Assembly: GCA_021824045.1 (NCBI GenBank) | Contig: JAKALR010000003.1 | Location: 1 to 54,677 of the forward strand | Direction: 5' to 3' | Origin: a bacterium | GTDB lineage: Bacteria; Patescibacteriota; Minisyncoccia; UBA6257; GWB1-50-10 | DNA: 54,677 nt | Shown: piece after piece, positions 1-54,677 of the stretch | How positions within the stretch are numbered: position 1 is the stretch's first letter | Layout of the letters: each line of letters opens with the position of its first letter | Made by a program: the position numbers and the translations under genes | The notes under the pieces: generated by a model | Databases searched by the model: none | Told to the model about the DNA's origin: nothing | The model's input: the letters and a program-made list of their open reading frames with translations, nothing else

Positions 1-274
1 AGAACCAATAGACCAGCTTCTTGAAGAACTTTCCGCTCTTCAAGGTCATGCCGGCCCTCTCGAAGTACTCACCCAGTCCCAGATTAGCGAGGAGCTTATC
101 TAACTGAATCATGTCGATGATCCGTTCGACGAGCGTGCCCAACAGGGACGCTACGATAAGCCCGATGATGAAAACGATGAGCGCACCGATAATCGAAGCG
201 ACCGTGCTCACAAATCCAATCCAAATATTTTGGAGCGAAGCCGCGACGACTGAAGTCCAATCTTGAATAAACAT
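1..274 (-). CDS. Partial (runs off window) conserved TM-helix / MscS-like (CmpX-type) membrane protein
   Basis: Frame not in ORF track: ATG at 274 gives MFIQDWTSVVAASLQNIWIGFVSTVASIIGALIVFIIGLIVASLLGTLVERIIDMIQLDKLL...KLVYWF, open to the window edge; hydrophobic pattern fits TM-helix repeat proteins. Confidence 0.65.
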   Translation of the reverse strand, partial: MFIQDWTSVVAASLQNIWIGFVSTVASIIGALIVFIIGLIVASLLGTLVERIIDMIQLDKLLANLGLGEYFERAGMTLKSGKFFKKLVYWF

Positions 275-351
275 CTCTTATCATCTATTATTTTTAACGA
301 CCTTTATTATTTGGTTCCATTATACCATACGGGGCCAATCTCAAAAAGCGC

Positions 352-1095
352 ATGGAAATAAAAACGAACCTCCACTTCCACACGAAGGACGACCGGGAAG
401 AGGACGGGGAATCGACCACGGAAGTCCACTATGATCTTTTTCAGGGCCTCGATGAGGCCAAAAAATTGGGATTCAACGCCCTCGCGGTCACCTGCCACAA
501 CTTCGTGACCGACGACGAGAGCTATTACAAATACGCCGAAAAACTCGGCATCACCCTGATCCGCGGGATAGAAAAAACCGTAGGGGGGAAACATGTCGTC
601 ATCTTGAATGTCGACAAATCAGCCGAGCATATCAAAACATTTTCCGATCTCCGGGGATACCGCACAAGCCACCCCGAATCGTTCTTTCTCGCTCCTCACC
701 CGTTTTTCGACGGCGGGTATTCGTTAGGGAAAAAACTCAAGACTTACGCCGAGCTCTTCGACGCCATCGAGTATTCGTGGTTCCATTTTAAATTTCTGGA
801 TCTCAACGCCGAGGCGTACTTCTTCGCGAAGGAGCACGGCCTTCCCCTCGTCGCCACGTCCGATACCCACGATCTCGCGAATCTCGGCTTGAGCTACGCG
901 ATCCTCGACGTCCGCGACAATTCCTTTGCAGCGATCGTAGAGGCCCTGAAAACCGGAAAAATCCGGAACGTTTCGCCGGATACCGCGTTCTGGAACAAAA
1001 GGACGTGGAGGATTATACTACAAACTATGGGAGGTTTATTGAAAGGTCGCAAGAAGAATTCATACTATGAAAAAAAACGTAGGAAAATGGGATAA
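352..1095 (+). CDS. PHP-domain metal-dependent phosphoesterase
   Basis: NLHFHT, AVTCHN, GIE, APHPF and TSDTH metal-binding motifs. Confidence 0.8.
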   Translation: MEIKTNLHFHTKDDREEDGESTTEVHYDLFQGLDEAKKLGFNALAVTCHNFVTDDESYYKYAEKLGITLIRGIEKTVGGKHVVILNVDKSAEHIKTFSDLRGYRTSHPESFFLAPHPFFDGGYSLGKKLKTYAELFDAIEYSWFHFKFLDLNAEAYFFAKEHGLPLVATSDTHDLANLGLSYAILDVRDNSFAAIVEALKTGKIRNVSPDTAFWNKRTWRIILQTMGGLLKGRKKNSYYEKKRRKMG

Positions 1096-1297
1096 GATCA
1101 TCCGAATTGTCGTCGGCTTGATATTCCTCTATTTCGGATCGATGTCCGCCGGGGCGCTTTCCGTCATCTTTTACATCGTGGCGGTCGTCCTGCTCTTAAC
1201 CGGCCTTTTCGGGACTTGTCCGCTCTATTCGGCGCTCAAGATTAATACCTGCAAGAAATCGGGTTCATCGGGCGAGATGCCGCCGACGCAGCAATAG
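1067..1297 (+). CDS. DUF2892 (YgaP-like) small membrane protein
   Basis: MKKNVGKWDKIIRIVVG...TGLFGTCPLYSALKINT pattern. Confidence 0.8.
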   Translation: MKKNVGKWDKIIRIVVGLIFLYFGSMSAGALSVIFYIVAVVLLLTGLFGTCPLYSALKINTCKKSGSSGEMPPTQQ

Positions 1298-1310
1298 ATT
1301 AGGGCTTAGA

Positions 1311-1350
1311 AAATACCAACACCCCATCACAAAGATGGGGTGTTGTATTT
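1311..1350. terminator. Intrinsic terminator-like hairpin
   Basis: caacaccccatc-acaaa-gatggggtgttg 12-bp stem with A/T flanks, just after the DUF2892 gene. Confidence 0.7.
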
Positions 1351-1524
1351 GTGGAGGCTAATAGAATTTGTTAGAACCTCTGTCCGGGAGAAGATCAAAA
1401 AAGAAATATCTTCTCCTGACAGTTCATAATCCATAATACAGAGATTTTATTCGCAGGGAAAGATGAGTGAGAATGACGGAAGAGACAAATCGACTCCGCT
1501 CCCCCCTCATGGTATCCTTATGGC

Positions 1525-2025
1525 GTGGAGAAAGAGGAAAATAACTTTGCTTTCATCGACAGCCAGAATGTATACAAAGGCATCCAAAGCCTTAGCTGGA
1601 AGCTGGACTGGGCGAGATTCAGGAAATACCTCAAGGAGAAATACGGCGTTACGACCGCCTACCTCTTCATCGGCTTCATGCCGGAACATAATGACATCTA
1701 TGACGAACTCCAGAAGGCTGGGTTCGTCTTGAAGTTCAAACCGGTCCTCCCGAACAGCGACGGCGGCGTGAAGGGTAATGTGGATGCCGATCTCGTCCTC
1801 CAAGCCATGCTGGATTATGGGAACTACGACAGGGCAGTCATCGTCTCCAGCGACGGCGATTTCTACTCCCTGGTACGGCACCTATACCAGAATGGCAAAC
1901 TGAAACTTGTGATGAGTCCTTATGTGAAAACCTGTTCCACGCTCCTCAAAAAATCCGCCAAGGAAAAGATCGTCTATATGGACAATCTCAAGAAGAAGCT
2001 CGGTAAAAGAAAAAGCACCGCTTAG
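1525..2025 (+). CDS. NYN domain (LabA/DUF88, PIN-fold) nuclease
   Basis: FIDSQN, KGNVDADL and SSDGDF acidic catalytic motifs. Confidence 0.85.
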   Translation: MEKEENNFAFIDSQNVYKGIQSLSWKLDWARFRKYLKEKYGVTTAYLFIGFMPEHNDIYDELQKAGFVLKFKPVLPNSDGGVKGNVDADLVLQAMLDYGNYDRAVIVSSDGDFYSLVRHLYQNGKLKLVMSPYVKTCSTLLKKSAKEKIVYMDNLKKKLGKRKSTA

Positions 2026-2094
2026 GGACGGAACCCGAAGAGGTGCTCTTTCATGTGGATATTATTATAATACACGCCGCTGCGGCGAAGTCAA
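2011..2094 (-). promoter_or_regulatory. Antisense sigma70-like promoter plus hairpin/terminator overlapping the NYN 3' end (putative ~55-nt sRNA)
   Basis: Minus strand: TTGACT (2094-2089), 16 nt, TATTAT/TATAAT (2072-2064), then hairpin gagcacc...ggtgct followed by a T run. Confidence 0.45.
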
Positions 2095-2138
2095 GGATGG
2101 TGTGGATAATCGGAATAGATCACATTGCGGGGTTTCTA

Positions 2139-2300
2139 TTAATCAAGCATATCCAGCCTTTTCCTCTTACGGAATACGATCCTACAAACGCTATCCAATC
2201 TCTCAAACTTCTCCAAGGCTCCGTCTCTCGTGAGCTTCTCGCCGAACTCCTGGTCCATAAGCTTGATGAATTTGTCTAGGGTATGATCGGGTATTTGTAT
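2139..2300 (-). pseudogene. Small helical protein remnant with ATA at the expected start, of the kind seen in CPR integrative elements
   Basis: Reads IQIPDHTLDKFIKLMDQEFGEKLTRDGALEKFERLDSVCRIVFRKRKRLDMLD*; resemblance is from memory of small CPR recombinase-adjacent ORFs. Confidence 0.35.
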
Positions 2301-2329
2301 AAAAAGAGACTATCAGGCCATGATGTATA

Positions 2330-2896
2330 ATGGAAGTGGACAATTACAAAAACTTATCTCATTATTTATCTGTGAACATGAACTGGTTTACGAGTCCGGC
2401 ATCGTGGGGATGGGTTGCCGTCATAGTCGCTGTCGTCGCAGTGATTCTGCAAGCCGTACAAGTGTGGTTACAGAACAAGACTACAAGGGAACAGCTCCGT
2501 GTTAATTTTTATCTCGAACTTAGGAAGCAATTTGATAGCCCTGAATTTCGTCGGGCTCGTGGTTATCTCGCGCAACAGTTTCTAGCGAAGGATTTTCAGG
2601 AAGGTATTATTACAACTCCGACTCATGATGAGATTCAAGAAACCGTCATGAACTTTTTTGAAGACATGGGCACCCTTCTCCGACGTGGCTACCTTGATTC
2701 CGAATTGATAACAGATACTTTTAGTTACTATGGACTTGGTTGGTGGAACGTATGCAAAGAATACATTATCGAAGAGAGAAAAACACATAATAACGACCCA
2801 ACACTCTTTTCTGATTTCGAAAAGCTTGCCACCCTGTGGAAAGATTGGCCAGTAGCTGGTATCAAGGATTTCCTATTTGAGGAACTTCGTGCTTGA
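2330..2896 (+). CDS. N-terminal TM protein, DUF4760-like
   Basis: Single TM helix then NFFEDMG.L...G.LD..L and F..FE.LA motifs. Confidence 0.6.
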   Translation: MEVDNYKNLSHYLSVNMNWFTSPASWGWVAVIVAVVAVILQAVQVWLQNKTTREQLRVNFYLELRKQFDSPEFRRARGYLAQQFLAKDFQEGIITTPTHDEIQETVMNFFEDMGTLLRRGYLDSELITDTFSYYGLGWWNVCKEYIIEERKTHNNDPTLFSDFEKLATLWKDWPVAGIKDFLFEELRA

Positions 2897-2924
2897 TCCA
2901 CTATTTAATCACGATGTACGAGAA

Positions 2925-3170
2925 TTAGCGCCACATTTCCTCTCGGACCTTACAAGTAAGGCCACCAAAAAGCTCATTGACTGGCACACCCAGGAACACT
3001 GAGAGCCTGATGGCGCTTATAAGGTTTGGCAGCGAGTCACCGCTCTCCCAATGAGATATCCAGTCGGGATCGATACGGAGACGTTCGCCCAACTCTCGCT
3101 GGGTCAGGTCCATCCTTTTCCGATACTTTCTGATGTAATTCGATATATGACGGTATTTTTCATAATCCAT
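2925..3170 (-). CDS. XRE/Cro-family helix-turn-helix regulator
   Basis: IRKYRKRMDLTQRELGERL...ISHWESG..LP. Confidence 0.85.
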   Translation of the reverse strand: MDYEKYRHISNYIRKYRKRMDLTQRELGERLRIDPDWISHWESGDSLPNLISAIRLSVFLGVPVNELFGGLTCKVREEMWR

Positions 3171-3263
3171 ACCTAAGATGGTACAGATGAGTTATTCACT
3201 TCATAAGGTGGGCAGTTTTGTCGCTTCCGGCAACTTTAGGCCTATGAATCCTGCCTAAAACAG

Positions 3264-3290
3264 AAAAGCCCATCCTGAGAGATGAGCTTT
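3264..3290 (-). terminator. Terminator-like hairpin downstream of tRNA-Ala
   Basis: aaaagcccatc-ctgaga-gatgagcttt. Confidence 0.5.
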
Positions 3291-3308
3291 CCCGTGGAAG
3301 TACACAGG

Positions 3309-3379
3309 TGGACCTGAGGGGAATTGAACCCCTACCTCAGCAATGCGAATGCTGCGTAATGCCGTTTTACTACAGGCCC
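3309..3379 (-). tRNA. tRNA-Ala(CGC)
   Basis: GGGCCTG/CAGGTCC acceptor with G3:U70, anticodon arm CAGCA-TT-CGC-AT-TGCTG, GGTTCAATTCC T arm. Confidence 0.92.
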
Positions 3380-3392
3380 GAGAAAACTTTTT

Positions 3393-3848
3393 CTATTCTA
3401 CCTTATTTTCCGGATTTTTCCACTCCTCAACGTTGGGAACCGTATTGAGTCTCTCTTTGAAGTATTTCTCGATCATCTCGATGTCTTTCAAATCCTTTTC
3501 TCTTTTGAGCAACTTCTTCCATTTCAAGACCTCAATCAGCCTGACGAAAGGCAATCCTTCTATTATTTCCGAGTCCTCTATCAGTTGTTTTACGTTCCAC
3601 TCCCCCGGCCCCCAATCATTGAATATCTCAACACCATCGTTTGCCAACACCTCATCGCCGTTCTCCACATCTTTCAATTCCCAGCCGGACTCGTTCTTAT
3701 ATTCGTTAAAAACTTCTTCGGTGACGATGAGGTCGATGTCATGACAATCCCTCAAACCTCTCACGGCCATGGGGCCGCTGCCGAATATGGCGTACGAACC
3801 GGCCGGCAGGCCGATGTTCTTCACTTTCTCGAAAAGCTCCCACGACAT
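3393..3848 (-). CDS. Nucleotidyltransferase-fold hypothetical protein
   Basis: YAIFGSG...HDIDL (GS..DxD) motif and C-terminal REKDLKD. Confidence 0.6.
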   Translation of the reverse strand: MSWELFEKVKNIGLPAGSYAIFGSGPMAVRGLRDCHDIDLIVTEEVFNEYKNESGWELKDVENGDEVLANDGVEIFNDWGPGEWNVKQLIEDSEIIEGLPFVRLIEVLKWKKLLKREKDLKDIEMIEKYFKERLNTVPNVEEWKNPENKVE

Positions 3849-3890
3849 AATTTTATTCTACCATACCGATATGGGGTATAATGGCAGTGC

Positions 3891-6800
3891 ATGGAAATAA
3901 AGACCAAAACATTCGAGGAGGCATATCAGCGTCTCAATAAGGAGCAAAAGGAAGCTGTCGACGCGGTGGAGGGTCCGGTCATGGTGATCGCGGGCCCGGG
4001 AACCGGGAAAACGGAGGTTTTGGCCGTCCGGATCGCGAACATCATTTTGAAAACGGGGACTCCCCCGGAAGCGATTCTCGCCCTTACCTTCACCGAATCG
4101 GGTGCTCATTCCATGAAGCTCAGGCTCCGAGAACTCATCGGGCCCGAAGCGTACCGGGTTATCGTTGCAACGTTCCACGGTTTCGCAAATTCGGTCATTC
4201 AAGATTATCCCGAATATTTTCCCGATATCGTCGGCTCCTCCCCCATCGACGAGGCGGAGCAGATTAAGATCCTCCGGAAGATCCTCGATGAAACGCCGTT
4301 CGAATATTTAAAAACAAAAAATAACCCCTACTACTACCTTGAAAAGATTAAGCGCGCCATTGAGGACTTAAAACGCGAAGGCGTTTCACCCGACGACTTC
4401 CGCCGCATCGTGGAAAAAGAAGAAAAGCTATTCGCTTCCCAGGACGACGTCCGGAACGCGGCGGGAAAAGTGAAAACCAAATACTTGGATGATGAACGGC
4501 ATATTGAGAAGAACAAAGAGCTTGCCGCAATCTATGAAGCGTACGAACGCGGACTCCGGAACGGCGGCCATTACGACTACAACGACATGATCATGGAAGT
4601 CGCTGAGGCGCTCGAGAAACGGGAAAATCTCCGTGCGACACTCCAGGAGAAATACCACTACTTCCTCATCGACGAACACCAGGACACCAATAAGGCGCAG
4701 AATAAAATTCTCGAGCTCTTGGCGAGCTTTTACGATAACCCCAACCTCTTCATTGTAGGCGATGCAAAACAGGCCATCTTCCGGTTCCAGGGAGCGTCCA
4801 TCGAGAATTTCTTCCACTTCCGAAAGCTTTACCGCGAGGTGCGGCTCATAAATCTCAAGGACAACTACCGCTCAACCCAGACCATCCTTGACGTCGCCTA
4901 CGCCCTCGCAAAGCACGACGAACCGCTCACGGCCCGTGCGGGGCACACCGAGTCCCCCGTGAAGATCTGCACCTTTGACACGCGCGACCATGAAAACTAT
5001 TTCATTGCCCGAAAAACTGCCGAACTCATCGAGAACGGCGAGCGTCCCGAGGAAATCGCCATCATTTTCCGGGAGAACAAAGACGCTGAACCCATCGCGC
5101 GGATGCTGGAAAACCTGAACGTTCTCTCGAACATCGAGTCGGAGGACGACGTTATGAGCGACCCCGATTTCGAGCGGTTCAAGGCAATCCTTGAATCCAT
5201 TCAAAGCTTCGGCGATGACGCCGCATTCCTGAAAACTCTCTCCGTCGGCTTTGTCGACATTCCCCCGCTTGACGTCTATAAACTTTCCATTGCGGCGGCG
5301 GCCATGAGGCACGAAACCAAAAAAATCCACGCCGCTCTCGATATCGCACGATCGAAAGCGCTTCTCGAAAAAGCCGGCATCGAGCGAAGCGATTTGATCC
5401 TCGACTTCGAACGGAAACTCGCTTTCTGGAAAAGCGCATCGGAAAAGGAGGGTGTCTTGAACGTTTTCTCCGACATCGTCCGCGAATCCGGCTTCCTCGC
5501 GAAGATCCTCCGCGATCCGCAAGGCAACGTGAAACTCGAAAAACTCCACACACTCTTCAATCATCTCCGGACGCTCACGGAAGCGCACCGCGAGTACCGT
5601 CTTGCCGACTTCATGGAATACCTGCGGCTTCTCGAAGAACACAACGTGAAAATCAAGAGTCCGTCCGCGGGCCCCGTCCCCGGAAGAGTACGTCTTATGA
5701 CCGCCCACCGGTCGAAGGGTCTCGAATTCAACGAGGTCTTCATCGTAAATGCCATTGAAGGTAAATGGGGATCGTCCCGGAAACGGCCGGAGCATATCAA
5801 GCTCCCCGCGCGCGTCTTTTCGTTCAATCAAGCCGGAGAACGGGAGGAATCGGAGAAAACCGACGAAGAACTCAATATCTTCTATGTGGCGCTCACGAGG
5901 GCAAAGAAAGAGGTGTACCTCACCTATGCCTCGCTCAAAGATTCCGGCGAACCGACCGAACCAACCCGTTTCATCGCCGAGATCGCGCCGGAGCTTGCGG
6001 AACAGGTCGACACGAAACGGTATAAAGAAGAATTCGAATCGCATCTTGAGATTGCATTCGCGAAGCGGCCGCAAGCCGCTCCCCCGCTCATGGAAAAGGA
6101 ATATTTGAATCGCCTCTTCCGGGAACAGAACTTTTCGGTCACCGCGCTCAACAACTTTCTCGCATGCCCGTGGCAATATTTTTACCGCAATCTCGTTCGC
6201 ATCCCCGAGGCGCCGACGCCGAGTTTGGCGTTCGGGAATGCCGTGCACTATGCCATGAAAAATTTCTTCGAGGCCCTGAAAAGCGGCAAAAAACCAAACA
6301 AGGAATATCTTTTGAAGATGTTCCGCTTCGGCCTTGCTCACCAACCGCTCATGGAAACCGATGAAGAGCGTCTTCTTCAACGCGGCGAACAATCGCTTGC
6401 CGGCTACTACGATGAGTACGAGAGTACCTGGAACCCAAACGTTCTCGTTGAGAAGAGCATCAACGATGTTGAACTCGACGGTATAAAACTCACGGGGAAA
6501 CTCGACAAGGTGGAACTATTGGATATCGGGGGACACGTGAACGTCGTCGATTACAAAACCGGCAAACCGAAATCCGAGAACGAGGTACGAGGTCTCACGA
6601 AATCGAGCGACGGCAACTATTTCCGCCAACTTTCCTTTTATAAACTCCTCCTCGATGAACATGGAGGGGAACGATTCATGATGACGTCCGGCATCATCGA
6701 TTTCGTGGAGCCGACCGAGAGCGGTGCGTACCGGCGGTATGCTTTCGACATATCGGACGGCGACGTCAAAAAGGTTTCTGAAGAGATCAAAGAAACCGCG

Positions 6801-6899
6801 CAGAAGATACTCGATCTTTCTTTCTGGGACGAGTATTGCGGCGACAAGGATTGCGAATACTGCGAGCTTCGCAAGATGTCCCTCTTGAAAACAAATTGA
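3891..6899 (+). CDS. UvrD/Rep-family ATP-dependent helicase fused to a C-terminal PD-(D/E)XK nuclease (AdnB-like)
   Basis: AGPGTGKT, DEHQD, VGDAKQAIFRFQGA, NYRS, MTAHRSKGLEF, YVALTRAK; GKLDKV...VDYKTG; terminal C..C..C cluster. Confidence 0.92.
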   Translation: MEIKTKTFEEAYQRLNKEQKEAVDAVEGPVMVIAGPGTGKTEVLAVRIANIILKTGTPPEAILALTFTESGAHSMKLRLRELIGPEAYRVIVATFHGFANSVIQDYPEYFPDIVGSSPIDEAEQIKILRKILDETPFEYLKTKNNPYYYLEKIKRAIEDLKREGVSPDDFRRIVEKEEKLFASQDDVRNAAGKVKTKYLDDERHIEKNKELAAIYEAYERGLRNGGHYDYNDMIMEVAEALEKRENLRATLQEKYHYFLIDEHQDTNKAQNKILELLASFYDNPNLFIVGDAKQAIFRFQGASIENFFHFRKLYREVRLINLKDNYRSTQTILDVAYALAKHDEPLTARAGHTESPVKICTFDTRDHENYFIARKTAELIENGERPEEIAIIFRENKDAEPIARMLENLNVLSNIESEDDVMSDPDFERFKAILESIQSFGDDAAFLKTLSVGFVDIPPLDVYKLSIAAAAMRHETKKIHAALDIARSKALLEKAGIERSDLILDFERKLAFWKSASEKEGVLNVFSDIVRESGFLAKILRDPQGNVKLEKLHTLFNHLRTLTEAHREYRLADFMEYLRLLEEHNVKIKSPSAGPVPGRVRLMTAHRSKGLEFNEVFIVNAIEGKWGSSRKRPEHIKLPARVFSFNQAGEREESEKTDEELNIFYVALTRAKKEVYLTYASLKDSGEPTEPTRFIAEIAPELAEQVDTKRYKEEFESHLEIAFAKRPQAAPPLMEKEYLNRLFREQNFSVTALNNFLACPWQYFYRNLVRIPEAPTPSLAFGNAVHYAMKNFFEALKSGKKPNKEYLLKMFRFGLAHQPLMETDEERLLQRGEQSLAGYYDEYESTWNPNVLVEKSINDVELDGIKLTGKLDKVELLDIGGHVNVVDYKTGKPKSENEVRGLTKSSDGNYFRQLSFYKLLLDEHGGERFMMTSGIIDFVEPTESGAYRRYAFDISDGDVKKVSEEIKETAQKILDLSFWDEYCGDKDCEYCELRKMSLLKTN

Positions 6900-6924
6900 C
6901 GCCCGTTCGGAGCTGGTTTATGCT
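6896..6924 (+). promoter_or_regulatory. Sigma70 promoter for tRNA-Pro
   Basis: TTGACG-17 nt-TATGCT, 11 nt upstream of the tRNA. Confidence 0.55.
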
Positions 6925-6935
6925 AATAAAACGTT

Positions 6936-7006
6936 CGGGCTGGAGTATGCCGGTAGTACGCACGCTTCGGGTGCGTGTAGACTGGGTTCGATTCCCAGCA
7001 GCCCGA
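6936..7006 (+). tRNA. tRNA-Pro(CGG)
   Basis: CGGGCTG/CAGCCCG acceptor, CACGC-TT-CGG-GT-GCGTG anticodon arm, GGTTCGATTCC. Confidence 0.9.
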
Positions 7007-7014
7007 CAAGAGAG

Positions 7015-8523
7015 TTATTTCACGTAGTATTTCTTTTTCATCTCGTCCTCGACGCCGCCTTCGAATTCTTCCTTGGTCTCCCGGGCTTTTTCCGACAAGG
7101 TCTTCAACTCTTTGTCCGAGAGCATGCCGAGGTATTCGACGCGGCTGATGAGTTTGTCTTTGACATTCTTCTTCGGGTCGTCCAAGACCTCTTCGAGGAG
7201 AATCGCGAGGATCCAGCCGATTTTCGGGCCGGGTTTCGCGTTCAAGAGCTTCATCACGTCCGTCCCGTCAACCGCGAGCATCTTGGGCGATATCGGGTCG
7301 CGCTTCACTTTCTCGATCATGAAGAGAAGGTGGCGGAGTTTATACGGGAACGCCTTCGGCACGCCGGAACCGATGCGATCAGCTTCCCGAACTTTCAGAA
7401 GATCATCGACATTCTCCGGTCCCACCCGCGCGAGGAATCGCCGGACGCCCGCTTCCGTCACCTCGCCGACGTTGTAATAGAAAAGGTGGAATCGCACCAA
7501 GTGGCCGATTTTTTCGATCAGTTCCCTGGAGAACTTCAGACGATCCATGATTTTCAAGGCCATCCGGGCGCCCACGACCTCGTGGTTGTAGAACGTGGAA
7601 TCGGGTCCGTCTCCCCGCTTCACCCGCGGCTTCCCGACGTCATGGAGGAGCGAGGCGAGGCGCACCTCGAACGAATAGCCCTTCTCGGCGGTGTAATTCA
7701 GCGCCCGCACGTTATGATCAAAAACAGTATAGATATGGTGCTTGTTCTGACCGCACCCGATTCCCTCCCGGAGTTCCGGGATGATGTACTGCAAAAGCCC
7801 GGCATCTTCGAGGAGGACGATTCCTTCGGCCGCCCGGTCAGCCACAATGATCTTCACGAGCTCATCCCGTATCCGCTCCTTCGATATGCCGTCCAGAAGG
7901 CCTGCCTTTTCCTTGATCGCTTCGAATGTTTTCCGCTCTATCTCGAAACCCAGTTGGACCGCGAACCGCACCGCTCGCATGAGGCGCAACGCGTCTTCGT
8001 CGAAGCGCTTATGCGGATCACCGACGGCGCGGATGATTTTCTTCTTCAGGTCTTTTTGGCCGTCGAAGGGATCGACTAACAACAAATCACCTCCGACTGA
8101 TAACTTATAACTGTTATTAGTTTTAAGTTTTTTGTTGCCAGTTAAGGCCAATGCCAGGGCGTTCACGGTGAAATCGCGCCGCGACAGATCTTCTTCGATG
8201 GTCGAAACGAACCGCACCTCCAACGGATGCCGGAGATCGCCGTACTCGCCGTCCGATCGGAACGTGGTCACCTCGAGAATCTTGACGGCCGGATCCTCCG
8301 AACGGGTCTTCACGCCCACCGTGCCGAAATTGTTTTCGTAGACGTTGTCCGGAAAGATTTTTTGGATCTCTTCCGGCCGGGCGTTCGTCGCGATATCCCA
8401 ATCCTTCGGCGTCGCACCGAGCGCCAAATCCCGCACGCAGCCGCCGACGAGATATGCCTCGTAGCCGGCTTCGGCCAAAGCTTTCACCGCTTCTTTCACT
8501 TCTTTGGGGATTTTCGGGATCAT
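7015..8523 (-). CDS. cca: CCA-adding tRNA nucleotidyltransferase with HD domain
   Basis: VGGCVRD...DWDIAT, EDLSRRDFTVNA, RFDEDALRLMRAVRF, LLHDVGK; start set at MIPKIPK. Confidence 0.88.
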   Translation of the reverse strand: MIPKIPKEVKEAVKALAEAGYEAYLVGGCVRDLALGATPKDWDIATNARPEEIQKIFPDNVYENNFGTVGVKTRSEDPAVKILEVTTFRSDGEYGDLRHPLEVRFVSTIEEDLSRRDFTVNALALALTGNKKLKTNNSYKLSVGGDLLLVDPFDGQKDLKKKIIRAVGDPHKRFDEDALRLMRAVRFAVQLGFEIERKTFEAIKEKAGLLDGISKERIRDELVKIIVADRAAEGIVLLEDAGLLQYIIPELREGIGCGQNKHHIYTVFDHNVRALNYTAEKGYSFEVRLASLLHDVGKPRVKRGDGPDSTFYNHEVVGARMALKIMDRLKFSRELIEKIGHLVRFHLFYYNVGEVTEAGVRRFLARVGPENVDDLLKVREADRIGSGVPKAFPYKLRHLLFMIEKVKRDPISPKMLAVDGTDVMKLLNAKPGPKIGWILAILLEEVLDDPKKNVKDKLISRVEYLGMLSDKELKTLSEKARETKEEFEGGVEDEMKKKYYVK

Positions 8524-8596
8524 TATGATAATTTTAGCTTCATTTGGCGTTTTTGCCAAAAAACGCGATTCCGAATAGAATCAAGGTAAGGGCATT

Positions 8597-8828
8597 GCCC
8601 CTATAGCTCCCTCCTTCGCTCAAGCATAGCTGAGCTTCGGAAGGGCGAGAAGCTTAAATTCAGCGGTCCCTTGCTCATCCGAAGCTTTGATGTGAAATCA
8701 AAGCGGAGGAGAGCCCCTATAGCTCCCTCCTTCGCTCAAGCATAGCTGAGCTTCGGAAGGGCGAGAAGCTTAAATTCAGCGGTCCCTTGCTCATCCGAAG
8801 CTTTGACGTGAAATCAAAGCAAGGCACT
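8597..8828 (+). repeat. Two tandem 116-bp units, each made of the first 13 nt of tRNA-Arg plus an inverted pair of REP-like palindromes
   Basis: Units start at 8597 and 8713 and the tRNA at 8829, all with GCCCCTATAGCTC; the units are near-identical. Confidence 0.9.
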
Positions 8829-8903
8829 GCCCCTATAGCTCAACGGATAGAGCACTGGTCTTCGGAACCAGGGATGTGGGTTCGATTCCTGCTGGGGGCA
8901 CCA
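8829..8903 (+). tRNA. tRNA-Arg(TCG)
   Basis: GCCCCTA/TGGGGGC acceptor, CTGGT-CT-TCG-GA-ACCAG anticodon arm, encoded CCA. Confidence 0.93.
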
Positions 8904-8949
8904 CAATCAAGAATTTTTAATCTTTAAACATAGAATAACCGAAAACTTT

Positions 8950-9078
8950 CAGCAGGAATCGAACGGAAAAGGGGTCGGGAAAACGGGAGTTTTCCCGTGG
9001 TGGAAGTACTGAAACCGCAAGGTGTCAGGGAGCGGAGCGACGTTCGCTTCCTGCTGGGGGTACCACAATTAAGAATTT
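8950..9078 (+). repeat. Duplicated tRNA-Arg 3' end plus an inverted T-arm copy enclosing a palindrome-rich insert
   Basis: 9042-9078 gttcgcttcctgctgggggtaccacaattaagaattt vs tRNA gttcgattcctgctgggggcaccacaatcaagaattt; 8950-8964 is the reverse complement of the T-arm segment. Confidence 0.8.
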
Positions 9079-9112
9079 CCAATTTGAAATTTACATAAGT
9101 GAAAAAAGAAAA

Positions 9113-9140
9113 GAGAGGTTATCCACTAGGGTAACCTCTC
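9113..9140 (-). terminator. Hairpin/terminator after the DGR-target-like gene
   Basis: gagaggtta...taacctctc stem followed on the minus strand by T runs. Confidence 0.6.
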
Positions 9141-9728
9141 GTAAAAATTGCCGCGGATTCAAGGGTCAAACGACGAGATATCAAAAGACCCAAGGATTCA
9201 AGTTGGCAAGACTCGAATTTTACTGCGGAACAGCACCGGAGACCGAACCAAAGTACTCGAAGGGATGGTCAACCCAGTATATGCCCAACTCAACCCAGTC
9301 GCCGCTGAAGTCGAAGTTCGAAGCCCCGGAGAAATCGCCATCAGCCCCAGGAGCGAATTTGTCACCCGGGCAATCCATGTCTAGCTCCTCGTAACGAACG
9401 AGGCGTTCGGGATGAATCAGTATTTGACTCCCAGCATGGAATGCGCCGAGACCGAATTCGGGCAGATTCATGACTTCCCATGCCCTGCGAGTCGAACGAC
9501 CAGCATGGCGTTTGCCGAATTGGAACGGGAATATCAGAATATCGCCCTTTTGCTTCTCAGTGATGAGGCTCAAAGCCTGAGCTGTGCGTTCGTGTTCGCG
9601 GAACCGATCCGGAGTGAAATGTCCTTCGTGGTAGTTATGAAACTTCCGCGAGGCGCCGATTTTCTCGAGGACAAGATTCGTCGCTCGGCAATACTTTTCG
9701 GCCGGATCTTTGACTTCCGGGAAAAATC

Positions 9729-10840
9729 GGGTTAAGGGAACTTAAGTGTGTTTTCTCGGAGGAAATTTTTGTGTCGGTTTTGCTCTCGCAAGGTGCGAGA
9801 GGACAATCGACACAAGGATTTTCTTCTGCGAAACGTGGAGCCCGCGGTGCCGCCGCAAGGCCTCAGCGATCGTGGCATTCGGCCAGCCCTCCATGAGATT
9901 GGTCGTGTTCGGGCATCCCGGATGATCGAGGTAGGTGAAGAGGTTCGGGATGGCGCGACGCACGATATTCCGAATGCTCCGGAGCTTCCGGTACTGATAT
10001 CCTCCCGAATCCGTCTTCTTTTTGAAATACCATGCGTATTGTTTCTCCCAGATCTTGAAGAGCAGGATCCATTTTTCTTTTGCCTCGTGCGTCTTCACGG
10101 CTTTCAACCGATACATGAGATTGAGGATATCGTGTCCGGCCTCCTCCCTTGGATTCCGTGAGAGGTACTGGATCGCGAGTTTCACCATGTGGAAATGGCA
10201 CCGCTGGAAAGCGGTGCCTGGCCAGTACCGCGCAAGAAACCGCGCCACGCCTTTCTCCCCGTCGGCCACAACGACCTCGGGCGGTTTGAACCGGATGAGA
10301 AATCCATACCACGTGCCGGAGCATTCGTCCGTCGCAAAATCCCAGAAGAGGTCGTCATGCTCGTCGAGTGATAGGAGGGCGCAGAGCTCGCCGCCATGGA
10401 TGAACTTGGCATCCAGGATGAGTATCGTGGGCCGGTATCCCGATGGCGGCAGGCGCTTCGGATCCCCGCGAAAGAACGGTGCGAACTCCTTTGTGAGCGC
10501 TCGTCGCGAGAGGCCGTACTGTTTCGCGACGGCGTCCTTGCCATCTGGACCCGTGAGCCATGCGACAAGACGGTCGCGGTCATGTCGGAGGCGCGTGTCC
10601 GTGCGGTGAACCGTGCCTGATGTCCCGCACGCCATGCATCGAAACCGCTCCGTCCCGGCCCCCGTCCTCCCGTTCCGCCGCATTTTCCTCCCGCACGTCC
10701 CGCATATTTTGTTGTGCTTTTGCATGAAGTCAGACAACCCGATGTCTGGCTTTTGGTCAAGGCAAACGAAAGAGTTCGATACCATCGAGCTTTTTCGTTT
10801 GCCGACGTCGGAGAAAAACACACTTAAGTTCCCTTAACCC
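9729..10840 (-). mobile_element. IS256-family (IS1249-like) insertion sequence, 1112 bp
   Basis: 26-bp perfect TIR GGGTTAAGGGAACTTAAGTGTGTTTT at both ends; 8-bp TSD GAAAAATC at 9721-9728 and 10841-10848. Confidence 0.93.
9742..10821 (-). CDS. IS256/Mutator-type DDE transposase (true start probably 10725)
   Basis: N-terminal CxxC...CxxC, ILDAK, VVADG, FQRCHFH, PNTTNLMEG; stop codon lies inside the TIR. Confidence 0.88.
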   Translation of the reverse strand: MFFSDVGKRKSSMVSNSFVCLDQKPDIGLSDFMQKHNKICGTCGRKMRRNGRTGAGTERFRCMACGTSGTVHRTDTRLRHDRDRLVAWLTGPDGKDAVAKQYGLSRRALTKEFAPFFRGDPKRLPPSGYRPTILILDAKFIHGGELCALLSLDEHDDLFWDFATDECSGTWYGFLIRFKPPEVVVADGEKGVARFLARYWPGTAFQRCHFHMVKLAIQYLSRNPREEAGHDILNLMYRLKAVKTHEAKEKWILLFKIWEKQYAWYFKKKTDSGGYQYRKLRSIRNIVRRAIPNLFTYLDHPGCPNTTNLMEGWPNATIAEALRRHRGLHVSQKKILVSIVLSHLARAKPTQKFPPRKHT

Positions 10841-11399
10841 GAAAAATCTGGCGGCCACCGCATCAAGCGAGGGAAATGCTCCCCAACCCTCAGCCCATTC
10901 CGGAAGAGTGAGCGTCGGCAGGACCTTCTCGATGAATTCCGTGGCATAGCCGAGGGAGAGTTGGAAGATATCCGCGAGGATATCAATCTGCTTCTCGATG
11001 GGCTTGAGACCTTTGTACTCTGGAGGATACACGTAGCTGGAATGGACTTCTTCGTTCTTGTACTTTTCAGTGAAACGGTTTTCAGCTATGTGATCACTGA
11101 TGAGATTAGCCAAGCCGGGGGCGTTGTTGACGCGCTGCGCCTCGTCATCGGAGAGGCGAGCTTTGTTGTAAGCATCCTCAACGATGGAGACGAACTTGAG
11201 ACCCTTTGGGTCACGGGTGGTGACAGACGGAGCCAATGAAGTTTTCATCGGAGCCATCTCCTTTCTTTGGTTAGTTGGTGAATATAAAGTTGTTTGAGAA
11301 CATTCCTGAATATATTCAGGAATGTTTAAACAATGCCACAATATGGCTAAAAAGTCAACCCATCCCAAAGCAACTGCCATAGGTGATATAATTGGAGGT

Positions 11400-12131
11400 A
11401 TGAATAGCAGATACGCTGCATTTAAAAATGATGCCGTGGCTTTGAGACGCAAAGGTTTCAGCTACAACGAAATAAACAAAAAGATCGGCGTGCCGAAAAG
11501 CACATTGAGCTCATGGTTAAAGTCCGTTCCCCTGAAACCCGAGCACAGGAAACGGCTGTATACCAAGCAAGTGCAAATTCTATCAAGGGGCTCCCAATCT
11601 CAGAAGGAAAGGAGACGCAGAGAAATTGATTCAATTGTAGAAGAGGCGATACGTGAGATTGAGTTGCCCCTATCAGGCCAAACATTCAAGCTTTTCGGCG
11701 CAGCCCTGTACTGGGCGGAAGGCAGCAAAACAAAAAGCTTCACGGTGACCAATTCAGATCCCCACCTTGTCGCATTTATGGTTAGCTGGTTCGAAAAAAT
11801 ATTCAATGTGTCGCCGAAAACAATGAAAGCATATCTCAACATATATGCTCAACAAAACGAAAAGCGTATAAAAAGATTTTGGTCGGATATTACCGGCATA
11901 CCAGTGGATAGATTCGGCAAAAGTTACATAAAGCCGTTAAGCACCGGGTACAAGAAAAATAATTTGTACTACGGGACCATAAAAGTCTTCGTCCCCAAAG
12001 GGACAGACATGAAACATCGCCTATTCGGATGGATACAAGCAACTTTACAAAGCACCAATCCCAAAGTAAAATTAGCACAGAAAAAGTGGGTTAGTCTAAC
12101 CAGCATCCAACGCCCACCGGTCAATTTATAA
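11400..12131 (+). CDS. HTH plus LAGLIDADG-like domain protein (CPR tRNA-adjacent family)
   Basis: LRRKGFSYNEI...KSTLSSWL HTH; ALYWAEGSK, TNSDP, FWS.ITG, YGT motifs; visibly AT-richer than flanks. Confidence 0.65.
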   Translation: MNSRYAAFKNDAVALRRKGFSYNEINKKIGVPKSTLSSWLKSVPLKPEHRKRLYTKQVQILSRGSQSQKERRRREIDSIVEEAIREIELPLSGQTFKLFGAALYWAEGSKTKSFTVTNSDPHLVAFMVSWFEKIFNVSPKTMKAYLNIYAQQNEKRIKRFWSDITGIPVDRFGKSYIKPLSTGYKKNNLYYGTIKVFVPKGTDMKHRLFGWIQATLQSTNPKVKLAQKKWVSLTSIQRPPVNL

Positions 12132-12204
12132 CCACCCCTAACTCAACTGGTAGAGTAGCGGCCTCTTAAGCCGAATGTTCTGGGTTCGACTCCCAGGGGG
12201 TGGA
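12132..12204 (+). tRNA. tRNA-Lys(CTT)
   Basis: CCACCCC/GGGGTGG acceptor, CGGC-CT-CTT-AA-GCCG anticodon arm, GGTTCGACTCC. Confidence 0.9.
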
Positions 12205-12207
12205 CTA

Positions 12208-12247
12208 CAAACAAAAATACCTGGCAGCGCCAGGTATTTTTGTTTGC
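12208..12247 (+). terminator. Intrinsic terminator after tRNA-Lys
   Basis: caaacaaaaatacctggc-agc-gccaggtatttttgtttg long perfect stem. Confidence 0.8.
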
Positions 12248-12293
12248 TATCTGAAACTCGAACCTTGGGTCTTTTTGCGGTATAATATGCGGG

Positions 12294-14414
12294 ATGTTAC
12301 GCCTCGAGGATCCGGTATCCCGGGTGAAATTCGTCGGCACGAGATGGGAATCCAAGCTCAAGAAACTCGGCATTGATTCGGTGCGCGATCTTCTCTTTCA
12401 CTTCCCCGTCCGCTACGAAGATTTTCGGGAAATTTACAAGATAGCGGATTTGATTCCCAAACAGGAAGCGACTATCCGCGGCGTCGTCGAAGAGATCGAC
12501 ACGCGAAGAAGCTGGAAAAGGAATCTTTCCATCACCGAAGCCGTGATCTCCGACGACACGGCTTCCATCCGCGCCGTTTGGTTCAATCAGCCGTACGTCA
12601 AAAACGTCCTCCAGCCCGGAACGATCGCAAATTTCTCCGGCAAAACCTCAGGCAGCGGCGATGTGTACCTTTCGAACCCGACCTATGAAACGATACGGGG
12701 TGAGGACGAGGAAACCAAGCACACCGGGCGCATTGTCCCGGTTTATCCCGAAACGAAAGGACTCACGTCGAAGGGGCTCCGGAATATGGTCGCCGCGGCG
12801 CTCGGTGGCATCGGAACAGTGAAAGATCCCCTGCCTCCCGACATATTGTCCGCCGTCGGCGCGCCGGGGCTCACAAAAAGCCTGCGGGATATTCACTTCC
12901 CCGACGCCGTCGAGGACGCTTTCGCGGCGCGGCGCCGGTTTTCCTTCGAGGACCTCTTCCTGCTCCAGTTGTTCAATCTCAAGCGGAAAATAACCCTCGC
13001 AAAAAGCGAATCGATCGATGTTCCCGTCGATCTGGAATACGTGAAATCCGTCATCGGACGGCTTCCCTTTCTGCTCATGGATTCGCAGAAAAAATCCCTC
13101 TGGGAAATTCTGCAGGACACCGGAAAAAAGATACCCATGAACCGTCTCCTCCAGGGAGACGTCGGGTCGGGGAAAACGGTCGTCGCGGCGATCGCAGCTT
13201 TGAACGCGGCGCGCGCCGGGCGCCAAACGGCGTTTCTCGCCCCGACGTCGCTCCTCGCCTCCCAGCACTACAACACGTTCATTAAATTCTTCGGCGATTT
13301 CGAGGGCGGCGTTGCACTTTTAACGTCCCACGAAAGCGAGGTTTTCTACGGCCACGAGCTCTCGAGTGAGATCGCGAAAGCCAAGCTCGCGAACGAGATT
13401 AAAAAGGACAAGGTGAAGATCGTCGTCGGCACCCACGCGCTGCTCCAGAAATACATCGATTTCCCCGATTTGGCGCTCGTCATCGTCGATGAGCAACACC
13501 GCTTCGGCGTGAAGCAGCGGGCGGAACTCCTCGGGGGCAGGCGCGCGGCCCTGGTCCCCCACTTTCTCTCGATGTCCGCGACGCCGATACCGCGAACGCT
13601 TTCCCTCACGCTCTTCGGCGATCTTGACCTTTCGATTATCAGCGAAGTGCCGAAAAACAGAAAGAAAATAGTGACGAAGGTTATTCCCTCGAAGGAGCGA
13701 AGTGATACGTACCGCTTCATCCGGAACGAGATTAAGCGCGGACGGCAGGCATTCGTCATCTGCCCGCGCATTGATCCTCCGGACGGGGCGGCCGAGCAAA
13801 ACAGCTACCAAGCGGCTCTCCTGTGGCAAGTGAAAGCGGTGAAGGAAGAATACGAAAAGCTTTCCCAAAAGATATTCCCCGATCTCAGGGTCGGCATGCT
13901 CCACGGGAAAATGAAATCAGCCGACAAGGAACAGGTTATGGAGGATTTCATGGAGCGGAAGATAGATCTTGTCGTTTCGACGTCCGTTATCGAGGTTGGC
14001 ATCGACGTCCCGAACGCCACCATCATGATGATCGAGGACGCGGACCGCTTCGGTCTGGCTCAGCTCTATCAGTTCCGGGGCCGCGTCGGCCGCGGAGAAC
14101 ACCAATCCTACTGTTTTCTTTTTACTGAAACGGCTACGCCGCACGCAAACCGGCGGCTCAAGGCGATCGTGGAGGCAAAGAACGGATTCGAACTTGCGGA
14201 ATATGACCTAAAACAGCGGGGGCCCGGCGAATTCCTGGGAGAATCCCAAACCGGCATGCCGGACCTCGCCATGAAGGCGATCCAAAATCCGGAGCTCGTG
14301 AAGAGCACCCGGGAGCTTGCGCTCAAAACCTTAAAAGAAGATCACGCACTCAAAAAATATCCGCTCCTCAAGGAGCGGCTCGGAATCTTCGAACGGATGA
14401 TTCACTGGGAGTAG
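12294..14414 (+). CDS. recG: ATP-dependent DNA helicase RecG
   Basis: MNRLLQGDVGSGKT, DEQHRFGV, MSATPIPRTL, QLYQFRGRVGRG, RGPGEFLG. Confidence 0.97.
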   Translation: MLRLEDPVSRVKFVGTRWESKLKKLGIDSVRDLLFHFPVRYEDFREIYKIADLIPKQEATIRGVVEEIDTRRSWKRNLSITEAVISDDTASIRAVWFNQPYVKNVLQPGTIANFSGKTSGSGDVYLSNPTYETIRGEDEETKHTGRIVPVYPETKGLTSKGLRNMVAAALGGIGTVKDPLPPDILSAVGAPGLTKSLRDIHFPDAVEDAFAARRRFSFEDLFLLQLFNLKRKITLAKSESIDVPVDLEYVKSVIGRLPFLLMDSQKKSLWEILQDTGKKIPMNRLLQGDVGSGKTVVAAIAALNAARAGRQTAFLAPTSLLASQHYNTFIKFFGDFEGGVALLTSHESEVFYGHELSSEIAKAKLANEIKKDKVKIVVGTHALLQKYIDFPDLALVIVDEQHRFGVKQRAELLGGRRAALVPHFLSMSATPIPRTLSLTLFGDLDLSIISEVPKNRKKIVTKVIPSKERSDTYRFIRNEIKRGRQAFVICPRIDPPDGAAEQNSYQAALLWQVKAVKEEYEKLSQKIFPDLRVGMLHGKMKSADKEQVMEDFMERKIDLVVSTSVIEVGIDVPNATIMMIEDADRFGLAQLYQFRGRVGRGEHQSYCFLFTETATPHANRRLKAIVEAKNGFELAEYDLKQRGPGEFLGESQTGMPDLAMKAIQNPELVKSTRELALKTLKEDHALKKYPLLKERLGIFERMIHWE

Positions 14415-14415
14415 A

Positions 14416-14516
14416 AATTAATTTTCAATTATCAATTTCCATTGAATTTTACAAATTTGAAAATTTTCAAACGTTTGAAAATTGATTGTAAATTGCAAAA
14501 TTGCGAATTGTAAATT
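14416..14516. repeat. AT-rich degenerate heptamer inverted-repeat spacer between convergent recG and pheS
   Basis: attttca/attatca/atttcca ... aaattga/aaattgc/gaattgt 7-mer periodicity in opposite orientations. Confidence 0.6.
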
Positions 14517-15647
14517 TCACCTGACTTCCGCCTTGAATTGCCGTTTCGTTTCTTCGATGATTTTATCTTGAATTGGATTGATCTCCTCGTTGGTGAGCGT
14601 CCGTTCATTCGAACGGTACACGATGCGATAGGTGTAGCTCACCTTGCCGGCACCGAATTTGTCGGCGTTTTCATACTTGTCGAGAAGCGAAACTTCTTCC
14701 ACGAGATCGCCGCCCAAATCGCGAATGAGATCGAAATAATCGTTGGGAAAGAAGCTTACGTCAACAACGAAGGAGATGTCCCGGATGATCGAGGGATATT
14801 TACTGACCTCTTTATAGGCGTTGCCGAGTTTTAATTGCTGCTTCACCCGCTGATCTTCCGACCAGAGGAGCCGGATATCGGGAAGCTTCATGCTGATGAT
14901 CGCGAGTCGTTCAAGACCGAAGCCGAACGCCCACGCGTTATATCCCTCAACGCCGAATTTCTTGAATACGCTCTGCTTCGTCATGCCGCCACCCAAAACT
15001 TCGATCCATCTGCCGCCGACTTCGACTTCCACCTGGAGCGATGGATCAGTATACGGGAATGCATCATCCAAAAACCGGTACTTCGCGTCATCCCCGAAGA
15101 GACCCTTCACGATGTCGCTTAGGGCTTTTTTCAAATCTTCAAGCGTCAAAGGTGCCGTTGTGGAAGGCGTCAGATACCACCCGCCGAACTGATGAAACAC
15201 GTTCATGTGGTTGCGGTCGATTTCATCCTTGCGGTACACCTTCCCGTAACAAACAACGCCGAACTTTTCCCCGCGGGCAATTCGGGCCTTCACTTCCGGC
15301 AGCTGCGTATAGTAATACCACATGACGGTGTCATGCGGACGCAAGATGTGGTTGTCGTCAACGTAGTAGGTATCCGACCGGCTCCGCGCGGGATGGTCGA
15401 GAGCGAAATCGAAAAGATCGAAGCTCACGTCGGCCGGGACGATTTCGGGGATCACGATATTATCAAAGCCTTTCAAAACGGGGATCTCACGGGCCTTGGT
15501 CACGAGATCATGGAGCGGGCTGCCGGGAGTGCGTGAAAGATCCGGCATCGCCAAAAATCTTTTCATCCGGAGCGCTTCGGCATCGCCCCGCTTCTCGAGG
15601 ACTTCCCGCAACTTCTTTTCTTCCGATAAATCGATGAGTATTTCCAT
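14517..15647 (-). CDS. pheS: Phenylalanyl-tRNA synthetase, monomeric mitochondrial-type (catalytic domain plus FDX-ACB)
   Basis: HPARSRSDTYY, VYRKDEIDRNHMNVFHQ, FPYTDPS, AFGFGLERLA, PDIRLLW, then SKYPSIIRDISF...YRSNERTLT anticodon-binding domain. Confidence 0.9.
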   Translation of the reverse strand: MEILIDLSEEKKLREVLEKRGDAEALRMKRFLAMPDLSRTPGSPLHDLVTKAREIPVLKGFDNIVIPEIVPADVSFDLFDFALDHPARSRSDTYYVDDNHILRPHDTVMWYYYTQLPEVKARIARGEKFGVVCYGKVYRKDEIDRNHMNVFHQFGGWYLTPSTTAPLTLEDLKKALSDIVKGLFGDDAKYRFLDDAFPYTDPSLQVEVEVGGRWIEVLGGGMTKQSVFKKFGVEGYNAWAFGFGLERLAIISMKLPDIRLLWSEDQRVKQQLKLGNAYKEVSKYPSIIRDISFVVDVSFFPNDYFDLIRDLGGDLVEEVSLLDKYENADKFGAGKVSYTYRIVYRSNERTLTNEEINPIQDKIIEETKRQFKAEVR

Positions 15648-15649
15648 AG

Positions 15650-15723
15650 TGGCTGGGGTGAGACTCGAACTCACGACCTCGGCTTTATGAGGGCCACGCT
15701 CTAACCAGCTGAGCTACCCAGCC
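15650..15723 (-). tRNA. tRNA with CAT anticodon (probably elongator Met; Ile2 not excluded)
   Basis: GGCTGGG/CCCAGCC acceptor, CT-CAT-AA loop, GTTCGAGTC. Confidence 0.85.
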
Positions 15724-16403
15724 TCACTAATCCTTTTTATTATCCCATAGTATAAACCCATAATTTTGTACTGTAAATCAGAGCTTTTTTTAACCCTTAT
15801 CGTGAGGGTTCCAAAATGTTCGTTCAGATTTTCATAAACTTTTTTACTTTTTGATTTGATGAATACTGTTTTATTAAATTGATTGACTCTGACTCCTGTT
15901 ACTCTTGACCAATATTTTTTTATAACCTCCGCACGGTTCCGATGGATTTGGTTCACAATAACGTTAAGGATGATATCCTTTTTGTTAATTTGAAAAATCT
16001 TTTCAAGCCAAAGAATAGCAAGTCTTACGATATCCGGGTTTGAGTTAGTAAACTGAAATTGATTTCCACTTTTATTTCCCTCCCCTAAATATAATCCCAA
16101 CCCAATAAAGAAAAGTGACTTATGGGTCACGGGACCGATTGTTTCAATTCCTAATTTTCGATATTTACTGATCTTTTCCTCTTTTATCAATTTATTCTTT
16201 TGAGCGCCTTTTAGTCTACCGACGTAGCCGCCTCTCACCATTTTCTCGTGGAGCTTTTTAATCTGTCGCGAGGTTAATTCAACATCATGGCACCAAATAC
16301 TCACCGAACTTTTGGAGACTTTTAATTTCTCCGCAATATCTTTAATACTTCCTCCCTTTCTTCTCAATCCCCGTGCGGCCAATTTTTTATTTGATTTCGC
16401 CAT
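15714..16403 (-). CDS. Second HTH plus LAGLIDADG-like domain protein
   Basis: LRRKGGSIKDIA...SKSSVSIWC; GLYLGEGNK, TNSNP, YWSRVTG, FGT; stop codon lies within the first 10 nt of the tRNA. Confidence 0.65.
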   Translation of the reverse strand: MAKSNKKLAARGLRRKGGSIKDIAEKLKVSKSSVSIWCHDVELTSRQIKKLHEKMVRGGYVGRLKGAQKNKLIKEEKISKYRKLGIETIGPVTHKSLFFIGLGLYLGEGNKSGNQFQFTNSNPDIVRLAILWLEKIFQINKKDIILNVIVNQIHRNRAEVIKKYWSRVTGVRVNQFNKTVFIKSKSKKVYENLNEHFGTLTIRVKKSSDLQYKIMGLYYGIIKRISEAG

Positions 16404-16520
16404 AGAACCGACAATAACACTATCTGTATCATTATAGCATGGGTTCGATTCACATCCACTTCTCAAACATTAAGAGTGGGGACTTCACATTTCTGAAAAA
16501 TCGTGATAATCTGTAGTAAT

Positions 16521-16595
16521 CGCGGGGAGGAGCAGCGGTCGCTCGTCGGGCCCATAACCCGGAGGTCGCCGGTTCGAATCCGGCCCCCGCAACCA
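16521..16595 (+). tRNA. Initiator tRNA-fMet(CAT)
   Basis: C1xA72 mismatch, three GC pairs (GGG/CCC) in the anticodon stem, encoded CCA. Confidence 0.9.
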
Positions 16596-16600
16596 ACTTG

Positions 16601-16622
16601 AAAAACTGCGGATGCAGTTTTT
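16601..16622 (+). terminator. Short terminator after tRNA-fMet
   Basis: aaaaactgc-ggat-gcagttttt. Confidence 0.55.
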
Positions 16623-16683
16623 CTGCGTTTTAGACACCCTTATTGCCAACCGGAAAAATTTCCAATACTATATAGGAAGATTT

Positions 16684-16757
16684 GCAGCCGTAGCTCAATT
16701 GGTTAGAGCACTGCCCTGTCACGGCAGGGGTTACCGGTTCGAGTCCGGCCGGCTGCG
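16684..16757 (+). tRNA. tRNA-Asp(GTC)
   Basis: GCAGCCG/CGGCTGC acceptor, G73, CTGCC-CT-GTC-AC-GGCAG anticodon arm. Confidence 0.93.
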
Positions 16758-16769
16758 CAAAAGACAATC

Positions 16770-17450
16770 ATGAAAGCAGTTATTTTGGCCGCCGGACTCG
16801 GAACCCGGATGCAACCCCTCACCAACGAAATTCCCAAGCCGCTCCTCACAATCGGCGGCATGCCCCTCATACAAAGGATCATTGCTACCTTTCCCGCCGA
16901 GGTTTCCGAGATCATCGTGGTCGTGGGGTACCGGGGAGAGCAGATACAAAACTTCCTCGGAGGCGAATTCCTGGGAAGGAAAATAAACTACGTCTTCCAG
17001 GAAAATCCCGCTTCCGGAACCATGGAAGCCCTGAAACTTTGCCGATCATACTTGGACGGCGAAAAGAGATTCTTCGTGTTTTATTCGGACGACCTCATCG
17101 ACGGAGAAACGCTCAAAAAAATGATGGCGTACGACCTCGCGGCTGCCGTTGCAACCCATCCGGAACCGCAAAAGTTCGGCGTTGTGATCGTCGACGAAAA
17201 TGAGAATATCAAAGAAATCGTGGAAAAACCCGAACATCCGCTTTCCAACATCGTCCTCGCGAACGGGCTTCTCCTCACGAACGATATTTTCACCTATGAA
17301 CCGACAATGGAAAGCGGGAGGGAAAAATATCTTTCCTACGCCCTCTCCCGCATGATCAAGGATCACGACGTCAAAGCGGTCATGGCCCGTGAGTGGATTC
17401 CGATCGGTACGCCGGAGGATCTTGCGAAAGCAGATCAGTTTTTCTCGTAA
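16770..17450 (+). CDS. Sugar-phosphate nucleotidyltransferase family protein
   Basis: MKAVILAAGLGTRMQPLT..PKPL, EKP, IGTPEDL. Confidence 0.85.
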   Translation: MKAVILAAGLGTRMQPLTNEIPKPLLTIGGMPLIQRIIATFPAEVSEIIVVVGYRGEQIQNFLGGEFLGRKINYVFQENPASGTMEALKLCRSYLDGEKRFFVFYSDDLIDGETLKKMMAYDLAAAVATHPEPQKFGVVIVDENENIKEIVEKPEHPLSNIVLANGLLLTNDIFTYEPTMESGREKYLSYALSRMIKDHDVKAVMAREWIPIGTPEDLAKADQFFS

Positions 17451-18880
17451 AGTTTGCCGAGCGCGAAAAGCCTGTTTTCCTCGAAGCGGTTCCCGATCAG
17501 TTGGAAGCCGACCGGCAACTCTCCCCCGCCGAGGCTGTACTGCTTGATCGGAACGGCAAGCGCCGGAATCCCCGCGAGGTTTGTCTGGGTCGTAAAAATA
17601 TCCGAGAGGTACATGGCCATCGGGTCGGAGATTTTTTCTCCGAACCTGAAGGCCGGCGCCGGCGCGACGGGCGCCATAATGGCATCAACATTCTTGAACG
17701 CTTCATCGAAATCGTTCTTGATCAAGCGCCTCACCTTCTGCGCTTTGGCATAATAGGCATCGTAGTAACCGGCCGAAAGGACGAAGGTTCCGAGGAGGAT
17801 CCGCCGCCGCGGCTCCGGACCGAAACCGGTCCCCCGCGTCGCGAGGTATAAATCGGACAAGCTTTTTGCTTCGTTTCTCATGCCGGCGACGCCTTGGTAG
17901 CGGACGCCGTCGAAGCGCGCCAAATTCGAACTCACTTCCGCGGGCATAATGATGTAATAGCACGAGAGCGCGTACTTGGCGTGAGGCAACTCGATTTCCC
18001 TGAACTCGATGCCGAGTTTTTTGAATTTTTGGACCGCGAACTCGAGTCCTTCCTCGACTTCCCTGCTGAGGCCGGAAACGAAAAATTCTTTCGGGAGACC
18101 GATCTTCAGCCCCCTTGCGTCATCCAAATGTTCTCCCGCTCCATAGACGTGGTTGACGGTCGTCGAATCCAACGCGTCCTTTCCCGCAAAGTGCCGAAAA
18201 AGTATTTCCGCGTCTTCCACGGTTTTGGCCATCGGTCCGATCTGATCGAGGCTGGAGGCCATGGCAATGAGGCCGGAACGCGATACCGCGCCGTAAGTCG
18301 GGCGGAGGCCCACAATGCCGCAGAAAGAAGCGGGAAGGCATATGGAGCCGCTGGTATCGCTTCCGAGGGCCGCCATGGCGAGTCCTGCCGCGACGGCGGC
18401 AGCAGAGCCCCCCGAAGATCCTCCGGGAACCCTCGAAAGATCATAGGGATTTTTTGTTTTCTTGAACGCCGAGTATTCCGTCGAAGATCCCATGGCGAAT
18501 TCGTCCATATTCGCCTTCCCCAAGAGAACAGCGTTAGCGTCCTTCAGTTTCCTGACGACCGTGGCATCGTACGAAGCGACGTAATTTTCAAGCATTTTCG
18601 AAGCGGCCGTGGTCTTCATGCCCTTGACGAGCATGTTGTCCTTCAAGGCCATCGGGACACCGGCGATCTCCGAAATTCCGTCGCCGGAGGCGATTTTCTC
18701 GTCAACGACCGAAGCGGCCGCGAGCGCCTCCTCGCCGAAAATCGAAAGGTATGCTCCAATCTCCCCATCCTTCGCGTCGATGGCTTTCAAAAACTCTCCT
18801 GTCGCCTCTTTGGCGGAAAATTTCTTTTCCGTAAGGCCGCTATGGAATTCTTTTATGGTTAACTCGTTCACGTTCATCAT
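17435..18880 (-). CDS. gatA: Asp/Glu-tRNA amidotransferase subunit A
   Basis: GKANMDEFAMGSSTE, PGGSSGGSAAAVA, SSNLARFDGVRY, GYYDAYY. Confidence 0.96.
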   Translation of the reverse strand: MMNVNELTIKEFHSGLTEKKFSAKEATGEFLKAIDAKDGEIGAYLSIFGEEALAAASVVDEKIASGDGISEIAGVPMALKDNMLVKGMKTTAASKMLENYVASYDATVVRKLKDANAVLLGKANMDEFAMGSSTEYSAFKKTKNPYDLSRVPGGSSGGSAAAVAAGLAMAALGSDTSGSICLPASFCGIVGLRPTYGAVSRSGLIAMASSLDQIGPMAKTVEDAEILFRHFAGKDALDSTTVNHVYGAGEHLDDARGLKIGLPKEFFVSGLSREVEEGLEFAVQKFKKLGIEFREIELPHAKYALSCYYIIMPAEVSSNLARFDGVRYQGVAGMRNEAKSLSDLYLATRGTGFGPEPRRRILLGTFVLSAGYYDAYYAKAQKVRRLIKNDFDEAFKNVDAIMAPVAPAPAFRFGEKISDPMAMYLSDIFTTQTNLAGIPALAVPIKQYSLGGGELPVGFQLIGNRFEENRLFALGKLYEKN

Positions 18881-18881
18881 A

Positions 18882-19178
18882 TCAATCCGCGCTCGCGTCG
18901 AAGACTGCCGGAACCTTGAGGTATCCGTCCTTCGTCTCCGGAAATTCTTTTTTCGCCGCTTCGCCGTCCAAAGCGCCCGTCGTTTCGTCGTTCCTCCAAA
19001 CATTCAGCGACGAAGTGCCGCCGTTCATGGGTTCCACGTCGTCCGTCGGCAGCTCTTTCAGTTCCTCAAAATGGGCCAAAACGCCTCCCAAATCGTGGAG
19101 AAGTTTTTCTTCTTCCCCTTCTTCGATTTTCATTCTCGAGAGATCCGCCAATTTTTCCAAATCCTTCTTCGTCAGCAT
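18882..19178 (-). CDS. gatC: Asp/Glu-tRNA amidotransferase subunit C
   Basis: LADLSRM...L.ELPT..VEP...R.D...GYLKVPAV; directly upstream of gatA. Confidence 0.92.
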   Translation of the reverse strand: MLTKKDLEKLADLSRMKIEEGEEEKLLHDLGGVLAHFEELKELPTDDVEPMNGGTSSLNVWRNDETTGALDGEAAKKEFPETKDGYLKVPAVFDASAD

Positions 19179-19263
19179 AGAAAAATTATAGAGTAACTGG
19201 CAATGAGGAACAAGTATGGTAGATATATCTATTTATATCCGTGAGTATCCGTCAGTATCCGTT

Positions 19264-21390
19264 CTACCCGACCAACTTTTTGAATTCTTCTTCGTTCAGT
19301 ATTCTCATCCCCAACTTCTTTGCTTTCTCAAGCTTCGACCCAGGATTCTCGCCCGCGACGACATATGCGGTCTTGGAAGAGACACTTTCCGAAACGTCTC
19401 CTCCCAACTCCCGTATCTTATCTTTTGCCTCGTCGCGCGACATCGAAGACAGCGTGCCCGTCAGGACGAAGACTTCACCCTGCAGCTTGCGGCTTGCGGT
19501 ATGCAGCTTGGACAGCTCAATTTGGACGCCTGCCTTTTCCAGTTTTTCCAGAAGCTTCAGATTTTTCCCGCCGCGGAACCAATCATAGATGCTCTTCGCG
19601 ACGATCGGCCCGATATCCTGGATGTTTTGCAAATCTTCCACAGATAATTTCTGAAATCTCTTCAGGACGTCTGTTGGTTTTAAAATTGAAAATTGAAAAT
19701 TGAAAATTGCGCCCCCCAGGGCGATAGCCGTCTCTTCGCCGACATGGAGTATCCCCAGGGCATACAGGAATCTCGGCAGGGTTATTTTCTTTTTTTCATC
19801 CACCTCGCGCACGATGTTTTCGGCTGATTTCTCGCCGAATCGGGGAAGAGCTTCGATGTCCCCTTCCTTGAGACTGAAGATGTCGGCGGCATCGGCGATT
19901 AAACCTTCATCCAGGAATTTGTCCAGTATTTTCGGCCCCAATCCTCTGATGTCGAACGCGGCGCGGGAAACGAAATGGTACAGTGATTCCTTGTGCTTGG
20001 CTCCGCAATCCGGATTTGTGCATTTCGAAAGCGCACCGATCTTCACGACACGGCCGCCGTCGACCGGGCAGAAGGCGGGCATTTTGAACGGCTTCTCCCT
20101 GCCGGTCCGCAATTTCTTCAGGACTTCGACCACCTGGGGAATAACGTCCCCCGCGCGGGAAACGATAACCGTATCTCCCACCCGGAGATCGAGCCGATTC
20201 ACTTCATCGTCGTTGTGGAGCGTGGCGTGCGTGATTGTGACGCCGCCGACTTGGACCGGCTCCATGACGGCGACGGGAGTCAAAACGCCCGTCCGGCCGA
20301 CCTGGACCACGATATCCAAAACCTTCGTCGTTGCTTCCTTCGGGGAGAATTTATAGGCCATGGCTCCCCGCGGCGCTTTCCCCGCGACGCCGGCGCGGTC
20401 GAAAATCTCGTTGCTGTTCACCAAGACCACCGTTCCGTCGATCTCGTACGGAATTTCGTTCCTCTTTCTGACCCACGAATCCCTGAATCGGAAGGCCTCC
20501 TCCAGAGAATCCGCTCCCCGGTTATGGGGATTGGTCTTGAAACCGAACGCTTTGAGGAGCAGGTGCTCCTCTTCGTGAAATCGCTGGCCGAGGTCGGTGA
20601 AGAGCGCGTATTGGAACGAGTCGAGCTTCCGCGACGCCGTTATTTTCGGATCGAGCTGGCGGATGGACCCCGCCGCGATGTTCCGGGGATTGGCATACGC
20701 CCGTTCGCCCTTCTCAACTTGCTCCTTGCTTATCCTCTCGAATTCTTTCCGCGTGATGAATGCTTCGCCGCGAACGACTAAGCGCTTAGGGTTCAGGGTG
20801 TAGAGGGCGGGGTCGACACCAAGCTTCCGCAAGTTTTCAGCAACCTCGTTGGGCGGAAGGAGGTTCAGGGGAATGGCCTCGATCGTTTTCAGATTCTGCG
20901 TGACATCTTCGCCCACGAGACCGTTCCCCCGCGTCGATCCTTGGACCAAGACGCCTTGCTCATAGGTGAGTTCGATGGCCAGGCCGTCGATTTTGAGTTC
21001 ACAATAGAGGAGCGGCGGATGAGATTTGCCGTAGGGTTTTTCTCCAAGCGATCGATGAATGGTTTTCAAATCGCCTCCCAGAAAATTTTCCAGTCGCGAA
21101 AGCCACGCGCGCATATCTTCCTCCGAGAAAGAATCGTCGAATGATATCATCGGCCGCTCGTGGGGAACTTTCTTGAACGCCTTGAGAGGCTTCCCTTCCA
21201 CCCGCTGCGTCGGCGAATCGGACGTGACGAACTCGGGGAATCGGTGTTCGAGATCGAACAATTCCTTCTTGAGGGAATCGAGCGCTTCCGGGGATATCAA
21301 TTCCTTGTCCAAGACGTGGTACGCGTACCGGTACCGGTTAATCTCCTTCCTGAGCTTTTCGATTCTCTTTTTTGCCTCATCTCTCGTCAT
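19264..21390 (-). CDS. ligA: NAD-dependent DNA ligase
   Basis: ELKIDG, RGNGLVGEDVT, QVGRTG, RAGDVIP, Zn finger, C-terminal BRCT. Confidence 0.97.
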   Translation of the reverse strand: MTRDEAKKRIEKLRKEINRYRYAYHVLDKELISPEALDSLKKELFDLEHRFPEFVTSDSPTQRVEGKPLKAFKKVPHERPMISFDDSFSEEDMRAWLSRLENFLGGDLKTIHRSLGEKPYGKSHPPLLYCELKIDGLAIELTYEQGVLVQGSTRGNGLVGEDVTQNLKTIEAIPLNLLPPNEVAENLRKLGVDPALYTLNPKRLVVRGEAFITRKEFERISKEQVEKGERAYANPRNIAAGSIRQLDPKITASRKLDSFQYALFTDLGQRFHEEEHLLLKAFGFKTNPHNRGADSLEEAFRFRDSWVRKRNEIPYEIDGTVVLVNSNEIFDRAGVAGKAPRGAMAYKFSPKEATTKVLDIVVQVGRTGVLTPVAVMEPVQVGGVTITHATLHNDDEVNRLDLRVGDTVIVSRAGDVIPQVVEVLKKLRTGREKPFKMPAFCPVDGGRVVKIGALSKCTNPDCGAKHKESLYHFVSRAAFDIRGLGPKILDKFLDEGLIADAADIFSLKEGDIEALPRFGEKSAENIVREVDEKKKITLPRFLYALGILHVGEETAIALGGAIFNFQFSILKPTDVLKRFQKLSVEDLQNIQDIGPIVAKSIYDWFRGGKNLKLLEKLEKAGVQIELSKLHTASRKLQGEVFVLTGTLSSMSRDEAKDKIRELGGDVSESVSSKTAYVVAGENPGSKLEKAKKLGMRILNEEEFKKLVG

Positions 21391-21400
21391 ATGAAATTTC

Positions 21401-21802
21401 TTACCTCAGGGAAAAATTCGATTCCAAAACCCGTTCCGATTTGCCGGCATACCCGAAACTCTCCGCCTGAAAACTCACCGGAACGCCTCCGCTGCAGGTG
21501 AAATTCAGGGACGACGAAGCGGTGGCGCCGTTCGCGAGATTGGTCGTCGTGGCGCACAGAGAAAACATCGTGCTGCACAAGGTTGCCGGCGTTGTTGTCG
21601 TGAAGTAGCAATAGAGACTGCGCTCGATGCCCGCGTCGGCGGCGAACACGGCCGCACCGGACGAAACGGCATCGGACGATTGCTGCAGCTGGTAATACAT
21701 GAGGAGTCCCGCGATGGCCGTCCCCACGAGGAATAATCCGCCCATCAGGATGGAAACGATGATCATCGCTTGACCTTTTCTTTTTTCGTTAATTGCAGGC
21801 AT
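21401..21802 (-). CDS. PilX-like minor pilin
   Basis: RKGQAMII cleavage-like site, hydrophobic helix, AVFAADAGIE. Confidence 0.65.
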   Translation of the reverse strand: MPAINEKRKGQAMIIVSILMGGLFLVGTAIAGLLMYYQLQQSSDAVSSGAAVFAADAGIERSLYCYFTTTTPATLCSTMFSLCATTTNLANGATASSSLNFTCSGGVPVSFQAESFGYAGKSERVLESNFSLR

Positions 21803-22451
21803 ATTTTCCCGTTTTTAAATTGACCGGCATGTCTTTCGGCAATACCCGCGAGGAGACCGTCGTTTGAAGGTTGAACGGCTGGATCGTCTGGCTGGTTTGG
21901 TTCGGGGAAGCTTCAGCGAAAATGGTCACCCGCCACGGATTGCAGGGAATACCAGCCGCGTCAGCGCCGTACATAGCCGAATCCCCCAAATTCGCCTGGG
22001 AAACGATGAAGCAGAGATTGGAAACGTTGACGTCCGACGACGTGATGGTCGTCGTCGCCCCGCCCTCGCTCCTCGCTATCCGCCCCGACGAAGACAGGGC
22101 GTAGGTGGTCGTCCCGCTGGGACCGATAAAGGTGACTGACGAATACCCCGCCGGATTCCCCGAAACCGTGTCGGTCGCGCAATCCTTGGCCGCCGAAGAG
22201 AGGGAGGAGTCGTTGAATAAATACCCTCCCCTGATTTCCCTCGCCATCTGTTCCAACGCAATATTCAAATTGCCCTGCATGCCCATCACGGTTATGAGAT
22301 GGTTCTCGTTCTGAATGGATTTGATGAATACGCCGCTCGCGATGGCAACGATGACGACAAAGATCGACATGGAGACCAAAAGCTCCACTAAGGTAAACCC
22401 CTCTTTAAAAATTAAAAATTTAAAATTAAAAATTTTCATCATTGTCTCCAA
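21789..22451 (-). CDS. Prepilin-type N-terminal methylation protein (PilW/PulJ-like)
   Basis: GFTLVELLVSM...LEQMAREIR. Confidence 0.8.
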   Translation of the reverse strand: METMMKIFNFKFLIFKEGFTLVELLVSMSIFVVIVAIASGVFIKSIQNENHLITVMGMQGNLNIALEQMAREIRGGYLFNDSSLSSAAKDCATDTVSGNPAGYSSVTFIGPSGTTTYALSSSGRIARSEGGATTTITSSDVNVSNLCFIVSQANLGDSAMYGADAAGIPCNPWRVTIFAEASPNQTSQTIQPFNLQTTVSSRVLPKDMPVNLKTGKYACN

Positions 22452-22948
22452 TTATAAAATTGATCGTCCAGAGAAATCGTCTTGTTTTGACCCGCCTCCG
22501 ACCAAGAAACGGTTGAGGTCACGTCGATTTCATCGGTTCCCACGACGCCGACCGAAAGAATTCTCGAAAAGAGTGTTGTTTCCGTCGCGCCGCTCGATGA
22601 AAAAATCGGATTATCGCCCGTGAAGATTCCCGTCGACGTACTGAAATAGACGGCGCTGCCCCCTCCCTGACTCAAGTTATCGAACGATACCCCGTAATCG
22701 CCGGTGGTTATATTGGAATTCCAGGGGATATTCTGAGCAACATTCTCGTCGATTTGGTTCTTGACGACCTCGACACCCTCGGCCGCGAGATACGTGGCTT
22801 GCAGGTTATGCACCGCTTCTTTGTCTCTGGCGGTCGAATTGTACATGAGTTGGAAAAGCCCCAAGAGCCCCACGACGACGAGACTCGCCGCCACCAGGGA
22901 TTCTATCATCAAGCTGCCTTCTTTGTTTTTGAAAATATCCTTTTCCAT
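22439..22948 (-). CDS. PilV-like minor pilin
   Basis: GSLMIESLVA...ATYLAAEGVEVVK, V.STVSW. Confidence 0.7.
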   Translation of the reverse strand: MEKDIFKNKEGSLMIESLVAASLVVVGLLGLFQLMYNSTARDKEAVHNLQATYLAAEGVEVVKNQIDENVAQNIPWNSNITTGDYGVSFDNLSQGGGSAVYFSTSTGIFTGDNPIFSSSGATETTLFSRILSVGVVGTDEIDVTSTVSWSEAGQNKTISLDDQFYNWRQ

Positions 22949-22957
22949 ATTCCGTGA

Positions 22958-23494
22958 TTACGGCGTCGAAACGGAGGAGACGCTTCCGCCGGCGTTAACT
23001 TCGATCCCCGCGGTGACCCCGCTTTTCGTATCCTGAATCACCACCGTCCCGGTGGCATTCGCCGTGAAATACGGCGGAACAAAATAAATATCCTGCGATG
23101 TCGGCGGGATGAACGCGAGCTGGCCGTTTAATTGCAGGGTTTGGATTTGGTAATTATACGGGCTCCCTCCCCACGTGTAATCGGCCATACCGGCGCAACT
23201 ATCGGAACTCGTGCCCACGGCGTAAATGAAATACTCCCCGGTCGACGTGCTGAAATTCACGCCGAAGGCGCAGGTGGTCGTTCCGCCGTATGCGCCGCTC
23301 GTGTATTTATCCAAAGCCAGGGATTTCGCGCGTTCCAGGACTCCCGCGACCTCGGCCCGCCCGGTGTAGAGGACTAAATTGCCGGTCGAGGAATTGCTGT
23401 AAATGATGAACATGGTCGAGAGAATCGCCGTGATGGCGATGACAACAAGCGTCTCGATCAACGTGAAAGCACTCTGATCTTTTGCGTCTTTCAT
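22958..23494 (-). CDS. FimT/FimU-like minor pilin
   Basis: AFTLIETLVVIAI...L.RAKSLA. Confidence 0.75.
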   Translation of the reverse strand: MKDAKDQSAFTLIETLVVIAITAILSTMFIIYSNSSTGNLVLYTGRAEVAGVLERAKSLALDKYTSGAYGGTTTCAFGVNFSTSTGEYFIYAVGTSSDSCAGMADYTWGGSPYNYQIQTLQLNGQLAFIPPTSQDIYFVPPYFTANATGTVVIQDTKSGVTAGIEVNAGGSVSSVSTP

Positions 23495-23546
23495 TTCATT
23501 AATGATAACACAAGAGACTTCCCGAGCGCCTTCAGTGCTCGGGAAG

Positions 23547-24443
23547 TCACATTCCGAACATCTTGAAGTAGCCGTAGATGAGCGCGTTCCCAAAAAGAGC
23601 CGTCGCGAGAACCCCGATGACGAAGAACGGAGCGTAGGGTATTTTATCCTTCATGCCTTTCCGCTGAACGAGCAAGAGGATGCTTCCGAAAAGACCACCG
23701 AGGACAAACGACAGGAATATGGCGAGACCGATATCCGGCCAGCCAAGGGCGATGCCGGACGCGAATGCCAGTTTCACGTCGCCGAACCCGATTCCCTTTC
23801 CCCGGCTAATCAAAACCAAAAGCTCGAAGAATATCCCGCCGGCAAAAGCCCCGATAAAATGGTTCACGAGAACATTTTGGGTCGGCGAGAAAACCATCAT
23901 GTAGTTCTCCAAAAAGGACGTCCGGAAAGGCAGGATGCCGTTGCCGTGGAAAAAGAGCAGGAGCGAAACAATCACGCCGAAAACGATGAGAACGATGTTC
24001 AGTTCGTCGGGGACGACGTAGTACCGGAAATCGATGAGCGCAATAACGAGGAAGGTGAGCGCGATCATGAGCCAGGAGACCACGAGGGCGTAATACCACA
24101 GAGGCATCGCGAATCCCCAGAAAACGATTCCGGAAACGCCATAGAATGCATTGAGGAAGAGCGGAACGCCGGCGAAAAGAATCGCCGTTACGATCTCGGT
24201 AAAGGGATAAAACCACGAGATTTTTTGGCCGCAATGGGAGCACTTTCCCCGTAAAAAGAGGAAACTCAGAACCGGGATTAATTCCCCGGCACTGAGCTCG
24301 TGCAGGCACTTCGGACAATGCGATCGTCCGTTCAGGTTTTTAAAACGAAAGAGCTTGCCGTCGGGTGAGTATCTCAATATCAAAACATTGAAGAAACTGC
24401 CGAACGACAAGCCCAAGATGAAGAGGAGAAGAGAGGGCAACAT
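23547..24443 (-). CDS. pilD: Prepilin peptidase (A24)
   Basis: GSFFNV, RSHCPKC...GKCSHC, GFGDVKL, IPYAPF. Confidence 0.92.
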   Translation of the reverse strand: MLPSLLLFILGLSFGSFFNVLILRYSPDGKLFRFKNLNGRSHCPKCLHELSAGELIPVLSFLFLRGKCSHCGQKISWFYPFTEIVTAILFAGVPLFLNAFYGVSGIVFWGFAMPLWYYALVVSWLMIALTFLVIALIDFRYYVVPDELNIVLIVFGVIVSLLLFFHGNGILPFRTSFLENYMMVFSPTQNVLVNHFIGAFAGGIFFELLVLISRGKGIGFGDVKLAFASGIALGWPDIGLAIFLSFVLGGLFGSILLLVQRKGMKDKIPYAPFFVIGVLATALFGNALIYGYFKMFGM

Positions 24444-24925
24444 TATTGGCAAACCGCCGTGGGAGCGGATTTGATCTGGTTATAATCCGGCTCCGTGATG
24501 AGGAAATCGGCATGGCCCGAGCTGTCCACGCAGTAATATTGCGTCACCTGAGTCTGCGTCGTGGGGTCGGTGACCGTCGTATTGAGCTGCGAAAAGGCCA
24601 GGTAGGTCCTCTCGTCGGACGATTTAATGATGTTCAAAGCGCCGCCCTCGCTCGTGATATCGGTTGCCAACTGACTCAGGTTCGGATCGGCGATGGTCTG
24701 CGCGGGCAATTCCTGAAGTCCGGCATACGTCCCGTTGTACATCGTCTCCGCCAACGACCGCACCTGATTCACTTCCTGCATGATGCGCGCGTCCTTCGCC
24801 TTGTTCTTCGCGGGGCCGAGCGCGGTCAAGATGACCGAGGACAAAAGCCCGATGATCGCGACGACCACAAGCATTTCAATCAGCGTGAAACCGCCCTTTG
24901 AATTTTTCATTCCTCGGAATTGCAT
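24443..24925 (-). CDS. Type IV pilin
   Basis: GFTLIEMLVVVAIIGLLSS..L..A.NKAKDAR, YCVDSSG. Confidence 0.88.
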   Translation of the reverse strand: MQFRGMKNSKGGFTLIEMLVVVAIIGLLSSVILTALGPAKNKAKDARIMQEVNQVRSLAETMYNGTYAGLQELPAQTIADPNLSQLATDITSEGGALNIIKSSDERTYLAFSQLNTTVTDPTTQTQVTQYYCVDSSGHADFLITEPDYNQIKSAPTAVCQ

Positions 24926-24937
24926 TGGTATTTCGAA

Positions 24938-25402
24938 TTACTGACAGCTGTTCCCTGCCGGCTTGGCGCTCATGCTCGCGTTCGTATTGCCGATCGAGTC
25001 GACGCAGTAGAAAACGTTCGTGGTGACCAATTTCGCGTATACCGCGACGGAAGTCGCCGTCGTACCGCTCGTCGGCATGGTTCCGTAATCCGTATCCAAG
25101 CCATTCTGATTGCCTATCTGATTGCTTATGTCTGTGAACGTCGACGAAGCCGCCGATCGCAAACTTCCAACGTCATATGCTCCGGTCACCGGATTATAGT
25201 AGGTTTCCGCCAAAGCTCGTATCTGATTCACGTCGGAGATGATTCTCGTGTCCTTCGCCTTGTTCCGCGACGGTCCCAGGGCGACCAAAACGACCGCCGA
25301 AAGGAGGCCAATCATGGCGATCACGACGAGCATTTCGATCAGCGTGAAGCCCTCTTTTTTGTTCATTTTCATTGTATTTATTTGCATAATTTTTTCGACC
25401 AT
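24938..25402 (-). CDS. Type IV pilin (paralog of the downstream pilin; start probably 25387-25366)
   Basis: GFTLIEMLVVIAMIGLLS, NKAKDTR, YCVDSIG. Confidence 0.88.
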   Translation of the reverse strand: MVEKIMQINTMKMNKKEGFTLIEMLVVIAMIGLLSAVVLVALGPSRNKAKDTRIISDVNQIRALAETYYNPVTGAYDVGSLRSAASSTFTDISNQIGNQNGLDTDYGTMPTSGTTATSVAVYAKLVTTNVFYCVDSIGNTNASMSAKPAGNSCQ

Positions 25403-25437
25403 TTTTTTATTTATTATATTATATCACACTGGATGGC

Positions 25438-25573
25438 AAAAAATCCTAAATTCCAAATCTTAAATCCTAAATAAATCCCAATGCTCCAAATTCAAGGTTC
25501 AAAACACGTTTTGGTCATTATGATTTCGAATTTTGGTATTATTTAGGATTTGGTGCTTAGGGTTTAGGGCTTC
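25438..25573. repeat. Degenerate heptamer inverted-repeat array (AAATCCT/AAATTCC ... TTTAGGA/TTTAGGG)
   Basis: 7-bp periodic repeats in opposite orientations between pilC and the pilin gene. Confidence 0.7.
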
Positions 25574-25575
25574 TG

Positions 25576-26781
25576 TCAGAATGCCTGCGACATATTGTAG
25601 ATCGGGAGCAGGATTGAGGCGAAAAGGAACGCGATAATAACGCCGATCACGACCATGAGGATCGGCTGAATCAGCGAAACCAAGTTCTCAACCGTATTTT
25701 CCACTTCCCGGGAGTAGAAATCGTTGACCTTCCCCAGGAGTTCTTCCAGGCGGCCGGTCGATTCCCCGACGGCAACGAGCTGCGACACGAGCGGGGGGAA
25801 TTCCGGCATGGATCCCAGAGCCTGGGACAGGAGTTTTCCTTTCCGTATTTGTTCCGCCGCACTGTGGAGCAGTTCTTCATAGATTGAATTCCCGATGACG
25901 CGGGAGGAAATTTCCACAGCCTGCGGGATGGTGAGTCCGCCCTTAATCAAGACTCGCGCCGATTCGGCGAACCGCGATATGTAAAGCTTTTGCAGTAACT
26001 TCCCCACGATCGGGGTTTTGAGAGCGATGGTGTCCAGGACAACCTTCCCCTCATTGGTCTGGAAGTAATCAGCCAAAACGAGGACGACGGCGACCAGAAC
26101 GATAACTACTGTCCACCACCACGTCATCATGAAGTTGCTCACCGAGAGGAGAATCTGGGTCGTGATCGGGAGCGCTACGTGGGATTGCTCGAGAATCGGC
26201 GTAATCTGCGGGAAGACCATGGTGACCATGATGATGACAACGACGAAGAAGAGGACGATGATGAATGCCGGATAGGTCAAGGCATTCTTGATCTGCGAAA
26301 CGAGCCCCGACTGTTTTTCCTGGTAATCCGCCAAGAAATCGAGGACTTCGCTGAGGCGGCCGGTCACCTCGGCGGATTTCACCATATTCACGTAGAATTC
26401 CGAGAATATGCCCGGGTGCCTCCCCAGAGCCTGGGAGAGGGAAAATCCGGCGTCGATATCCGAGGCGATTTCATAGACCGCTTCTTTCAAAACGGTATTC
26501 GTCGTTTGCTTGTAGAGACTCACCAAGCTGTCCGAGAGCGGCACTTGGGAAGCGAGGAGTGTCGCGAATTGCCTCGTGAAAATCATGAGGTCCTGGACTT
26601 TGACCCGCTTGAAGATCTCCAAAATCCTGGCCGACCAGGTGTTCTCCACGATCGGTTCCAAACTCAAGACAAAGAGCCCGTGACTCAATAAAATGGCGAG
26701 AGCCGCTTCCTTCGACGCGGCATCAACGTTTCCCACCTGCAATTCTCCTTCTTTAGTTCTCGCTTTGTAATTGAACTTCAT
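25576..26781 (-). CDS. pilC: Type IV pilus inner-membrane platform protein (GspF family)
   Basis: FTRQFATLL, AEVTGRL, ALTYP, VGESTGRL, ILLPIY. Confidence 0.92.
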   Translation of the reverse strand: MKFNYKARTKEGELQVGNVDAASKEAALAILLSHGLFVLSLEPIVENTWSARILEIFKRVKVQDLMIFTRQFATLLASQVPLSDSLVSLYKQTTNTVLKEAVYEIASDIDAGFSLSQALGRHPGIFSEFYVNMVKSAEVTGRLSEVLDFLADYQEKQSGLVSQIKNALTYPAFIIVLFFVVVIIMVTMVFPQITPILEQSHVALPITTQILLSVSNFMMTWWWTVVIVLVAVVLVLADYFQTNEGKVVLDTIALKTPIVGKLLQKLYISRFAESARVLIKGGLTIPQAVEISSRVIGNSIYEELLHSAAEQIRKGKLLSQALGSMPEFPPLVSQLVAVGESTGRLEELLGKVNDFYSREVENTVENLVSLIQPILMVVIGVIIAFLFASILLPIYNMSQAF

Positions 26782-26835
26782 TACCTTAATTATACCCTAT
26801 AAGACTTATCAGTCCTATCGGTCTTATCAGTCCTA

Positions 26836-27912
26836 TTAAGTCCTCTCGAGGAGGATCCGGAGTTCCGCCGGGTTCAAGGAATAAGACTCGGCCTGTTCGA
26901 GTGAAACTTCTTTTTTCTTAATGAGGCTGACGAGCGAGCGATTCAAAGATATCATGCCCTCCTGGACGCTCGTTTCAATCACGAGATCGATCTGGTAGAT
27001 CTTCCGCTCGCGGATCAGGTTCCTGATGGCCGGATTCACAATCATGATTTCCATCGACGGCGTTCTCCCGCCGCCGACCTTCGGGATCAACCGTTCCGAA
27101 ACGATGGCGACCAAAGTTGAGGCGAGCTGCGAAACGATTTGGCCCTGCTGGTTCGGCGGGAAGCTGTCGATGATGCGATCGATGGTCTGCGACGCGGAAT
27201 TCGTGTGGAGTGTCGAGAAGACGAGGTGTCCGGTCTCGGCGGCGGTCATGGCCGTCGCGATCGTCTCGGCGTCGCGCATTTCCCCGATCATGATGACATC
27301 GGGGTCCTGCCGGAGGACCGCCCGGAGCGCGGAGTTGAACGAAATGGTATCGGCGCCGACTTCACGCTGCGAGATGATGCAGCGATCCTGCGAGAAGATG
27401 TATTCGATCGGGTCCTCGATGGTGATGATGTGGTCGTTCCGCTTGTGGTTCACCTCGTCCAAGAGCGCGGCGAGTGTGGTTGATTTCCCGTGGCCGGCGG
27501 GGCCCACGACCAAAATGAAGCCCTGGTTCAGTTTGGTGAAATCGTGGAGCATCGGCGGTAAATTCAATTCTTCGATGGTCTTGATTTGCGCCGGTATCAA
27601 GCGAAGCGCCGCCGCGACGAATCCGCGCTGGAAATACGCGTTTACCCGGAACCGCGCCTTGTCTTCGTAGTTATAGGAAAAATCCAGCTGTTTCCGGTCT
27701 AAAAAAGAGATTTTTTGGTCTTCCGTCAAGAGCGCGAAGACCAATCCTTCGGCATCCTCTTTCGTCAAAATCGGCTCTTCGGCGATCGGGATCAAAACGC
27801 TGTCGACCCTGACTGTCGGCCGCCGACCGACCGCGATATGAAGATCCGAAGCGTTCTGCTTCGCCGTCGTCACGAGCAGACTGTTCAATTTCTGTTTATA
27901 ATCCATTGCCAT
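26836..27912 (-). CDS. pilT: Type IV pilus retraction ATPase
   Basis: ASDLH, RFRVNAY, GPAGHGKSTTLAA, LRQDPDVI.IGEMRD, AETGHLV.STLHT, AIRNLIRE. Confidence 0.93.
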   Translation of the reverse strand: MAMDYKQKLNSLLVTTAKQNASDLHIAVGRRPTVRVDSVLIPIAEEPILTKEDAEGLVFALLTEDQKISFLDRKQLDFSYNYEDKARFRVNAYFQRGFVAAALRLIPAQIKTIEELNLPPMLHDFTKLNQGFILVVGPAGHGKSTTLAALLDEVNHKRNDHIITIEDPIEYIFSQDRCIISQREVGADTISFNSALRAVLRQDPDVIMIGEMRDAETIATAMTAAETGHLVFSTLHTNSASQTIDRIIDSFPPNQQGQIVSQLASTLVAIVSERLIPKVGGGRTPSMEIMIVNPAIRNLIRERKIYQIDLVIETSVQEGMISLNRSLVSLIKKKEVSLEQAESYSLNPAELRILLERT

Positions 27913-27943
27913 TGGTTCATTATACACTATATTCCCCCCGAAC

Positions 27944-29677
27944 CTATTCTTCGGTTTCCCGGATCACCTCTTCGAGAGAAACTTCGCCCTGGAGCGCTTT
28001 CAAAATTCCGTCCTGCCGCATGAAGACCATCCCCTGCGTCTTGGCCTCGGCGATGAGCGCGTTCTCCGTGAAGCCGCGGCTGATGATATCCGAAAGATTC
28101 TTCGTCATCTTGAATATTTCGAAGATGGCAACCCGGCCGGATATTCCCTTGCCGTGGCATATCTCGCACTGGGGATCCGGTTCGGCGTGCCATGACGTGT
28201 ACGGCTTTTTGAATTTCAATTCCGCCTTCATGCTCTCCGGAAGATTGCCGAGTTCTTCGTCGATGATTTTCTCGAGCGGCCCTGAAACCGGCTTTTCTTT
28301 CTTGCATTGGGGGCAGAGGCGGCCGATGAGGCGCTGGGCGAGCATTAAATTCAGCGATGACGCGAGGAGGAAGCCGGGCACGCCGAGATCGGCGAGCCGC
28401 GGCACAACGCCCACCGCATTGTTCGTGTGGAGCGTCGAGAGCATCAAGTGCCCCGTCAAAGCCGCGTTCACGGCGAGGTTTGCCGTTTCGGAATCCCGTA
28501 TTTCGCCGACCATGATGATATCCGGGTCCTGCCGGAGAATCTGGCGCAAGCCCGAGGAAAAGTCATACCCGATTTCGGGTTTCACCTGCGATTGGTTCAC
28601 GCCATCCATGAAGTACTCAACCGGATCTTCCAGGGTCACGATGTTCACTTTCTCCGAGTTGATCGTCTGCATGATTGCGTAGAGCGTGGTTGATTTTCCG
28701 GATCCGGTGGGGCCGGTGATGAGAATCATGCCGTAGGGCGCATCGATCGCCTGCTCGAGAATTTTGAAATTGTAATCGCTGAGGCCGAGCTCGGGGAGAC
28801 CCTTGAGGCCGGTCGTGGGATCGAGGACGCGGAGCACCACTTTCTCTCCCGAAGGAGTCGGGAATGTCGCGACCCGGAAATCGATATCGCGCCCCGAGAT
28901 GACGGCGCGGAACCTGCCGTCCTGCGGAATCCTCGTTTCATCAAGCTTCAGGCGGGACAAAACCTTGACCCGCGAGATCACGGGCTGGCTCAAGGCGATC
29001 GGCATCGAACTCACCTCGTTCAAATCGCCATCGATTCGAAAGCGGACTCGCAGGCGCAATCGTTCGGGTTCGATGTGGATGTCGGAAGCTTTTTGCTCCA
29101 CCGCTTCCCTCAAGGTGGAGGCGACGATCTTGATGATCGGCGCGTCTTCGCCCGCTCCCCGCTCCTCTTCAAGAGAAACCAAAAGCGAGTCGGCCTGTTT
29201 CACGTTGCCGATTTCTTCAACGGCCGATTGGACTTCGCTCTTATAGGGTGAATATTTCCTCCACACGGCGGCGATGTCCGACGGCGTCACGAGATACACG
29301 CCGAGGCTGATTCGTTCCTGTTTCGCGATGAATTTCAACGCTTCCTGCGCCTGCAAATTATCCGGACGGAGCATACCGACAATCAGCATATCGCCGTTCC
29401 TCGTGACGGGTATTACCTGATAGGTCTTCGAGGTTTCTTTGGGGATAAGGGCGATGAGCGCACTCGTCACGGCGGCGGGGTCAACTTTTTTATAGGGAAC
29501 GCCCAGGAGTTCACTCTTCACTTTCGCCACAGCGACTTCGTCGGCCAGTCTCCCCTGGTAGATCATTTCTTCCGCCGGCTGCCCCCGGAGACCCGCGTCT
29601 CGAAGCACCCGCTTCCCGACGGCATCGGTCACGATGTTCTTCTCCACTAATTTTTGAATAAGTTCCTGATCGGTCAT
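27944..29677 (-). CDS. pilB: Type IV pilus assembly ATPase (GspE/PilB)
   Basis: ASDIHIEP, PQDGRF, GPTGSGKSTTLY, LRQDPD, tetracysteine motif. Confidence 0.93.
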   Translation of the reverse strand: MTDQELIQKLVEKNIVTDAVGKRVLRDAGLRGQPAEEMIYQGRLADEVAVAKVKSELLGVPYKKVDPAAVTSALIALIPKETSKTYQVIPVTRNGDMLIVGMLRPDNLQAQEALKFIAKQERISLGVYLVTPSDIAAVWRKYSPYKSEVQSAVEEIGNVKQADSLLVSLEEERGAGEDAPIIKIVASTLREAVEQKASDIHIEPERLRLRVRFRIDGDLNEVSSMPIALSQPVISRVKVLSRLKLDETRIPQDGRFRAVISGRDIDFRVATFPTPSGEKVVLRVLDPTTGLKGLPELGLSDYNFKILEQAIDAPYGMILITGPTGSGKSTTLYAIMQTINSEKVNIVTLEDPVEYFMDGVNQSQVKPEIGYDFSSGLRQILRQDPDIIMVGEIRDSETANLAVNAALTGHLMLSTLHTNNAVGVVPRLADLGVPGFLLASSLNLMLAQRLIGRLCPQCKKEKPVSGPLEKIIDEELGNLPESMKAELKFKKPYTSWHAEPDPQCEICHGKGISGRVAIFEIFKMTKNLSDIISRGFTENALIAEAKTQGMVFMRQDGILKALQGEVSLEEVIRETEE

Positions 29678-29782
29678 GAATTACAAAAAGAAACACTTAG
29701 AGATACCGTGGAAATAGAGAGAGATAAATCGTGATTGTCGTATCTCCATTTATCTCCGTAATATATCCGCGCATATCCGTTC

Positions 29783-30073
29783 CTAAAATGGCGTGAACGG
29801 ATTAGTCCTCCCCGGCGTCGGTATCGTGAGCGATGAACCGTAGTTCGTCGTGAAATACTTCTGGAGCGAATTCACGACTGGCGTCGGGTCGACTTGAACC
29901 TGGGAAAGAGTCTTGATGTTGTTCAAGTTCCCCGGCAAGACGACATCGATGAGCTGCGGCTTGTTGAATAAGATGAAATACGCGACCGCGAAGACGAGTG
30001 CGACAAAAACCACGATCGCGACGACATTGATCCAATTGACCGGCTTCTTGTCTTGTTCAACCATGATTGCCAT
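29783..30073 (-). CDS. Small single-TM pilus-cluster protein (PilP position)
   Basis: TM helix and C-terminal GRTNPF motif; follows pilO. Confidence 0.6.
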   Translation of the reverse strand: MAIMVEQDKKPVNWINVVAIVVFVALVFAVAYFILFNKPQLIDVVLPGNLNNIKTLSQVQVDPTPVVNSLQKYFTTNYGSSLTIPTPGRTNPFTPF

Positions 30074-30077
30074 AGGA

Positions 30078-30665
30078 TTAGCTTTGTTGATAGAACGTAT
30101 TGACCGTCATTTGCAATGAATACAACTGACCGGGGCTCGACGGCGCCGTTCCCTGAGAAATATTAACCGGCTTGAAATCGAACGAAGTAACATTGATGAC
30201 CCGCGCGTTCGATTCCACAGATGTCAAAAATTGCTTCACGGCATCATAGGTCCCCACGACGCCCAAATTGACCGTGATCGTTCCCATCCCCTTCGCGAGG
30301 GGTTGATTGGAGTTCGCGAAGGCGTTCGCGACTTTGATATCGAGGGATTGGACGCTCGCCTGCGAGTTTTGGGAGATGGTATACCACTGATTCAAGGCGT
30401 CGGTGACGCCCGGCCCGATCGGCATGGCGAGAGAAAGCGTTTGCTGGAGCGCTCCGGCGTTCTGGAACTGGCCGATGAGTTTCGAAACCTGGGATACCGC
30501 GTTTTTCTGGTTTTGATATGCGTTCGTCTTCGAAGCGACCACGGACTGCAATTCGCTCGAGCTCCCGATTTCCGGCTGGATCAAACTCGTATAAACGATA
30601 ATCGTCGCAATCAGGAAGAAGATCGAGAACAGGATGCTTAATGCTCTTTTGGTTGACGGTTTCAT
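30078..30665 (-). CDS. pilO: Type IV pilus assembly protein PilO
   Basis: N-terminal TM, coiled coil, GTYDAVKQFLTSVESNARVINV. Confidence 0.8.
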   Translation of the reverse strand: MKPSTKRALSILFSIFFLIATIIVYTSLIQPEIGSSSELQSVVASKTNAYQNQKNAVSQVSKLIGQFQNAGALQQTLSLAMPIGPGVTDALNQWYTISQNSQASVQSLDIKVANAFANSNQPLAKGMGTITVNLGVVGTYDAVKQFLTSVESNARVINVTSFDFKPVNISQGTAPSSPGQLYSLQMTVNTFYQQS

Positions 30666-30666
30666 A

Positions 30667-31239
30667 TTATACGGGTTTCGCGAGATAGCTTTGGTTGAAC
30701 GTCAGGGTGATGGTGAACGACGTATTGCCGCTGGGATTGAATTGCATGCTCGAAAGAACCGCGCTCGCGAGTTCCGGCGCCTGCTCGAATTGGGAAATTT
30801 GCTCAGCGAGAACTTGGAGCGACGCGGCCTGGCCGGTCAATTCGAGAACGCCCGTGTAGCCGGTGAATTTCGCCTCCGAATAGAATACCTGCGGGAGCGT
30901 ATTCTTCTCGAGGAACGGGAAAATGTTACCGGTGAAGAGATGGCTTCCCAGAATGCTCTTCAGGTTGATGATTTGGGAGTAAATGTTGATGAATTGCTGC
31001 TGGTCCTGCTGACTGATGGAACTCGAGAGCTGCGATAAATTTTGATCGAGCGCATTAGATCGCGATTGCAGGTAATTCTCATAGCCGACGCTGAGCCCGA
31101 AATAAACTAAGAGCGAAAACGCGAAGAGCAGCACGGAAAAAACGAATAAGCGCCACGGCGTCCCGATTGAAACGGGTGAATTTAAGAACGCCTCATTGAG
31201 GCTCGTGGCTGGTTGCTGTTGATTTTGCTGCGGATCCAT
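30667..31239 (-). CDS. pilN: PilN-like protein
   Basis: TM, coiled coil, LE.NTLP.V...L.G.A; lies between pilM and pilO. Confidence 0.7.
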   Translation of the reverse strand: MDPQQNQQQPATSLNEAFLNSPVSIGTPWRLFVFSVLLFAFSLLVYFGLSVGYENYLQSRSNALDQNLSQLSSSISQQDQQQFINIYSQIINLKSILGSHLFTGNIFPFLEKNTLPQVFYSEAKFTGYTGVLELTGQAASLQVLAEQISQFEQAPELASAVLSSMQFNPSGNTSFTITLTFNQSYLAKPV

Positions 31240-31381
31240 ACCAGGTAGTAGAAATTCGATTTTTCTTGATTTCGAATCTTATACTATAATGTTAGCATTT
31301 TTCACACTCACGACTTTGCGGTATAAATTCCAGGCTGGGGAAACTCGAGAAATCTTATCGAATTTTCACTACCTGGCATTT

Positions 31382-32485
31382 CTATTCGAAATATCTCTCG
31401 GCCAAACCGATTGCCGTCGGAAATTCATTGTTCAACTGGCGGAGAACGGGTTCCAAGCTCAAATTATACGAAACTTTCCTGAAGACGTTCGGCTTCGTTC
31501 CCCGAAGGCCGGTCTGCTTCGTAAAATATTTCTCGATGCCGATGAGGTTCGCGCCACCACCCACGAGCATGATTTTTTTCGCTTCCCCGCCGTACCGTCG
31601 TTGATACACCTCTTTCACATGGTTTACTTCTTGTATTATAACATCCAGGAACGGAATAGTTAATGTTGATAACTCCGACTCCGGCCCTTCGGAGGATAAT
31701 CCCCGCCGCCGCTTCAATTCCTCGGCGCGCATCGTCGTGATGCCGAGGCTCCGCGCGACCGATTGGGTCAGATGAATCCCGCTGTAATCCGTGCCGCCGA
31801 CGTATTCCAGACGCCCGCGGGAAGCGACGAAGATTTCCGTTTCCTCCGCTCCGATATCGACGATGATCGTTTCATCCTCGCCCGCATCAATCAGGCTCCG
31901 CGTCATCGCCAATCCATTGAACTCGAGCGACACGAGCCGAAGCCCCGCCTCCCGGAAGATGTTTTTATACTTTTGAATGAGCTTTTTTGAGATGCCGACG
32001 ACGAAGATGTGTTGAAATTTTTGCCGGGCATCGGTTCCGAATTCGTCGATCTTCAACCAATCGATCAGGGCTTCCGAGACGGGCATCGGGATGTACTGCG
32101 GCGCCTGAAACAGAACCGCCTTGGCCGTCTCTTCGCGGGACATGAGGGGCATATCAATCACCGTGGCGAACGAGGCAAACGAAGGGATCGACGCGATCGC
32201 GAGATTGGTTTTCGGTTTCACTTCCCACACGAGCGTTTTCAACATATTCGCCGTTTCCCTTTCTTCGATCGGCAGGGAACTCGTTTGGATGGCCTTGTTG
32301 GGGTGGTTCAAGTAATCCTTGGTTTCCAGAATCCCGTAATTCGCGAGATTCAATTTGCCGCCGGTCTCGCTGATTTCCGCGAGCTTGATCGAGGCGGTTC
32401 CGATATCGACGCCGAGGATCGCTCTCCCCTTGAAAAAATTGAGGACGTCGGTGAAAAAATCGGAGACGACGTTCGTGATCTTCAT
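31382..32485 (-). CDS. pilM: Type IV pilus assembly protein PilM
   Basis: GVDIGTASIK, VDIGA..T, LVGGGANL, AIGLA. Confidence 0.9.
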   Translation of the reverse strand: MKITNVVSDFFTDVLNFFKGRAILGVDIGTASIKLAEISETGGKLNLANYGILETKDYLNHPNKAIQTSSLPIEERETANMLKTLVWEVKPKTNLAIASIPSFASFATVIDMPLMSREETAKAVLFQAPQYIPMPVSEALIDWLKIDEFGTDARQKFQHIFVVGISKKLIQKYKNIFREAGLRLVSLEFNGLAMTRSLIDAGEDETIIVDIGAEETEIFVASRGRLEYVGGTDYSGIHLTQSVARSLGITTMRAEELKRRRGLSSEGPESELSTLTIPFLDVIIQEVNHVKEVYQRRYGGEAKKIMLVGGGANLIGIEKYFTKQTGLRGTKPNVFRKVSYNLSLEPVLRQLNNEFPTAIGLAERYFE

Positions 32486-32617
32486 CCCGTTAGAAACAAA
32501 ACGCCTTTTTCATAAGCGGCTGCCTATGATGCGCGGTTAATTCGACTTTGTCGGCGATTATCCTTTTCATAAGTTTATGGTTTCTCACGGGATTCATTGT
32601 CTTATAATAATACCATC

Positions 32618-33373
32618 ATGGGGGAATTTGGTGAACTCGTGAATCTCATCGCGGATGCGGTCTTCCCGCCGCTTTGCCTTTCGTGCGAGAACATTCTCGG
32701 AGAGAACGAGAAGGTTCTCGCGATCTGCGGCGAATGCCTCGGTCGATTCGAAATCGGGAACGGTTTTTTCTGCCCGATCTGCCGACGAAGGTTGCCGGAA
32801 CCGAACGTGACGTGCCACAATAACGCGCGGTTTGTGCTGGCTTCGCCACTCTCCTTCGAGAACCGGGCAGTCCAGAAAATCATCCACCTCCTGAAATATC
32901 GGCACATCACGAAAGCGGCGACACCTCTCGCCTTTTTCACGGTATTTTACCTGACCACAATCTCGAGCATGAGGAGTGCCGGCCCGGAGGATTTCGTCAT
33001 GCTCCCGGTCCCGCTCCACAGATCAAAAGAACGGAGGCGGGGGTTCAATCAGGCGCTCCTCATCGCGCGGGAGATTCAGCGGCTCGCGGGAATGCTCGAC
33101 CGGGAGAAGAGGCTCCCCTCTTTCACGATCGAATCCGACGTCCTCGCGAGGGTGAAAAAGACCGCGTCGCAAACCAAGCAGAAAAACCGCGACGAGCGGA
33201 GAAGAAACGTGGAAAACGCCTTTGTTCTTACGGACAAAGCGAAAATAGAACGGAAGAACATCATGGTGGTCGATGACGTTTTCACATCCGGTGCCACCAT
33301 GGGAGAAATCGCGAAACTGCTCAAGGCAAACGGCGCGGTGAAAATCATCGCCCTGACTGCCGCGAGGACCTAA
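32618..33373 (+). CDS. comF: ComF family competence protein (phosphoribosyltransferase-like)
   Basis: FPP.C..C, PVPLH...RRRGFNQA, VDDVFTSGAT. Confidence 0.9.
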   Translation: MGEFGELVNLIADAVFPPLCLSCENILGENEKVLAICGECLGRFEIGNGFFCPICRRRLPEPNVTCHNNARFVLASPLSFENRAVQKIIHLLKYRHITKAATPLAFFTVFYLTTISSMRSAGPEDFVMLPVPLHRSKERRRGFNQALLIAREIQRLAGMLDREKRLPSFTIESDVLARVKKTASQTKQKNRDERRRNVENAFVLTDKAKIERKNIMVVDDVFTSGATMGEIAKLLKANGAVKIIALTAART

Positions 33374-34827
33374 TTTTCCTGGAATATCTTCGAGGAGCGC
33401 CCTACGTTCGCGCAATCAGAATTCTTCAAACACTGGCCGCTGCTTCCCCAGCCGGTTTGCGTCGTCGAGGTCGCGATGCAAACATTGTTGTCAATGCAAA
33501 GCCCCGTCGATTCTTGAGTCGTCATGTCGGGAGTCGCCGTCCGCGCGCCGGCATAGTTGGACCAGCCATTGCTGCCAGTGCCACCGGTGCAGTACGAACC
33601 GCCGTGGGGGCCGCCCTGGTAGCACAGTTCAACCCGGTACGCATACACGGTCCCCGGTGCGAGATTCGTATCGGTGTAGGAAGGCGCGGCGGTCAGCTTC
33701 GTTGACGTTCCGGCATTCGTGAAGTAATCATTGATGGCCACTGGGCCGCCGGTCGATTGCGCTTCAGCCGTGCCATTCATCATGTCGGCAATGCGGTTGA
33801 ACGCGCTCCCCACGGACGAAAAGATCGATCGGAGTGCATTGGAAACGGCGACAAACACATTGCTACCGCCGTAGGATACCGGACTTGCGATATTCCCCGC
33901 CACGATCGGATCGGTGCAAACGGAATCCGGCGCGCCAAGGCCGTCGGAGCGCAGCCAATCGATGCCGATGAACGAGCAATTTTGGATGCCGTAGTAATAA
34001 GAAAGACCCGGAGCGAACGGCCCCTTGTCGGTTAAGGAAATTTGCTCGCTCGTCGGACCGGCAGACGGGGTAAGATAGTTCGTTGATGTTCCACTGAATA
34101 CCGTCGTCCACACCGATGGGTCGTTCCACGTGCTTGTCGAAGGTGTTATCCCGGCAGATGTCGTAGTGGATGATTTCAAAATCGTATAGAACGGTGTGTT
34201 TCCGGTTTGCACCGTGAAATCAACATCGATCCCCTGGGAAGGGTTCTTCAGGACGTCGGGCGCCGTCGGCAGTGCCGGCGTCACCTGGATGCGCTGAATT
34301 TCGAAGTACCTCGAGGGATCAGTTGAAGTTGAATTGTCTTTCCAGTTCAAGAAGAGGGCGGTTTGTCCCCTTGAATAGACATTGAGGTTCGACGGCGTCT
34401 GGTTCGCGATAGAAAGCGTCGCGGCGCAAGCGTTCGTCGAAGACGAGGTGTTGTCATTGTACTTCGTCGTCAGCGTGTAGCAATAGGTCGTGTTCGCGCT
34501 GAGGCCGGTTTGCTGGAACGAGGTGACGGTTTTTTGGGAGACCAGCGTCGTTGCCGGCAGGGGCGAGGTTTGATTCAGCGTAAAGACGGGGCTCCGGGCC
34601 GACGTTCCGTACCAGGTTACCGACATGGTGTCGACGCTCGGCGCGAGGTAGAGCACATAGGGAGTTTCATTGCCGCTCGAAGCGCTGAGCGTTGTTGTTG
34701 TGGCGATATTCGAATCGCAGTACGTCGCCGTACACGAACCGGCGGCGCGCGCGCTCGAAACGGCAAAACCGCCCGCGAGAGCCAGGAGGCCGGATAGAAC
34801 AATTAAAGAAAATTTCCTCCCTGTCAT
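33370..34827 (-). CDS. Secreted Thr/Ser-rich fibronectin type III-domain protein
   Basis: Signal peptide; GLSANTTYCY, LNWKDNS, TDTNLAPGTVYAYRV; Cys-rich C-terminus. Confidence 0.75.
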   Translation of the reverse strand: MTGRKFSLIVLSGLLALAGGFAVSSARAAGSCTATYCDSNIATTTTLSASSGNETPYVLYLAPSVDTMSVTWYGTSARSPVFTLNQTSPLPATTLVSQKTVTSFQQTGLSANTTYCYTLTTKYNDNTSSSTNACAATLSIANQTPSNLNVYSRGQTALFLNWKDNSTSTDPSRYFEIQRIQVTPALPTAPDVLKNPSQGIDVDFTVQTGNTPFYTILKSSTTTSAGITPSTSTWNDPSVWTTVFSGTSTNYLTPSAGPTSEQISLTDKGPFAPGLSYYYGIQNCSFIGIDWLRSDGLGAPDSVCTDPIVAGNIASPVSYGGSNVFVAVSNALRSIFSSVGSAFNRIADMMNGTAEAQSTGGPVAINDYFTNAGTSTKLTAAPSYTDTNLAPGTVYAYRVELCYQGGPHGGSYCTGGTGSNGWSNYAGARTATPDMTTQESTGLCIDNNVCIATSTTQTGWGSSGQCLKNSDCANVGRSSKIFQEN

Positions 34828-34876
34828 CTTTATTATTATAGCAAATCAAGGCTTAATTATTATTGTTCAAAAACAA

Positions 34877-34916
34877 AAAACGCCATCATGTACCACAAAG
34901 GGTAATGATGGCGTAC
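34877..34916. terminator. Hairpin downstream of rSAM-1
   Basis: acgccatcat...atgatggcgt inverted repeat with an A-run flank. Confidence 0.55.
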
Positions 34917-34925
34917 GTTCGTGTT

Positions 34926-36002
34926 TTAGTTGCGATCAGATTTTAATTCGTCCAATCTGGCAGTAATGTACCGAAATGTCTCCTGGTAGGCGTGGCAGAA
35001 TGGTATATTGCCGTCATATCGCCCAGAAAACCAGAAAGCTTCCGAGCGGCAACCTCCTCTGCAAATCGGCAAGAATTCACAATTACCACAATTGGCTTTT
35101 ATGTGCTCGTCACGCATTTCCCGTAGTTTTTTAACCGAGCTATTGTTGAGTATTCTAAGAAGTGGCTCATGAAAAATATTGCCGAGCACAAATTCATTCA
35201 GGGCCAATGAGCCGCAGGGCACTACTTTCCCGCTTTGGGTGATAGTTATCATCCTTTTAAGACAGACTTCTGAGAATGAGCACAGTGTCGGTCTTGAACC
35301 GAGTAGTGACCGCAGGATGTTATCGAGTGGTTGAATTGAGGAAAAATTGTTCTCGGTATACATCCATAGATTAAACACATCTCTGTAGAGATCAAATATT
35401 TCTTCATCGCTCGGCAGGAGAGGTTTGGTCGCCAGTGGAACAGATTTTAATGGCAAGAGAGAAAAAGAATCGACGCCAATTTCCTTGAATAAATCGAAGA
35501 TTTCATGACTACGTCTGACATTGAGTTTGCTTATCACGCAGAGCGTTCTCAGCGGCAATCCATGCTGTTTGATAAGTTCGCATATGCCAAGCATTCTTTC
35601 CGGTTTGACACCCCGGTGGATCTCGCAAATTTCCAATGGGGCATCGAAACTCAAGCCAAGGTGGAAATCATTCTCTTTGAGGAAATCGAGCCAGCGATCG
35701 TCAAGAAGCGTGCCATTGGTTTGTATAGTGTTCCTAAACACAATGCCGCGTTTCTCTTTCTCCTTCTTCTCTGCGTCTAAAATCTTACTAAAGAATTCCA
35801 TGCCAACACTTAAGGGTTCGCCACCGAACCAACAAAAATCTACATTATCGAAGCCGAGAGAGCAATTCTGAATAAGTGTTCCCAGGTTTTTCGCATCAAA
35901 TCTACTTTTTTTATCCTGAGATGTGGCTGCGTGGCAATAGCTGCAATGTAAGTTACATGCAGAGGTTGTCATGGCTATGACTGTTGCCGATCTTTGTGGC
36001 AT
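34926..36002 (-). CDS. Radical SAM/SPASM peptide maturase 1 (anSME-like scaffold)
   Basis: CNLHCSYC, WFGGEPL, QTNGTLLD; SPASM C.F...C...VVPC...GNI...CGNCEFLPICRGGC. Confidence 0.88.
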   Translation of the reverse strand: MPQRSATVIAMTTSACNLHCSYCHAATSQDKKSRFDAKNLGTLIQNCSLGFDNVDFCWFGGEPLSVGMEFFSKILDAEKKEKEKRGIVFRNTIQTNGTLLDDRWLDFLKENDFHLGLSFDAPLEICEIHRGVKPERMLGICELIKQHGLPLRTLCVISKLNVRRSHEIFDLFKEIGVDSFSLLPLKSVPLATKPLLPSDEEIFDLYRDVFNLWMYTENNFSSIQPLDNILRSLLGSRPTLCSFSEVCLKRMITITQSGKVVPCGSLALNEFVLGNIFHEPLLRILNNSSVKKLREMRDEHIKANCGNCEFLPICRGGCRSEAFWFSGRYDGNIPFCHAYQETFRYITARLDELKSDRN

Positions 36003-36014
36003 TTCCTCACCCCC

Positions 36015-36215
36015 CTACGTATCAACGTAATATTCATGAGATGGAGACTCAATATAATACTGATGGAAATCAGTGTTGGCGCATCCGCTCTTTCCTTCAA
36101 TGACGCTCTTGATGATGCGTTTCACTGGGAGCGACACGTCGGATAATTTTTCCTCGGATATCTTACTTGCATCCAAGGTTACATTATCAGTAGCATCAAA
36201 CAACTCTTTCCTCAT
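36015..36215 (-). CDS. Putative RiPP precursor 1 (66 aa, tandem HxYY[IV][ED] core)
   Basis: AAGGAG RBS; 12 nt upstream of rSAM-1; core ...DFHQYYIESPSHEYYVDT. Confidence 0.7.
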   Translation of the reverse strand: MRKELFDATDNVTLDASKISEEKLSDVSLPVKRIIKSVIEGKSGCANTDFHQYYIESPSHEYYVDT

Positions 36216-36325
36216 GTCACACTTCTCCTTTTGGGATTTTTCTTCGTTACGGTTTTTTCAGAGAATCTGGACATTCCAAATTGTCCAAGGATCTGGTATT
36301 ATTATAACATAAACTAGACACTCGT

Positions 36326-37363
36326 GTGAAGATTATTTTAAAACTGAGCAAAACGGCCAATTTCTTCTTTTTCGTCAGTAATCTGTCGGAATGGCACTTT
36401 TCCTGCCGAAAAACATACAACGAGGCGTGGCTTAAAAAAACCGGGCCGCTCAAAGCCGAAGAAAAAAAAGTATTGTTATTATTCAAGAAAATAATGAAGC
36501 GGCGCGGATTTTCCCGAGACAAAGATTGGCAAAGTGAATATCTCGGCAAATATTTCTATCTGTTTCCAAAAGAGAGCGTTTGGAGGGAACTTAAAAAAAC
36601 TGCAAGCGAAAAGGAAATACAGCAGTTGAAAATGATCTTTGACGTCGTGCGTCCCCGGTTTGAAAAGATATGGAAATCGTATGATCCCGGGAAGAGAGTA
36701 TCTATCATCGAAAGATATATACACAGCAGGCTCTATACAAAACTTCTGGATGATTTGGGGATGGTTTTCGGAGGAAAAAAGAGTATGCTTGAGAAACTCA
36801 ACGTCGTCATTATCGTTTCCCCTCTCGGCAAAGAGACGACAGCGGCCGGCGGAGCAAACACGGGCCCAAGCAGCATAACCCTCGAACTTCCCAGCCTGAG
36901 ACCAAAGACTTGGCAACTGGACTTTTCCGCGATGATTCTCGCCCATGAAATAGCCCACAGTCTCTTTGAAAGACGCGGTGGTGCCGAACTTATTTCAAAA
37001 TCCATCACGAGATTGAGATTACCAAAAACAATCAAAAATCTTCCCGAAGGATTCAGCACCATGCAGTTGATCAACGAAGCCCTTACGGGAAGTTTCGTGC
37101 CACTCGGTTACTTTGGTCAAAAGTATACCCAATTCAGATTAGCCCCGCTTTTGTTAAACGATTTAAACAAGGGTCTCATTGGTTATCAAAAACTGTCATG
37201 CGGAGAGAAGATAAACTATTACAATGAATTGGAATATTATCTCATCCCCAGCTTGTATTCTCTCGCAATCATCTATGGGAGGAATAAAAAATCAATCGAC
37301 CGGAATTTCGTTCTTGAGGTAGCGAAAACTATAAAAACCTCTCTGCGCTACCGTTCACCGTAG
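36326..37363 (+). CDS. HExxH metalloprotease-like protein
   Basis: ILAHEIAH plus downstream NEAL third-ligand-like motif; stop codon supplied by the 65-bp repeat. Confidence 0.6.
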   Translation: MKIILKLSKTANFFFFVSNLSEWHFSCRKTYNEAWLKKTGPLKAEEKKVLLLFKKIMKRRGFSRDKDWQSEYLGKYFYLFPKESVWRELKKTASEKEIQQLKMIFDVVRPRFEKIWKSYDPGKRVSIIERYIHSRLYTKLLDDLGMVFGGKKSMLEKLNVVIIVSPLGKETTAAGGANTGPSSITLELPSLRPKTWQLDFSAMILAHEIAHSLFERRGGAELISKSITRLRLPKTIKNLPEGFSTMQLINEALTGSFVPLGYFGQKYTQFRLAPLLLNDLNKGLIGYQKLSCGEKINYYNELEYYLIPSLYSLAIIYGRNKKSIDRNFVLEVAKTIKTSLRYRSP

Positions 37364-37396
37364 CGCCTCACTTTCTCCCATATGGGAAAAAGTGAA
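37332..37396. repeat. 65-bp double-hairpin repeat A, copy 1
   Basis: Identical to 39810-39874; contains gcgctaccgttcaccgtagcgc and tcactttctcccatatgggaaaaagtga palindromes. Confidence 0.9.
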
Positions 37397-37398
37397 AT

Positions 37399-37453
37399 CC
37401 ACTGCACGGTGAAACCATTTGCCGAAACGGCGGTCGTTGTCACACCGGTCGGC
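37399..37453 (-). pseudogene. 55-bp relic of the FN3 C-terminus of the 47607-49787 surface protein
   Basis: Encodes PTGVTTTAVSANGFTVQW, matching PTGVTTTAVSANSFTVQW at ~47793-47848 with mostly silent changes. Confidence 0.75.
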
Positions 37454-37517
37454 CTGTTTGTTAAAGTTTTCGCATGCTCCCAATAAGCGGCAACGGAGCG
37501 TGATACACTTATTACAT

Positions 37518-38192
37518 ATGGAGTTGATTCTTATCCGACACGGCGAAACCAAAGAGGGCAAAAAGGGGATTTTATTGGGACAACTTCCGGGTACATTGAC
37601 GGCCAAGGGGCGCAGGTTTGCCGACGAAGTCGGTCGCGTGATCGCCGGATTTTCATATCGCTCCCCGCTTATTATCGCAAGTGATTTAGAACGATCAAAA
37701 GAAACCGCGCGCGCCATTGCGCGGATTACGCACGCGCCTTTAAAATGTGATAGATTGCTCCGGGAACGGAACGGAGGCATCGACGAGGGGAAAAAAGAAA
37801 GTCAAATAAATTGGAAAGAATATGAAAGGAGGCCACTCGCCTATCGCCGGCACGAAGGGGGAGAAAGTTTTGCTGATGTTAAGAAGCGAGCGAGCGCATT
37901 TCTGGAAAAAATACAAAAGGAAAAGCATTCACCGATCATTATTGTTTCCCATCAAGCGCTTATTTCCACGCTGCTCTCAGAACTTTTTGGTTGGAGCTAT
38001 CCAAAAGCCCTTAAGTTTGATCTTAAAAACAAGTTGGTCATTGTGAATACAAAAAAACGGGAGTGGACGAAATCACACTCCCGTTTAAGGATTGTTCTAG
38101 TTGATATGAGAGTATCATTGCTCGGTTATTATCGTGTGCAGCTTATGAGCAATAATATCACGAATCATGGCACATCGATCGACAGGAAATGA
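37518..38192 (+). CDS. Histidine phosphatase (phosphoglycerate mutase family)
   Basis: LIRHGET, SDLERS.ETA, LRER..G, GES, VSH; 3' end overlaps rSAM-2 by 78 nt. Confidence 0.85.
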   Translation: MELILIRHGETKEGKKGILLGQLPGTLTAKGRRFADEVGRVIAGFSYRSPLIIASDLERSKETARAIARITHAPLKCDRLLRERNGGIDEGKKESQINWKEYERRPLAYRRHEGGESFADVKKRASAFLEKIQKEKHSPIIIVSHQALISTLLSELFGWSYPKALKFDLKNKLVIVNTKKREWTKSHSRLRIVLVDMRVSLLGYYRVQLMSNNITNHGTSIDRK

Positions 38193-39368
38193 GCTAAACC
38201 AGTCACCGTTCTTGGAATAAACACATCCGCCCCGACAATGCCATTTTGCAAAACATGTCGCACAGCCGGGCATGTTCAAAACGTGGAACTGACGAACTGA
38301 TTCAACTGATTCATCGCGAATCGTGACGCCCCGATCGGTCACCATGCCGATTTCGAACGATTTGGCAAATGCGCTTTTGTCATTGAAAGAAATGGTGCAC
38401 GCAGAGATGGTACCGTCCGGTGACACCGAATAGTTGGGAATTGGCACAGAACATGGAAATGGCGACACCGAATGAATATCAGTACCCGTCAGATTGATAT
38501 CCATACCTTTTGCGCGGTAATCTTTCCACAATTCGAAGTATGCTTTTCCAAGCGCGGCATAATCAACAGTAGATTTGCCTCCAAGGGCTCGACCGAGATT
38601 TTCTTTAAGGCTGAGAAAGATATGTTTCACACCATATGTATACATCTCATCGACAATCTCCCGAAGATGTCCACTGTTCGACTCAGAAACTACCACGAGT
38701 ACGCTCATTGGAACGTTGTTCTCGAGAAGAAAACCAATGTTTCCCCACACGCGTCTTGCAATCTGCGCGTTGCCACCATATCTGAGGTTTTTGTCTCCGA
38801 AACCATCCCAGGAAACTTGCACTTCCTTCATGTCACCAATAATTCTGGTAAATTTCTTGCGACTAAAAAGGCCGTTCGTGAGAAGACGAGGTATTAACTC
38901 AGTTTTTGCTCCCAATCTACTTCTAGCATATGCGATCGTCTTTTCTATGAATGGTGTGCGTAACGTTGGTTCTCCGCCTGAATAGACTATTTCTAGAAAC
39001 TTGGCGCCGGTTTCTTCGGCGAATTTACAAAAACCGTCGATCGCGTTCTTTGCAATTACCTCCGGCATGTCTGTCACAGGACCGCTATCGGCCCGCACAC
39101 TGCAATAACGACATTCTAAATTACAACCAGTCGTTATGTTGAGACGAAGACGAATCTTTTCTTTGTCGAACACAAACCCCTTATTGCGGATAAAGTCGGG
39201 AACGTTTTTCATGTCCGATGCTTCCTTTAGCCATTCTTCATCGACATCTTCTAGTGTAATTATACCGTCATAGACGGTAAAAAATCTGGTCAGAGGAGCA
39301 TAAAAGAGCGTCTGACCATCGAGGTGGATTGCGTACACCTCTTCTCTTAGTAACCTTTCGTCCAACAT
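38115..39368 (-). CDS. Radical SAM/SPASM peptide maturase 2
   Basis: CNLECRYC, SGGEPTL, TNG, SWDG; SPASM CSVP...PDG.ISAC...CATCFAKWHCRGGC. Confidence 0.88.
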   Translation of the reverse strand: MLDERLLREEVYAIHLDGQTLFYAPLTRFFTVYDGIITLEDVDEEWLKEASDMKNVPDFIRNKGFVFDKEKIRLRLNITTGCNLECRYCSVRADSGPVTDMPEVIAKNAIDGFCKFAEETGAKFLEIVYSGGEPTLRTPFIEKTIAYARSRLGAKTELIPRLLTNGLFSRKKFTRIIGDMKEVQVSWDGFGDKNLRYGGNAQIARRVWGNIGFLLENNVPMSVLVVVSESNSGHLREIVDEMYTYGVKHIFLSLKENLGRALGGKSTVDYAALGKAYFELWKDYRAKGMDINLTGTDIHSVSPFPCSVPIPNYSVSPDGTISACTISFNDKSAFAKSFEIGMVTDRGVTIRDESVESVRQFHVLNMPGCATCFAKWHCRGGCVYSKNGDWFSSFPVDRCAMIRDIIAHKLHTIITEQ

Positions 39369-39415
39369 TGTAGTCTCCTTTCTACTCCCTGATCTTATTT
39401 TTCAGATAAAATGCA

Positions 39416-39444
39416 GGGGGTTAGAATCAGAAATTCCAACCCCC
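39416..39444. terminator. Stem-loop between precursor 2 and rSAM-2
   Basis: gggggttagaat...attccaaccccc. Confidence 0.55.
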
Positions 39445-39450
39445 AACAGG

Positions 39451-39567
39451 CTACTTCGACAGGATGCGTGTATTTGAACAGCAACCGAATGTCGAAGCGC
39501 GATTTCCGTCGGAAATCTTGCCCGAGACAACTTTTTTGGGCTTTTTTACAACAGCAATCTTTTTCAT
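39451..39567 (-). CDS. Putative RiPP precursor 2 (38 aa, not in ORF track): MKKIAVVKKPKKVVSGKISDGNRASTFGCCSNTRILSK
   Basis: GGGAGG RBS, ATG at 39567, TAG at 39453-39451; upstream TTGACA-16 nt-TATATT promoter; co-oriented just upstream of rSAM-2. Confidence 0.7.
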   Translation of the reverse strand: MKKIAVVKKPKKVVSGKISDGNRASTFGCCSNTRILSK

Positions 39568-39809
39568 TGCCTCTTCCTCCCTTCTTACCTAATATTCCCG
39601 CACTCCAATTGGCTGAAATCCACCCTGGATTTCATTTAACTTTATTGAACCAAAAGCGCGTGAAAATATGTAGGGTTTTTTGTTTAAAGACTGATATTAA
39701 TATAATATCATTGATCATCTTGTCAAGGGCCTCGGATTGAACCGGGGATCTAGCGGCGATCAGTATTTTGCTGATATCACTTGGGACATATGAGAGAAGT
39801 GGGTATCAT

Positions 39810-40043
39810 TAAAAACCTCTCTGCGCTACCGTTCACCGTAGCGCCTCACTTTCTCCCATATGGGAAAAAGTGAAGCAACTGGTTCAAAACATACGATCGC
39901 ACAAAGTGTACCAATAGCAAGGATAGGCGAAGAAGCAGTGCTACAAAATATGCGATCGTTGAATTTGTAGCACAGGAGGGCGGCCGGAAAATAAAGAACA
40001 CCGTCAGCACATTGAGCGCTGGCGGTGTTTACATACACTCTTC
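39810..40043. repeat. Composite repeat block: repeat A copy 2, repeat B, repeat C and a terminator shared with 45715-45810
   Basis: 39876-39922 = 42850-42896; 39930-39983 = 42921-42974; 39948-40043 nearly equals 45715-45810. Confidence 0.88.
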
Positions 40044-40064
40044 AGACATTGAAGAAGGTCCTTT

Positions 40065-41633
40065 CTACTTAAGGAGATTCATCTTCTTCGTCTGGACGAA
40101 GTTGCCGGCCTGGAGACGGTAGAAATAGACACCTGAAGCTAAGCTTGATCCGTTGAATTGGACCGAATAGCTTCCGGGGCTCTTTTCTCCGTCAACCAAC
40201 GTCGCAACTTTTTGTCCAAGAACGTTGAAAATGGTCAGGTTAACGATAGTTCTTTTTTGGACCGAGAATTGAATGGTCGTTGTCGGGTTGAAGGGATTCG
40301 GATAGTTCTGGAGCAATGTGAAAGTTGCCGGGCCGTGTGAAGGCTCATCGACGCCGGTCACGATCTTGAAGGACCATGACGCGGAGTCCGATGCTCCTGA
40401 AGCATCGCTCACGACAACGGAAACCGTTGTCGCCGACGAGATCTCCCTGAAGGTATATATCAGGGAATCGCAACCGGCAGAAACAACGTTGCCGTTCACT
40501 TTCCAGGTATAGGAAAGTGAATCGCCGTTCGGGTCCGTTGCCGCAACCGAGAAGGTCATCGGCACGTTGACTCCAACAGAGTCCATCGAGGATGGCATTT
40601 GGGATGCGATCTGAGGAGGCGAAACGACACTGAGCGTCAGGATATAAATGGAACCATTGATGTTTGCCAAGAGATGCGTGCTGTCGAGCTGCATCATGGC
40701 GCCTATCTGGTAACCTTTGAATCCGAAAACGCTCCATGTCGCACCGTTGTCGGTCGAGCGGAACAAGCCGTCGCTCACGATGTTGTTGCCATCACCCACG
40801 AACAATCCGAGATTGCTCGAAGCGAGAATGCTGGGATAACTAACGCCTACCGGAGTAGTTGGCACGGGAACTTTTTGCCAGGTTTTGCCGTCGTCGGTGG
40901 ATTTATAGACTCCTGCATCTTTCGTCGCCGCGAAGACTGTGCCATCTGATGCTTCTTCGAAATTCTCAACGCAATCCAGATCAGCACCATCTCCCGTCGG
41001 CAAACCGCTCGCTATGTTCCATGTGAAACCGTTATCGGTTGATCGGTAAACACCGTACCACTGAGGACTTATTCCCCCAACCCCCATTAGAACCGTGCCC
41101 TTGCTTGTGGTAAACAAACTCGCTGCAGTATTCCAATGGAAAGGAGAATTATCGGTAATAGAACTCCAGGTTTGGCCGTCATCAATGGATCGATAGAGAG
41201 AATCTTGTCCACCGCTGATGATTGATCTATTGGGTGCTACCGTGAAATAACGTCCAGCTTTCGTTGCGATGGTTTCCCATGCGCTTCCTCCATCTATCGA
41301 CCTTCCAAACACACTCCCCAATCCTGTCGCAAGTAGTGTTCCCGAGTCGGTAACTCCCAAAGCAAGAGTGATACCGCCGCTGAACTTAAGGTTCAGAGTC
41401 TGCCACGTTTTCCCGCTATCCGAGGAACGAATGAGATTGTTGGTGCTCGTCTGTCCCACGATATACTCACCGCTTCTCACGAAACGATAAATATAGGAAA
41501 AGTTACTGACATTCATGGTGTCAACCGGGAATACGCGGATCTGATCTGTGATCATCAGCCCCCTGGTCCCTTGTCCGAGAACAATCGCTGCAATGCTCAA
41601 AAGGAGCATTGCGATCATCATCAAACGTTTCAC
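40065..41633 (-). CDS. Secreted BNR/Asp-box beta-propeller protein with Ig/PKD-like domain and T9SS type-A (Por) C-terminal sorting domain, paralog 1
   Basis: Signal peptide; many RS.D.G.TW repeats; tail LLQNYPNPFNPTTTI...IFNVLGQ...SGVYFYRLQAG...KKM.LLK. Confidence 0.85.
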   Translation of the reverse strand: MKRLMMIAMLLLSIAAIVLGQGTRGLMITDQIRVFPVDTMNVSNFSYIYRFVRSGEYIVGQTSTNNLIRSSDSGKTWQTLNLKFSGGITLALGVTDSGTLLATGLGSVFGRSIDGGSAWETIATKAGRYFTVAPNRSIISGGQDSLYRSIDDGQTWSSITDNSPFHWNTAASLFTTSKGTVLMGVGGISPQWYGVYRSTDNGFTWNIASGLPTGDGADLDCVENFEEASDGTVFAATKDAGVYKSTDDGKTWQKVPVPTTPVGVSYPSILASSNLGLFVGDGNNIVSDGLFRSTDNGATWSVFGFKGYQIGAMMQLDSTHLLANINGSIYILTLSVVSPPQIASQMPSSMDSVGVNVPMTFSVAATDPNGDSLSYTWKVNGNVVSAGCDSLIYTFREISSATTVSVVVSDASGASDSASWSFKIVTGVDEPSHGPATFTLLQNYPNPFNPTTTIQFSVQKRTIVNLTIFNVLGQKVATLVDGEKSPGSYSVQFNGSSLASGVYFYRLQAGNFVQTKKMNLLK

Positions 41634-41782
41634 TTTCTTAACGCTCCTTTCGAGTTTTTATCGGTGAAACAACCGTTATGAACTTTATTTACAATCTAAG
41701 GGAAGATTCCTTAGTCTGGTTATATTATACCACAAACAACGAAAAAAGGCAAAAATATTGATTTCCCTTTATTAATGCGGAT

Positions 41783-42376
41783 TTATTGGAGCAATCCCCT
41801 AATGAAGATATTGTACGTCGTCGAGGCATTTAGACCACTAATTCCGAGGGTTTGGGTCCCTGTTGCACTCAAAGCGCTCTGGAGATTCGAGGGGATGGGA
41901 TAGGATTGATAGCAACTGGGATTATTGGCCGGATTCGGCGTACTCGACGGACAAATATTAAAGTTTGGATCCTGTGCACTAAAAAGGTAGATCCCCATCT
42001 GCTTATACGACTGCGGGTTGGTCCATTGCACGGTGAAACCGTTGGAAGTGACGCTCGCGGAAGGGATCGTGACATTCGTCGGCCACTGGTTGCCGCCGGT
42101 CACGTTTGCCGTCGTGACGCAGTAGCTCGAACCGCACCAGGACATTTGTCCCAGGACGTTCACCGGCGTTGTGGGGGTTTGTCCCCCGAAGTTGCCAGTC
42201 GAGGGGTTGTAGGAGATGTCGCTCAAATCGACGAGTCCGTTCCAAGAGCTATTGCTTCCGTCGCCGAATGAAAGGAATTTAGCCTCGCCGGAAAGTTTCC
42301 CCGTCGACGAATCTATCTTGGGGGCTTGGCCCGACGGCACATCGGAAGGATTGAACGACAGCCAGCCATAGCCGCC
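41783..42376 (-). pseudogene. Orphan (startless) alternative C-terminus of the 47607-49787 surface protein
   Basis: GYGWLSFN...TPTTPVNVLGQMSWCGSSYCVTTANVTGGNQWPT shared with the full-length gene, followed by a different FN3 end; no signal peptide or good start. Confidence 0.75.
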
Positions 42377-42568
42377 CTATTTCTTCAATTTTTGTATACC
42401 CAAATCTTGGCAGATTTTCTCTGCTAAGAAATTATTAATCTCCTGATGGCGCGGTACCGTCGAAACCCTTCTGGTTTCGGGATTAAAAAAGACGCTGTGT
42501 CTAGCGCCCTCGCGTACAAAAACGCAACCTTGTTTCATGATGTGGTTTATAAGATCGCGTCTCTTCAT
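42377..42568 (-). CDS. hicA: HicA-family toxin
   Basis: MKRRDLI.H....GC.F.REGARH...VPRH.EI. Confidence 0.88.
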   Translation of the reverse strand: MKRRDLINHIMKQGCVFVREGARHSVFFNPETRRVSTVPRHQEINNFLAEKICQDLGIQKLKK

Positions 42569-42780
42569 AAAGACACGAAAATCGGTTCTCTTAAGATTTT
42601 GGAGTCGGAGCTCTTAACCAAAAACTTGCCCGTTTCCAGAACAAGCACCAGAGCTTCCTTGAGGTTTTCTTTGGCTTCTTTTAGCGTGCGGCCCTGAGTA
42701 TTAACGCCGGGAATTTCTTCTATCCATGCGGAGTACCATTTTCCAGTTTTTTTATAAACGGCTGTAAATTGTCGGCTCAT
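42565..42780 (-). CDS. hicB: HicB-family antitoxin (short, no DNA-binding domain)
   Basis: EEIPGVNTQGRTLKEAKENLKEAL; ATGA overlap with hicA. Confidence 0.88.
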   Translation of the reverse strand: MSRQFTAVYKKTGKWYSAWIEEIPGVNTQGRTLKEAKENLKEALVLVLETGKFLVKSSDSKILREPIFVSL

Positions 42781-42849
42781 AATACTTCAATAGTATCATA
42801 GATTTATTTAAAAACAAGCGTATATTCGAACACTTGCCGGATTTTGGAA

Positions 42850-43113
42850 CAACTGGTTCAAAACATACGATCGCACAAAGTGTACCAATAGCAAGGGTGG
42901 GCAAAGAGGCAGCGCTACAAAAGAAGCAGTGCTACAAAATATGCGATCGTTGAATTTGTAGCACAGGAGGGCGGTTCAAAAGAAAGAAGGCTGACATATG
43001 CAGAGCATAGTCATCCTTCGAAAATCCGATTCCTAAAGAGGAATCCGAACCTTCTTTTTTGCAATCAATGAAGTATTGGCACAAAAAAAGACGATCGCAC
43101 CAAGCGTACCAAT
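42850..43113. repeat. Second copy of repeats B and C plus a degenerate B copy at 43091-43113
   Basis: caactggttcaaaacatacgatcgcacaaagtgtaccaatagcaagg; gtgctacaaaatatgcgatcgttgaatttgtagcac; acgatcgcaccaagcgtaccaat. Confidence 0.8.
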
Positions 43114-43185
43114 GAGACACTCGGAAAACAAAGAACCATAGGTTGATATTATTATAATACAAGTCGGGAACCAAAAACGCCTCCA

Positions 43186-43905
43186 TTAAATTGATTTTGC
43201 GCAAATAAAGTATATCCTGTCGGAGACTTCTGACGCGCGGTCACCGTTCCCATCAATGACGTCAACCCCTTTAAACATTTTCTTAAGGGATCTCTCAATC
43301 TCTATGATAGGGAATGAACATTCTTTTATATTCTCGGAACTTACCACCTCCCCACCGTTTATGCCGCCCTTCATAACCTTAATGTCCCAGTTATAAATCT
43401 CCATTTCTTTTATCACACTTATCACCACTCTCCCATCGTTGAGTATTCTTATTATTGGATTCGATTGAGTTAATTTTTCTAACTTCTGCCGCGTATTAAT
43501 ATCAAAGATAAAAATACCCCCACCATTTAAATGGCGATAAGCACGAGAAAATGCATGCTCCCAATTTTCATAATTCAGTAGGTGGTTCATGGTATCGAAT
43601 ATACACAAAACGACATCATATCTCCCGGAGAGAGAAAAATTTGATATATCCTGATGAGATAAGTGAGCATTGGGGACTTTCTGTCGCGCAATTGAAAGCA
43701 TTTCCTCCGATGTGTCAATGCCAACAACAGAGTATCCGAGATCAGAGAAATATTCTAAAAACATTCCTGTTCCGCACCCTAATTCTAAGATGGTTTTTGC
43801 TTGTGGATTGTATTTCTTAATTAATTCTTCGATAAACTTTTCTCCATTTTTCCTATCCCCCATCGCGGAATCATAAAATTTAGCAAAAGCCCCGTAGTTA
43901 GTCAT
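43186..43905 (-). CDS. Class I SAM-dependent methyltransferase
   Basis: ILELGCGTG, GIDTSEEML, L..GGIFIFD. Confidence 0.88.
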   Translation of the reverse strand: MTNYGAFAKFYDSAMGDRKNGEKFIEELIKKYNPQAKTILELGCGTGMFLEYFSDLGYSVVGIDTSEEMLSIARQKVPNAHLSHQDISNFSLSGRYDVVLCIFDTMNHLLNYENWEHAFSRAYRHLNGGGIFIFDINTRQKLEKLTQSNPIIRILNDGRVVISVIKEMEIYNWDIKVMKGGINGGEVVSSENIKECSFPIIEIERSLKKMFKGVDVIDGNGDRASEVSDRIYFICAKSI

Positions 43906-43945
43906 ATCCCTATTTTACACTCTCGCAAAAGAATTGAGAAACAAA

Positions 43946-43971
43946 AGAGCTCATCGATATAAGATGAGCTC
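43946..43971. terminator. Hairpin after rSAM-3
   Basis: gagctcatc...gatgagctc with A-run flank. Confidence 0.55.
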
Positions 43972-43988
43972 AGTGCTACCAAAAATAT

Positions 43989-45368
43989 TCAGAGAGCAAA
44001 GCCATACTCCCTGAGAAGAGGGGCAACCTTTCTCTTAAAGAAAGAGACCGCCAAGCAGGCATAGTCGTCTTTCGCGTTGTAAAAATCACCGTGGAGAAAA
44101 TAAGCATTTGCCCGACATCCCGTGCCACAGAGTTCTCGCAGTTTGCATCCTCTGCAACCAGCAACATCGCCGATCTTCACCGTTTTTACCTCGCGCATTT
44201 TGTCGGAGTACCAAATATTCCAAATTGATGATTGTTTAATATTACCAATCGGCAATTCAGAACAGTAGGCACAGGAAACGACATCACCGTTCGGTTTCAC
44301 GCAACATTCGGACCTACGACCCTCATAATCACAAACGAAATCGTTATCCGTAAGTTTCTGGAAACCTTGTTCAAAGAGCTGTTCCCTGAACAAATATTCA
44401 ATTTGCAAGTGAAACGGCATGCCGTTCGCCAAATGTCGCCGCAAAAGGACTAAACAGCGCTCGGCAATAATACCCCATTCTACGTTGAATGTTGCGCGGT
44501 AATTCTTGAACTCCGGCGTCATCTTGGGAAAACCAAGTCTCCAACTGCTCACACTCATCCTTTTCACCAGATCATACATTGCATCAAGATGATCAATATT
44601 CTCCATGTTCACCACGGTGTTCACGACTACACTGATCCCTTTTGAGGTTAATAGCATAATGTTCCGCACTATGCGCTCGAGCACTTTCCTGGAATCCTTA
44701 CTGGAGAAACCCCGAAAGGAAAAGTCCACGCCGGGGATCGAATCAAGGCTGACAAAAAGCGAGAACTGACTGCGCAACTCCTGGACCGCCTGGATGAACC
44801 TGCCGTTTATCAACAGACCGTTCGAGAATATCGCAGAAATTCTCATCTTTCTCTCCTCGATGGCTGATAGCACATCGGCAAGCCGGGACATCATCAACGG
44901 CTCGCCGCCACTGATCCCGATGTTATTTACCTGCATGCCCTGCAAATCATCAAGAAGGCGAATAATCTCGTCGAAGCTCAACTCTTCGCCGCTCTTGACA
45001 TATTCAGCTTGATAGCAGTGAACGCATTTCATATCGCACTTACCGCTCGCTTCTAGATGGACTGCCTCAAGTCTTCTGTCCGGCACTTGATTTCTCCCGA
45101 GAACTCTTGGCGCGGATGCATTAGTAAATTCTACAGCTGAGATATTTTTCAGTTGATCAATGAATTGTAATACATCAACCCTCGAGGTTTTGGCGTATTG
45201 TTTGAGTATCTGTTCCACAGTGTTCGTGCCGTCAAGTGACTGGAGGAATTCAACCTGGTCGGCAGTCAACTCATAGGTAGTACCATTCCGCAAACAATAA
45301 AGAGTGCTCATTGATGTGGAATGCTTCAGTGTGAAATCGCCCGCTAACGAAACATATTGATTGGGCAT
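43989..45368 (-). CDS. Radical SAM/SPASM peptide maturase 3 with N-terminal RRE (PqqD-like) domain
   Basis: GAGGAGG RBS before MPNQYV; N-terminal ..YEL....EFLQSLDG..TVEQI winged-helix pattern; CDMKCVHC, SGGEPL; SPASM C...PNGDVVSC...GNI...CRGC.LRELCGTGCRA. Confidence 0.88.
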   Translation of the reverse strand: MPNQYVSLAGDFTLKHSTSMSTLYCLRNGTTYELTADQVEFLQSLDGTNTVEQILKQYAKTSRVDVLQFIDQLKNISAVEFTNASAPRVLGRNQVPDRRLEAVHLEASGKCDMKCVHCYQAEYVKSGEELSFDEIIRLLDDLQGMQVNNIGISGGEPLMMSRLADVLSAIEERKMRISAIFSNGLLINGRFIQAVQELRSQFSLFVSLDSIPGVDFSFRGFSSKDSRKVLERIVRNIMLLTSKGISVVVNTVVNMENIDHLDAMYDLVKRMSVSSWRLGFPKMTPEFKNYRATFNVEWGIIAERCLVLLRRHLANGMPFHLQIEYLFREQLFEQGFQKLTDNDFVCDYEGRRSECCVKPNGDVVSCAYCSELPIGNIKQSSIWNIWYSDKMREVKTVKIGDVAGCRGCKLRELCGTGCRANAYFLHGDFYNAKDDYACLAVSFFKRKVAPLLREYGFAL

Positions 45369-45420
45369 ACGAGCCTCCTCTTTTTTAAAAGTACTTAACG
45401 TACAAAAACTATAGAATAAT

Positions 45421-45450
45421 GGGTGGAATGCTTTTGAGAACACTCCACCC
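45421..45450. terminator. Stem-loop between precursor 3 and rSAM-3
   Basis: gggtgga...tccaccc. Confidence 0.5.
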
Positions 45451-45469
45451 CCGCTGGAGCCGAGTGAAA

Positions 45470-45589
45470 CTACGAACCCGGCGCACTGGCGTTCAGGGCC
45501 TGCGTCAGTCTTACCTGAAGCACCCTCTTTTTGAGTAAAGAGTTTTTCAGGACCTTCTGACCGGCCCCTTTTACCAGGGGCTTTTTCAT
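45470..45589 (-). CDS. Putative RiPP precursor 3 (39 aa, not in ORF track): MKKPLVKGAGQKVLKNSLLKKRVLQVRLTQALNASAPGS
   Basis: GAGAGG RBS, ATG at 45589, TAG at 45472-45470; upstream TATAAT; same layout (peptide, hairpin, rSAM) as cassette 2. Confidence 0.62.
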   Translation of the reverse strand: MKKPLVKGAGQKVLKNSLLKKRVLQVRLTQALNASAPGS

Positions 45590-45714
45590 AACAGCCTCTC
45601 TACAGTTTTTGTTAAGCAAGTAACTTCACAGAAAAGCCTGCAAATACCAATTACCTGCCCTATGATTATAATAACACAAAAATAAACCATTCGTAATAAA
45701 AACGCCGCCTCGCT

Positions 45715-45810
45715 ATATGCGATCGTTGAATTTGTAGCACAGGAGGGCGGCCGAAAAATAAAGAACACCGTCAGCACATTGAGCGCTGGCGGTGTTTACA
45801 TACACTCTTC
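45715..45810. repeat. Right half of repeat C plus terminator, shared with 39948-40043
   Basis: atatgcgatcgttgaatttgtagcacaggagggcggccg...aacaccgtcagcacattgagcgctggcggtgttt. Confidence 0.85.
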
Positions 45811-45826
45811 CATTGAAGAAGATCTC

Positions 45827-47473
45827 CTATTTAAGTAATTCCATCTTCTTGATCTGGGAGAAGGTTCCAGCTTGGAGACGGTAGAAATAGACGCCGCTGG
45901 AGAGATTCGATCCATTGAATTGGACCGAGTAGCTTCCGGGGTTCTTTTCTCCGTTTACCAAAACTTGAACTTCTTGCCCCAAAATATTGAAGATAGACAA
46001 GTGAACGAAAATGGGTTTTGAGACCGAGAATTCGATCGTGGTGGTCGGGTTGAAAGGATTCGGGTAGTTCTGGAGCAATGTGAAAGTCGCCGGGCCGTGA
46101 GAGGGCTCATCGACGCCGGTCACGATCTTGAAGGACCATGACGCGGAGTCTGATGCTCCCGATGCATCACTCACGACGACGGAAACCGTTGTCGCCGACG
46201 AGAGTTCCCTGAAGGTATATATCAGGGAATCGCAACCGGCAGAAACAACGTTGCCATTCACTTTCCAGGTATAGGAAAGTGAATCACCGTTGGGGCTGCT
46301 TGCCGCAACCGAGAAGGTCATCGGCACGTTGACTCCAACGGAGTCCATTGAAGATGGCATCTGGGATGCTATTTCCGGCGGGTTGGATGGGGTATACGAA
46401 ACGATGTATATACCGGATCCTGTACCCGCAAGGATTCTACCGCCACCGTAAGGATAGAGACAGTATCCATTGGTATTCGCGAGACCAACAAACTGCCACG
46501 TTTTACCGGAGTCTGCTGAATAATAGAGGCCTGCATCTCCGCTTATTCCCGCGCCAATATCATTGTGGTATATCGCCCACACTTTTCCATTGGCCGCGAG
46601 AACCGCAGAGGCATACTTCGGCATCGGAGTCGACCCATTGACCTGAATCCAGCTTTGACCGTCGTCATTGGAGCGGAAGATTCCCTCTCCATCAGTCGCG
46701 GCGTAGACAACGCCAGTCGAAGAATCACACGACAACCCCCAGATGTTGTATCCGTTGGCTGCCATGTTTCCATTCGAGTCCAGTGTGCCATCACCGATGT
46801 TGCCGATCTGACCAATGAGACCACTGTCGGCCTCCATCCAAGTGCCGCTATCACCATTGTCAGTGGAACGGTAAATTCCCGAAGTCCATCCTTGAGGATC
46901 ACCATTGCCAGTACCAGCGATAATTGTTCCTCTCGGCGTGAAAGTAATAGCACGAAAACCACCAATTGGAGGATTAAGTACATTGAGCCAGTCCGAACCG
47001 TTATCGATTGAACGATAAACAGATCCCCCAAAACCAGTTGCCACGAACATATTACTATCCTTTATGCTTATCGCTAAAGGACCGGTAGAGTTGAGGCCCT
47101 GCACAGAATTCCAAGAATTGCCGTTATCAGTGGAATTGAAAAGGTCACCTCCTGTTCCCAAGAACAATGTTCCATTTGAATTTGCCTCAATGGCATATGC
47201 GGATGCAAATGGCATATTGGCGCCCTTGAGACCATTCATTAAATGAACCCAGGTGCTTCCTCCATCAGAAGAGCGATAGAGGTAATCAGTTCCGGTACCA
47301 GCGAAAATATTTCCACTTCTATCAACAAAGAGGGAGGCGACGGCAGCGTTGATTTTTCCACCATCGAGGATATTTTTCATTTGGAATTTTGTGGTAACGT
47401 TCGTCTGACTCCAAACCGCTATTGGCCAGATGCTCGCGAGGAGCACCAAAGCAAAAAGAATGATTCGCTTCAC
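45827..47473 (-). CDS. Secreted BNR beta-propeller protein with Ig/PKD-like domain and T9SS type-A C-terminal domain, paralog 2
   Basis: Same RBS/start context (aaaggagcgttaagaaaGTG) as paralog 1; highly similar last ~180 aa; divergent propeller. Confidence 0.85.
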   Translation of the reverse strand: MKRIILFALVLLASIWPIAVWSQTNVTTKFQMKNILDGGKINAAVASLFVDRSGNIFAGTGTDYLYRSSDGGSTWVHLMNGLKGANMPFASAYAIEANSNGTLFLGTGGDLFNSTDNGNSWNSVQGLNSTGPLAISIKDSNMFVATGFGGSVYRSIDNGSDWLNVLNPPIGGFRAITFTPRGTIIAGTGNGDPQGWTSGIYRSTDNGDSGTWMEADSGLIGQIGNIGDGTLDSNGNMAANGYNIWGLSCDSSTGVVYAATDGEGIFRSNDDGQSWIQVNGSTPMPKYASAVLAANGKVWAIYHNDIGAGISGDAGLYYSADSGKTWQFVGLANTNGYCLYPYGGGRILAGTGSGIYIVSYTPSNPPEIASQMPSSMDSVGVNVPMTFSVAASSPNGDSLSYTWKVNGNVVSAGCDSLIYTFRELSSATTVSVVVSDASGASDSASWSFKIVTGVDEPSHGPATFTLLQNYPNPFNPTTTIEFSVSKPIFVHLSIFNILGQEVQVLVNGEKNPGSYSVQFNGSNLSSGVYFYRLQAGTFSQIKKMELLK

Positions 47474-47606
47474 TTTCTTAACGCTCCTTTCTGAGCTTTC
47501 TGTTAAGCAATCAGTTATTGAGAAATGACAAGCAAGGATTTATTTAACTTCATCCTTGGCTGTTAAGTATTATACCACAAATCGCTGAAAAATGGAAGGG
47601 GTAGAT

Positions 47607-49787
47607 TTACTTCAAAAATGCTCGTATTTTCACGTAGTATGTTGTATTGGGACTCAAATTATTTATTGTTTGTGAATATGTAGTATTTGATGAAGTTGCA
47701 TCCAATTTCGGTATTATAAACCATCCCCTCACTGGATTACTCGACGTGGCATACAACACCTGCGCACCACCGGCGTAGCTCTGTGGGTTGTACCATTGCA
47801 CGGTGAAACTATTTGCCGAAACGGCGGTCGTTGTTACGCCGGTTGGCCACTGGTTGCCGCCAGTCACGTTTGCCGTCGTGACGCAGTAGCTCGATCCGCA
47901 CCAAGACATTTGTCCCAGGACGTTCACCGGCGTTGTGGGAGTCTTGCTCCCGAAGTTGCCGGTCGAGGGGTTGTAGGAGATGCCGCTCAAATCAACCCAG
48001 CCGTCCCAGGAACTGTTGCCGCCGTTGAAAGCGGGGAACCGGGCGTAGCCGGAGAGTTGATTTTTCGCCGGATTCAACTTCGGAGCGCAATTCGGAGCTC
48101 CCGTTGGGCAGCCGTTGAAGTCACTGGTGTTGAACGACAGCCAGCCGTAGCCATTCCCGCTCCACGCGTACCCGGAAAGGTTATTGTTCGAATCTATGTA
48201 CACGCCATACTGATTCGAGTCGGTCGGCGAGGTATTCGAACTGAATTTCACCCAGCCGATGCCCTGGTAGGTTGCTCCGCCCGTTTTCGCGTTGAAATAT
48301 TGTCCAAGACCCCAGACAGCCGAGATCCCATAGCCATCAACTTCGTAATAGTACGGCATGATGTTGCTCAGATTACTGTCGGTGAAGGTATGCGTGCTGC
48401 CGGGATTCAAATTAAAGGAATCTATTTGAGTTTTCCCGCTGCATCCGAAAGCGGAACTGTATCCGGAGCACCGATAGATGGTTCCCTTCCATACATCATT
48501 CGGGTTGACCACGGAGATCGTAACGCTGTTCGCCGAAGCGCTCCCGGTGACCGAGAAGGGCACCGACGGAGTTCCATAGAAACTCGACGATCCCATCTTT
48601 TGGAAATAGCCGTTGGTTATCGTCCCATTGACATTGGCCCAGGCATACCCCGAAAGCGATTCTTTCAGATTCAAGTTGATGGAACCCGATGTCACGGGAC
48701 CGGTGATATTCCCGCTCCCGTCCTTGAAGGCAACGCTGTAAACATGAGTTGCGCTGAGCGGCGCCGTAGTGTCGTAGTACGACGTCGCCGTAGAACGCCC
48801 GAGAGACACGGTGTATATCTGTGTTCCGTCCCGGTATACAACGTAGGTCCCCGACGAAGCATTTTTGACCGTCGGCCAGGAAAGATACACCGTCCCCTGA
48901 TTCGCGGTCGTCGAGGCATAGACCACATTAGCGGTCATGGAGGATCCGCTGAAACTCGGTAGAGGCGGCACCACTTTCGTGAAATTCGCCGTGAGAGCGC
49001 CCGATGCGGTACTCCCCGTATCATTGATAATCTTGCACGTTGCGTTGGTCACCGGGTAGCAAGAATCCAGAGCGATGCCCGTACCGCTCCAGCTGGAAAA
49101 CGTGTAGCCGGATGCGGGAGTAGCAGTGAGAGTGATATTTTGCGGAGGCGTAAATTTCAAATTGGTGCTGCACTGCGTCGATCCCTCGCCGCAGTCTATG
49201 GCAGTTACCCCGGCGCTACTGTTTACCGTCGTGATCATGCCGGCATTATTATTGGCGCTTCCATTAGCGGCTAACTGAACGGTCAAATTATTCGATGGCG
49301 GCGGCGACGGCGGCTGATAAGCTTGGGTGAAATCAGCCGATACGGCCGCGTTATAGACGTCATCCACGATCCAGGTCAACGAGCATGCGCTCGTATTCGG
49401 CGTTCCGCTGCACGCGCCGCCCCAGCTTGAAAATTGGTATCCACTTGCGGGCGTTGCCGTCAAAGTAACCGTGATATTGCCGCTGCCGACTCCCCCGCTG
49501 CATCTCGTGCCGGTCGTGCCGCAGTTTATGATTACCGTTCCGCTCTGGGTTTTACCAACCACCGAACCAGCGACCGTCCCGCTGCCGCCGTTCAATGTTA
49601 TCGTAACCGACAACTGCCGCGTCGGTTGCGGAGGCGGCGGAGGCGTCCCGCCTCCCCCCCCCGTTCCTCCGCCATCCGGGGGCAATGGCGCTACCGCGGA
49701 CACGCCATGCGACATCATAACGGACCCTACGCCGATGGCCGCGATCGCGATGAAAAAGATGAAAAATTTTTTATTCGACAATTTCAT
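47607..49787 (-). CDS. Secreted surface protein with divergent InlB-B-like repeats, FN3 domains and CPR-type LSGYAW..GW.SF repeats
   Basis: Signal peptide, Pro/Gly linkers, two TLTATPASGY.FSSW repeats, C-terminal NLSPNTTYYVKIRA. Confidence 0.75.
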   Translation of the reverse strand: MKLSNKKFFIFFIAIAAIGVGSVMMSHGVSAVAPLPPDGGGTGGGGGTPPPPPQPTRQLSVTITLNGGSGTVAGSVVGKTQSGTVIINCGTTGTRCSGGVGSGNITVTLTATPASGYQFSSWGGACSGTPNTSACSLTWIVDDVYNAAVSADFTQAYQPPSPPPSNNLTVQLAANGSANNNAGMITTVNSSAGVTAIDCGEGSTQCSTNLKFTPPQNITLTATPASGYTFSSWSGTGIALDSCYPVTNATCKIINDTGSTASGALTANFTKVVPPLPSFSGSSMTANVVYASTTANQGTVYLSWPTVKNASSGTYVVYRDGTQIYTVSLGRSTATSYYDTTAPLSATHVYSVAFKDGSGNITGPVTSGSINLNLKESLSGYAWANVNGTITNGYFQKMGSSSFYGTPSVPFSVTGSASANSVTISVVNPNDVWKGTIYRCSGYSSAFGCSGKTQIDSFNLNPGSTHTFTDSNLSNIMPYYYEVDGYGISAVWGLGQYFNAKTGGATYQGIGWVKFSSNTSPTDSNQYGVYIDSNNNLSGYAWSGNGYGWLSFNTSDFNGCPTGAPNCAPKLNPAKNQLSGYARFPAFNGGNSSWDGWVDLSGISYNPSTGNFGSKTPTTPVNVLGQMSWCGSSYCVTTANVTGGNQWPTGVTTTAVSANSFTVQWYNPQSYAGGAQVLYATSSNPVRGWFIIPKLDATSSNTTYSQTINNLSPNTTYYVKIRAFLK

Positions 49788-51097
49788 TATGGTTTAGCAC
49801 AGTAAATGGTTCCAAACGGTATCGTTACTGAGTTGCTGGGGTTTCTCGTTGTTACATTTTCCTTCACTCCTACCAAGAGATAACCATTGGGGCAGGTTAC
49901 AGCATTAACACAGGTGCCACCCTGAGATTGAGGACAACTGGTAACACTCTTTTTAATTACATTACTCCACTGCTGATTTTTCAGTTCAAGCTGGCCGACG
50001 TTTAACGTTGCTGTGTTGTATGACGGATCATTGGGGTTTACGTCGCATTGATAGAATTCCAATAAATCGCCGTTGTACGACTGCGCATTGACCGACGGAC
50101 AGGAGGACCCGGATCCGGTATACAACCATTTCCTCAAGAGAATAATATTGCCCTTGGTATTTGAGTTACATAAATTGTTGTCGATGATAGTCTGCGGCGG
50201 TAACCCGGATAAACATTGGTTGTTGTTACTGGTATCGGTATAACATTTACCTCCGTGTTGCTGGCAATACTGAGATGTATAATCCTTTATATTCGGTAGC
50301 CCACTCACCGACGGCCAGTTCCCAATGCTCAACCGATCGTACCCCGGTCCCGGCACGCCTCCCCGATTGCGGTCGCTGATCAGCACCGTCCCGTCCGATC
50401 CGTTAATATCAAAAGAGTTGATCCAGGCGATAGACCCGTCATTGCTGATGGTGCCGTTGCCGAAATAGAGATCGGAGGGACTGAAACTGATCCGCATGGG
50501 TTGATAGTCGGGCAACTGCGAGATCAAATTATCCGGCATCCACGAATTCGCGGATGAATCATAGTGAGCACCGACCGTTATGGAACTTGTGGTACCTATG
50601 GCATCCAAGACCATCGGCATGGAAGATGGTGTATTATTACCCAATAATAATTCACCTACCGTTCCCGTCTGCTGTAACGGCGCCGTCCCGATGCCGATAT
50701 TGAGCGGTGTCGAGGAAAAGGGACTGGTGCCGGACGCTTCCGACCATGCGGCGAGAGGACTCAAATCGTTGCCGGGCGTGCTTAACGCCAGTGTCGTGCC
50801 GACCCAAGGGACGTCGAATAGACCCAAGGCCCCGTTCACGTATCCGCTGTTACTAAAAAGGATTGCCGGGGAGGAAACGGAGAACGTGATAGTTCCTGAA
50901 TTCACATCGACCGACAATGACCCACTCTTCGCTTGAGAAAAAGGCCCTGCGCTGATCGGTTCCGTGGAGCCAATGTCACTCGGCGGAGCGGCGATTGGTT
51001 CGCTGTAGGCAATGGCCTTCAAAGAAACAAGCACGCTGACCCCCAGGCCGGAAATTATTATGATGAAACTTATTATCTTATTTTTTTGCATAATCAT
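49787..51097 (-). CDS. Secreted/anchored hypothetical protein (fiber/adhesin-like)
   Basis: N-terminal TM/signal, PP....P...G..SQAKSGSL motif, C-terminal TCPNGY...IYC. Confidence 0.6.
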   Translation of the reverse strand: MIMQKNKIISFIIIISGLGVSVLVSLKAIAYSEPIAAPPSDIGSTEPISAGPFSQAKSGSLSVDVNSGTITFSVSSPAILFSNSGYVNGALGLFDVPWVGTTLALSTPGNDLSPLAAWSEASGTSPFSSTPLNIGIGTAPLQQTGTVGELLLGNNTPSSMPMVLDAIGTTSSITVGAHYDSSANSWMPDNLISQLPDYQPMRISFSPSDLYFGNGTISNDGSIAWINSFDINGSDGTVLISDRNRGGVPGPGYDRLSIGNWPSVSGLPNIKDYTSQYCQQHGGKCYTDTSNNNQCLSGLPPQTIIDNNLCNSNTKGNIILLRKWLYTGSGSSCPSVNAQSYNGDLLEFYQCDVNPNDPSYNTATLNVGQLELKNQQWSNVIKKSVTSCPQSQGGTCVNAVTCPNGYLLVGVKENVTTRNPSNSVTIPFGTIYCAKP

Positions 51098-51114
51098 AGT
51101 GTCCGCTGATTGTC

Positions 51115-52515
51115 TTAAAACGGCTGCCACAATTTTTCGCACTGGATTATGGGGACAACTCCGTTCGCGGTTTTATTCGTATCTCCGACGACATTAGCAA
51201 AGAAGCCCTTGGGGCATGTTGCCCAACTGTTCGGATAATATCCGCTCGTCGGCGTCGGATCGGTATCTTGTGGCATAAGGTAATGAAGATTGCTGCCCGT
51301 AGGAGTCGTACCTGTAAAGACCTCTTGCTTCAAGCGGCTACAACCATTCGCTTGAGCTAAGGAGCTTGTTGCCGGCCAAAAGATAAGATTAGCGCTCGCG
51401 GGACTCTGGCCGCACTGCACGGCAACACTCTGCAGTTGACTCTTCCAATCAGTGGTCGGTGTCGAAGCCCACCATCCGCTCCACATTGGATTCATTACGT
51501 TAATGTCATTTGCTCTCACGAGGGTTCTCCCGCCCGCCTGCACTTCCTGATATACATACCATTCATACGTACCATCTGGATTATTCAGATAGCCATACTG
51601 TCCTACATTATAGGTATTGGAGGATCCTATATACGTTGATATTTCAGCAGAATAAGTCTGACCCGGGAAGATCTTAAAAAATTCGTCGGGCTTATTGAGA
51701 TCCAAAAATATCGCCCCTGCTGGTTTGGTAGTTTGGAAACCAACATCGTGAAAAGCGAATGTCGCTTCACCCGTCGGCGCGCCGATTGTTACATTCGTGC
51801 TACTTGCAAAAGGTATCTTGATGCCGTACCGGAACCGATTTTTCAAAGCAACTTGGGGATCGTTCACATTCGGTTTCGGCCCTGCCACCGCGATGCCCAA
51901 TCCGTTGCCGAGAGATCCTCCGAAGAGAATCCCAAAAGAGGATGCGTTCGGATTGAACTCATTCCAATCCCAGTTGATAATAGTTCGATCCGGTGTCGAA
52001 GTGGCGTACGCATTGAAGAGAATGCCGTTCTCGGTGCCGCTCGGATTCTGATAGAAAGAAGCGTTCGGCGTCGAGGCAGCGCAATTTATCATAATGCCGG
52101 AATTAACGCATCGATCCGGATTCGGCATGAGTCCCCGAATACTCAAGGTGCTGGAGCCGATAGGCATGTTGTTCACCGCAGGATTTGTTTCAATAACCAG
52201 ATCGTTCGGCGAATAGAGACCCGTTGTTGTCGCAAACCAGGAAAGCAAGTTGGCATTCCCCCCCGAACTTGAAAGAATACCGAAGATCCCGTTGGAAAAT
52301 TGCAACATCGCATTCGATCCGGCGGTATTCCACTGCAACGCTTCGCCGGTTACCGAGTTTCCCACCGAGAAATTCAGCGATGAAGAAGCAAAATTCAAGG
52401 GACCGCTTTTGATCTGATCGACTAAGGAAGTGTCCAGCGGCACTTCAACTGCCAGGGCAGTGAGGGTTCCCGCCGCAAGAGCGGCTATTACGACGGGCAG
52501 AAGATATTTTTTCAT
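51115..52515 (-). CDS. Secreted hypothetical protein (fiber/adhesin-like)
   Basis: Signal peptide, PLDTS..DQIKSGPL, C-terminal TCPKGF...IQC. Confidence 0.6.
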   Translation of the reverse strand: MKKYLLPVVIAALAAGTLTALAVEVPLDTSLVDQIKSGPLNFASSSLNFSVGNSVTGEALQWNTAGSNAMLQFSNGIFGILSSSGGNANLLSWFATTTGLYSPNDLVIETNPAVNNMPIGSSTLSIRGLMPNPDRCVNSGIMINCAASTPNASFYQNPSGTENGILFNAYATSTPDRTIINWDWNEFNPNASSFGILFGGSLGNGLGIAVAGPKPNVNDPQVALKNRFRYGIKIPFASSTNVTIGAPTGEATFAFHDVGFQTTKPAGAIFLDLNKPDEFFKIFPGQTYSAEISTYIGSSNTYNVGQYGYLNNPDGTYEWYVYQEVQAGGRTLVRANDINVMNPMWSGWWASTPTTDWKSQLQSVAVQCGQSPASANLIFWPATSSLAQANGCSRLKQEVFTGTTPTGSNLHYLMPQDTDPTPTSGYYPNSWATCPKGFFANVVGDTNKTANGVVPIIQCEKLWQPF

Positions 52516-52526
52516 GATTGGAAGCA

Positions 52527-53654
52527 TTAGAAGGATTGGAATATTTGAGTACAGTGGATACTCGGGAGTGTATTCGCCTGAAATTTGATAGCATCGATGT
52601 AGTATCCATTCGGACAAATAATCGGCAGTCGCCCCCCGCCAACCAAATCCGTCCCTATGGTATTAGCAGGAGTTATACTACTGTCAACGCTCTTAACGAA
52701 GTTGGTGATATCCGTATTGCCGCTGGGACTCTGCAAAATAATCCCATCTCCACTGTTATTCCACACCACTAAGTCCGAGGATAATGATGCATTCGCATCC
52801 ATCGAGGGGTTCTCAGCGATTTGACCAACCGTTATGTTCGCGAAACTCGGCTTTCCCATCGATCCTTTCAATATATCCACATTGCCATTCGCGTACACCC
52901 GCACAAAAGCGCCGGATGAAAAATTGCCATATCCTCCGCCGCCCAGGAGTGTGGACCCATCAGTCACGTCGCTCGCCAGATCAATAAAGCCGTTGACGTG
53001 ATTCACGAAGATGCCGGAAAACGACACAATGTTCCCATTCGGCAACGTACCGCTCGGCGCGTTGTACTGGCCAAGCAACGAGCTTGTGGAAAAATACCCA
53101 CCCGACAAGATAACCGGCCCCATGCCACTGTAATTCTGGGTTCCCAGGGGATTGGTATACATATTCAGCCCGCCGCTTCTGTCCGCGTTTAATACCGAAA
53201 AGTCGGGAACCATGAAATTTCCGCTCTCAAGATCGGCGATGGAACCCTGATTCGAAGCACCAGCAATAACCGACTCCGTAGAAAGAAACGTTCCGCTGGA
53301 TGATTGCCAATTGTAGCCGAGAACCGACGAATAACCGCCGCCGGTAACTCGAATACCTTGCGAGTTAACATCGTAAACCATGGAACTCGTAACATTACCA
53401 TTGCTGTCGATCCACTGGATGCCGGCAGGCGACAATTGCAACCGCAGTGGCTGAGACGCGCCGCCTATCATGAGACTGCCCGCCGCCGTTTGCGACGACG
53501 TGCCAGTATCAAGCGGCGGGTAAAACATTCCTAACGGCGGCTGAGTATTCGGAGCCGCATATTGGGCACTCACCGAAGAGTATCCCTCAAATCCTAAGAC
53601 CACGAAGAGCACGAGGGCGAGATGAAAAAGCGGATTGGAGAAAAGTTTCTTCAT
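52527..53654 (-). CDS. Secreted hypothetical protein (fiber/adhesin-like)
   Basis: Signal peptide, PP....PPLDTGTSSQTAAGSL, C-terminal ICPNGY...IHC. Confidence 0.6.
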   Translation of the reverse strand: MKKLFSNPLFHLALVLFVVLGFEGYSSVSAQYAAPNTQPPLGMFYPPLDTGTSSQTAAGSLMIGGASQPLRLQLSPAGIQWIDSNGNVTSSMVYDVNSQGIRVTGGGYSSVLGYNWQSSSGTFLSTESVIAGASNQGSIADLESGNFMVPDFSVLNADRSGGLNMYTNPLGTQNYSGMGPVILSGGYFSTSSLLGQYNAPSGTLPNGNIVSFSGIFVNHVNGFIDLASDVTDGSTLLGGGGYGNFSSGAFVRVYANGNVDILKGSMGKPSFANITVGQIAENPSMDANASLSSDLVVWNNSGDGIILQSPSGNTDITNFVKSVDSSITPANTIGTDLVGGGRLPIICPNGYYIDAIKFQANTLPSIHCTQIFQSF

Positions 53655-53716
53655 GCGAACTTCTTTTAAAGCATTATAGCACATTTGCGCCACGAGAAAT
53701 ATGGTATAATGAGCAC

Positions 53717-54229
53717 ATGGAAATAATGACTCCAAAAAACAAAAAAGTTCTCACAATCCTCAGCCTCATCCTTCTCGTCGTCGTGATATTCATCGTTGGT
53801 TTCTGGGCTGGAAACCAAATCGGCATGCGAACGGGAACCGCGGAAGGGGTTCAGACAGCCGAAGCGCAATACAAACCGCTCTTGAACGTTGCATTTCCGG
53901 AACCGCCGGCCGTGCTTACGCAAACCAGGGCAAAAATAACTGGCATTGAGGGAAGTACTTTCACCATCTCAATGGATGATCCAAATGACTACCTCCCCCA
54001 TCTTGATGGCTCCCCTAAGAAGCAAATTACGAAAACGGTTGTCATTAATCCCGGTACGCAAATCATAAAGTTAGACTACTCGAAAATGGATAAATCGGGA
54101 ATGCCTCTTCAGTCTCCCCTTGCCATATCGGACTTGAAAACGGGCGACATAGTAACGGTCACCACAAATTCGAATATCAGGACCGACAATACGTTCGTTG
54201 CGAATCAAATCACTCTTGCGGTATACTAG
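53717..54229 (+). CDS. Single-TM protein with DUF5666-like OB-fold domain
   Basis: TM helix, then KITGIEG..FTI ... [12 protein letters not shown]...A..I. Confidence 0.55.
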
Positions 54230-54234
54230 CTTCC

Positions 54235-54677
54235 ATGAATCTTATTCCGACGGTAATTGAAAAATCGTCTTTCGGCGAACGGGCGTACGATATCTACTCG
54301 CGCCTTCTCATGGAGCGGATCATTTTTCTCGGCGGTCCGATCATGGACGACGTTGCGAACAGCGTGATCGCCCAGCTTCTCTTTTTAGATCACGAGGACC
54401 AGAAGAAAGACATTAAATTGTATTTGAATACGCCGGGCGGATCCGTCACGGCGGGCCTCGCGATCTACGACACGATGCAGCATGTCAAGTCCCCGGTCTC
54501 GACAATCTGCGTCGGCATGGCGGCTTCGATGGGCGCGGTGCTCTTGGGCGCCGGGCAAAAAGGCAAACGGTTCGCCCTTCCCAATTCCGAGATTCTCCTC
54601 CACCAGGTGATGGGCGGCGCGGAGGGCCAGGCAATCGAAATAGAAATCACGGCGCGGCAGATCGTGAAGATGAAGGA
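54235..54677 (+). CDS. clpP: ATP-dependent Clp protease proteolytic subunit (partial, runs off window)
   Basis: Not in ORF track: [29 protein letters not shown]...AQLLFL...[19 protein letters not shown]...GMAASMG...HQ. Confidence 0.96.

Follow-up and report, generated by a model that had tools for sequence, protein, structure and literature searches.

A putative cyclophane-type RiPP cassette with an anSME-like radical SAM maturase and a zincin-like HExxH partner in an ultra-small bacterium

Results

Organization of the locus

The window, i.e. the whole analysed stretch of 54,677 nucleotides (contig JAKALR010000003.1), comes from the 612 kb genome (97.68% complete) of an ultra-small bacterium. 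It carries a three-gene set composed of a precursor gene, a radical SAM (rSAM)/SPASM gene and an HExxH gene. The features are as follows, with the underlying evidence in brackets.

34926..36002, minus strand: rSAM/SPASM maturase, 358 aa, RRE-less, anSME/DynA-like (Pfam, NCBIfam and PDB comparisons)
36015..36215, minus strand: putative precursor peptide gene, 66 aa, with leader, variable linker and C-terminal core (homologous ORFs beside rSAM relatives)
36018..36065, minus strand: predicted core peptide, residues 51-66, two hexamers flanking Pro58 (six-frame count and column counts)
36102..36134, minus strand: leader motif, residues 28-38 (column counts, n=61)
36301..36330, minus strand: promoter-like site TTCACA-18-TATAAT with TG (11/12 consensus positions; consensus match only)
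36326..37363, plus strand: HExxH protein, 345 aa, of an unnamed zincin-like family, putative leader peptidase (family alignment, predicted structure)
36944-36958, plus strand: HExxH motif, residues 207-211 (family alignment)
37332..37396, no strand assigned: 65-nt repeat with palindrome, overlapping the final 32 nt of the HExxH gene and taken as the cassette boundary

The stop codon of the precursor gene is separated from the rSAM start by 12 nt, and both genes are preceded by Shine-Dalgarno sequences. The precursor ORF begins with ATG, with AAAGGAG 9 nt upstream, and the candidate promoter, which has an extended -10 TG, is situated about 85 nt 5' of this start. The HExxH gene is divergent from the precursor gene, as the sequence-only reading of this DNA had described it. 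A second, 100% identical copy of the 65-nt repeat is found at 39810-39874, and its palindromic part recurs on six further contigs of this genome.

The terminator scan gave no terminators in 34700-37600, and the Rfam scan gave no RNA families in 33000-46000. No exporter gene is present in the window's cassette, and an ABC exporter adjoined only two of the nine related loci scanned (L008 and L093). The sequencing-run search returned four DNA runs, all from one study, and no RNA runs were among those listed; this outcome has no bearing on expression.

The short ORF belongs to a conserved precursor family

The sequence-only reading had started from two HxYY[IV][ED] hexamers spaced 9 residues apart. 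Both indeed lie within the 66-aa ORF, as residues 51-56 and 60-65 (start bases 36065 and 36038), and they are the sole matches to H.YY[IV][ED] among the 109,350 six-frame residues of the window, where 0.011 matches would be expected from residue composition. The ORF matched no Pfam or NCBIfam family. Meanwhile, a homologous short ORF was observed upstream of the rSAM gene in all ten close-clade loci with readable upstream DNA; locus L096, with only 36 nt of upstream DNA, was left out of this count. These upstream ORFs lie 10-88 nt from the rSAM gene and have GGAGG-type ribosome sites. When the precursor profile was compared with 1.84 billion representative proteins, 61 matches were obtained at E<=0.001, of which 57 were short (49-81 aa).

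An alignment of precursors from rSAM neighbourhoods had been proposed as a check; column counts over 61 family sequences yielded conserved core and leader motifs. The core unit reads H-x-[YH]-[YWH]-x-[DE]-x-P-x-[HY]-[DE]-[HY]-x-[R]-[D], with H51 in 57/61, an aromatic residue at position 53 in 59/61 and at position 54 in 61/61, and an acidic residue at position 56 in 61/61; on the C-terminal side, P58 is kept in 55/61, H/Y60 in 59/61, D/E61 in 58/61 and H/Y62 in 57/61. It is thus a degenerate two-fold pseudo-repeat flanking an invariant-like Pro. The earlier claim of a precursor built on a HxYY[IV][ED] repeat therefore holds as to the conserved precursor, while the strict repeat, seen in the window and one representative (P0147), turned out to be a lineage peculiarity.

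The leader motif is [SP]-x-P-[VLI]-x-x-[IVL]-[IVL]-x-[ED] (residues 28-38), with P30 in 50/61 sequences, [VLI]31 in 61/61, and I/V/L at positions 34 and 35 in 57/61 and 56/61, respectively. The amphipathic leader segment that had been noticed before is present at residues 31-41 and coincides with this family motif. The hosts of the precursor and of the cassette are mostly Patescibacteria; nevertheless, the short ORF is kept across phyla, in its sequence and position as well as in its ribosome-binding site. This conservation marks it as a real precursor of the RiPP type, and from the gene arrangement together with the conservation we infer that it is the substrate of the rSAM enzyme. That the locus is a RiPP cassette whose rSAM modifies the 66-aa peptide thus appears highly probable.

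The maturase lies between anSME and cyclophane synthases

In the rSAM protein, the Pfam Radical_SAM domain starts at residue 12, therefore leaving no space for an N-terminal RRE, and the SPASM domain covers residues 248-309. Both score above the Pfam cut-offs (PF04055, 62.1 bits; PF13186, 39.4 bits), which, with the CxxxCxxC radical SAM core, places the protein within the rSAM/SPASM superfamily. In the SPASM region, C241, C247, C263, C305, C308, C314, C318 and C336 are invariant in 36/36 family members. The best NCBIfam model was anSME (TIGR03942) with 203.7 bits against an equivalog cut-off of 349.45, followed by DynA (NF041298) with 180.3 bits, far under its equivalog cut-off of 450. The scores against cyclophane synthase models were 125.2 versus 310 for GrrM/OscB, 120 versus 425 for AmcB and 81 versus 445 for YhhB, so the window enzyme is under the curated NCBIfam cut-off of every named family, XyeB and FxsB included. 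All 36 maturase family members match the DynA, DarW, DarE, GrrM/OscB, AmcB, YhhB and anSME models, while the XyeB model was matched by only 4/36. The nearest solved structures are those of anSME (PDB 4K36-4K39, 198 bits), followed by the ChlB rSAM domain (105 bits); the window enzyme and anSME have equal length, the same full SPASM cysteine set and no RRE. By these profile comparisons, the genome's enzyme is an anSME-like SPASM rSAM without RRE, just as it had been described from the sequence.

Since anSME ranks first among HMMs and PDB entries alike, the protein might be taken for a true anaerobic sulfatase-maturating enzyme next to a spurious short ORF. However, its score is far under the anSME cut-off, a small dedicated peptide is encoded upstream, and the conservation of the short ORF across phyla speaks against a spurious reading frame. 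Co-occurrence with sulfatases had been named as the observation that would tell against a peptide substrate; the rSAM neighbours are peptides, not sulfatases, and the sulfatase domain PF00884 had 0 matches in the 97.68%-complete genome, while 10/14 control genomes were positive. Contradicted by the cut-off, the sulfatase absence and the ORF conservation alike, this assignment was rejected, and we consider it scarcely conceivable.

Among the nearest known systems are the triceptides with their three-residue cyclophane-forming rSAM enzymes (3-CyFEs: XncB/XyeB, OscB, HaaB, YhhB, HtkB and ChlB). They share with the present cassette a small precursor directly 5' of an RRE-less anSME-like rSAM/SPASM gene and a core made up of aromatic-x-x triplets, with His and Tyr among the residues, and an HExxH-type partner is present in some of these systems, such as that of ChlB. 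In contrast to the triceptide systems, the hosts here are mostly Patescibacteria, and the HExxH partner is encoded separately and belongs to an unnamed family, whereas ChlB has a fused TIGR04267-type domain. The core motif, in its form up to [HY]-[DE]-[HY], was not found in the triceptide literature examined. Dynobactin and daropeptide maturases are likewise related through the DynA model, and the available portion of PMC12912966 describes Omega1-x-Omega3 triplets in daropeptide substrates, which resemble the H-x-Y and H/Y-x-H/Y triplets seen here. Nevertheless, the family core is acidic and His-rich, unlike the darobactin and dynobactin cores quoted in the literature examined; the hosts are not Gram-negative enterobacteria, and nothing points to BamA targeting.

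Could the enzyme modify the peptide without an aromatic-to-C-beta ring, i.e. by epimerisation, dehydrogenation, an anSME-like two-electron side-chain oxidation or another link topology? Its top model and closest solved structure belong to anSME, a dehydrogenase and not a crosslinker, and its scores fall under the cut-offs of all cyclophane synthase models. An invariant acidic residue also stands two positions before the conserved Pro, and this acid-x-Pro register is presumably the target-residue register of the anSME motif (C/S-x-P-x-R). On the other hand, the core lacks any conserved Cys or Ser (n=61; Ser at positions 55 and 59 occurs in 21/61 sequences), and therefore no conserved target for anSME-type formylglycine chemistry is present. 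The most conserved core positions are instead aromatics placed i/i+2 from conserved partners, the pattern of known rSAM cyclophane substrates according to the accessible part of PMC11499958, and the matches of all 36 family members to the DynA, DarW, DarE, OscB, AmcB and YhhB models point the same way. We hence regard these alternatives as quite unlikely; by analogy with the known synthases, an aromatic-to-C-beta ring is the probable modification, although we hold this with clearly less confidence than the assignment of the cassette itself.

The HExxH protein leans toward a peptidase-like zincin

Residues H207, E208 and H211 of the HExxH protein are invariant in 17/17 family members, and the motif lies inside a predicted helix (residues 196-216). 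About 43 residues past HExxH, the Glu of an N-E motif, located in a predicted helix at 245-255, is kept in 15/17 members; we take it to resemble the gluzincin third-ligand motif. R111 and several acidic residues outside the HExxH helix are also invariant, and an invariant N-terminal segment of about 35 residues is peculiar to this family. The AF2 model of the protein (pLDDT 89) found its best structural matches in the catalytic domains of M1/LTA4H/M61 aminopeptidases, with Z scores of 7.7-6.6 over 180-215 residues, which are in the grey zone (Z <8). The ESM Atlas structural neighbours carry the automatic names DUF2268 (TM 0.80), DUF4932 and M61, of which the two DUFs are predicted Zn-protease families. 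Similarly, the weak Pfam matches of the family are all metallopeptidases, namely SprT-like in 5/17 members, reprolysin, M48 and M32.

The family nonetheless differs from the gluzincins and from DUF2268 in that no Pfam or NCBIfam peptidase model was matched at cut-off. In hhalign comparisons, only the HExxH helix was aligned with a bona fide DUF2268 protein (L007:404-1246; probability 0.3%) and with a Peptidase_MA_2-like neighbour (probability 2.4%). Foldseek of the model versus PDB gave nothing at E<=0.001, and the family profile versus PDB sequences gave matches at E>=0.12 only, around the HExxH helix (zinc metallohydrolase lipoprotein, Wss1).

An Fe(II)/alpha-ketoglutarate (aKG) oxygenase of zincin fold, like ChlB-H, BpmH and PflC, was considered as well; such an enzyme would beta-hydroxylate Asp or His of the crosslinked core, or cleave the backbone oxidatively. 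The aKG-HExxH beta-hydroxylases (ChlB-H, BpmH, PflC/PosC; IPR026337) share with our locus an HExxH on a zincin-like fold beside a cyclophane-type rSAM and an Asp/His-rich substrate; Asp, His and Tyr are the prevailing residues of the family core. As far as the available text of PMC12636437 goes, enzymes of the aKG-HExxH type are found alongside triceptide rSAMs, where they hydroxylate Asp and His once the cyclophane is in place. In line with this, the ChlB HExxH domain 8s5f (VIA-align; Z 5.6, rmsd 4.5, 181 aligned residues, rank 18; grey zone) and SjiH 22ob (Z 5.1; grey zone) were among the structural matches of the HExxH model, and the invariant R111 and acidic residues could bind a co-substrate. 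However, the aminopeptidase domains rank higher than both, and the ESM Atlas neighbours are peptidase-like. The NCBIfam aKG-HExxH model, presumably TIGR04267, was matched by none of the 17 family members at E<=10, nor by the window protein at E<=0.01. Furthermore, no fused rSAM-HExxH or longer forms were found among longer proteins, which is weak evidence. On balance, the oxygenase appears unlikely, and the predicted structure leans toward a zincin/peptidase-like protein rather than an aKG-HExxH enzyme.

A complex prediction for the HExxH protein and the precursor, both given as alignments, reached a score of 0.02 against a mark of 0.32, a value that bears neither way on binding.

The HExxH gene is a recurrent partner of the rSAM gene

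The HExxH gene adjoins the rSAM gene in 4/5 rSAM-anchored genome loci. Of 38 metagenome loci anchored on the HExxH gene and extending 1300 bp or more beyond it on the downstream side, 27 contain an anSME-like rSAM, which in 23/38 is convergent and immediately downstream, at gaps of 33-486 nt. The identity to the window HExxH protein correlates with the identity to the window rSAM (Spearman 0.71, 33 loci), a co-variation that shared host-genome ancestry could also yield. The family is also rare and patchy, being present in 12/401 sampled genomes of the phylum.

These findings have to be weighed against a role of its own for the HExxH protein, e.g. as a general peptidase for several RiPP systems or as a housekeeping protein that is merely a frequent neighbour and not a dedicated member. 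Of the 19 HExxH loci flanked on either side by 1500 bp or more, 9 lack the rSAM gene, and in L084 the homologue stands beside a YcaO-nitroreductase gene instead of an rSAM. Conversely, L005, a close rSAM locus, contains precursor and rSAM with no HExxH gene within reach, and the window gene itself is placed upstream and divergent, unlike the usual convergent downstream position. However, the adjacency at rSAM-anchored loci, the same tight convergent layout, the co-varying identities and the patchy distribution make an independent role improbable. The HExxH gene is a recurrent rSAM partner and not a chance neighbour, although the link is not obligate. The sequence-only reading had suggested that its product may be a protease or unrelated; its recurrence beside the rSAM speaks against the latter option, and the structure prediction, with its M1/M61 matches below Z 8, leans to the former.

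Discussion

The observations are brought together here as a RiPP cassette in which the rSAM enzyme would make aromatic-to-C-beta rings (-2 Da each) and the HExxH protein would remove the leader, and we assign a probability of about 0.5 to this account as a whole. The substrate would be the 66-aa precursor, with an N-terminal leader containing a conserved helix-like P-[VLI]-x-x-[IVL]-[IVL] element, followed by a variable linker and then the C-terminal core of 16 residues. The available portion of PMC11499958 defines triceptides by aromatic-to-C-beta links on Omega1-X2-X3 motifs, His-based rings included. The rSAM would accordingly take a C-beta hydrogen in a three-residue motif and join the C-beta to the aromatic ring two positions upstream. 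One candidate ring is Omega54-x-acid56, whose residues are kept in 61/61 family sequences; H51-x-Omega53 and Omega60-x-Omega62 are further candidates. The link might be C-C as in triceptides, or from His-N to C-beta; dynobactin reportedly carries a link of the latter kind, which joins His-N to Tyr-C-beta within an H-x-Y triplet. The His/Tyr crosslink put forward in the sequence-only reading would thus be in keeping with the relatives of the enzyme.

The HExxH protein would be a cytoplasmic zincin-fold metalloenzyme that most likely cuts the leader before the first ring, an assignment to which we give about even odds. In characterised triceptides, cleavage takes place just before the first ring motif, as stated in the accessible part of PMC12912966. 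The mature peptide would be small and rigid, with a high content of His, Tyr and Asp, and this composition suggests a role in metal binding or host-cell interaction.

The genomes of Patescibacteria are minimal, these bacteria are believed to live on other cells, and to our knowledge almost nothing is known of the small molecules they make. No paper combining cyclophane, radical SAM and Patescibacteria was found in the literature searched, nor was any description of this RiPP family, which subscription papers and the supplementary networks of triceptide surveys could include. The cassette family is conserved, mostly in ultra-small bacteria, and apparently undescribed. It is now defined by clear core and leader motifs and by clusters of precursors (about 57), maturases (about 36) and partners (17). 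Its maturase is placed between anSME and the dynobactin/triceptide crosslinkers, and its HExxH partner is conserved and without a family name. If the account is true, it would provide a new crosslink pattern on His/Tyr/Asp motifs and a function for a new zincin-like family, and it may open a first way to study a factor of Patescibacteria that is secreted or binds metal.

More speculatively, and at a level that we regard as possible and well short of likely, epibiotic Patescibacteria may keep lineage-typical, ring-stapled His/Tyr/Asp peptides that are metal-binding or host-directed. An anSME-derived rSAM reading the acid-x-Pro register would then cooperate with a new zincin-fold family that replaces the missing RRE in leader recognition, removes the leader, or performs new metal-dependent chemistry. 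Such a stapled-peptide class, if true, would account for the retention of three neighbouring rSAM peptide cassettes in a genome of 612 kb.

Organization of the cassette

The cassette comprises three genes in the window:

34926-36002, minus strand: radical SAM (rSAM)/SPASM maturase, 358 aa, with Radical_SAM at residues 12-163 and SPASM at 248-309
36015-36215, minus strand: precursor ORF, 66 residues, ATG start with AAAGGAG ahead of it
36326-37363, plus strand: HExxH gene, 345 aa, motif at residues 207-211

The precursor stop is separated from the maturase start by 12 nt, and the peptide gene is preceded at a distance of about 85 nt by a promoter-like site that matches 11 of 12 consensus positions and has a TG (a consensus match only); from this promoter region the HExxH gene diverges on the opposite strand. 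Because Radical_SAM starts at residue 12, the maturase has no N-terminal extension able to hold an RRE. The two hexamers occupy precursor residues 51-56 and 60-65, and in the six-frame translation of the window (109,350 residues) H.YY[IV][ED] gave no match beyond these two, whereas composition predicts 0.011 matches. Coordinates, domains and motif counts thus confirmed the three elements of the sequence-only reading, namely an ORF with a twice-repeated hexamer, an RRE-less rSAM/SPASM gene and a divergent HExxH gene.

The precursor family and its core motif

Anchoring on the rSAM protein, with one genome per species, yielded five close loci (L004-L008, 44-51% identity), and metagenome contigs, searched from the HExxH protein, added another five in which a close rSAM is encoded (L089, L092, L093, L095 and L096). 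Counting the window and leaving out L096, which has only 36 nt of upstream sequence, 10 of 10 loci whose upstream DNA could be read have a short same-strand ORF 10-88 nt ahead of the rSAM gene; nearly all of these ORFs have a GGAGG-type ribosome site. The ten locus peptides could be aligned over their full length, and the resulting profile (A3) matched 61 of 1.84 billion representatives at E ≤ 0.001, 57 of them with 49-81 residues. The four long matches were set aside as repetitive partial similarity to the leader part. The homologous upstream ORFs and the 57 short relatives bear out the earlier proposal of a RiPP-type precursor.

Column counts cover the window, the 57 short matches and three locus peptides not among them, 61 different sequences in all; this set rests on 50%-identity representatives without genomic context.

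Table. Residues at core positions (window numbering), of 61 sequences
51: H 57, Y 4
53: Y 36, H 23
54: Y 29, W 18, H 14
56: D 58, E 3
58: P 55
59: R 28, S 21
60: H 35, Y 24
61: D 38, E 20
62: H 51, Y 6, K 3
63: Y 21, T 14, H 10, W 8, S 7
64: R 37
65: D 42

These counts give the family motif H-x-[YH]-[YWH]-x-[DE]-x-P-x-[HY]-[DE]-[HY]-x-R-D, and the family core is a degenerate two-fold pseudo-repeat. The exact HxYY[IV][ED] repeat of the sequence-only reading belongs to the window's own branch and is shared by one representative, P0147. In the leader, 50 of the 61 sequences have P30 and all have [VLI]31, with I/V/L at position 34 in 57 and at position 35 in 56; the linker to the core varies in length and composition. 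At loci with about 30%-identical rSAM proteins, the peptides either keep the central aromatic-x-D-x-P-x-aromatic segment (L107, L114, L115 and L116) or have Trp/Asp/His-rich cores without the Pro (L105, L133 and L153).

The maturase and its proposed chemistry

The best NCBIfam models of the maturase were anSME (203.7 bits, cut-off 349.45) and DynA (180.3 bits, cut-off 450), followed by other anSME models and then TIGR04083, GrrM/OscB, DarW, AmcB, DarE and YhhB; no NCBIfam model reached its cut-off. Its nearest solved structures were anSME (198 bits), the ChlB rSAM domain (105) and CteB (90). In an index of 5.8 billion proteins, 35 relatives were found at E ≤ 1e-86 with 42-80% identity, beyond which significance drops sharply, to 1e-50 and weaker. 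By these matches, the maturase and its 35 relatives make up a distinct subfamily of small size. All 36 aligned sequences keep eight SPASM-region cysteines, and each of them matches both anSME models and cyclophane/daropeptide maturase models. The domain spans and the top-ranking anSME model agree with the earlier description of an anSME-like SPASM enzyme without RRE. Co-occurrence of the rSAM homologs with sulfatases had been named as evidence against a peptide substrate. The genome gave 0 matches to the sulfatase domain PF00884, with positive controls, and peptide ORFs lie upstream of the enzyme instead; thus the enzyme accompanies peptides, not sulfatases.

Known peptide-acting rSAM relatives form cyclophanes in which an aromatic ring is joined to the C-beta of residue i+2, His-based rings included (PMC11499958), and triceptide and daropeptide enzymes have a common origin (PMC12912966). 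The best-conserved i/i+2 core pairs here are 54/56 (aromatic in 61 of 61, acidic in 61 of 61), 51/53 and 60/62. Given the relatives' i/i+2 chemistry and these pairs, the maturase would be expected to form two to four three-residue rings in the core, at -2 Da each. In dynobactin, a His nitrogen is joined to the Tyr C-beta on an H-x-Y triplet; such a His-N to C-beta link would fit core triplets 51-53 and 60-62. anSME itself acts two residues ahead of the Pro in its C/S-x-P-x-R motif, and the invariant acidic residue 56 stands in this register relative to Pro58. A ring-free modification by the maturase seems less likely, since no conserved Cys or Ser is found in the core of the 61 sequences.

The HExxH partner

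The HExxH protein belongs to no Pfam or NCBIfam family and has only 16 relatives in the index of 5.8 billion proteins. H207, E208 and H211 are invariant in its family, as is a characteristic N-terminal stretch of some 35 residues. The gene adjoins the rSAM gene in four of the five rSAM-anchored loci, the exception being L005, a Bacteroidota MAG. HExxH anchoring gave 75 metagenome loci, in 52 of which the match spans 250 residues or more. An anSME-like rSAM (at least 100 bits) was present in 27 of the 38 with at least 1300 bp downstream (23 convergent, gaps 33-486 nt) and in 10 of the 19 flanked on either side by 1500 bp or more; this set of loci is biased towards the HExxH gene, and many of its contigs are short. 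Thus, the link between HExxH gene and rSAM is recurrent and frequent, not obligate. Identities to the window's HExxH protein and rSAM rise together over 33 loci (Spearman 0.71), a trend that could also stem from shared ancestry of the genomes. Of 401 genomes sampled from the phylum, 12 carry the HExxH family, the window's genome counted, whereas no genome listed for the same order or class has it; this patchy occurrence suits an accessory cassette. At L091 (5040-5279), a full HExxH homologue stands beside only the last ~80 rSAM residues (47% identity to residues 273-353), which looks like a decayed cassette.

The AlphaFold model of the HExxH protein (17-row alignment) reached pLDDT 89 and pTM 0.88. 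Foldseek found nothing at E ≤ 0.001, the best match being an M61 aminopeptidase (E 0.076). An exhaustive structural aligner placed M1/LTA4H/M61 aminopeptidase domains first (Z 7.7-6.6), with the alpha-ketoglutarate-dependent ChlB HExxH domain at rank 18 (Z 5.6) and SjiH at rank 28 (Z 5.1), all in the grey zone. Structure neighbours in the ESM Atlas carry the automatic names DUF2268 (TM 0.80), DUF4932 and M61, the weak Pfam matches of the family are exclusively to metallopeptidase families, and the Glu of a downstream N-E motif is present in 15 of 17 members. Our preferred reading, at a probability of about one half, is a Zn-dependent leader peptidase; characterized triceptides are cut immediately ahead of the first ring (PMC12912966). 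The main rival, an Fe(II)/alpha-ketoglutarate-dependent hydroxylase (aKG-HExxH), is retained, though rather unlikely, because such enzymes add hydroxyl groups to Asp and His in cyclophane peptides (PMC12636437) and the core is rich in both. The aKG-HExxH model matched no family member at E ≤ 10, and aminopeptidase domains rank higher.

Host range and relation to known systems

The window is contig C29 of a 32-contig genome of 611,871 bases (completeness 97.68%), sampled genomes of the same phylum measuring 0.5-1.5 Mb. Named relatives of the cassette genes are mostly Patescibacteria/CPR (Jorgensenbacteria, Azambacteria, Saccharibacteria and Paceibacterota), and maturase family members also occur in Bacteroidota and Ignavibacteriota MAGs. 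The architecture is that of the known cyclophane RiPP plan, a precursor with an RRE-less anSME-like rSAM, while, as far as checked, its core motif, its stand-alone HExxH family and its host range are new. Literature searches found no paper joining cyclophane, radical SAM and Patescibacteria and did not meet the family. Large triceptide surveys cover about 3,900 pathways (PMC11499958), and these maturases may sit unnamed in supplementary networks of published surveys.

Neighbouring modules and related loci

Two further cassettes lie nearby, the second (37419-39567) between two identical 65-nt repeats (37332-37396 and 39810-39874) and the third at 43186-45443:

37419-38192: histidine-phosphatase gene (PF00300), second cassette
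38115-39368: 417-aa rSAM, second cassette, with a ~75-residue extension before Radical_SAM; best model PapB, 80 bits, below cut-off
39451-39567: 38-aa ORF just upstream of that rSAM
43186-43905: class I methyltransferase, third cassette, after its rSAM/SPASM gene
43989-45443: 484-aa rSAM/SPASM, third cassette, N-terminal extension of ~130 residues

About 10.5 kb of the 612-kb genome therefore holds three rSAM peptide-type cassettes, at a G+C of 0.43-0.48 versus ~0.50-0.55 elsewhere. Repeated intergenic blocks frame the modules (37332-37396, 39810-39983, 42845-42974 and about 45586-45805). The palindromic part of the 65-nt repeat, with a CATATG centre, recurs on contigs C1, C17, C20, C25 (two sites), C26 and C28. 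At its 3' end the HExxH gene shares 32 nt with the 65-nt repeat, and the final residues of its product, 342-345, are unmodelled (pLDDT <50). Two small overlapping ORFs at 42377-42780 (63 and 71 aa) resemble a HicA/HicB-type toxin-antitoxin pair by eye. Interleaved with the cassettes are two paralogous BNR/sortilin-repeat proteins (40065-41633 and 45827-47473), both ending in a C-terminal sorting domain for type IX secretion (PF18962; 45.8 and 43.5 bits), a signal unexpected in a Patescibacteria-type genome. Together with the Bacteroidota/Ignavibacteriota maturase relatives, these domains hint at an island of horizontal origin.

A 748-aa nitroreductase-YcaO fusion (PF00881 + PF02624) adjoins the HExxH homologue at L007 (404-3693) and L084 (637-3868). 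L007 also has precursor, rSAM and, beside the fusion, a DUF2268 predicted Zn-protease (111 bits). L084 has a 289-aa ORF at the position corresponding to the DUF2268 gene, and its HExxH gene directly follows the YcaO gene; neither precursor nor rSAM is present, which looks like loss of the two genes or a site they never entered. In both L006 (2040-7932) and the window (31382-37363), the cassette adjoins comF-like (Pribosyltran + DZR_2) and pilM genes, with an rve-family integrase between cassette and comF in L006; the common surroundings reflect either insertion at the same site or inheritance of the gene order. An ABC exporter (ABC_membrane + ABC_tran) stands beside the cassette in two of nine scanned related loci (L008:573-2426 and L093:2182-3924), and none is found in the window's cassette. 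Further rSAM/SPASM genes lie within a few kb of the cassette at L004 (2145-3452 and 8468-9652) and L089 (5247-6559). Thus, the clustering of rSAM peptide cassettes seems to be a recurring habit of such genomes.

Follow-up and report, generated by a model that had tools for sequence, protein, structure and literature searches.

A conserved small peptide gene with a putative radical SAM/SPASM maturase and a convergent histidine phosphatase in CPR bacteria

Results

Organisation of the locus

The window (the whole stretch of DNA that was analysed, 54,677 nucleotides) is number 29 of the 32 contigs that make up an assembly of 611,871 bp, estimated to be 97.7% complete. The host is a CPR bacterium, and the genomes of its relatives measure 0.5–0.9 Mb. 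It contains a short open reading frame (ORF) that is followed by the gene of a radical SAM/SPASM enzyme, here called rSAM-2, and a histidine phosphatase gene that converges on the latter. Together with a promoter-like site, these three genes span positions 37397–39809 and are bracketed by two copies of a 65-nt direct repeat (Table 1).

Table 1. Positions of the genes, signals and repeats of the module in the window
Feature	Position	Strand	Remarks
65-nt direct repeat, left copy	37332..37396		Perfect, 100% identity; family D6
Histidine phosphatase (His_Phos_1, PF00300, branch 1), 223 aa	37521..38192	+	120 bits versus cut-off 21.7
rSAM-2, radical SAM/SPASM enzyme, 417 aa	38115..39368	-	Starts 82 nt past the peptide stop codon; own GGAG 5'
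Stem-loop, 13-bp stem, 3-nt loop	39416..39444	-	Between peptide and rSAM genes; 6 nt past the stop codon
Precursor peptide gene (predicted), 38 aa	39451..39567	-	Stop codon within these coordinates; product MKKIAVVKKPKKVVSGKISDGNRASTFGCCSNTRILSK
Shine-Dalgarno-like GGGAGG	39576..39581	-	8 nt 5' of the peptide ATG; read from sequence
Promoter-like site TTGACA-16 nt-TATATT	39699..39726	-	131 nt upstream of the peptide ATG; 11/12 consensus bases, consensus match only
65-nt direct repeat, right copy	39810..39874		Perfect match to left copy

Our translation of the short ORF is identical to that of the original prediction, which had described a Lys-rich peptide of 38 residues; it contains 8 Lys and 2 Arg. 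A variable, Lys-rich N-terminal flank (residues 1–15) precedes a conserved block (residues 16–34, GKISDGNRASTFGCCSNTR) and the tail ILSK. The open frame that encloses the ORF comprises just 45 codons. By itself, a 38-codon intergenic ORF proves nothing, and its significance rests on conservation. The strong ribosome-binding site that had been claimed corresponds to the GGGAGG in front of the ATG, and the claimed promoter of its own to the site listed in Table 1, a candidate by consensus match. In the region, 6 promoter-like sites were found, compared to 3.6 ± 1.8 in shuffled sequences. This count is near the shuffle level, so only the quality of the TTGACA-16-TATATT site is notable.

As had also been described, a stem-loop and then rSAM-2 lie 3' of the peptide gene. 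The hairpin, read from 39444 to 39416, is followed by TGCATTTTAT, a T-rich run, and its fold has a z-score of -2.58 against dinucleotide shuffles and of -4.33 against mononucleotide shuffles. At the level of sequence, the locus thus contains what is expected of an intrinsic terminator or attenuator, namely a G+C-rich stem-loop and a T run. We read the hairpin as a predicted partial terminator or attenuator. The order of precursor, hairpin or attenuator and enzyme is the usual layout of RiPP loci.

Conservation of the peptide gene

The original prediction had proposed looking for similar short ORFs 5' of rSAM-2 homologs, and had named an ORF that is not conserved as evidence against it. We examined 14 ortholog loci from metagenomes (L010–L023, of which L013, L014 and L015 are mutually identical) and four from genomes (L087–L090). 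The start of the enzyme gene lies within 15 of these 18 loci; L016 is among them but extends only 67 nt upstream, which leaves 14 assessable loci. In each of the 14, a short ORF that contains the block lies just upstream of the rSAM-2 ortholog, in the same orientation. A profile of the peptide family was then compared to the six-frame translations of 166 loci. It matched those 14 loci and three loci of the host's own genome only, with E-values of 1e-13 to 1e-19, while the next best match reached 0.1. In this search the peptide was absent from the loci around about 130 rSAM homologs of 22–29% identity from Bacteroidota, Proteobacteria and other phyla.

Codons of the block also carry a coding signature. 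Across the 20-codon block of 13 loci, mean pairwise identity was 0.70 and 0.71 at codon positions 1 and 2 and 0.35 at position 3. In the same alignment pS was 0.79 versus a pN of 0.29, and pS exceeded pN in all 78 pairs; relatedness among the loci makes these pairs non-independent, but the direction is nevertheless unanimous. These comparisons indicate that the codons of the peptide are under purifying selection. Given the conserved upstream ORF in 14 of 14 loci, its absence from the loci of distant homologs and the purifying selection, we conclude from the sequence data that the 38-codon ORF is a real, conserved protein-coding gene.

The hairpin recurs as well. A stem-loop was found at the equivalent position in 13 of 13 loci analysed, with differing sequences; 12 of them have a script-scored stem of 9–14 pairs, and the interrupted stem of L090 was judged by eye. 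At least six T follow within 10 nt of the stem in nine of the 13 loci. In seven of the 13, the fold was equalled by none of 200 shuffles; in five, its z-score was weaker than -2.

The peptide family

No Pfam or NCBIfam model matches the peptide family. A word-indexed search, with a profile whose first row was a natural 52-aa homolog, returned 15 family proteins, and an exhaustive profile search among 1.84 billion proteins returned 18 representatives of 33–111 aa. All family ORFs are free-standing (32–111 aa), and none is a segment of a larger protein. Loci and database proteins combined yielded 31 distinct 19-residue cores, in which the conserved element reads G-x-I-x-D-G-x-x-A-S-x-F-[GS]-x-C-x-N-[TV]-R. 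Asp20, Ala24, Cys30 and Asn32 are invariant (31 of 31 cores). Gly16, Ile18, Ser25 and Arg34 occur in 30 cores each, Gly21 in 27, Thr33 in 26 and Phe27 in 25, the other six having His or Ala at the latter position.

The original prediction had centred on a GCCS core. This string is literally present in the peptide, but it is not the conserved element: the first Cys of the pair, Cys29, is found in seven of 31 cores only (otherwise Ser in 14, Thr in six, Asn in three and Val in one), and Cys30 alone is kept throughout. Family members have one or two Cys, one of them invariant.

The flanks of the block vary. N-terminal flanks measure 5–87 aa as listed, the long ones stemming from generous ORF calls, and C-terminal flanks 3–19 aa. 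A Lys/Arg-rich tail lies on either side of the block, depending on the member, and Lys plus Arg number 7–26 versus 1–9 Asp plus Glu across all members. Judged from these alignments, the family lacks a classical long conserved leader. With no such leader and N-terminal flanks of down to five residues, recognition must rest on the block.

rSAM-2 has a predicted CteB-like fold

rSAM-2 matches the Pfam Radical_SAM model with 50 bits (cut-off 29.5), and no other Pfam domain was recognised: the SPASM model gave no match at E ≤ 0.01, and no PqqD/RRE-type Pfam match was found in the N-terminal domain. The motifs by which rSAM-dependent RiPP enzymes are recognised, CxxxCxxC and a seven-Cys SPASM domain, are nevertheless present. 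Among 38 sequences, the radical SAM motif (C82/C86/C89) and seven C-terminal Cys (C306, C324, C369, C372, C378, C382 and C399) are invariant. The seven fit the canonical SPASM pattern C-x12-G-x4-C ... C-x2-C-x5-C-x3-C ... C, and the CxxCx5Cx3C stretch aligns with its counterpart in CteB.

No NCBIfam model was matched above its cut-off. The best score was obtained with PapB (NF047865, 80.5 bits versus 340), and the models of the SCIFF maturase (TIGR03974, 62.6 versus 425), QhpD (58.2 versus 453), StsB (45.6 versus 625) and anSME (TIGR03942, 45.1 versus 349.45) scored lower still. A profile of the rSAM-2 clade matched CteB (5wgg) with an E-value of 7e-26, TigE with 3e-13, SkfB with 2e-12 and anSME with 1e-11.

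An AF2 model of rSAM-2 (pLDDT 87, pTM 0.86) gave analogous results. CteB was the top match in Foldseek (TM 0.72), followed by anSME (chains with TM 0.63–0.73), ChlB, SkfB, SuiB and TigE; PqqE and the epimerase EpeE were also among the fold matches. In VIA-align, CteB reached Z 29.9 (rmsd 3.3 Å) over 365 residues, covering model residues 6–415, while ChlB (Z 26.3) and anSME (Z 25.8, 333 residues) align from residue 67–71 onward only. Enzymes without an N-terminal domain aligned over 331–341 residues. In the model, this domain of about 70 aa contains three strands (residues 12–16, 19–24 and 29–34) and helices. rSAM-2 and CteB share only about 20% identity. That is, rSAM-2 has, according to its predicted structure, a CteB-like fold with the corresponding cluster motifs. 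A reading as a defence system found no support from PADLOC, which returned only generic viperin-model matches to the radical SAM core and none for the phosphatase.

The convergent histidine phosphatase

The phosphatase exceeds the Pfam gathering score of PF00300 (Table 1) and has the catalytic His: across 12 module phosphatases, neither the His of the RHG motif nor the second one (in SH) varies. Its frame is open from a TTG at 37419, upstream of the ATG, and its 3' end overlaps that of rSAM-2 by 78 nt. Of the 18 ortholog loci, 17 have a convergent phosphatase of 33–63% identity directly after the rSAM gene, code-25 Gracilibacteria loci included; L011 is the sole one without an adjoining phosphatase. 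Among 134 other loci, the phosphatase was found solely in L134, where it is preceded, on the same strand, by an rSAM gene reduced to a remnant of 60 aa. All remaining neighbour genes vary from locus to locus. Pairwise identities of enzyme and phosphatase at 12 loci were correlated (Pearson 0.80, Spearman 0.48; 66 non-independent pairs).

We considered that the phosphatase might be a housekeeping gene which happens to lie beside the cassette, and rejected this: the best match in eight genomes of the same genus has about 35% identity (E 1.6e-16), while the module copies (33–63%) are always adjacent. The host genome encodes three further His_Phos_1 proteins. These three genes and the low identity within the genus argue that the phosphatase is an accessory gene that travels with the module. 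In one relative of the host (G099), a phosphatase ortholog of 49% identity adjoins a different SPASM gene. The nearest solved relatives are CobC-type enzymes, whose E-value of 2e-12 does not fix the substrate.

In the literature searched, which covered few subscription journals, we came across no study that connects a histidine phosphatase with an rSAM peptide system, and no description of a system of peptide, rSAM enzyme and phosphatase. The original prediction had missed this conserved partner, as well as the restriction of the module to CPR bacteria.

Distribution and possible mobility of the module

Relatives of rSAM-2 form a sharply delimited group of 43 proteins with 37–60% identity (E 6e-172 to 1.5e-56), after which the next match drops to 25%. 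The sources label the orthologs as Patescibacteria, Saccharibacteria or Gracilibacteria. Six of the genomes of 100 relatives of the host contain an rSAM-2 match at E ≤ 1e-10, all with merely 25–29% identity. rSAM-2 matches were absent from all eight genomes of the same genus, and none at E ≤ 1e-40 was found in 400 genomes sampled across the phylum. With one genome per species, only four intact loci and one remnant were detected among 185,579 species. As far as these searches reach, the trio of peptide, enzyme and phosphatase is rare and confined to CPR bacteria (Patescibacteria, Gracilibacteria).

The module sequence is identical in contigs of four DNA runs from one study. The 65-nt repeats are exactly where public contigs of these runs break, and one of the contigs coincides with the module. 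No joint in these contigs pointed to excision between the two repeat copies; a few contig joints with sides of 22–24 nt were ignored, and the right junction (39810–39874) is bridged by no listed contig. The palindromic half of the repeat recurs elsewhere in the genome. Bracketing by repeats and the patchy occurrence over CPR classes fit a horizontal spread of the module as a cassette.

Neither a dedicated protease nor an exporter is encoded in the module. Two candidates for further components were rejected. A 345-aa HExxH protein (36326–37363) was considered as leader peptidase, but no homolog lies near any other module. Neighbouring rSAM genes were considered as co-travellers, but neither rSAM-1 nor rSAM-3 has an ortholog among the extra rSAM genes of L087 and L021. 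A search of positions 33000–48000 against Rfam gave no match at E ≤ 0.1. In the ESM Atlas the best scores, 0.87–0.88, were to unnamed clusters and lie below the level of evidence.

Discussion

It is highly probable, and strongly supported by the data above, that the ORF encodes the precursor of rSAM-2. Taking the peptide as the substrate, we infer a pathway with a thioether as product, an acceptor residue close to the invariant Cys and attenuation by the hairpin. The peptide gene would be transcribed from its own promoter, and the hairpin past its stop codon would let only part of the transcripts continue into the enzyme gene. rSAM-2, as a CteB-like radical SAM/SPASM maturase, would recognise the conserved block itself, because some members have only five residues N-terminal to it. 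The segment G-x-I-x-D-G probably binds to the N-terminal domain in the form of a strand, and Cys30 would probably coordinate the iron that is left open in the first auxiliary cluster. A hydrogen of a nearby invariant residue would then be abstracted by the 5'-deoxyadenosyl radical, and one intramolecular thioether would form. Asn32 (i+2) would be the preferred acceptor, with Asp20 and Thr33 as alternatives, and the mature peptide would be small, strongly basic and cross-linked once. The convergent histidine phosphatase is part of the module. For this reading as a whole, a CteB-like maturase that forms one thioether at Cys30 of the precursor, we estimate a probability of about 0.5.

The pathway leans on what is described of CteB in one source (PMC8326336). 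According to it, an RRE at the N terminus of CteB binds the leader peptide as a strand, one iron in a cluster of the SPASM domain is open and able to bind a Cys of the substrate, and the enzyme forms a thioether from Cys to the C-gamma of Thr, which in one report lies two residues downstream of the Cys. The same source names Asn, Thr and Asp as acceptors in ranthipeptides (PMC8326336). We prefer a Cys30–Asn32 thioether on the grounds of the CteB link from Cys(i) to Thr(i+2), the open cluster iron and the Asn and Asp acceptors elsewhere.

Several observations speak against a thioether. rSAM-2 scores far below the cut-offs of the thioether maturases PapB (80.5/340), SCIFF (62.6/425) and StsB (45.6/625), and it shares only about 20% of its residues with CteB. 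The sacti- and ranthipeptide precursors named in the source on CteB contain several Cys, whereas the present family keeps one. We know of no thioether pathway in which a histidine phosphatase has a place. Moreover, Cys-x-Asn-x-Arg recalls the sulfatase maturation motif, C/S-x-P/A-x-R, and among the fold matches anSME ranks second or third. An anSME-like oxidation would abstract a C-beta hydrogen of Cys30 and convert it, within the C-x-N-T-R motif, into a formylglycine-type aldehyde or related oxidised residue, so that, in place of a cross-linked peptide, a reactive one or the precursor of a cofactor would result. We consider this unlikely. Its spacing agrees with that of the sulfatase motif (Cys30 in 31 of 31 cores, Arg34 at i+4 in 30 of 31), anSME ranks among the top fold matches (TM 0.63–0.73, Z 25.8 over 333 residues) and appears among the NCBIfam matches with 45.1 bits, and exporter and protease are absent from the module. 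However, that score is far under the cut-off of 349, the profile E-value is 1e-11 versus 7e-26 for CteB, and all 31 cores carry Asn at +2, where the sulfatase motif has Pro or Ala. The extra N-terminal domain of rSAM-2 aligns with CteB, while the anSME alignment begins at residue 70. In anSME both auxiliary clusters are fully ligated, by eight Cys, whereas rSAM-2 has only seven invariant C-terminal Cys. The anSME substrate is furthermore a large enzyme and not, as here, a free peptide.

The peptide could also be the substrate of other radical SAM chemistry, such as epimerisation, a C–C or C–O cross-link or modification of Asp20 or Asn32, with the invariant Cys serving merely as cluster ligand or handle. 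SPASM enzymes with matching folds (ChlB, TigE, SuiB, PqqE, EpeE) catalyse many reactions, rSAM-2 passes no family cut-off, and in the CteB crystal a Cys that is not cross-linked is bound to the open cluster iron (PMC8326336). We nevertheless hold such chemistry to be rather improbable: the best match in full-length sequence and fold is a thioether synthase, and Phe27, the sole aromatic position, is His or Ala in six of 31 cores, which argues against a cyclophane or a Trp/Tyr-type link. Still another explanation sees in the peptide a small basic protein with a separate role, for instance in binding of nucleic acid or ribosomes or in regulation of the phosphatase, that is co-inherited with rSAM-2 without being its substrate. 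All members are indeed basic (7–26 Lys plus Arg versus 1–9 Asp plus Glu), the basic tail may be N- or C-terminal to the block, exporter and protease are missing, and the phosphatase is conserved beside the pair of peptide and enzyme. On the other hand, the peptide occurs strictly upstream of one rSAM clade, the order of precursor, hairpin and enzyme is standard for RiPPs, and Cys, Asn and Asp, each of them invariant here, are residues that typically act as donor or acceptor (PMC8326336). We judge this explanation to be very improbable.

A more far-reaching proposal is that peptide, rSAM enzyme and phosphatase form one functional unit of an undescribed kind, a 2.4-kb cassette that moves horizontally among CPR bacteria, and that the modified peptide stays in the cell with the phosphatase and is not an exported antibiotic. 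We regard this as decidedly unlikely. Two forms of it fit the data. By analogy with QhpC and its dehydrogenase, the cross-linked or aldehyde-bearing peptide might be a small subunit, a cofactor or a regulator of the phosphatase; or the peptide might be a substrate that cycles through a phosphorylated state.

Compared with known systems, rSAM-2 most resembles CteB (ScfB), the maturase of the SCIFF thermocellin (PDB 5WGG, 5WHY), which is its best profile and full-length fold match. Each enzyme combines a radical SAM barrel with an N-terminal domain and a seven-Cys SPASM domain, and both modules are minimal, with a precursor gene, then a maturase gene and no dedicated exporter. The invariant C-x-N of the rSAM-2 peptides has the spacing of the Cys-to-Thr (+2) link that is reported for CteB. 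SCIFF precursors, about 45 residues long with six Cys among them, are spread among Clostridia (PMC8326336), whereas rSAM-2 peptides have one or two Cys, one of them invariant, and occur in CPR bacteria only. The conserved phosphatase neighbour is a further difference to SCIFF.

Other thioether systems share single features. PapB, with freyrasin as product, and NxxcB use Asp/Glu or Asn carbons beside the functional group as acceptors (PMC8326336), and two residues of these kinds, Asp20 and Asn32, never vary in the rSAM-2 peptides. PapB ranks first among the NCBIfam models for rSAM-2, yet its repeated Cys-X3-Asp/Glu motif is absent from the rSAM-2 peptides. In NxxcA, Asn is upstream of Cys (Asn20–Cys23; PMC8326336), whereas here the invariant Asn lies two residues downstream. 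QhpD, likewise an rSAM/SPASM enzyme, is described in the literature as forming Cys–Asp/Glu thioethers in the small polypeptide QhpC, which becomes part of an intracellular enzyme. Its module resembles that of rSAM-2 in having a conserved adjoining enzyme gene (the phosphatase in our case), but no dehydrogenase subunit is encoded here, and rSAM-2 scores 58.2 versus 453 with the QhpD model. anSME shares the SPASM fold and an Arg at +4 from the target Cys. In fold and layout the rSAM-2 system is thus closest to CteB/SCIFF, but it fails the tests for SCIFF, PapB, sactipeptide maturases and anSME. New are a precursor family that no model covers, with one invariant Cys, its confinement to CPR bacteria and its conserved histidine phosphatase partner.

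The rSAM-2 system offers a compact, well-delimited and experimentally tractable rSAM-RiPP family from CPR bacteria. With a putative substrate of unusual simplicity, one invariant Cys in a 19-residue block, it would be a clean model for the choice of donor and acceptor by a CteB-like enzyme. The phosphatase partner, which is without precedent in the rSAM-RiPP literature that was searched, may indicate a new tailoring or partner function. To our knowledge, few RiPP systems have been described for CPR/Patescibacteria, which have very small genomes and depend on hosts. In the 0.61-Mb genome studied here, three different rSAM-peptide cassettes lie side by side, and their retention in so small a genome suggests importance for the episymbiotic lifestyle.

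Duplicated surface proteins around the rSAM cassettes

The region 37300-48100 of the window is a mosaic of segmental repeats. Here the 3' parts of two genes for proteins with type IX secretion (T9SS) tails share 80-85% identity, a 185-aa ORF (41783-42340) is a truncated copy of a 726-aa gene (47607-49787), and a 56-nt piece of the same 726-aa gene lies at 37399-37454. Three recurring intergenic elements were also located. Directly downstream of each T9SS-tailed gene we found a peptide-plus-rSAM cassette. The duplicated surface-protein array appears to be the insertion site of the rSAM cassettes.

T9SS tails also adjoin distant rSAM homologues in loci L007, L052, L058, L091, L092, L109 and L121. 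Por_Secre_tail was detected above the cut-off in 34 of 101 genomes, our own included; by kinship, it occurred in 31 of 60 genomes of the same family versus only 2 of 40 from other families of the order. The 0.61-Mb CPR genome itself encodes two paralogous Por_Secre_tail proteins.

Features of the cassettes and their surroundings (window positions unless a locus or contig is named)
Feature	Position	Strand	Remark
66-aa acidic ORF, C-terminal end ...HQYYIESPSHEYYVDT	36015-36215	-	Cassette 1, 12 nt upstream of rSAM-1
rSAM-1	34926-36002	-	Cassette 1
345-aa ORF, HExxH motif (AHEIAH)	36326-37363	+	Beside the module
Recurring intergenic elements	39871-40043, 42845-42974, 45697-45810		
BNR/sortilin-like secreted protein, Por_Secre_tail C-terminal sorting domain (type IX secretion)	40065-41633	-	Domain match
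Paralogue of the preceding, same sorting domain	45827-47473	-	Domain match
SAM methyltransferase	43186-43905	-	Cassette 3, after rSAM-3
rSAM-3, 484-aa rSAM/SPASM protein	43989-45443	-	Cassette 3
39-aa Lys-rich ORF without Cys (MKKPLVKGAG...)	45470-45589	-	Cassette 3, upstream of rSAM-3
Other rSAM/SPASM or TehB-like methyltransferase genes near the module	L021 293-1558; L087 5588-7051; L156 2223-2651		
Large fused His_Phos_1 protein, own genome	C2:12835-13338		

Since unrelated rSAM/SPASM genes and TehB-like methyltransferases were found less than 3 kb from the module (38-aa peptide gene, rSAM-2 and histidine phosphatase) in several CPR loci, our comparison suggests that rSAM cassettes are grouped in islands. 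The models that rSAM-1 matched best were those of anSME, at 204 bits (cut-off 349), and of DynA, the maturase of dynobactin, at 180 bits (cut-off 450). The best NCBIfam match of the cassette 3 methyltransferase was a daptide-type RiPP methyltransferase, at 64 bits versus a cut-off of 175.

HExxH proteins and phosphatases

The final 32 nt of the 345-aa HExxH ORF are contained in the left of the two 65-nt repeats that bracket the module. Searches of Pfam, NCBIfam and PADLOC returned no match for this ORF, and no homologue of it was found near other modules. In L156, another, different HExxH protein adjoins the orthologue of the module phosphatase.

At L134, a Gracilibacteria locus (3013-3788, code 25), the rSAM gene is reduced to its last 60 codons. 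Downstream of these, in the same orientation, comes an intact module-type phosphatase, and the locus resembles a module copy in decay. In most relatives' genomes, a His_Phos_1 domain lies within an open frame of approximately 1,130-1,380 aa, and this large fused protein is conserved family-wide among the relatives.

Follow-up and report, generated by a model that had tools for sequence, protein, structure and literature searches.

The closest described counterparts of the two genes analysed here encode type IX secretion system (T9SS) cargo in the FCB group, namely "YCF48-related" proteins of Ignavibacteria, Bacteroidota and KSB1 that join a BNR propeller to a T9SS type A C-terminal domain (CTD). 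Their layout, shared with the proteins described below, comprises a Sec signal peptide with Q at +1, a BNR/Asp-box propeller, an optional Ig spacer and a CTD of ~80 residues. [quoted passage not shown] The Q-rule, i.e., Q right after the signal-peptide cleavage site, is described as a property of Bacteroidetes substrates that co-occurs phylogenetically with T9SS, with a Q-value of 77% for Ignavibacterium album (PMC5837995). Our literature search found no paper on type IX sorting tails in CPR bacteria.

The window, i.e., the whole 54,677-nt stretch of DNA that was analysed, carries two genes of this layout; all features given below lie on the minus strand. BNR-CTD gene 1 (40065..41633, 522 aa), delimited by profile matches and an AF2 model, encodes a signal peptide (residues 1-20, 41574-41633), a seven-bladed BNR/Asp-box propeller (residues ~21-334, 40632-41573), an Ig/PKD linker (residues ~335-436, 40326-40631) and a T9SS type A CTD (residues ~437-522, 40068-40325). 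BNR-CTD gene 2 (45827..47473, 548 aa), delimited by profile matches and BLASTP, has the same parts: signal peptide (residues 1-22, 47408-47473), propeller (residues ~23-360, 46394-47407), Ig/PKD linker (residues ~361-462, 46088-46393) and CTD (residues ~463-548, 45830-46087). Both proteins begin with K/R, a hydrophobic core and [GS]Q, which a crude script reads as a Sec signal peptide. The genome has one more CTD gene, on a different contig, giving three copies in all in a six-frame search of the genome (G000; 612 kb, 97.68% complete). The named relatives of its LigA are all Patescibacteria, Jorgensen-, Wolfe- or Liptonbacteria, Paceibacterota or Minisyncoccia, which places the source organism in the CPR/Patescibacteria; it is a tiny, single-membrane bacterium of a Paceibacteria-type lineage.

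Both tails exceed the curated cut-offs of the T9SS type A models, with 47.6 (gene 1) and 41.0 bits (gene 2) for TIGR04183 (cut-off 23), the search proposed in the initial annotation, and 45.8 and 43.5 bits for PF18962 (cut-off 27). The PF18962 match occupies the extreme C-terminus (residues 444-518 of 522 and 470-544 of 548), as it does in a non-redundant set of 48 extracted CPR CTD proteins, where the CTD ends at most 15 residues from the C-terminus. The tails are 55-67% identical to those of proteins named Ignavibacteria, Bacteroidota, Kapaibacterium or KSB1, in agreement with the FCB style first ascribed to them, and there is hardly any variation in the GxY motifs or in the KKMxLLK strand at the C-terminus (35 aligned proteins; 24 CPR tails). 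NCBI's automatic annotation already uses [quoted passage not shown] as a protein name (P0245). In the AF2 model of the whole gene 1 protein (mean pLDDT 79), the CTD is predicted at pLDDT 88-94 with seven strands, and the isolated tail is modelled as a beta-sandwich (6 strands by DSSP, pLDDT 86). The tail model aligns with the CTDs of PorU (6za2; Z 9.3, rmsd 2.6 over 84 residues) and mirolase (8qb1; Z 9.1) in VIA-align, and a Foldseek search with it gave no match at E<=0.001. Given that generic Ig domains (Z 9-10) tie with the solved CTDs, the fold is consistent with a CTD but not diagnostic of one.

The propellers match PF15902 (BNR/Asp-box) with 54.8 and 54.7 bits (cut-off 33), with repeated SxDxGxTW Asp-boxes and a predicted seven-bladed propeller fold. 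Foldseek with the AF2 model links the fold to Ycf48 (5ojp_C; TMt 0.73, rmsd 4.2) and DAIP (6fhp_A; TMt 0.62, 20% identity), and phmmer finds the GH74 enzyme 2cn2 (E 4e-8). The domain is Ycf48/sortilin/DAIP-like and probably serves in binding. With 77 and 70 bits, the model of the F510_1955 family glycosylhydrolases (NF045728) stayed below its cut-off of 175, and we claim no enzymatic function. Among the candidates scored out of 5.8 billion proteins, only six close relatives of the propeller were found (57-73% identity), all of ~450 aa and one of them named Patescibacteria, and there was no non-CPR relative above 35% identity.

The two proteins are identical at 277 of 560 positions (49%; BLASTP E 1e-146), and the underlying DNA is a mosaic. 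The propellers are essentially unalignable (14-38 matching bases per 60), the Ig/PKD linkers agree at 279/300 bases (93%), the tails at 180/240 (75%) and the 3' flanks at 53/60 and 57/60; a 96-nt block there is 99% identical. This pattern bears out the initial description of two paralogs with divergent propellers, a near-identical linker and closely similar tails. The further proposal that the N-terminal cargo is exchanged on a constant tail also holds: apart from the Ig-tail module shared by two propellers that are unalignable as DNA, orthologues in the same genus are devoid of the Ig linker, and tails have been exchanged among near-identical cargoes.

Expression signals are part of the repeat, as had been noted for the ribosome-binding site and terminator. 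The 23 nt from the GGAG site through the GTG start are identical in both genes (identical RBS/leader block, ~47474-47493 for gene 2 and ~41634-41653 for gene 1), and so is a promoter-like, 14-nt extended -10 block, TTTGTGGTATAATA, revealed by repeat comparison 5' of gene 2 (47568..47581) and of gene 1 (41723..41736). The same terminator-like hairpin with a U tract follows both genes (45752..45796, within the 96-nt repeat at 45715-45810, and 39985..40029, within the repeat at 39948-40043), with z scores of -4.2 and -3.0 for the predicted intrinsic terminators. Upstream of gene 2 lies a gene for an exported or membrane-anchored 726-aa protein (47607..49787) with Flg_new_2 (InlB B-repeat-like) and C-terminal fn3 domains; upstream of gene 1, there is a truncated, 185-aa paralogue of its C-terminal fn3 part (41783..42340, 59% identity). 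The duplicated unit is larger than initially described and includes the 3' end of the fn3 gene (42078-42261 against 47842-48025, 88%), and the 185-aa ORF marks its 5' edge.

A homologue of the 726-aa protein is encoded immediately 5' of a BNR-CTD gene in G001, G004, G005 and G007 as well, so that the pair is present in five genomes of the genus. In the closed congeneric genome G001 (804,691 bp), an fn3 gene is followed by a BNR-CTD gene, a variable stretch, another BNR-CTD gene and then ComF-PilM-PilB; the BNR-CTD genes are thus in the same slot, with the conserved gene of the fn3 surface protein on one side and the operon for the type IV pilus on the other. The neighbourhood past the fn3 gene is not conserved. 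The variable, lower-GC material between and beside the copies (34926..45443), which has no conserved counterpart in G001, includes three radical SAM genes, of which two have SPASM (34926-36002 and 43989-45443) and one has no SPASM match in Pfam (38115-39368), a SAM methyltransferase (43186-43905) and a HicA/HicB-like pair (42377-42780).

In agreement with the expectation that a CPR bacterium has neither an outer membrane nor T9SS, the T9SS core was not found in this genome. GldK (TIGR03525) and PorV (NF033710) have no match, the PorU model (NF033707) hits the CTD tails alone, and SprA (TIGR04189) was not detected in a search that was positive in no control genome either. Omp85, detected in 7/7 diderm controls, LpxC and sortase were likewise not found. 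PorV was found in none of the 61 genomes of the family, and Omp85 scores above the cut-off in one of the 61 (G018, a 5%-contaminated bin) and in none of five CTD-bearing genomes elsewhere in the phylum. The genome also yielded no glutaminyl cyclase of PF05096 (controls positive in 4 genomes) and no member of PF04389 (M28; controls positive in 14/14 genomes), which we take to be the family of type II glutaminyl cyclases. Given the lack of T9SS and of an outer membrane, the CTD cannot be a T9SS signal in its own cell.

The tail is nevertheless a trait of the family. It is present in 34 of 61 family genomes and in 24 of 43 genera, with 1-8 matches per genome, and absent from the other 27 genomes and from all 16 of the sister families; across the phylum, it was detected in 22 of 401. 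Presence follows genera, genomes of one genus mostly agreeing. The suspicion that this could be a generic FlgD-Ig domain widespread in CPR is partly borne out, as far as recurrence in the family and the phylum goes, but the window tails score below the cut-off of PF13860 (FlgD_ig; 19.9 and 16.8 bits against 27). The cargoes in the family include BNR propellers, S8 subtilases, fn3/Ig proteins, ~300-aa proteins for which Pfam gives no cargo domain, and a HYDIN-like Ig.

Purifying selection acts on the tail, whose dN/dS is 0.19 at a near-saturated dS of 0.99 (dN/dS of 0.10 for the Ig linker), and the cargo evolves faster than the tail. Among nine orthologues, pairs with 55-58% cargo identity retain 70-74% tail identity, and their signal peptides, only 14-32% identical, still keep [AG]Q. 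In a crude motif search among related proteins, 21 of 25 CTD proteins of the family have [AGS]Q after the hydrophobic core, compared with 17 of 139 other ORFs of the window's genome with an N-terminal hydrophobic core. The Q-rule is kept although this genome yielded no glutaminyl cyclase. A selected tail in a cell with neither T9SS nor an outer membrane implies that the tag either does another job or is read by a host.

The explanation that we prefer, and to which we would give an even chance, is that these are genes of old FCB origin that have become native and whose CTD functions independently of T9SS as an Ig-like surface module. The genes would be inherited vertically in this Patescibacteria (Paceibacteria-type) lineage, each being transcribed as a separate unit and having a terminator, a GGAG site and an extended -10-like box. 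The products, i.e., propeller, Ig/PKD spacer and genuine T9SS type A CTD, would leave the cell via Sec. Most likely, the export design in its entirety, i.e., CTD and Q-rule signal peptide, is ancient and came from an Ignavibacteria/Bacteroidota-type donor of the FCB group; of the originally proposed acquisition from FCB, the tail type stands, but the event is not recent, given the six close propeller relatives (the rest at most 35% identical) and the synteny in closed G001. We propose that the mature protein keeps the CTD, as a compact beta-sandwich of Ig type that holds it at, or presents it from, the CPR cell surface, possibly in an adhesion role, and that could dock to the conserved fn3 surface protein encoded next to it or to the envelope. 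In this view, the locus diversifies through duplication of segments, gene conversion that affects the Ig-tail module and swapping of tails, and the outcome is a few surface or secreted proteins that share a constant C-terminal module. A generic role as an Ig spacer does not obviously explain why the tails in CPR still adhere to the FCB consensus or why the Q-rule persists where no cyclase was found.

Alternatively, the CTD could still be a sorting signal, read by an undescribed CPR machinery, e.g., for attachment to, or passage through, the S-layer or cell wall, that was recruited after the domain was acquired. The domain is modular: in the family, it is combined with five or more types of cargo, in every case at the C-terminus and together with a signal peptide; elsewhere in the phylum, a 109-aa protein (G361) consists of signal peptide and CTD only. 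Together with the tracking of genera and the lack of a sortase for other anchoring, these observations fit a dedicated machinery, but no candidate partner gene was found, there is no conserved neighbourhood past the fn3 gene and 27 of the 61 family genomes do without the domain. We consider this possibility rather unlikely.

Less likely still, and distinctly improbable in our view, is that an FCB host reads the CTD and the Q at +1, in line with the initial suggestion of proteins aimed at a host's secretion system. Symbiont proteins exported by Sec at the contact site would be recognised by the host PorV/attachment complex (PorU sortase) and glutaminyl cyclase, and would end up attached to the outer membrane of the host or be moved across it. 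Selection maintains two independent hallmarks of FCB export in a genome with neither the T9SS nor the glutaminyl cyclase that act on them, CPR tails are as close to FCB tails as to one another (median identity 50% between family and non-CPR tails, 47% within the family), and the Q-rule goes with T9SS phylogenetically (PMC5837995). Furthermore, Bacteroidota are reported to be among the partners with which Patescibacteria exchange genes relatively often (PMC12455944), and the metagenomes of the four sequencing runs contain further genes with the 32-nt stretch that encodes the beginning of the tail (seen as loose ends, 40278-40310). Conversely, this lineage has no known host and no known route into a host periplasm, and the conserved residues may merely reflect the fold. 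Given that CTDs can be incompatible even between Bacteroidota species (PMC11285876), mimicry would need a tight match to a particular host. If this scenario were true, CPR propeller, protease and Ig proteins would pass as T9SS cargo of a Bacteroidota/Ignavibacteria-type host, be taken up by its PorV/PorU attachment complex and be fixed on the host surface, and the tail would, in addition, be a clue to which bacteria host this Paceibacteria family.

Neutral carry-over, i.e., repeated import of CTD genes from FCB neighbours followed by loss, with tail and Q-rule as functionless donor baggage, is already disfavoured and appears very unlikely. It would account for the interleaving of family and non-CPR tails in a tree (12 label changes) that cannot show a single origin, for the lower GC of the island (43-48% compared with ~51% for the contig) and for tail swaps between strains, but not for the low dN/dS at near-saturated dS, the stronger conservation of orthologue tails than cargo, the lack of a non-CPR propeller relative above 35% among the candidates scored, or the synteny kept in five genomes of the genus. 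Finally, an FCB fragment misassembled or misbinned into a CPR contig, a chimera also considered in the initial annotation, could explain the FCB-like tail and signal peptide and has a parallel in G018, a bin of the family that comprises 1.4 Mb in 320 contigs, is 5% contaminated and contains an Omp85 fragment besides 9 tail matches, but is ruled out for the window, with negligible residual probability, by the same genes in the same slot of closed G001, CPR core genes on both flanks of the island on one contig, read depth that is even over island and flanks with no change at the junctions in four runs, and a palindromic repeat found genome-wide that also lies inside the island.

Compared with FCB cargo, the window proteins differ in context and size: their genome lacks T9SS, an outer membrane, the LPS pathway and glutaminyl cyclase, and they carry a single propeller (~330 aa) that is at most 35% identical to the FCB proteins, which are of ~700 aa. 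Generic C-terminal Ig-like/FlgD_ig (PF13860) surface domains belong to the same fold class as the window tails, and several CPR tails elsewhere in the phylum score better with PF13860 than with PF18962, whereas the window tails show the reverse. The modelled CTD of the window, in turn, is predicted to adopt the seven-stranded, Ig-like sandwich fold that is also seen in the solved PorU and mirolase CTDs.

Both genes under study lie on the minus strand (gene 1, 40065–41633, 522 aa; gene 2, 45827–47473, 548 aa), are confirmed as ORFs and end in a tail that the profile models identify as a T9SS type A C-terminal domain (CTD). The tails score well above the cut-offs of TIGR04183 (47.6 bits for gene 1 and 41 for gene 2; cut-off 23) and PF18962 (45.8 and 43.5 bits; cut-off 27), as these models are defined (PMC11205867), and fall below the cut-off of FlgD_ig. 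Thus, the profile check proposed in the initial annotation came out positive, and the generic FlgD-Ig domain that it had considered as an alternative is not supported by the scores of these two tails. The N-terminal parts match the Sortilin-Vps10/BNR model (54.8 and 54.7 bits; cut-off 33); their scores on the F510_1955 glycosylhydrolase model (77 and 70 bits) fall short of its cut-off of 175. The AF2 model of the 522-aa protein (mean pLDDT 79.2; 88–94 in the tail) predicts three parts: a propeller, then an Ig domain, and at the C-terminus a sandwich of seven strands. The closest structural resemblances of the propeller are to Ycf48 (5ojp_C, TMt 0.73), DAIP, sialidases, sortilin and GH74 enzymes. 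The model of the isolated tail (pLDDT 86.3) aligns to the CTDs of PorU (Z 9.3, rmsd 2.6, 84 residues) and mirolase (Z 9.1, 76 residues), scores that many generic Ig domains reach as well (best Z 10.1); in Foldseek, the isolated tail retrieved nothing at E<=0.001, and the solved CTDs ranked 9, 10 and 41 amid generic Ig domains. Given these ties, the predicted fold is consistent with a CTD, whose fold and motifs are described in PMC11285876, but not diagnostic, and the diagnosis comes from the sequence models only.

The two proteins share 277/560 identities (49% over the whole length), which are distributed most unevenly at the DNA level: the propellers are not alignable (14–38 matches per 60-base window), whereas the Ig/PKD linker is 93% identical (279/300), the tail 75% (180/240), the 3' flanks match at 53/60 and 57/60 positions, and a 96-nt block with a terminator hairpin 3' of both genes is 99% identical. 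Upstream, the same 14-nt TTTGTGGTATAATA box precedes both genes, as does an identical 23-nt stretch that begins with the GGAG site and runs to the GTG start codon. The description of two paralogs with divergent propellers, a near-identical linker, similar tails and a common RBS and terminator is therefore accurate, and, given that each gene has its own box, GGAG-to-GTG block and terminator, we predict that each is a separate transcription unit. The tails differ by dN 0.19 and dS 0.99 (ratio 0.19); in the Ig part, dS is only 0.33 and the ratio 0.10, as fits later gene conversion there. The duplication also reaches into the fn3 gene upstream (47607–49787, minus strand, 726 aa), of which it contains the 3' end (42078–42261 vs 47842–48025, 88%), and the truncated copy of this gene end (41783–42340, minus strand) is a 185-aa ORF that is 59% identical to the 726-aa protein. 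Another remnant, 37399–37454, is 91% identical to 47793–47848 in the 3' part of the fn3 gene, which points to an older copy of the unit, most of it since deleted.

The proposal that cargo is exchanged on a constant tail held up well. Apart from the 93% identical Ig DNA joined to unalignable propellers, gene 2 has a propeller orthologous to those of the genus, which lack the Ig linker, and a tail that groups with that of gene 1 (SH-aLRT 95). The third tail gene of the genome (contig C11, 6706–8217, 503 aa), in which Pfam finds no cargo domain, has a tail that groups with the BNR tails of the genus. Furthermore, between the protein of G005, a genome of the same genus, and P0241, the cargo is 95% identical and the tail only 70%. 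The cargoes in the family include BNR propellers, S8 subtilases, fn3/Ig and HYDIN-like Ig domains and ~300-aa proteins without a Pfam cargo domain; elsewhere in the phylum, LRR, M23+CBM, VWA and PQQ-like cargoes are found. In G361, from another Patescibacteria family, a 109-aa protein (L012:1432–1761) has no cargo, the signal peptide being joined straight to a T9SS-type tail, and its gene directly follows that of a 757-aa tail-bearing protein. Eleven tails from other Patescibacteria families (G361, G254, G434, G053, G101; loci L049–L057, L061, L044, L055) form a separate group (SH-aLRT 97), and several have a 5-residue insertion and an FlgD_ig score equal to or above that of Por_Secre_tail; this group may be a CPR-specific tail variant.

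Among the 61 genomes of an even sample of the family, the tail scores above the cut-off in 34 (36 at E<=0.001), in 24 of the 43 genera, with 1–8 matches per genome if a contaminated bin (9) is excluded; it was found in 0/16 from the other families of the order and in 22 of the 401 genomes of the phylum sample, including the source genome and the closed genome G254 with four copies. One ortholog (P0245) is named 'T9SS type A sorting domain-containing protein [Patescibacteria group bacterium]' by the NCBI pipeline; our literature search, which did not cover subscription journals and bioRxiv supplements, found nothing on T9SS tails in CPR.

The window encodes PheS, GatA, LigA, RecG, the CCA enzyme and a type IV pilus operon. 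That the organism belongs to the CPR, as originally stated, is clear from LigA, whose best relatives with a name are all from Patescibacteria group, Jorgensen-, Wolfe-, Liptonbacteria, Paceibacterota or Minisyncoccia. In its genome (611,871 bp, 32 contigs, 97.68% complete, 0.13% contaminated), six-frame HMM searches detected no Omp85, whereas 7/7 diderm controls were positive, and no LpxC. SprA, GldK and PorV were not found either, although the controls for these searches included no T9SS-positive genome, a contig search with the 548-aa protein having recovered 3 loci only, none in an FCB genome, and the SprA model matched in none of the controls; the sole matches to the PorU model were the tails themselves. 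These results agree with the assumed absence of T9SS and outer membrane. PorV was found in 0/61 family genomes, and Omp85 in none of the five tail-bearing genomes from elsewhere in the phylum and above the cut-off in a single family genome, the contaminated bin G018. This bin (1.4 Mb, 320 contigs, 5% estimated contamination) combines nine tail matches with the family's only such Omp85 fragment, and its tail genes may come from a co-binned FCB organism.

We propose, with about even confidence, that the genes are native and encode Sec-exported binding proteins, surface-bound or extracellular, whose export design is of old FCB descent; the CTD would be kept as an Ig-like module that works without T9SS in retaining or presenting them at the surface. 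The window tail is 55–67% identical to tails of proteins that the sources name Ignavibacteria, Bacteroidetes, Kapaibacterium, Chrysopegis and others, which supports the FCB type of the tail. Close relatives of the propeller number only six (57–73%, 448–460 aa), beyond which identity drops to <=35%, with FCB-type proteins of ~700 aa; this argues against recent acquisition and for the BNR-CTD gene being a long-time resident of the CPR clade. Among nine orthologs, pairs with 55–58% cargo identity hold 70–74% tail identity.

A CPR sorting partner of a so far unknown kind that serves the CTD seems unlikely. No sortase was detected in the six-frame searches of the source genome.

Still less likely, in our estimate, is that the CPR proteins exploit the T9SS attachment complex and the cyclase of an FCB host, even though this would best account for both hallmarks, the tail and the Q-rule, staying at the FCB consensus. 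In the ortholog pairs given above, the signal peptides are 14–32% identical and retain [AG]Q at the likely cleavage site. By a crude count on related proteins, 21 of 25 family CTD proteins have [AGS]Q after the hydrophobic core, vs 17 of 139 other ORFs of the source genome with such a core, a pattern that is the Bacteroidetes Q-rule (a Q-value of 77% is reported for Ignavibacterium album; PMC5837995). Glutaminyl cyclase of either type was absent from the six-frame search results for the source genome. Gene exchange between Bacteroidota and Patescibacteria has been described (PMC12455944), and the family tails are as close to non-CPR tails (median identity 50%) as to one another (47%).

The idea that the tail is neutral baggage of repeated transfer appears quite improbable. 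The tail phylogeny (167 tails, 84 columns), with 14 of 162 inner branches well supported, does not decide between single origin and repeated transfer. The low dN/dS ratio of the two window tails counts against neutral baggage, as does the better conservation of tail than cargo among the orthologs.

An assembly or binning artefact is virtually dismissed by synteny with a closed genome, a repeat found on five other contigs of the source genome and even depth in four metagenome runs, and the suspected chimeric contig with it. The closed genome is G001, a single contig of 804,691 bp from the same genus, and its gene order matches the window. It starts with homologs of 52527–54677, 51115, 49787 and the fn3 protein, followed by a first BNR-CTD gene (432 aa); some 12 kb with other genes and a methyltransferase gene separate this from the second one (458 aa), and the homolog of 33370, ComF, PilM and PilB close the series. 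The fn3 gene is immediately followed by a BNR-CTD gene in three more genomes of the genus (G004, G005, G007). The runs X1–X4 (Logan contigs of one study, labelled mine drainage metagenome, one possibly the source sample) cover all 30 bins, with even depth over the flanks and the lower-GC island around both genes, ~11x in X1. Because Logan contigs break at every internal repeat, and nowhere else, the duplicated parts are not bridged, and the usable evidence is depth and the absence of conflicting joints. At 40278–40310, depth is ~3x higher in X1–X4, with several different loose ends on both sides; hence, this 32-nt stretch encoding the tail start is common to other genes in these metagenomes at >=95% identity.

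The island repeat is a perfect palindrome of about 28–30 nt (37368–37395 and 39846–39873; also on C25, C20, C17, C1 and C26), and a 65-nt block, 37332–37396, recurs at 39810–39874 with 100% identity. A 34-nt element at ~42986–43019 is found again directly downstream of the C11 tail gene. Three radical SAM genes (34926–36002, 38115–39368 and 43989–45443, minus strand), two with a Pfam SPASM domain, have PapB-like and NirJ2/ScmE-like proteins as the closest NCBIfam models, all far under cut-off; the adjacent methyltransferase weakly resembles daptide MTases. Small ORFs immediately upstream of two island radical SAM genes (39451–39567, 38 aa with a CC pair, and 45470–45619, 49 aa, minus strand) could be peptide precursors. 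A functional tie of the CTD genes to these cassettes was rejected, since the G001 slot contains no radical SAM gene (Ham1, GHMP kinase, U32 peptidase, racemase and similar genes occupy it). A toxin–antitoxin pair at 42377–42780 (minus strand), flanked by the truncated fn3 copy and the methyltransferase gene, encodes a HicA toxin of 63 aa (39.4 bits on PF07927, cut-off 27) and a HicB-like UPF0150 antitoxin of 71 aa (28.4 bits, cut-off 27.3), and the two genes share 4 bases.

When a MAG protein is annotated with a 'T9SS sorting domain', this should be taken as evidence neither for T9SS nor for contamination. If the CTD has a second, T9SS-independent function, this bears on the annotation of such tails in metagenomes; alternatively, the domain may be a molecular trace left by FCB partners of the CPR, a group with few known hosts. 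The T9SS type A CTD is viewed as a signal that is meaningful only with a type IX machine in the outer membrane; here, an entire family of ultra-small bacteria with a single membrane has it as a conserved, selected and cargo-shuffled C-terminal module.

Follow-up and report, generated by a model that had tools for sequence, protein, structure and literature searches.

A cassette of three genes on contig JAKALR010000003.1, from a candidate phyla radiation bacterium with a tiny genome, encodes a 39-residue peptide, a radical SAM (rSAM)/SPASM enzyme and a SAM-dependent methyltransferase. Its product is probably a modified peptide, formed by a chemistry that is so far undescribed. It is very likely that the peptide is the substrate of the rSAM enzyme, and we lean towards reading the three-gene set as a minimal RiPP-type maturation cassette. 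The whole stretch of DNA that was analysed (54,677 nucleotides) is referred to here as the window.

Organization of the cassette

The features of the cassette are given in Table 1. The first-pass annotation had described a peptide ORF, a hairpin, an rSAM/SPASM gene, a second hairpin and a methyltransferase gene in that order, and every one of these elements was found in place on the minus strand. The order peptide-hairpin-rSAM-methyltransferase is repeated on dozens of independent contigs and is therefore well beyond chance.

Table 1. Features of the cassette and its flanks (positions in the window)
Feature	Position	Strand	Basis
Precursor-like peptide gene, 39 aa	45470..45589	-	ORF finding
Terminator-like or attenuator hairpin, gap between peptide and rSAM genes	45421..45450	-	12-bp stem, then T-rich tail
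RRE-like (PqqD-like winged-helix) N-terminal domain, approximately residues 1-95	45084..45368	-	AF2 model, structure alignments
rSAM/SPASM enzyme, 459 aa	43989..45368	-	Pfam Radical_SAM, SPASM
Terminator-like hairpin, gap between rSAM and methyltransferase genes	43947..43971	-	9-bp stem and T-run, consensus match only
Promoter-like site just downstream of second hairpin	43940-43912	-	consensus match only
Class I SAM-dependent methyltransferase, 239 aa	43186..43905	-	Pfam Methyltransf_25
Upstream repeat element	45697..45810	.	repeat families D3 and D4
Downstream repeat copy	42845..42974	.	repeat families D5 and D3

A stable stem-loop lies directly 3' of the peptide stop codon in 20/20 loci (z = -1.7 to -6.3 relative to mononucleotide shuffles). 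The loci share its placement though not its sequence, and it begins 7 to 50 nt past the stop codon.

As repeat copies lie both upstream and downstream, the three genes are bracketed by repeats. The upstream repeat copy is 96 nt long and shares 99% identity with positions 39948-40043. On the minus strand it includes a GC-rich hairpin and a T-run, and it probably serves as terminator for the BNR gene ending at 45827. With repeats on both sides of the cassettes, an integron-like arrangement was considered and rejected: Pfam shows no integrase in the window, the nearest being a weak Mutator-transposase match at 9742-10821.

The peptide gene and its conservation

The window peptide has an ATG start and lacks C, W, Y, F and H. 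It consists of a basic N-terminal part that carries a leader motif, the core RLTQALNA and the tail SAPGS, and its gene is present as a single copy in the source genome. The leader motif, K-x-L-x-x-S-x-L-[KR]-[KR], stands a constant 8 residues from the core, and the alignment from motif to core is ungapped. A class-1 or class-2 peptide ORF was found upstream of the rSAM gene in 31 of the 34 loci that could be judged (those having the rSAM N-terminus and upstream DNA), and most of these ORFs have a GAAAGGAGG Shine-Dalgarno sequence in front. A profile search of 1.84 billion representatives enlarged the set to 32 distinct class-1 and 5 class-2 peptides. The giant repeat proteins P0092, P0107 and P0117, and in addition P0115, also match the peptide profile; they are unrelated repeats and are not members of the family.

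Core residues R1, L2, T3, Q4 and N7 are present in 32/32 class-1 peptides, L6 and A8 in 31/32 and A5 in 30/32. Over the eight core codons, 567 synonymous differences stand against 28 non-synonymous ones (105 pairs), and all 6 Arg codons, 5 Leu codons and 4 Thr codons occur. Judged by these codon differences, the 39-residue ORF is a real gene, translated and under strong purifying selection as a peptide. A chance ORF is ruled out by the same differences and by the per-position conservation in 32 peptides. A look for expression data listed four DNA runs of one study and no RNA. The first-pass annotation had named a non-conserved ORF as the finding that would undo its reading; the recurrence of the ORF and its codon differences decisively show the opposite.

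The absence of Cys and aromatic residues noted in that annotation is true of the window peptide and, for aromatics, of the invariant core. The residue before the core (position -1) is Y, F or H in 19/32 class-1 peptides and V or L in 13/32, the window peptide being in the latter group, and no aromatic position is conserved across class 1. None of the 32 class-1 and 5 class-2 peptides has a Cys in the core, while leader Cys occur at non-conserved positions in 4/32 class-1 peptides. The last residue is T in 21, E in 5, S in 4 and K in 2 of the class-1 peptides, and D or R in class 2.

Class-2 peptides, which are carried by a deeper rSAM clade, have the core QLKV[AS]IHPV, with a conserved His, K-V where class 1 has T-Q, and no conserved Thr or Ser. 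The segment common to both classes is L-x-x-[A/S/T]-[L/I]-[N/H].

Distribution and co-diversification

The peptide co-occurs and co-diversifies with the rSAM enzyme. Class-2 peptides pair with a separate rSAM clade (support 100/98), the enzymes of class 1 form a clade of their own (99/97) and peptide sub-variants follow rSAM sub-clades. In one lineage (L015/L019) both enzyme genes are intact, and the sequence examined shows no such peptide gene; in its close relatives L016-L018 and L020 the rSAM gene is 5'-truncated.

The cassette recurs in many uncultured relatives, and the labels of the family are from the candidate phyla radiation (CPR) only, plus two unverified DPANN archaeal labels. Among the 60 closest genomes, no match was better than E 1.8e-21 (25% identity), and 400 genomes of the phylum gave 1 distant match. 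The latter (G136/L072, 238 bits) is a distant relative that has the methyltransferase upstream and no such peptide in its ORF list. In the 12 neighbourhoods examined, no leader protease or exporter was conserved.

None of the curated families searched covers the peptide/rSAM cassette family, and no published description was found in the freely accessible literature searched.

The rSAM/SPASM enzyme

Translation of the rSAM gene is taken to start at an ATG 7 nt past a GAGGAGG ribosome-binding site, a start common to the family alignment; the GTG at 45443, which the ORF finder gave as the rSAM start, is probably not used. Pfam identified Radical_SAM (2e-16) and SPASM (1.1e-08) domains. The CX3CX2C motif (C111/C115/C118; nt 45015-45038) is invariant in 31/31 sequences. 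The eight SPASM Cys span C346 to C438 (nt 44055-44333): C346, C366, C405, C408, C414, C418 and C438 are present in 31/31 sequences and C356 in 30/31. These 11 motif Cys (3+8) are the only ones conserved in at least 30/31 sequences, the next best being C355 (26/31) and C369 (24/31). Their conservation suggests three fully ligated clusters, with both auxiliary clusters predicted to be ligated by Cys.

The AF2 model (pLDDT 93.3) has an N-terminal domain with strands at residues 5-8, 12-17, 21-25 and 31-33 and helices at 36-43, 51-55 and 60-75. In a structure alignment (Z 25.9), residues 1..439 of the SuiB chain 5v1t_A align with residues 5..441 of the model, and the CteB sequence alignment begins at query residue 24. 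Pfam PqqD gave a weak match to this domain (E 0.032, under its cutoff). The predicted secondary structure of the domain fits an RRE, and the earlier description of an RRE-like rSAM/SPASM enzyme is supported by it, together with the full SPASM domain.

The closest structures are CteB, ChlB, anSME, SkfB, SuiB and TigE. No NCBIfam model reaches its cutoff on the enzyme; the best is NirJ2 (105 bits against a cutoff of 500), and MftC (81 against 265) and PqqE (71 against 381) also match. The rSAM family comprises 91 clusters, and ESM Atlas matches are solely to unnamed rSAM/SPASM clusters. Within the window, NCBIfam TIGR03974, the model for the SCIFF maturase, is a hit only for the two other rSAM proteins.

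The methyltransferase

A methyltransferase homologue lies ≤ 500 nt downstream of the rSAM gene in 42/43 loci, L024 being without one, and its identity tracks that of the rSAM enzyme across loci. The window protein matches Pfam Methyltransf_25 (2.7e-20) and TylM1 (72 bits), and its best NCBIfam model is the daptide methyltransferase NF041820 (64 bits against a cutoff of 175). Its AF2 model (pLDDT 91.8) has a TylM1/DesVI/CypM-like fold, and Foldseek gave TM 0.8 to 0.88 against 1y8c, TylM1, CalS10, DesVI, PsmD, CcbJ, CypM and CgnL. N-methyltransferases make up most of the characterised structural neighbours, the RiPP enzymes CypM and CgnL among them; some neighbours are C-methyltransferases (PsmD, SeMT), with equally good structure scores.

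Chemistry of the cassette

As the conserved core has neither Cys nor an obligatory aromatic residue, a thioether or cyclophane cannot be the common reaction of the family. The first-pass annotation had dismissed both chemistries from the window peptide, and the 32 class-1 peptides bear this out for the conserved reaction. Sactipeptides and ranthipeptides require Cys donors in the core, and these are missing from both peptide classes. The conserved core aromatic used by cyclophane maturases (StrB/SuiB, triceptides, PqqE-type) is lacking in class 1, while class 2 has its conserved His. An invariant C-terminal Thr is a criterion of the daptide pathway; here the C-terminal residue is not invariant and the methyltransferase scores under the NF041820 cutoff. 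This variation of the last residue, a check proposed in the first-pass annotation, also disfavours the C-terminal chemistry entertained there. As every residue of the core is invariant, invariance does not single out T-Q, and as the two peptide classes share few residues, their reactions may differ.

Two-electron oxidative modification is the foremost candidate for the rSAM reaction, although it falls just short of probable; a reaction that is neither this nor epimerisation would be distinctly less likely, and epimerisation somewhat less likely again. Our best guess is that oxidative modification would occur in the [AS]-[LI]-[NH] triad, followed by N-methylation. The basic leader would dock on the RRE-like domain through its conserved motif and the core would enter the rSAM barrel. 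There the 5'-deoxyadenosyl radical would take a hydrogen from an sp3 carbon of the L-x-x-[A/S/T]-[L/I]-[N/H] segment that the two peptide classes have in common. The two auxiliary clusters, predicted to be fully Cys-ligated, may then take the second electron. The net result would be a two-electron oxidation (-2 Da) giving a C-O, C-N or C-C link within the peptide, or desaturation, and so a product that would be neither thioether nor cyclophane. The methyltransferase would then methylate a nitrogen, either an amine or the side chain of Asn or His.

Two other readings would deprive the peptide of the role of modified product. It is highly improbable that it gives rise to a small peptide-derived molecule or cofactor, as the precursors of PQQ and mycofactocin do. 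The core is as conserved as in cofactor precursors, the better NCBIfam matches include MftC and PqqE, and no exporter is conserved in the 12 neighbourhoods; those two matches are, however, far under their cutoffs, and nor is any excision peptidase or oxidase conserved in the same neighbourhoods. Mycofactocin and PQQ peptides need a C-terminal Val-Tyr or a Glu...Tyr, but Tyr is absent from the peptide and the family has no conserved Tyr or Glu-Tyr pair. Furthermore, the cassette is rare and patchy among the genomes surveyed, unlike a core cofactor. Least probable of all is that the ORF encodes a regulatory leader or arrest peptide acting in cis, which would control read-through of the hairpin towards the two enzyme genes while the true substrate is encoded elsewhere. 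The regular occurrence of a terminator-like hairpin 3' of the stop codon, the peptide end P-G-x and the L015/L019 lineage with enzymes and no ORF would fit such control. However, the core changes with the enzyme clade, as expected of an enzyme and its substrate and not of a peptide whose target is the conserved ribosome; the conserved leader motif keeps its place 8 residues before the core, the enzyme carries an RRE-like peptide-recognition domain and the distance from stop codon to hairpin varies widely.

The remaining readings keep the peptide as substrate and differ in its modification. The rSAM enzyme might be a peptide epimerase (EpeE/YydG- or PoyD-like) that inverts the conserved Leu/Ile or a neighbour before the methyltransferase N-methylates a side chain, which is unlikely. 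In polytheonamide biosynthesis, PoyD and PoyE work as a pair and Asn is N-methylated after epimerisation, matching the Asn that is invariant here. Both classes carry aliphatic or small residues at their common positions ([A/S/T]-[L/I]), and EpeE, which is among the structural matches (Z 18.6), acts on such residues, namely Val36 and Ile44 (available text of PMC8326336). Nevertheless, the known epimerases described in that text have either a single cluster or two, as well as a catalytic Cys that is strictly conserved without being a cluster ligand (EpeE C223, PoyD C372), whereas the 3+8 conserved Cys of the cassette rSAM family fit three clusters and no further Cys is strictly conserved that could serve as H-atom donor. 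Epimerisation, one of the first-pass options, is thus weakened. In addition, Z is 26 to 27 for CteB, anSME and SuiB, the EpeE sequence match is only 33 bits, and EpeE and PoyD are reported as leader-independent in the same portion of PMC8326336, while the rSAM family keeps a conserved leader and an RRE-like domain. A rotapeptide-like ether from the oxygen of the invariant Thr to the alpha-carbon of the adjacent invariant Gln or another residue, as made by TqqB in TQQ peptides, is improbable. A Thr-O to Gln-C-alpha ether is established rSAM chemistry (Clark et al. 2019, as cited in the accessible part of PMC8326336), T3 and Q4 are invariant in class 1 and the full SPASM domain fits an oxidative cross-link, but the T-Q pair is absent from class 2. 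As class 2 has no conserved Thr or Ser, an ether reaction would have to differ between the clades; the ether crosslinking suggested earlier is possible for class 1 only. Of the aliphatic crosslinking also suggested there, the cyclopropyl-type route is one for which the motif that defines the known enzymes is missing here, as set out below.

Biological role and significance

With a core that is near-invariant and no dedicated exporter or protease, the product is more readily seen as a conserved signal, effector or intracellular peptide than as a fast-evolving bacteriocin. The extreme conservation of the core, set beside enzymes that diverge to 40% identity, suggests that the product may have a conserved molecular target. 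It is possible, if doubtful, that the cassette represents a separate RiPP class restricted to ultra-small episymbiotic lineages, namely CPR bacteria and possibly DPANN archaea. In such a class the rSAM enzyme would perform a reaction undescribed for peptides on an all-aliphatic/amide core, and the near-invariant product would be a conserved symbiont-host signal or effector and not an antibiotic. The reaction could be, for example, formation of a C-N or C-O link that takes in the invariant Asn/His or Thr, with N-methylation afterwards.

New peptide chemistry comes mainly from radical SAM enzymes and, to our knowledge, nearly all characterised radical SAM peptide enzymes use a Cys or aromatic partner. 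As the core excludes both kinds of partner, there is a good chance that this family will reveal a new reaction. The family is cleanly defined, with peptides of approximately 35 residues, one enzyme and one methyltransferase, and is one of few specialised-metabolite-like systems seemingly specific to CPR organisms. Genomes of these organisms are approximately 0.6 Mb in size and have little room for dispensable genes.

Comparison with known systems

CteB (5wgg/5why), SuiB (5v1t), SkfB (6efn) and TigE (8vpo) have the same architecture as the cassette enzyme, with an N-terminal RRE (putative in the cassette enzyme), a radical SAM barrel and a SPASM domain (Foldseek E 8e-19 to 1e-16, Z 23 to 27, although with identity of only 14 to 19%), and their precursor gene is likewise directly upstream. 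Their substrates offer Cys (CteB, SkfB), Lys-Trp (SuiB) or repeated TIGSVS (TigE), none of which is present in the cassette core.

The SCIFF/ScfB system resembles the cassette in pairing a highly conserved short peptide with one rSAM/SPASM maturase, with no dedicated protease or exporter. SCIFF, however, is a Cys-rich peptide of Clostridia with thioether links, and no methyltransferase accompanies it. The best matches of the cassette methyltransferase are the amine N,N-dimethyltransferases TylM1, DesVI and CalS10, the RiPP N-methyltransferases CypM and CgnL, and the daptide model NF041820, the last under its cutoff.

EpeE/YydG and PoyD act on aliphatic targets and do not need a substrate Cys or aromatic residue, but they differ from the cassette enzyme in having fewer clusters, an essential non-cluster Cys and leader-independence (PMC8326336, in the text available), and their similarity to it is much lower. 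The cyclopropylglycine synthases TvgB and TigE are rSAM/SPASM enzymes with an RRE that act on peptides without Cys or aromatics, their targets being Val and Ile (as described in the available part of PMC10878394). According to the same part, their family is defined by a GYW motif, the Tyr of which ligates auxiliary cluster I; GYW is present in 0/31 cassette rSAM sequences, and the cassette peptide has a single core and no repeats. The Leu/Ile of that core would be a target comparable to the aliphatic side chains modified by TvgB and TigE.

Conservation of the peptide gene

The peptide, rSAM and methyltransferase genes form a single conserved unit and were the only genes to recur in 12 non-redundant neighbourhoods. 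Comparison of sequences shows that the 39-aa ORF, single-copy in its genome and without a Pfam or NCBIfam match, is a real and conserved gene. The first-pass annotation had proposed it as the precursor, and its conservation is borne out: the peptide was present in 31 of 34 judgeable loci (rSAM N-terminus present and at least about 140 nt of upstream DNA), with a near-invariant core. Among these is L012, a Candidatus Nealsonbacteria contig (46% identity) and the sole close match among species-representative genomes. Here an ORF with the same ending, preceded by the ribosome-binding site GAAAGGAGG, lies 5' of the rSAM homologue and is followed by hairpin, rSAM and methyltransferase. The three judgeable loci without a class-1 or class-2 peptide were L015 and L019, from one lineage, and L053 (33% identity), which has a different peptide.

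A word-based search gave 91 family clusters (E 0 to 2e-72, with the gap from there to the 1e-20 limit empty) and an alignment of 31 sequences, used to scan metagenomes, gave 58 loci. Outside the 34-locus count are loci with the rSAM off the contig or 5'-truncated (L013, L016-18, L020, L024, L030, L044, L046, L047, L049, L050, L056, L058, L059, L061, L064, L066, L067); distant paralogues of 24 to 28% identity (L062, L063, L065, L068-70) were left out. A 20-peptide profile had 28 hits in 1.84 billion representatives, four of which were rejected as unrelated repeat proteins. Pooling gave 32 distinct class-1 peptides (core RLTQALNA) and five of class 2.

In class 1, R1, L2, T3, Q4 and N7 were present in 32/32 peptides and A5 (30/32), L6 (31/32) and A8 (31/32) were near-invariant, followed by P11 (28/32) and G12 (30/32) in the tail. 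In the leader, L is kept at -8 (30/32) and S at -10 (23/32), position -13 is aliphatic and positions -15 and -6 are K/R; the alignment is ungapped between this motif and the core. Over the eight RLTQALNA codons, 105 pairs from 15 loci showed 567 synonymous vs 28 non-synonymous codon differences, with the full set of synonymous Arg, Leu and Thr codons in use; selection is therefore on the peptide and not on an RNA element.

Features of the window
Feature	Coordinates	Strand	Remark
Peptide ORF	ATG 45589 to stop 45470	minus	39 aa
Hairpin	45450-45421	minus	12-bp stem, T-rich tail; 3' of peptide ORF
rSAM gene	ATG 45368 to end 43989	minus	459 aa
Second hairpin	43971-43947	minus	T-run; after rSAM gene
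Promoter-like site	43940-43912		3' of second hairpin
Methyltransferase gene	43905-43186	minus	239 aa
Second rSAM cassette	38115-39567	minus	rSAM 417 aa
65-nt direct repeats	37332-37396 and 39810-39874		around second cassette
Third rSAM/SPASM gene	34926-36002	minus	
Segmental duplication	40065-42340 vs 45827-49787		about 5.76 kb
Por_Secre_tail genes	40065-41633 and 45827-47473	minus	E 8e-12, 4e-11
HicA/HicB-like pair	42377-42780	minus	between two rSAM cassettes

Two peptide classes track the enzyme

Class-2 peptides, ending QLKV[AS]IHPV plus D, GIDD or GR, lie upstream of rSAMs of about 40% identity (L048, L051/52, L054/55). In the rSAM tree their enzymes form a separate clade (support 100/98) from class-1 enzymes (99/97), within which peptide sub-variants such as NAG..GT and PGE track rSAM sub-clades. 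When the classes are aligned, agreement is limited to L2, position 5 (small), position 6 (L/I) and position 7 (N/H). L019 sits beside L057 within the class-1 clade, so its peptide gene was secondarily lost or moved; the hairpin normally 3' of that gene remains detectable.

The L015/L019 lineage, with hairpin retained and peptide gene missing, has an intact rSAM (66% identical) and methyltransferase. In the near-identical contigs L016-L018 and L020 the rSAM is cut at residue 46 and adjoins the Cys-rich peptide gene of another cassette. One sub-clade has a short frame starting MDIL between hairpin and rSAM, a separate ORF of 51 to 59 aa in L012 (1853-2008) and L034 (814 onward) and the in-frame rSAM N-terminus in L060 (2932 onward). 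Other short basic peptides, ending TNTTA, lie 5' of distant rSAMs (25% identical; L069:121-219, L070:1962-2039), which suggests more Cys-free precursor families of the same plan.

The rSAM enzyme and the methyltransferase

The rSAM enzyme is built like a leader-guided rSAM/SPASM maturase; Pfam assigns it Radical_SAM, SPASM and Fer4_12. Its start is most plausibly the tabulated ATG, 7 nt past GAGGAGG and shared by the called protein P0001 and the family alignment. All NCBIfam models scored below cutoff, NirJ2 being best (105 bits vs 500), with ScmE at 101 vs 400 and MftC at 81 vs 265. Foldseek of the AF2 model (pLDDT 93.3, pTM 0.91) placed CteB, SuiB and TigE on top, aligned over their full length; VIA-align Z was 27.2 for CteB, ChlB and anSME, 25.9 for SuiB, 23.4 for TigE, 22.3 for PqqE and 18.6 for EpeE. 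Model residues 5..441 aligned with SuiB chain residues 1..439, covering the SuiB RRE, and profile alignments to PDB sequences began at query residue 24 (CteB) or 12 (TigE). Pfam PqqD matched the first 101 residues weakly (E 0.032); the N-terminal domain is therefore termed RRE-like on structural grounds.

Conserved cysteines are the three of CX3CX2C and eight in the SPASM region, all other positions being Cys in at most 26 of 31 sequences. Judged by the motif described in PMC10878394, the eight would fit two fully ligated auxiliary clusters.

Of 43 loci with at least 700 nt downstream (near-identical loci counted separately), 42 have a methyltransferase homologue that starts within 500 nt 3' of the rSAM, L024 being the exception. 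Its identity declines with that of the rSAM: 54% where the rSAM shares 68%, about 30% where it shares 46% and about 24% where it shares 39%. The window's protein (Pfam Methyltransf_25/11/23; top NCBIfam model daptide methyltransferase, 64 bits vs cutoff 175) has TylM1 (72 bits), DesVI and CalS10 as top solved relatives by sequence, with a weak match to BamL/BpumL. Structural neighbours of its model (pLDDT 91.8) at TM about 0.8 to 0.88 were TylM1, CalS10, DesVI, KedS8, CcbJ, YunM, CypM, CgnL, MtfA and the uncharacterised 1y8c and 3d2l; the indole C-methyltransferases PsmD, SeMT and SgMT were also neighbours. From its characterised relatives the predicted activity is therefore most likely N-methylation.

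Distribution and genomic surroundings

The cassette is rare. In the 60 closest genomes the best rSAM match was only E 1.8e-21 (25% identity), and 400 sampled genomes of the phylum gave one distant match. Source labels were Nomura-, Kaiser-, Kuenen-, Andersen- and Nealsonbacteria, Parcubacteria and Patescibacteria; by label only, Nanoarchaeota and Aenigmarchaeota are represented by two MAGs. The 12 neighbourhoods held no conserved protease or transporter, and neighbours included NUDIX (4/12), other rSAM (2/12) and toxin-antitoxin genes (2/12; L045, L057). Close to their related cassettes, L057 and L045 carry HicA, ParE and AbiEii genes.

The window corresponds to contig 29 of a genome of 611,871 bases (97.7% estimated completeness), which is candidate-phyla-radiation-sized; the remainder of the window holds a type IV pilus cluster and housekeeping genes. 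Intergenic repeat copies lie on both sides of the cassette, which is within a 5.76-kb segmental duplication that also holds another rSAM cassette. Repeat pairs are spaced 5762 to 5770 nt apart (85 to 92% identity). The duplicated stretch encodes paralogous proteins of the BNR/Sortilin type and an fn3 protein, truncated in one copy; after each copy come a 96-nt repeat (99% identical) and then an rSAM cassette. Por_Secre_tail, the C-terminal sorting domain of type IX secretion, is unexpected in a 0.6-Mb CPR-sized genome; the secretion system is not known from such organisms. Another such protein (L045:5968-6279) adjoins a related cassette.

The second rSAM cassette (top NCBIfam model PapB, 80 bits, below cutoff) has an upstream basic 38-aa peptide with a Cys-Cys pair and lies, with a histidine phosphatase gene, between perfectly identical direct repeats containing a palindrome. 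The third rSAM is without an N-terminal extension and adjoins an fn3-like 485-aa protein; its top models were anaerobic sulfatase maturase (204 bits vs 349) and DynA (180 vs 450). In L012 (= L035) the cassette is flanked by two further rSAM genes, one with a Cys-rich 66-aa ORF behind it (together 2-700, 4478-5524 and 5529-5729); several peptide-modifying cassettes thus cluster there as in the window.

Proposed chemistry and novelty

The favoured scheme is that the leader would dock onto the RRE and place the core, eight residues beyond, in the active site. Hydrogen abstraction may then occur in the [A/S/T]-[L/I]-[N/H] triad, or at Thr or Gln in class 1, so that a double bond or a new intramolecular link forms, with N-methylation afterwards. 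Thioether and cyclophane formation, already set aside in the first-pass annotation, are out as conserved chemistry because Cys is absent from the cores and an aromatic residue is not obligatory in them. C-terminal chemistry, which it had entertained, is unlikely because the final residue varies (T in 21, E in 5, S in 4 and K in 2 class-1 peptides). The family lacks the GYW motif of cyclopropyl synthases.

Peptide epimerisation is a serious rival. The epimerase mechanism is Cys-dependent, whereas this family has no further strictly conserved Cys; an oxidative two-electron reaction would be the better match to three full clusters without a spare one.

The literature searched gave no account of the family, NCBIfam 20.0 and Pfam hold no peptide model and no enzyme-specific model, and every source name is generic. 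The architecture is already of a known kind; the family and its Cys-free invariant core are new, and the reaction is probably new.
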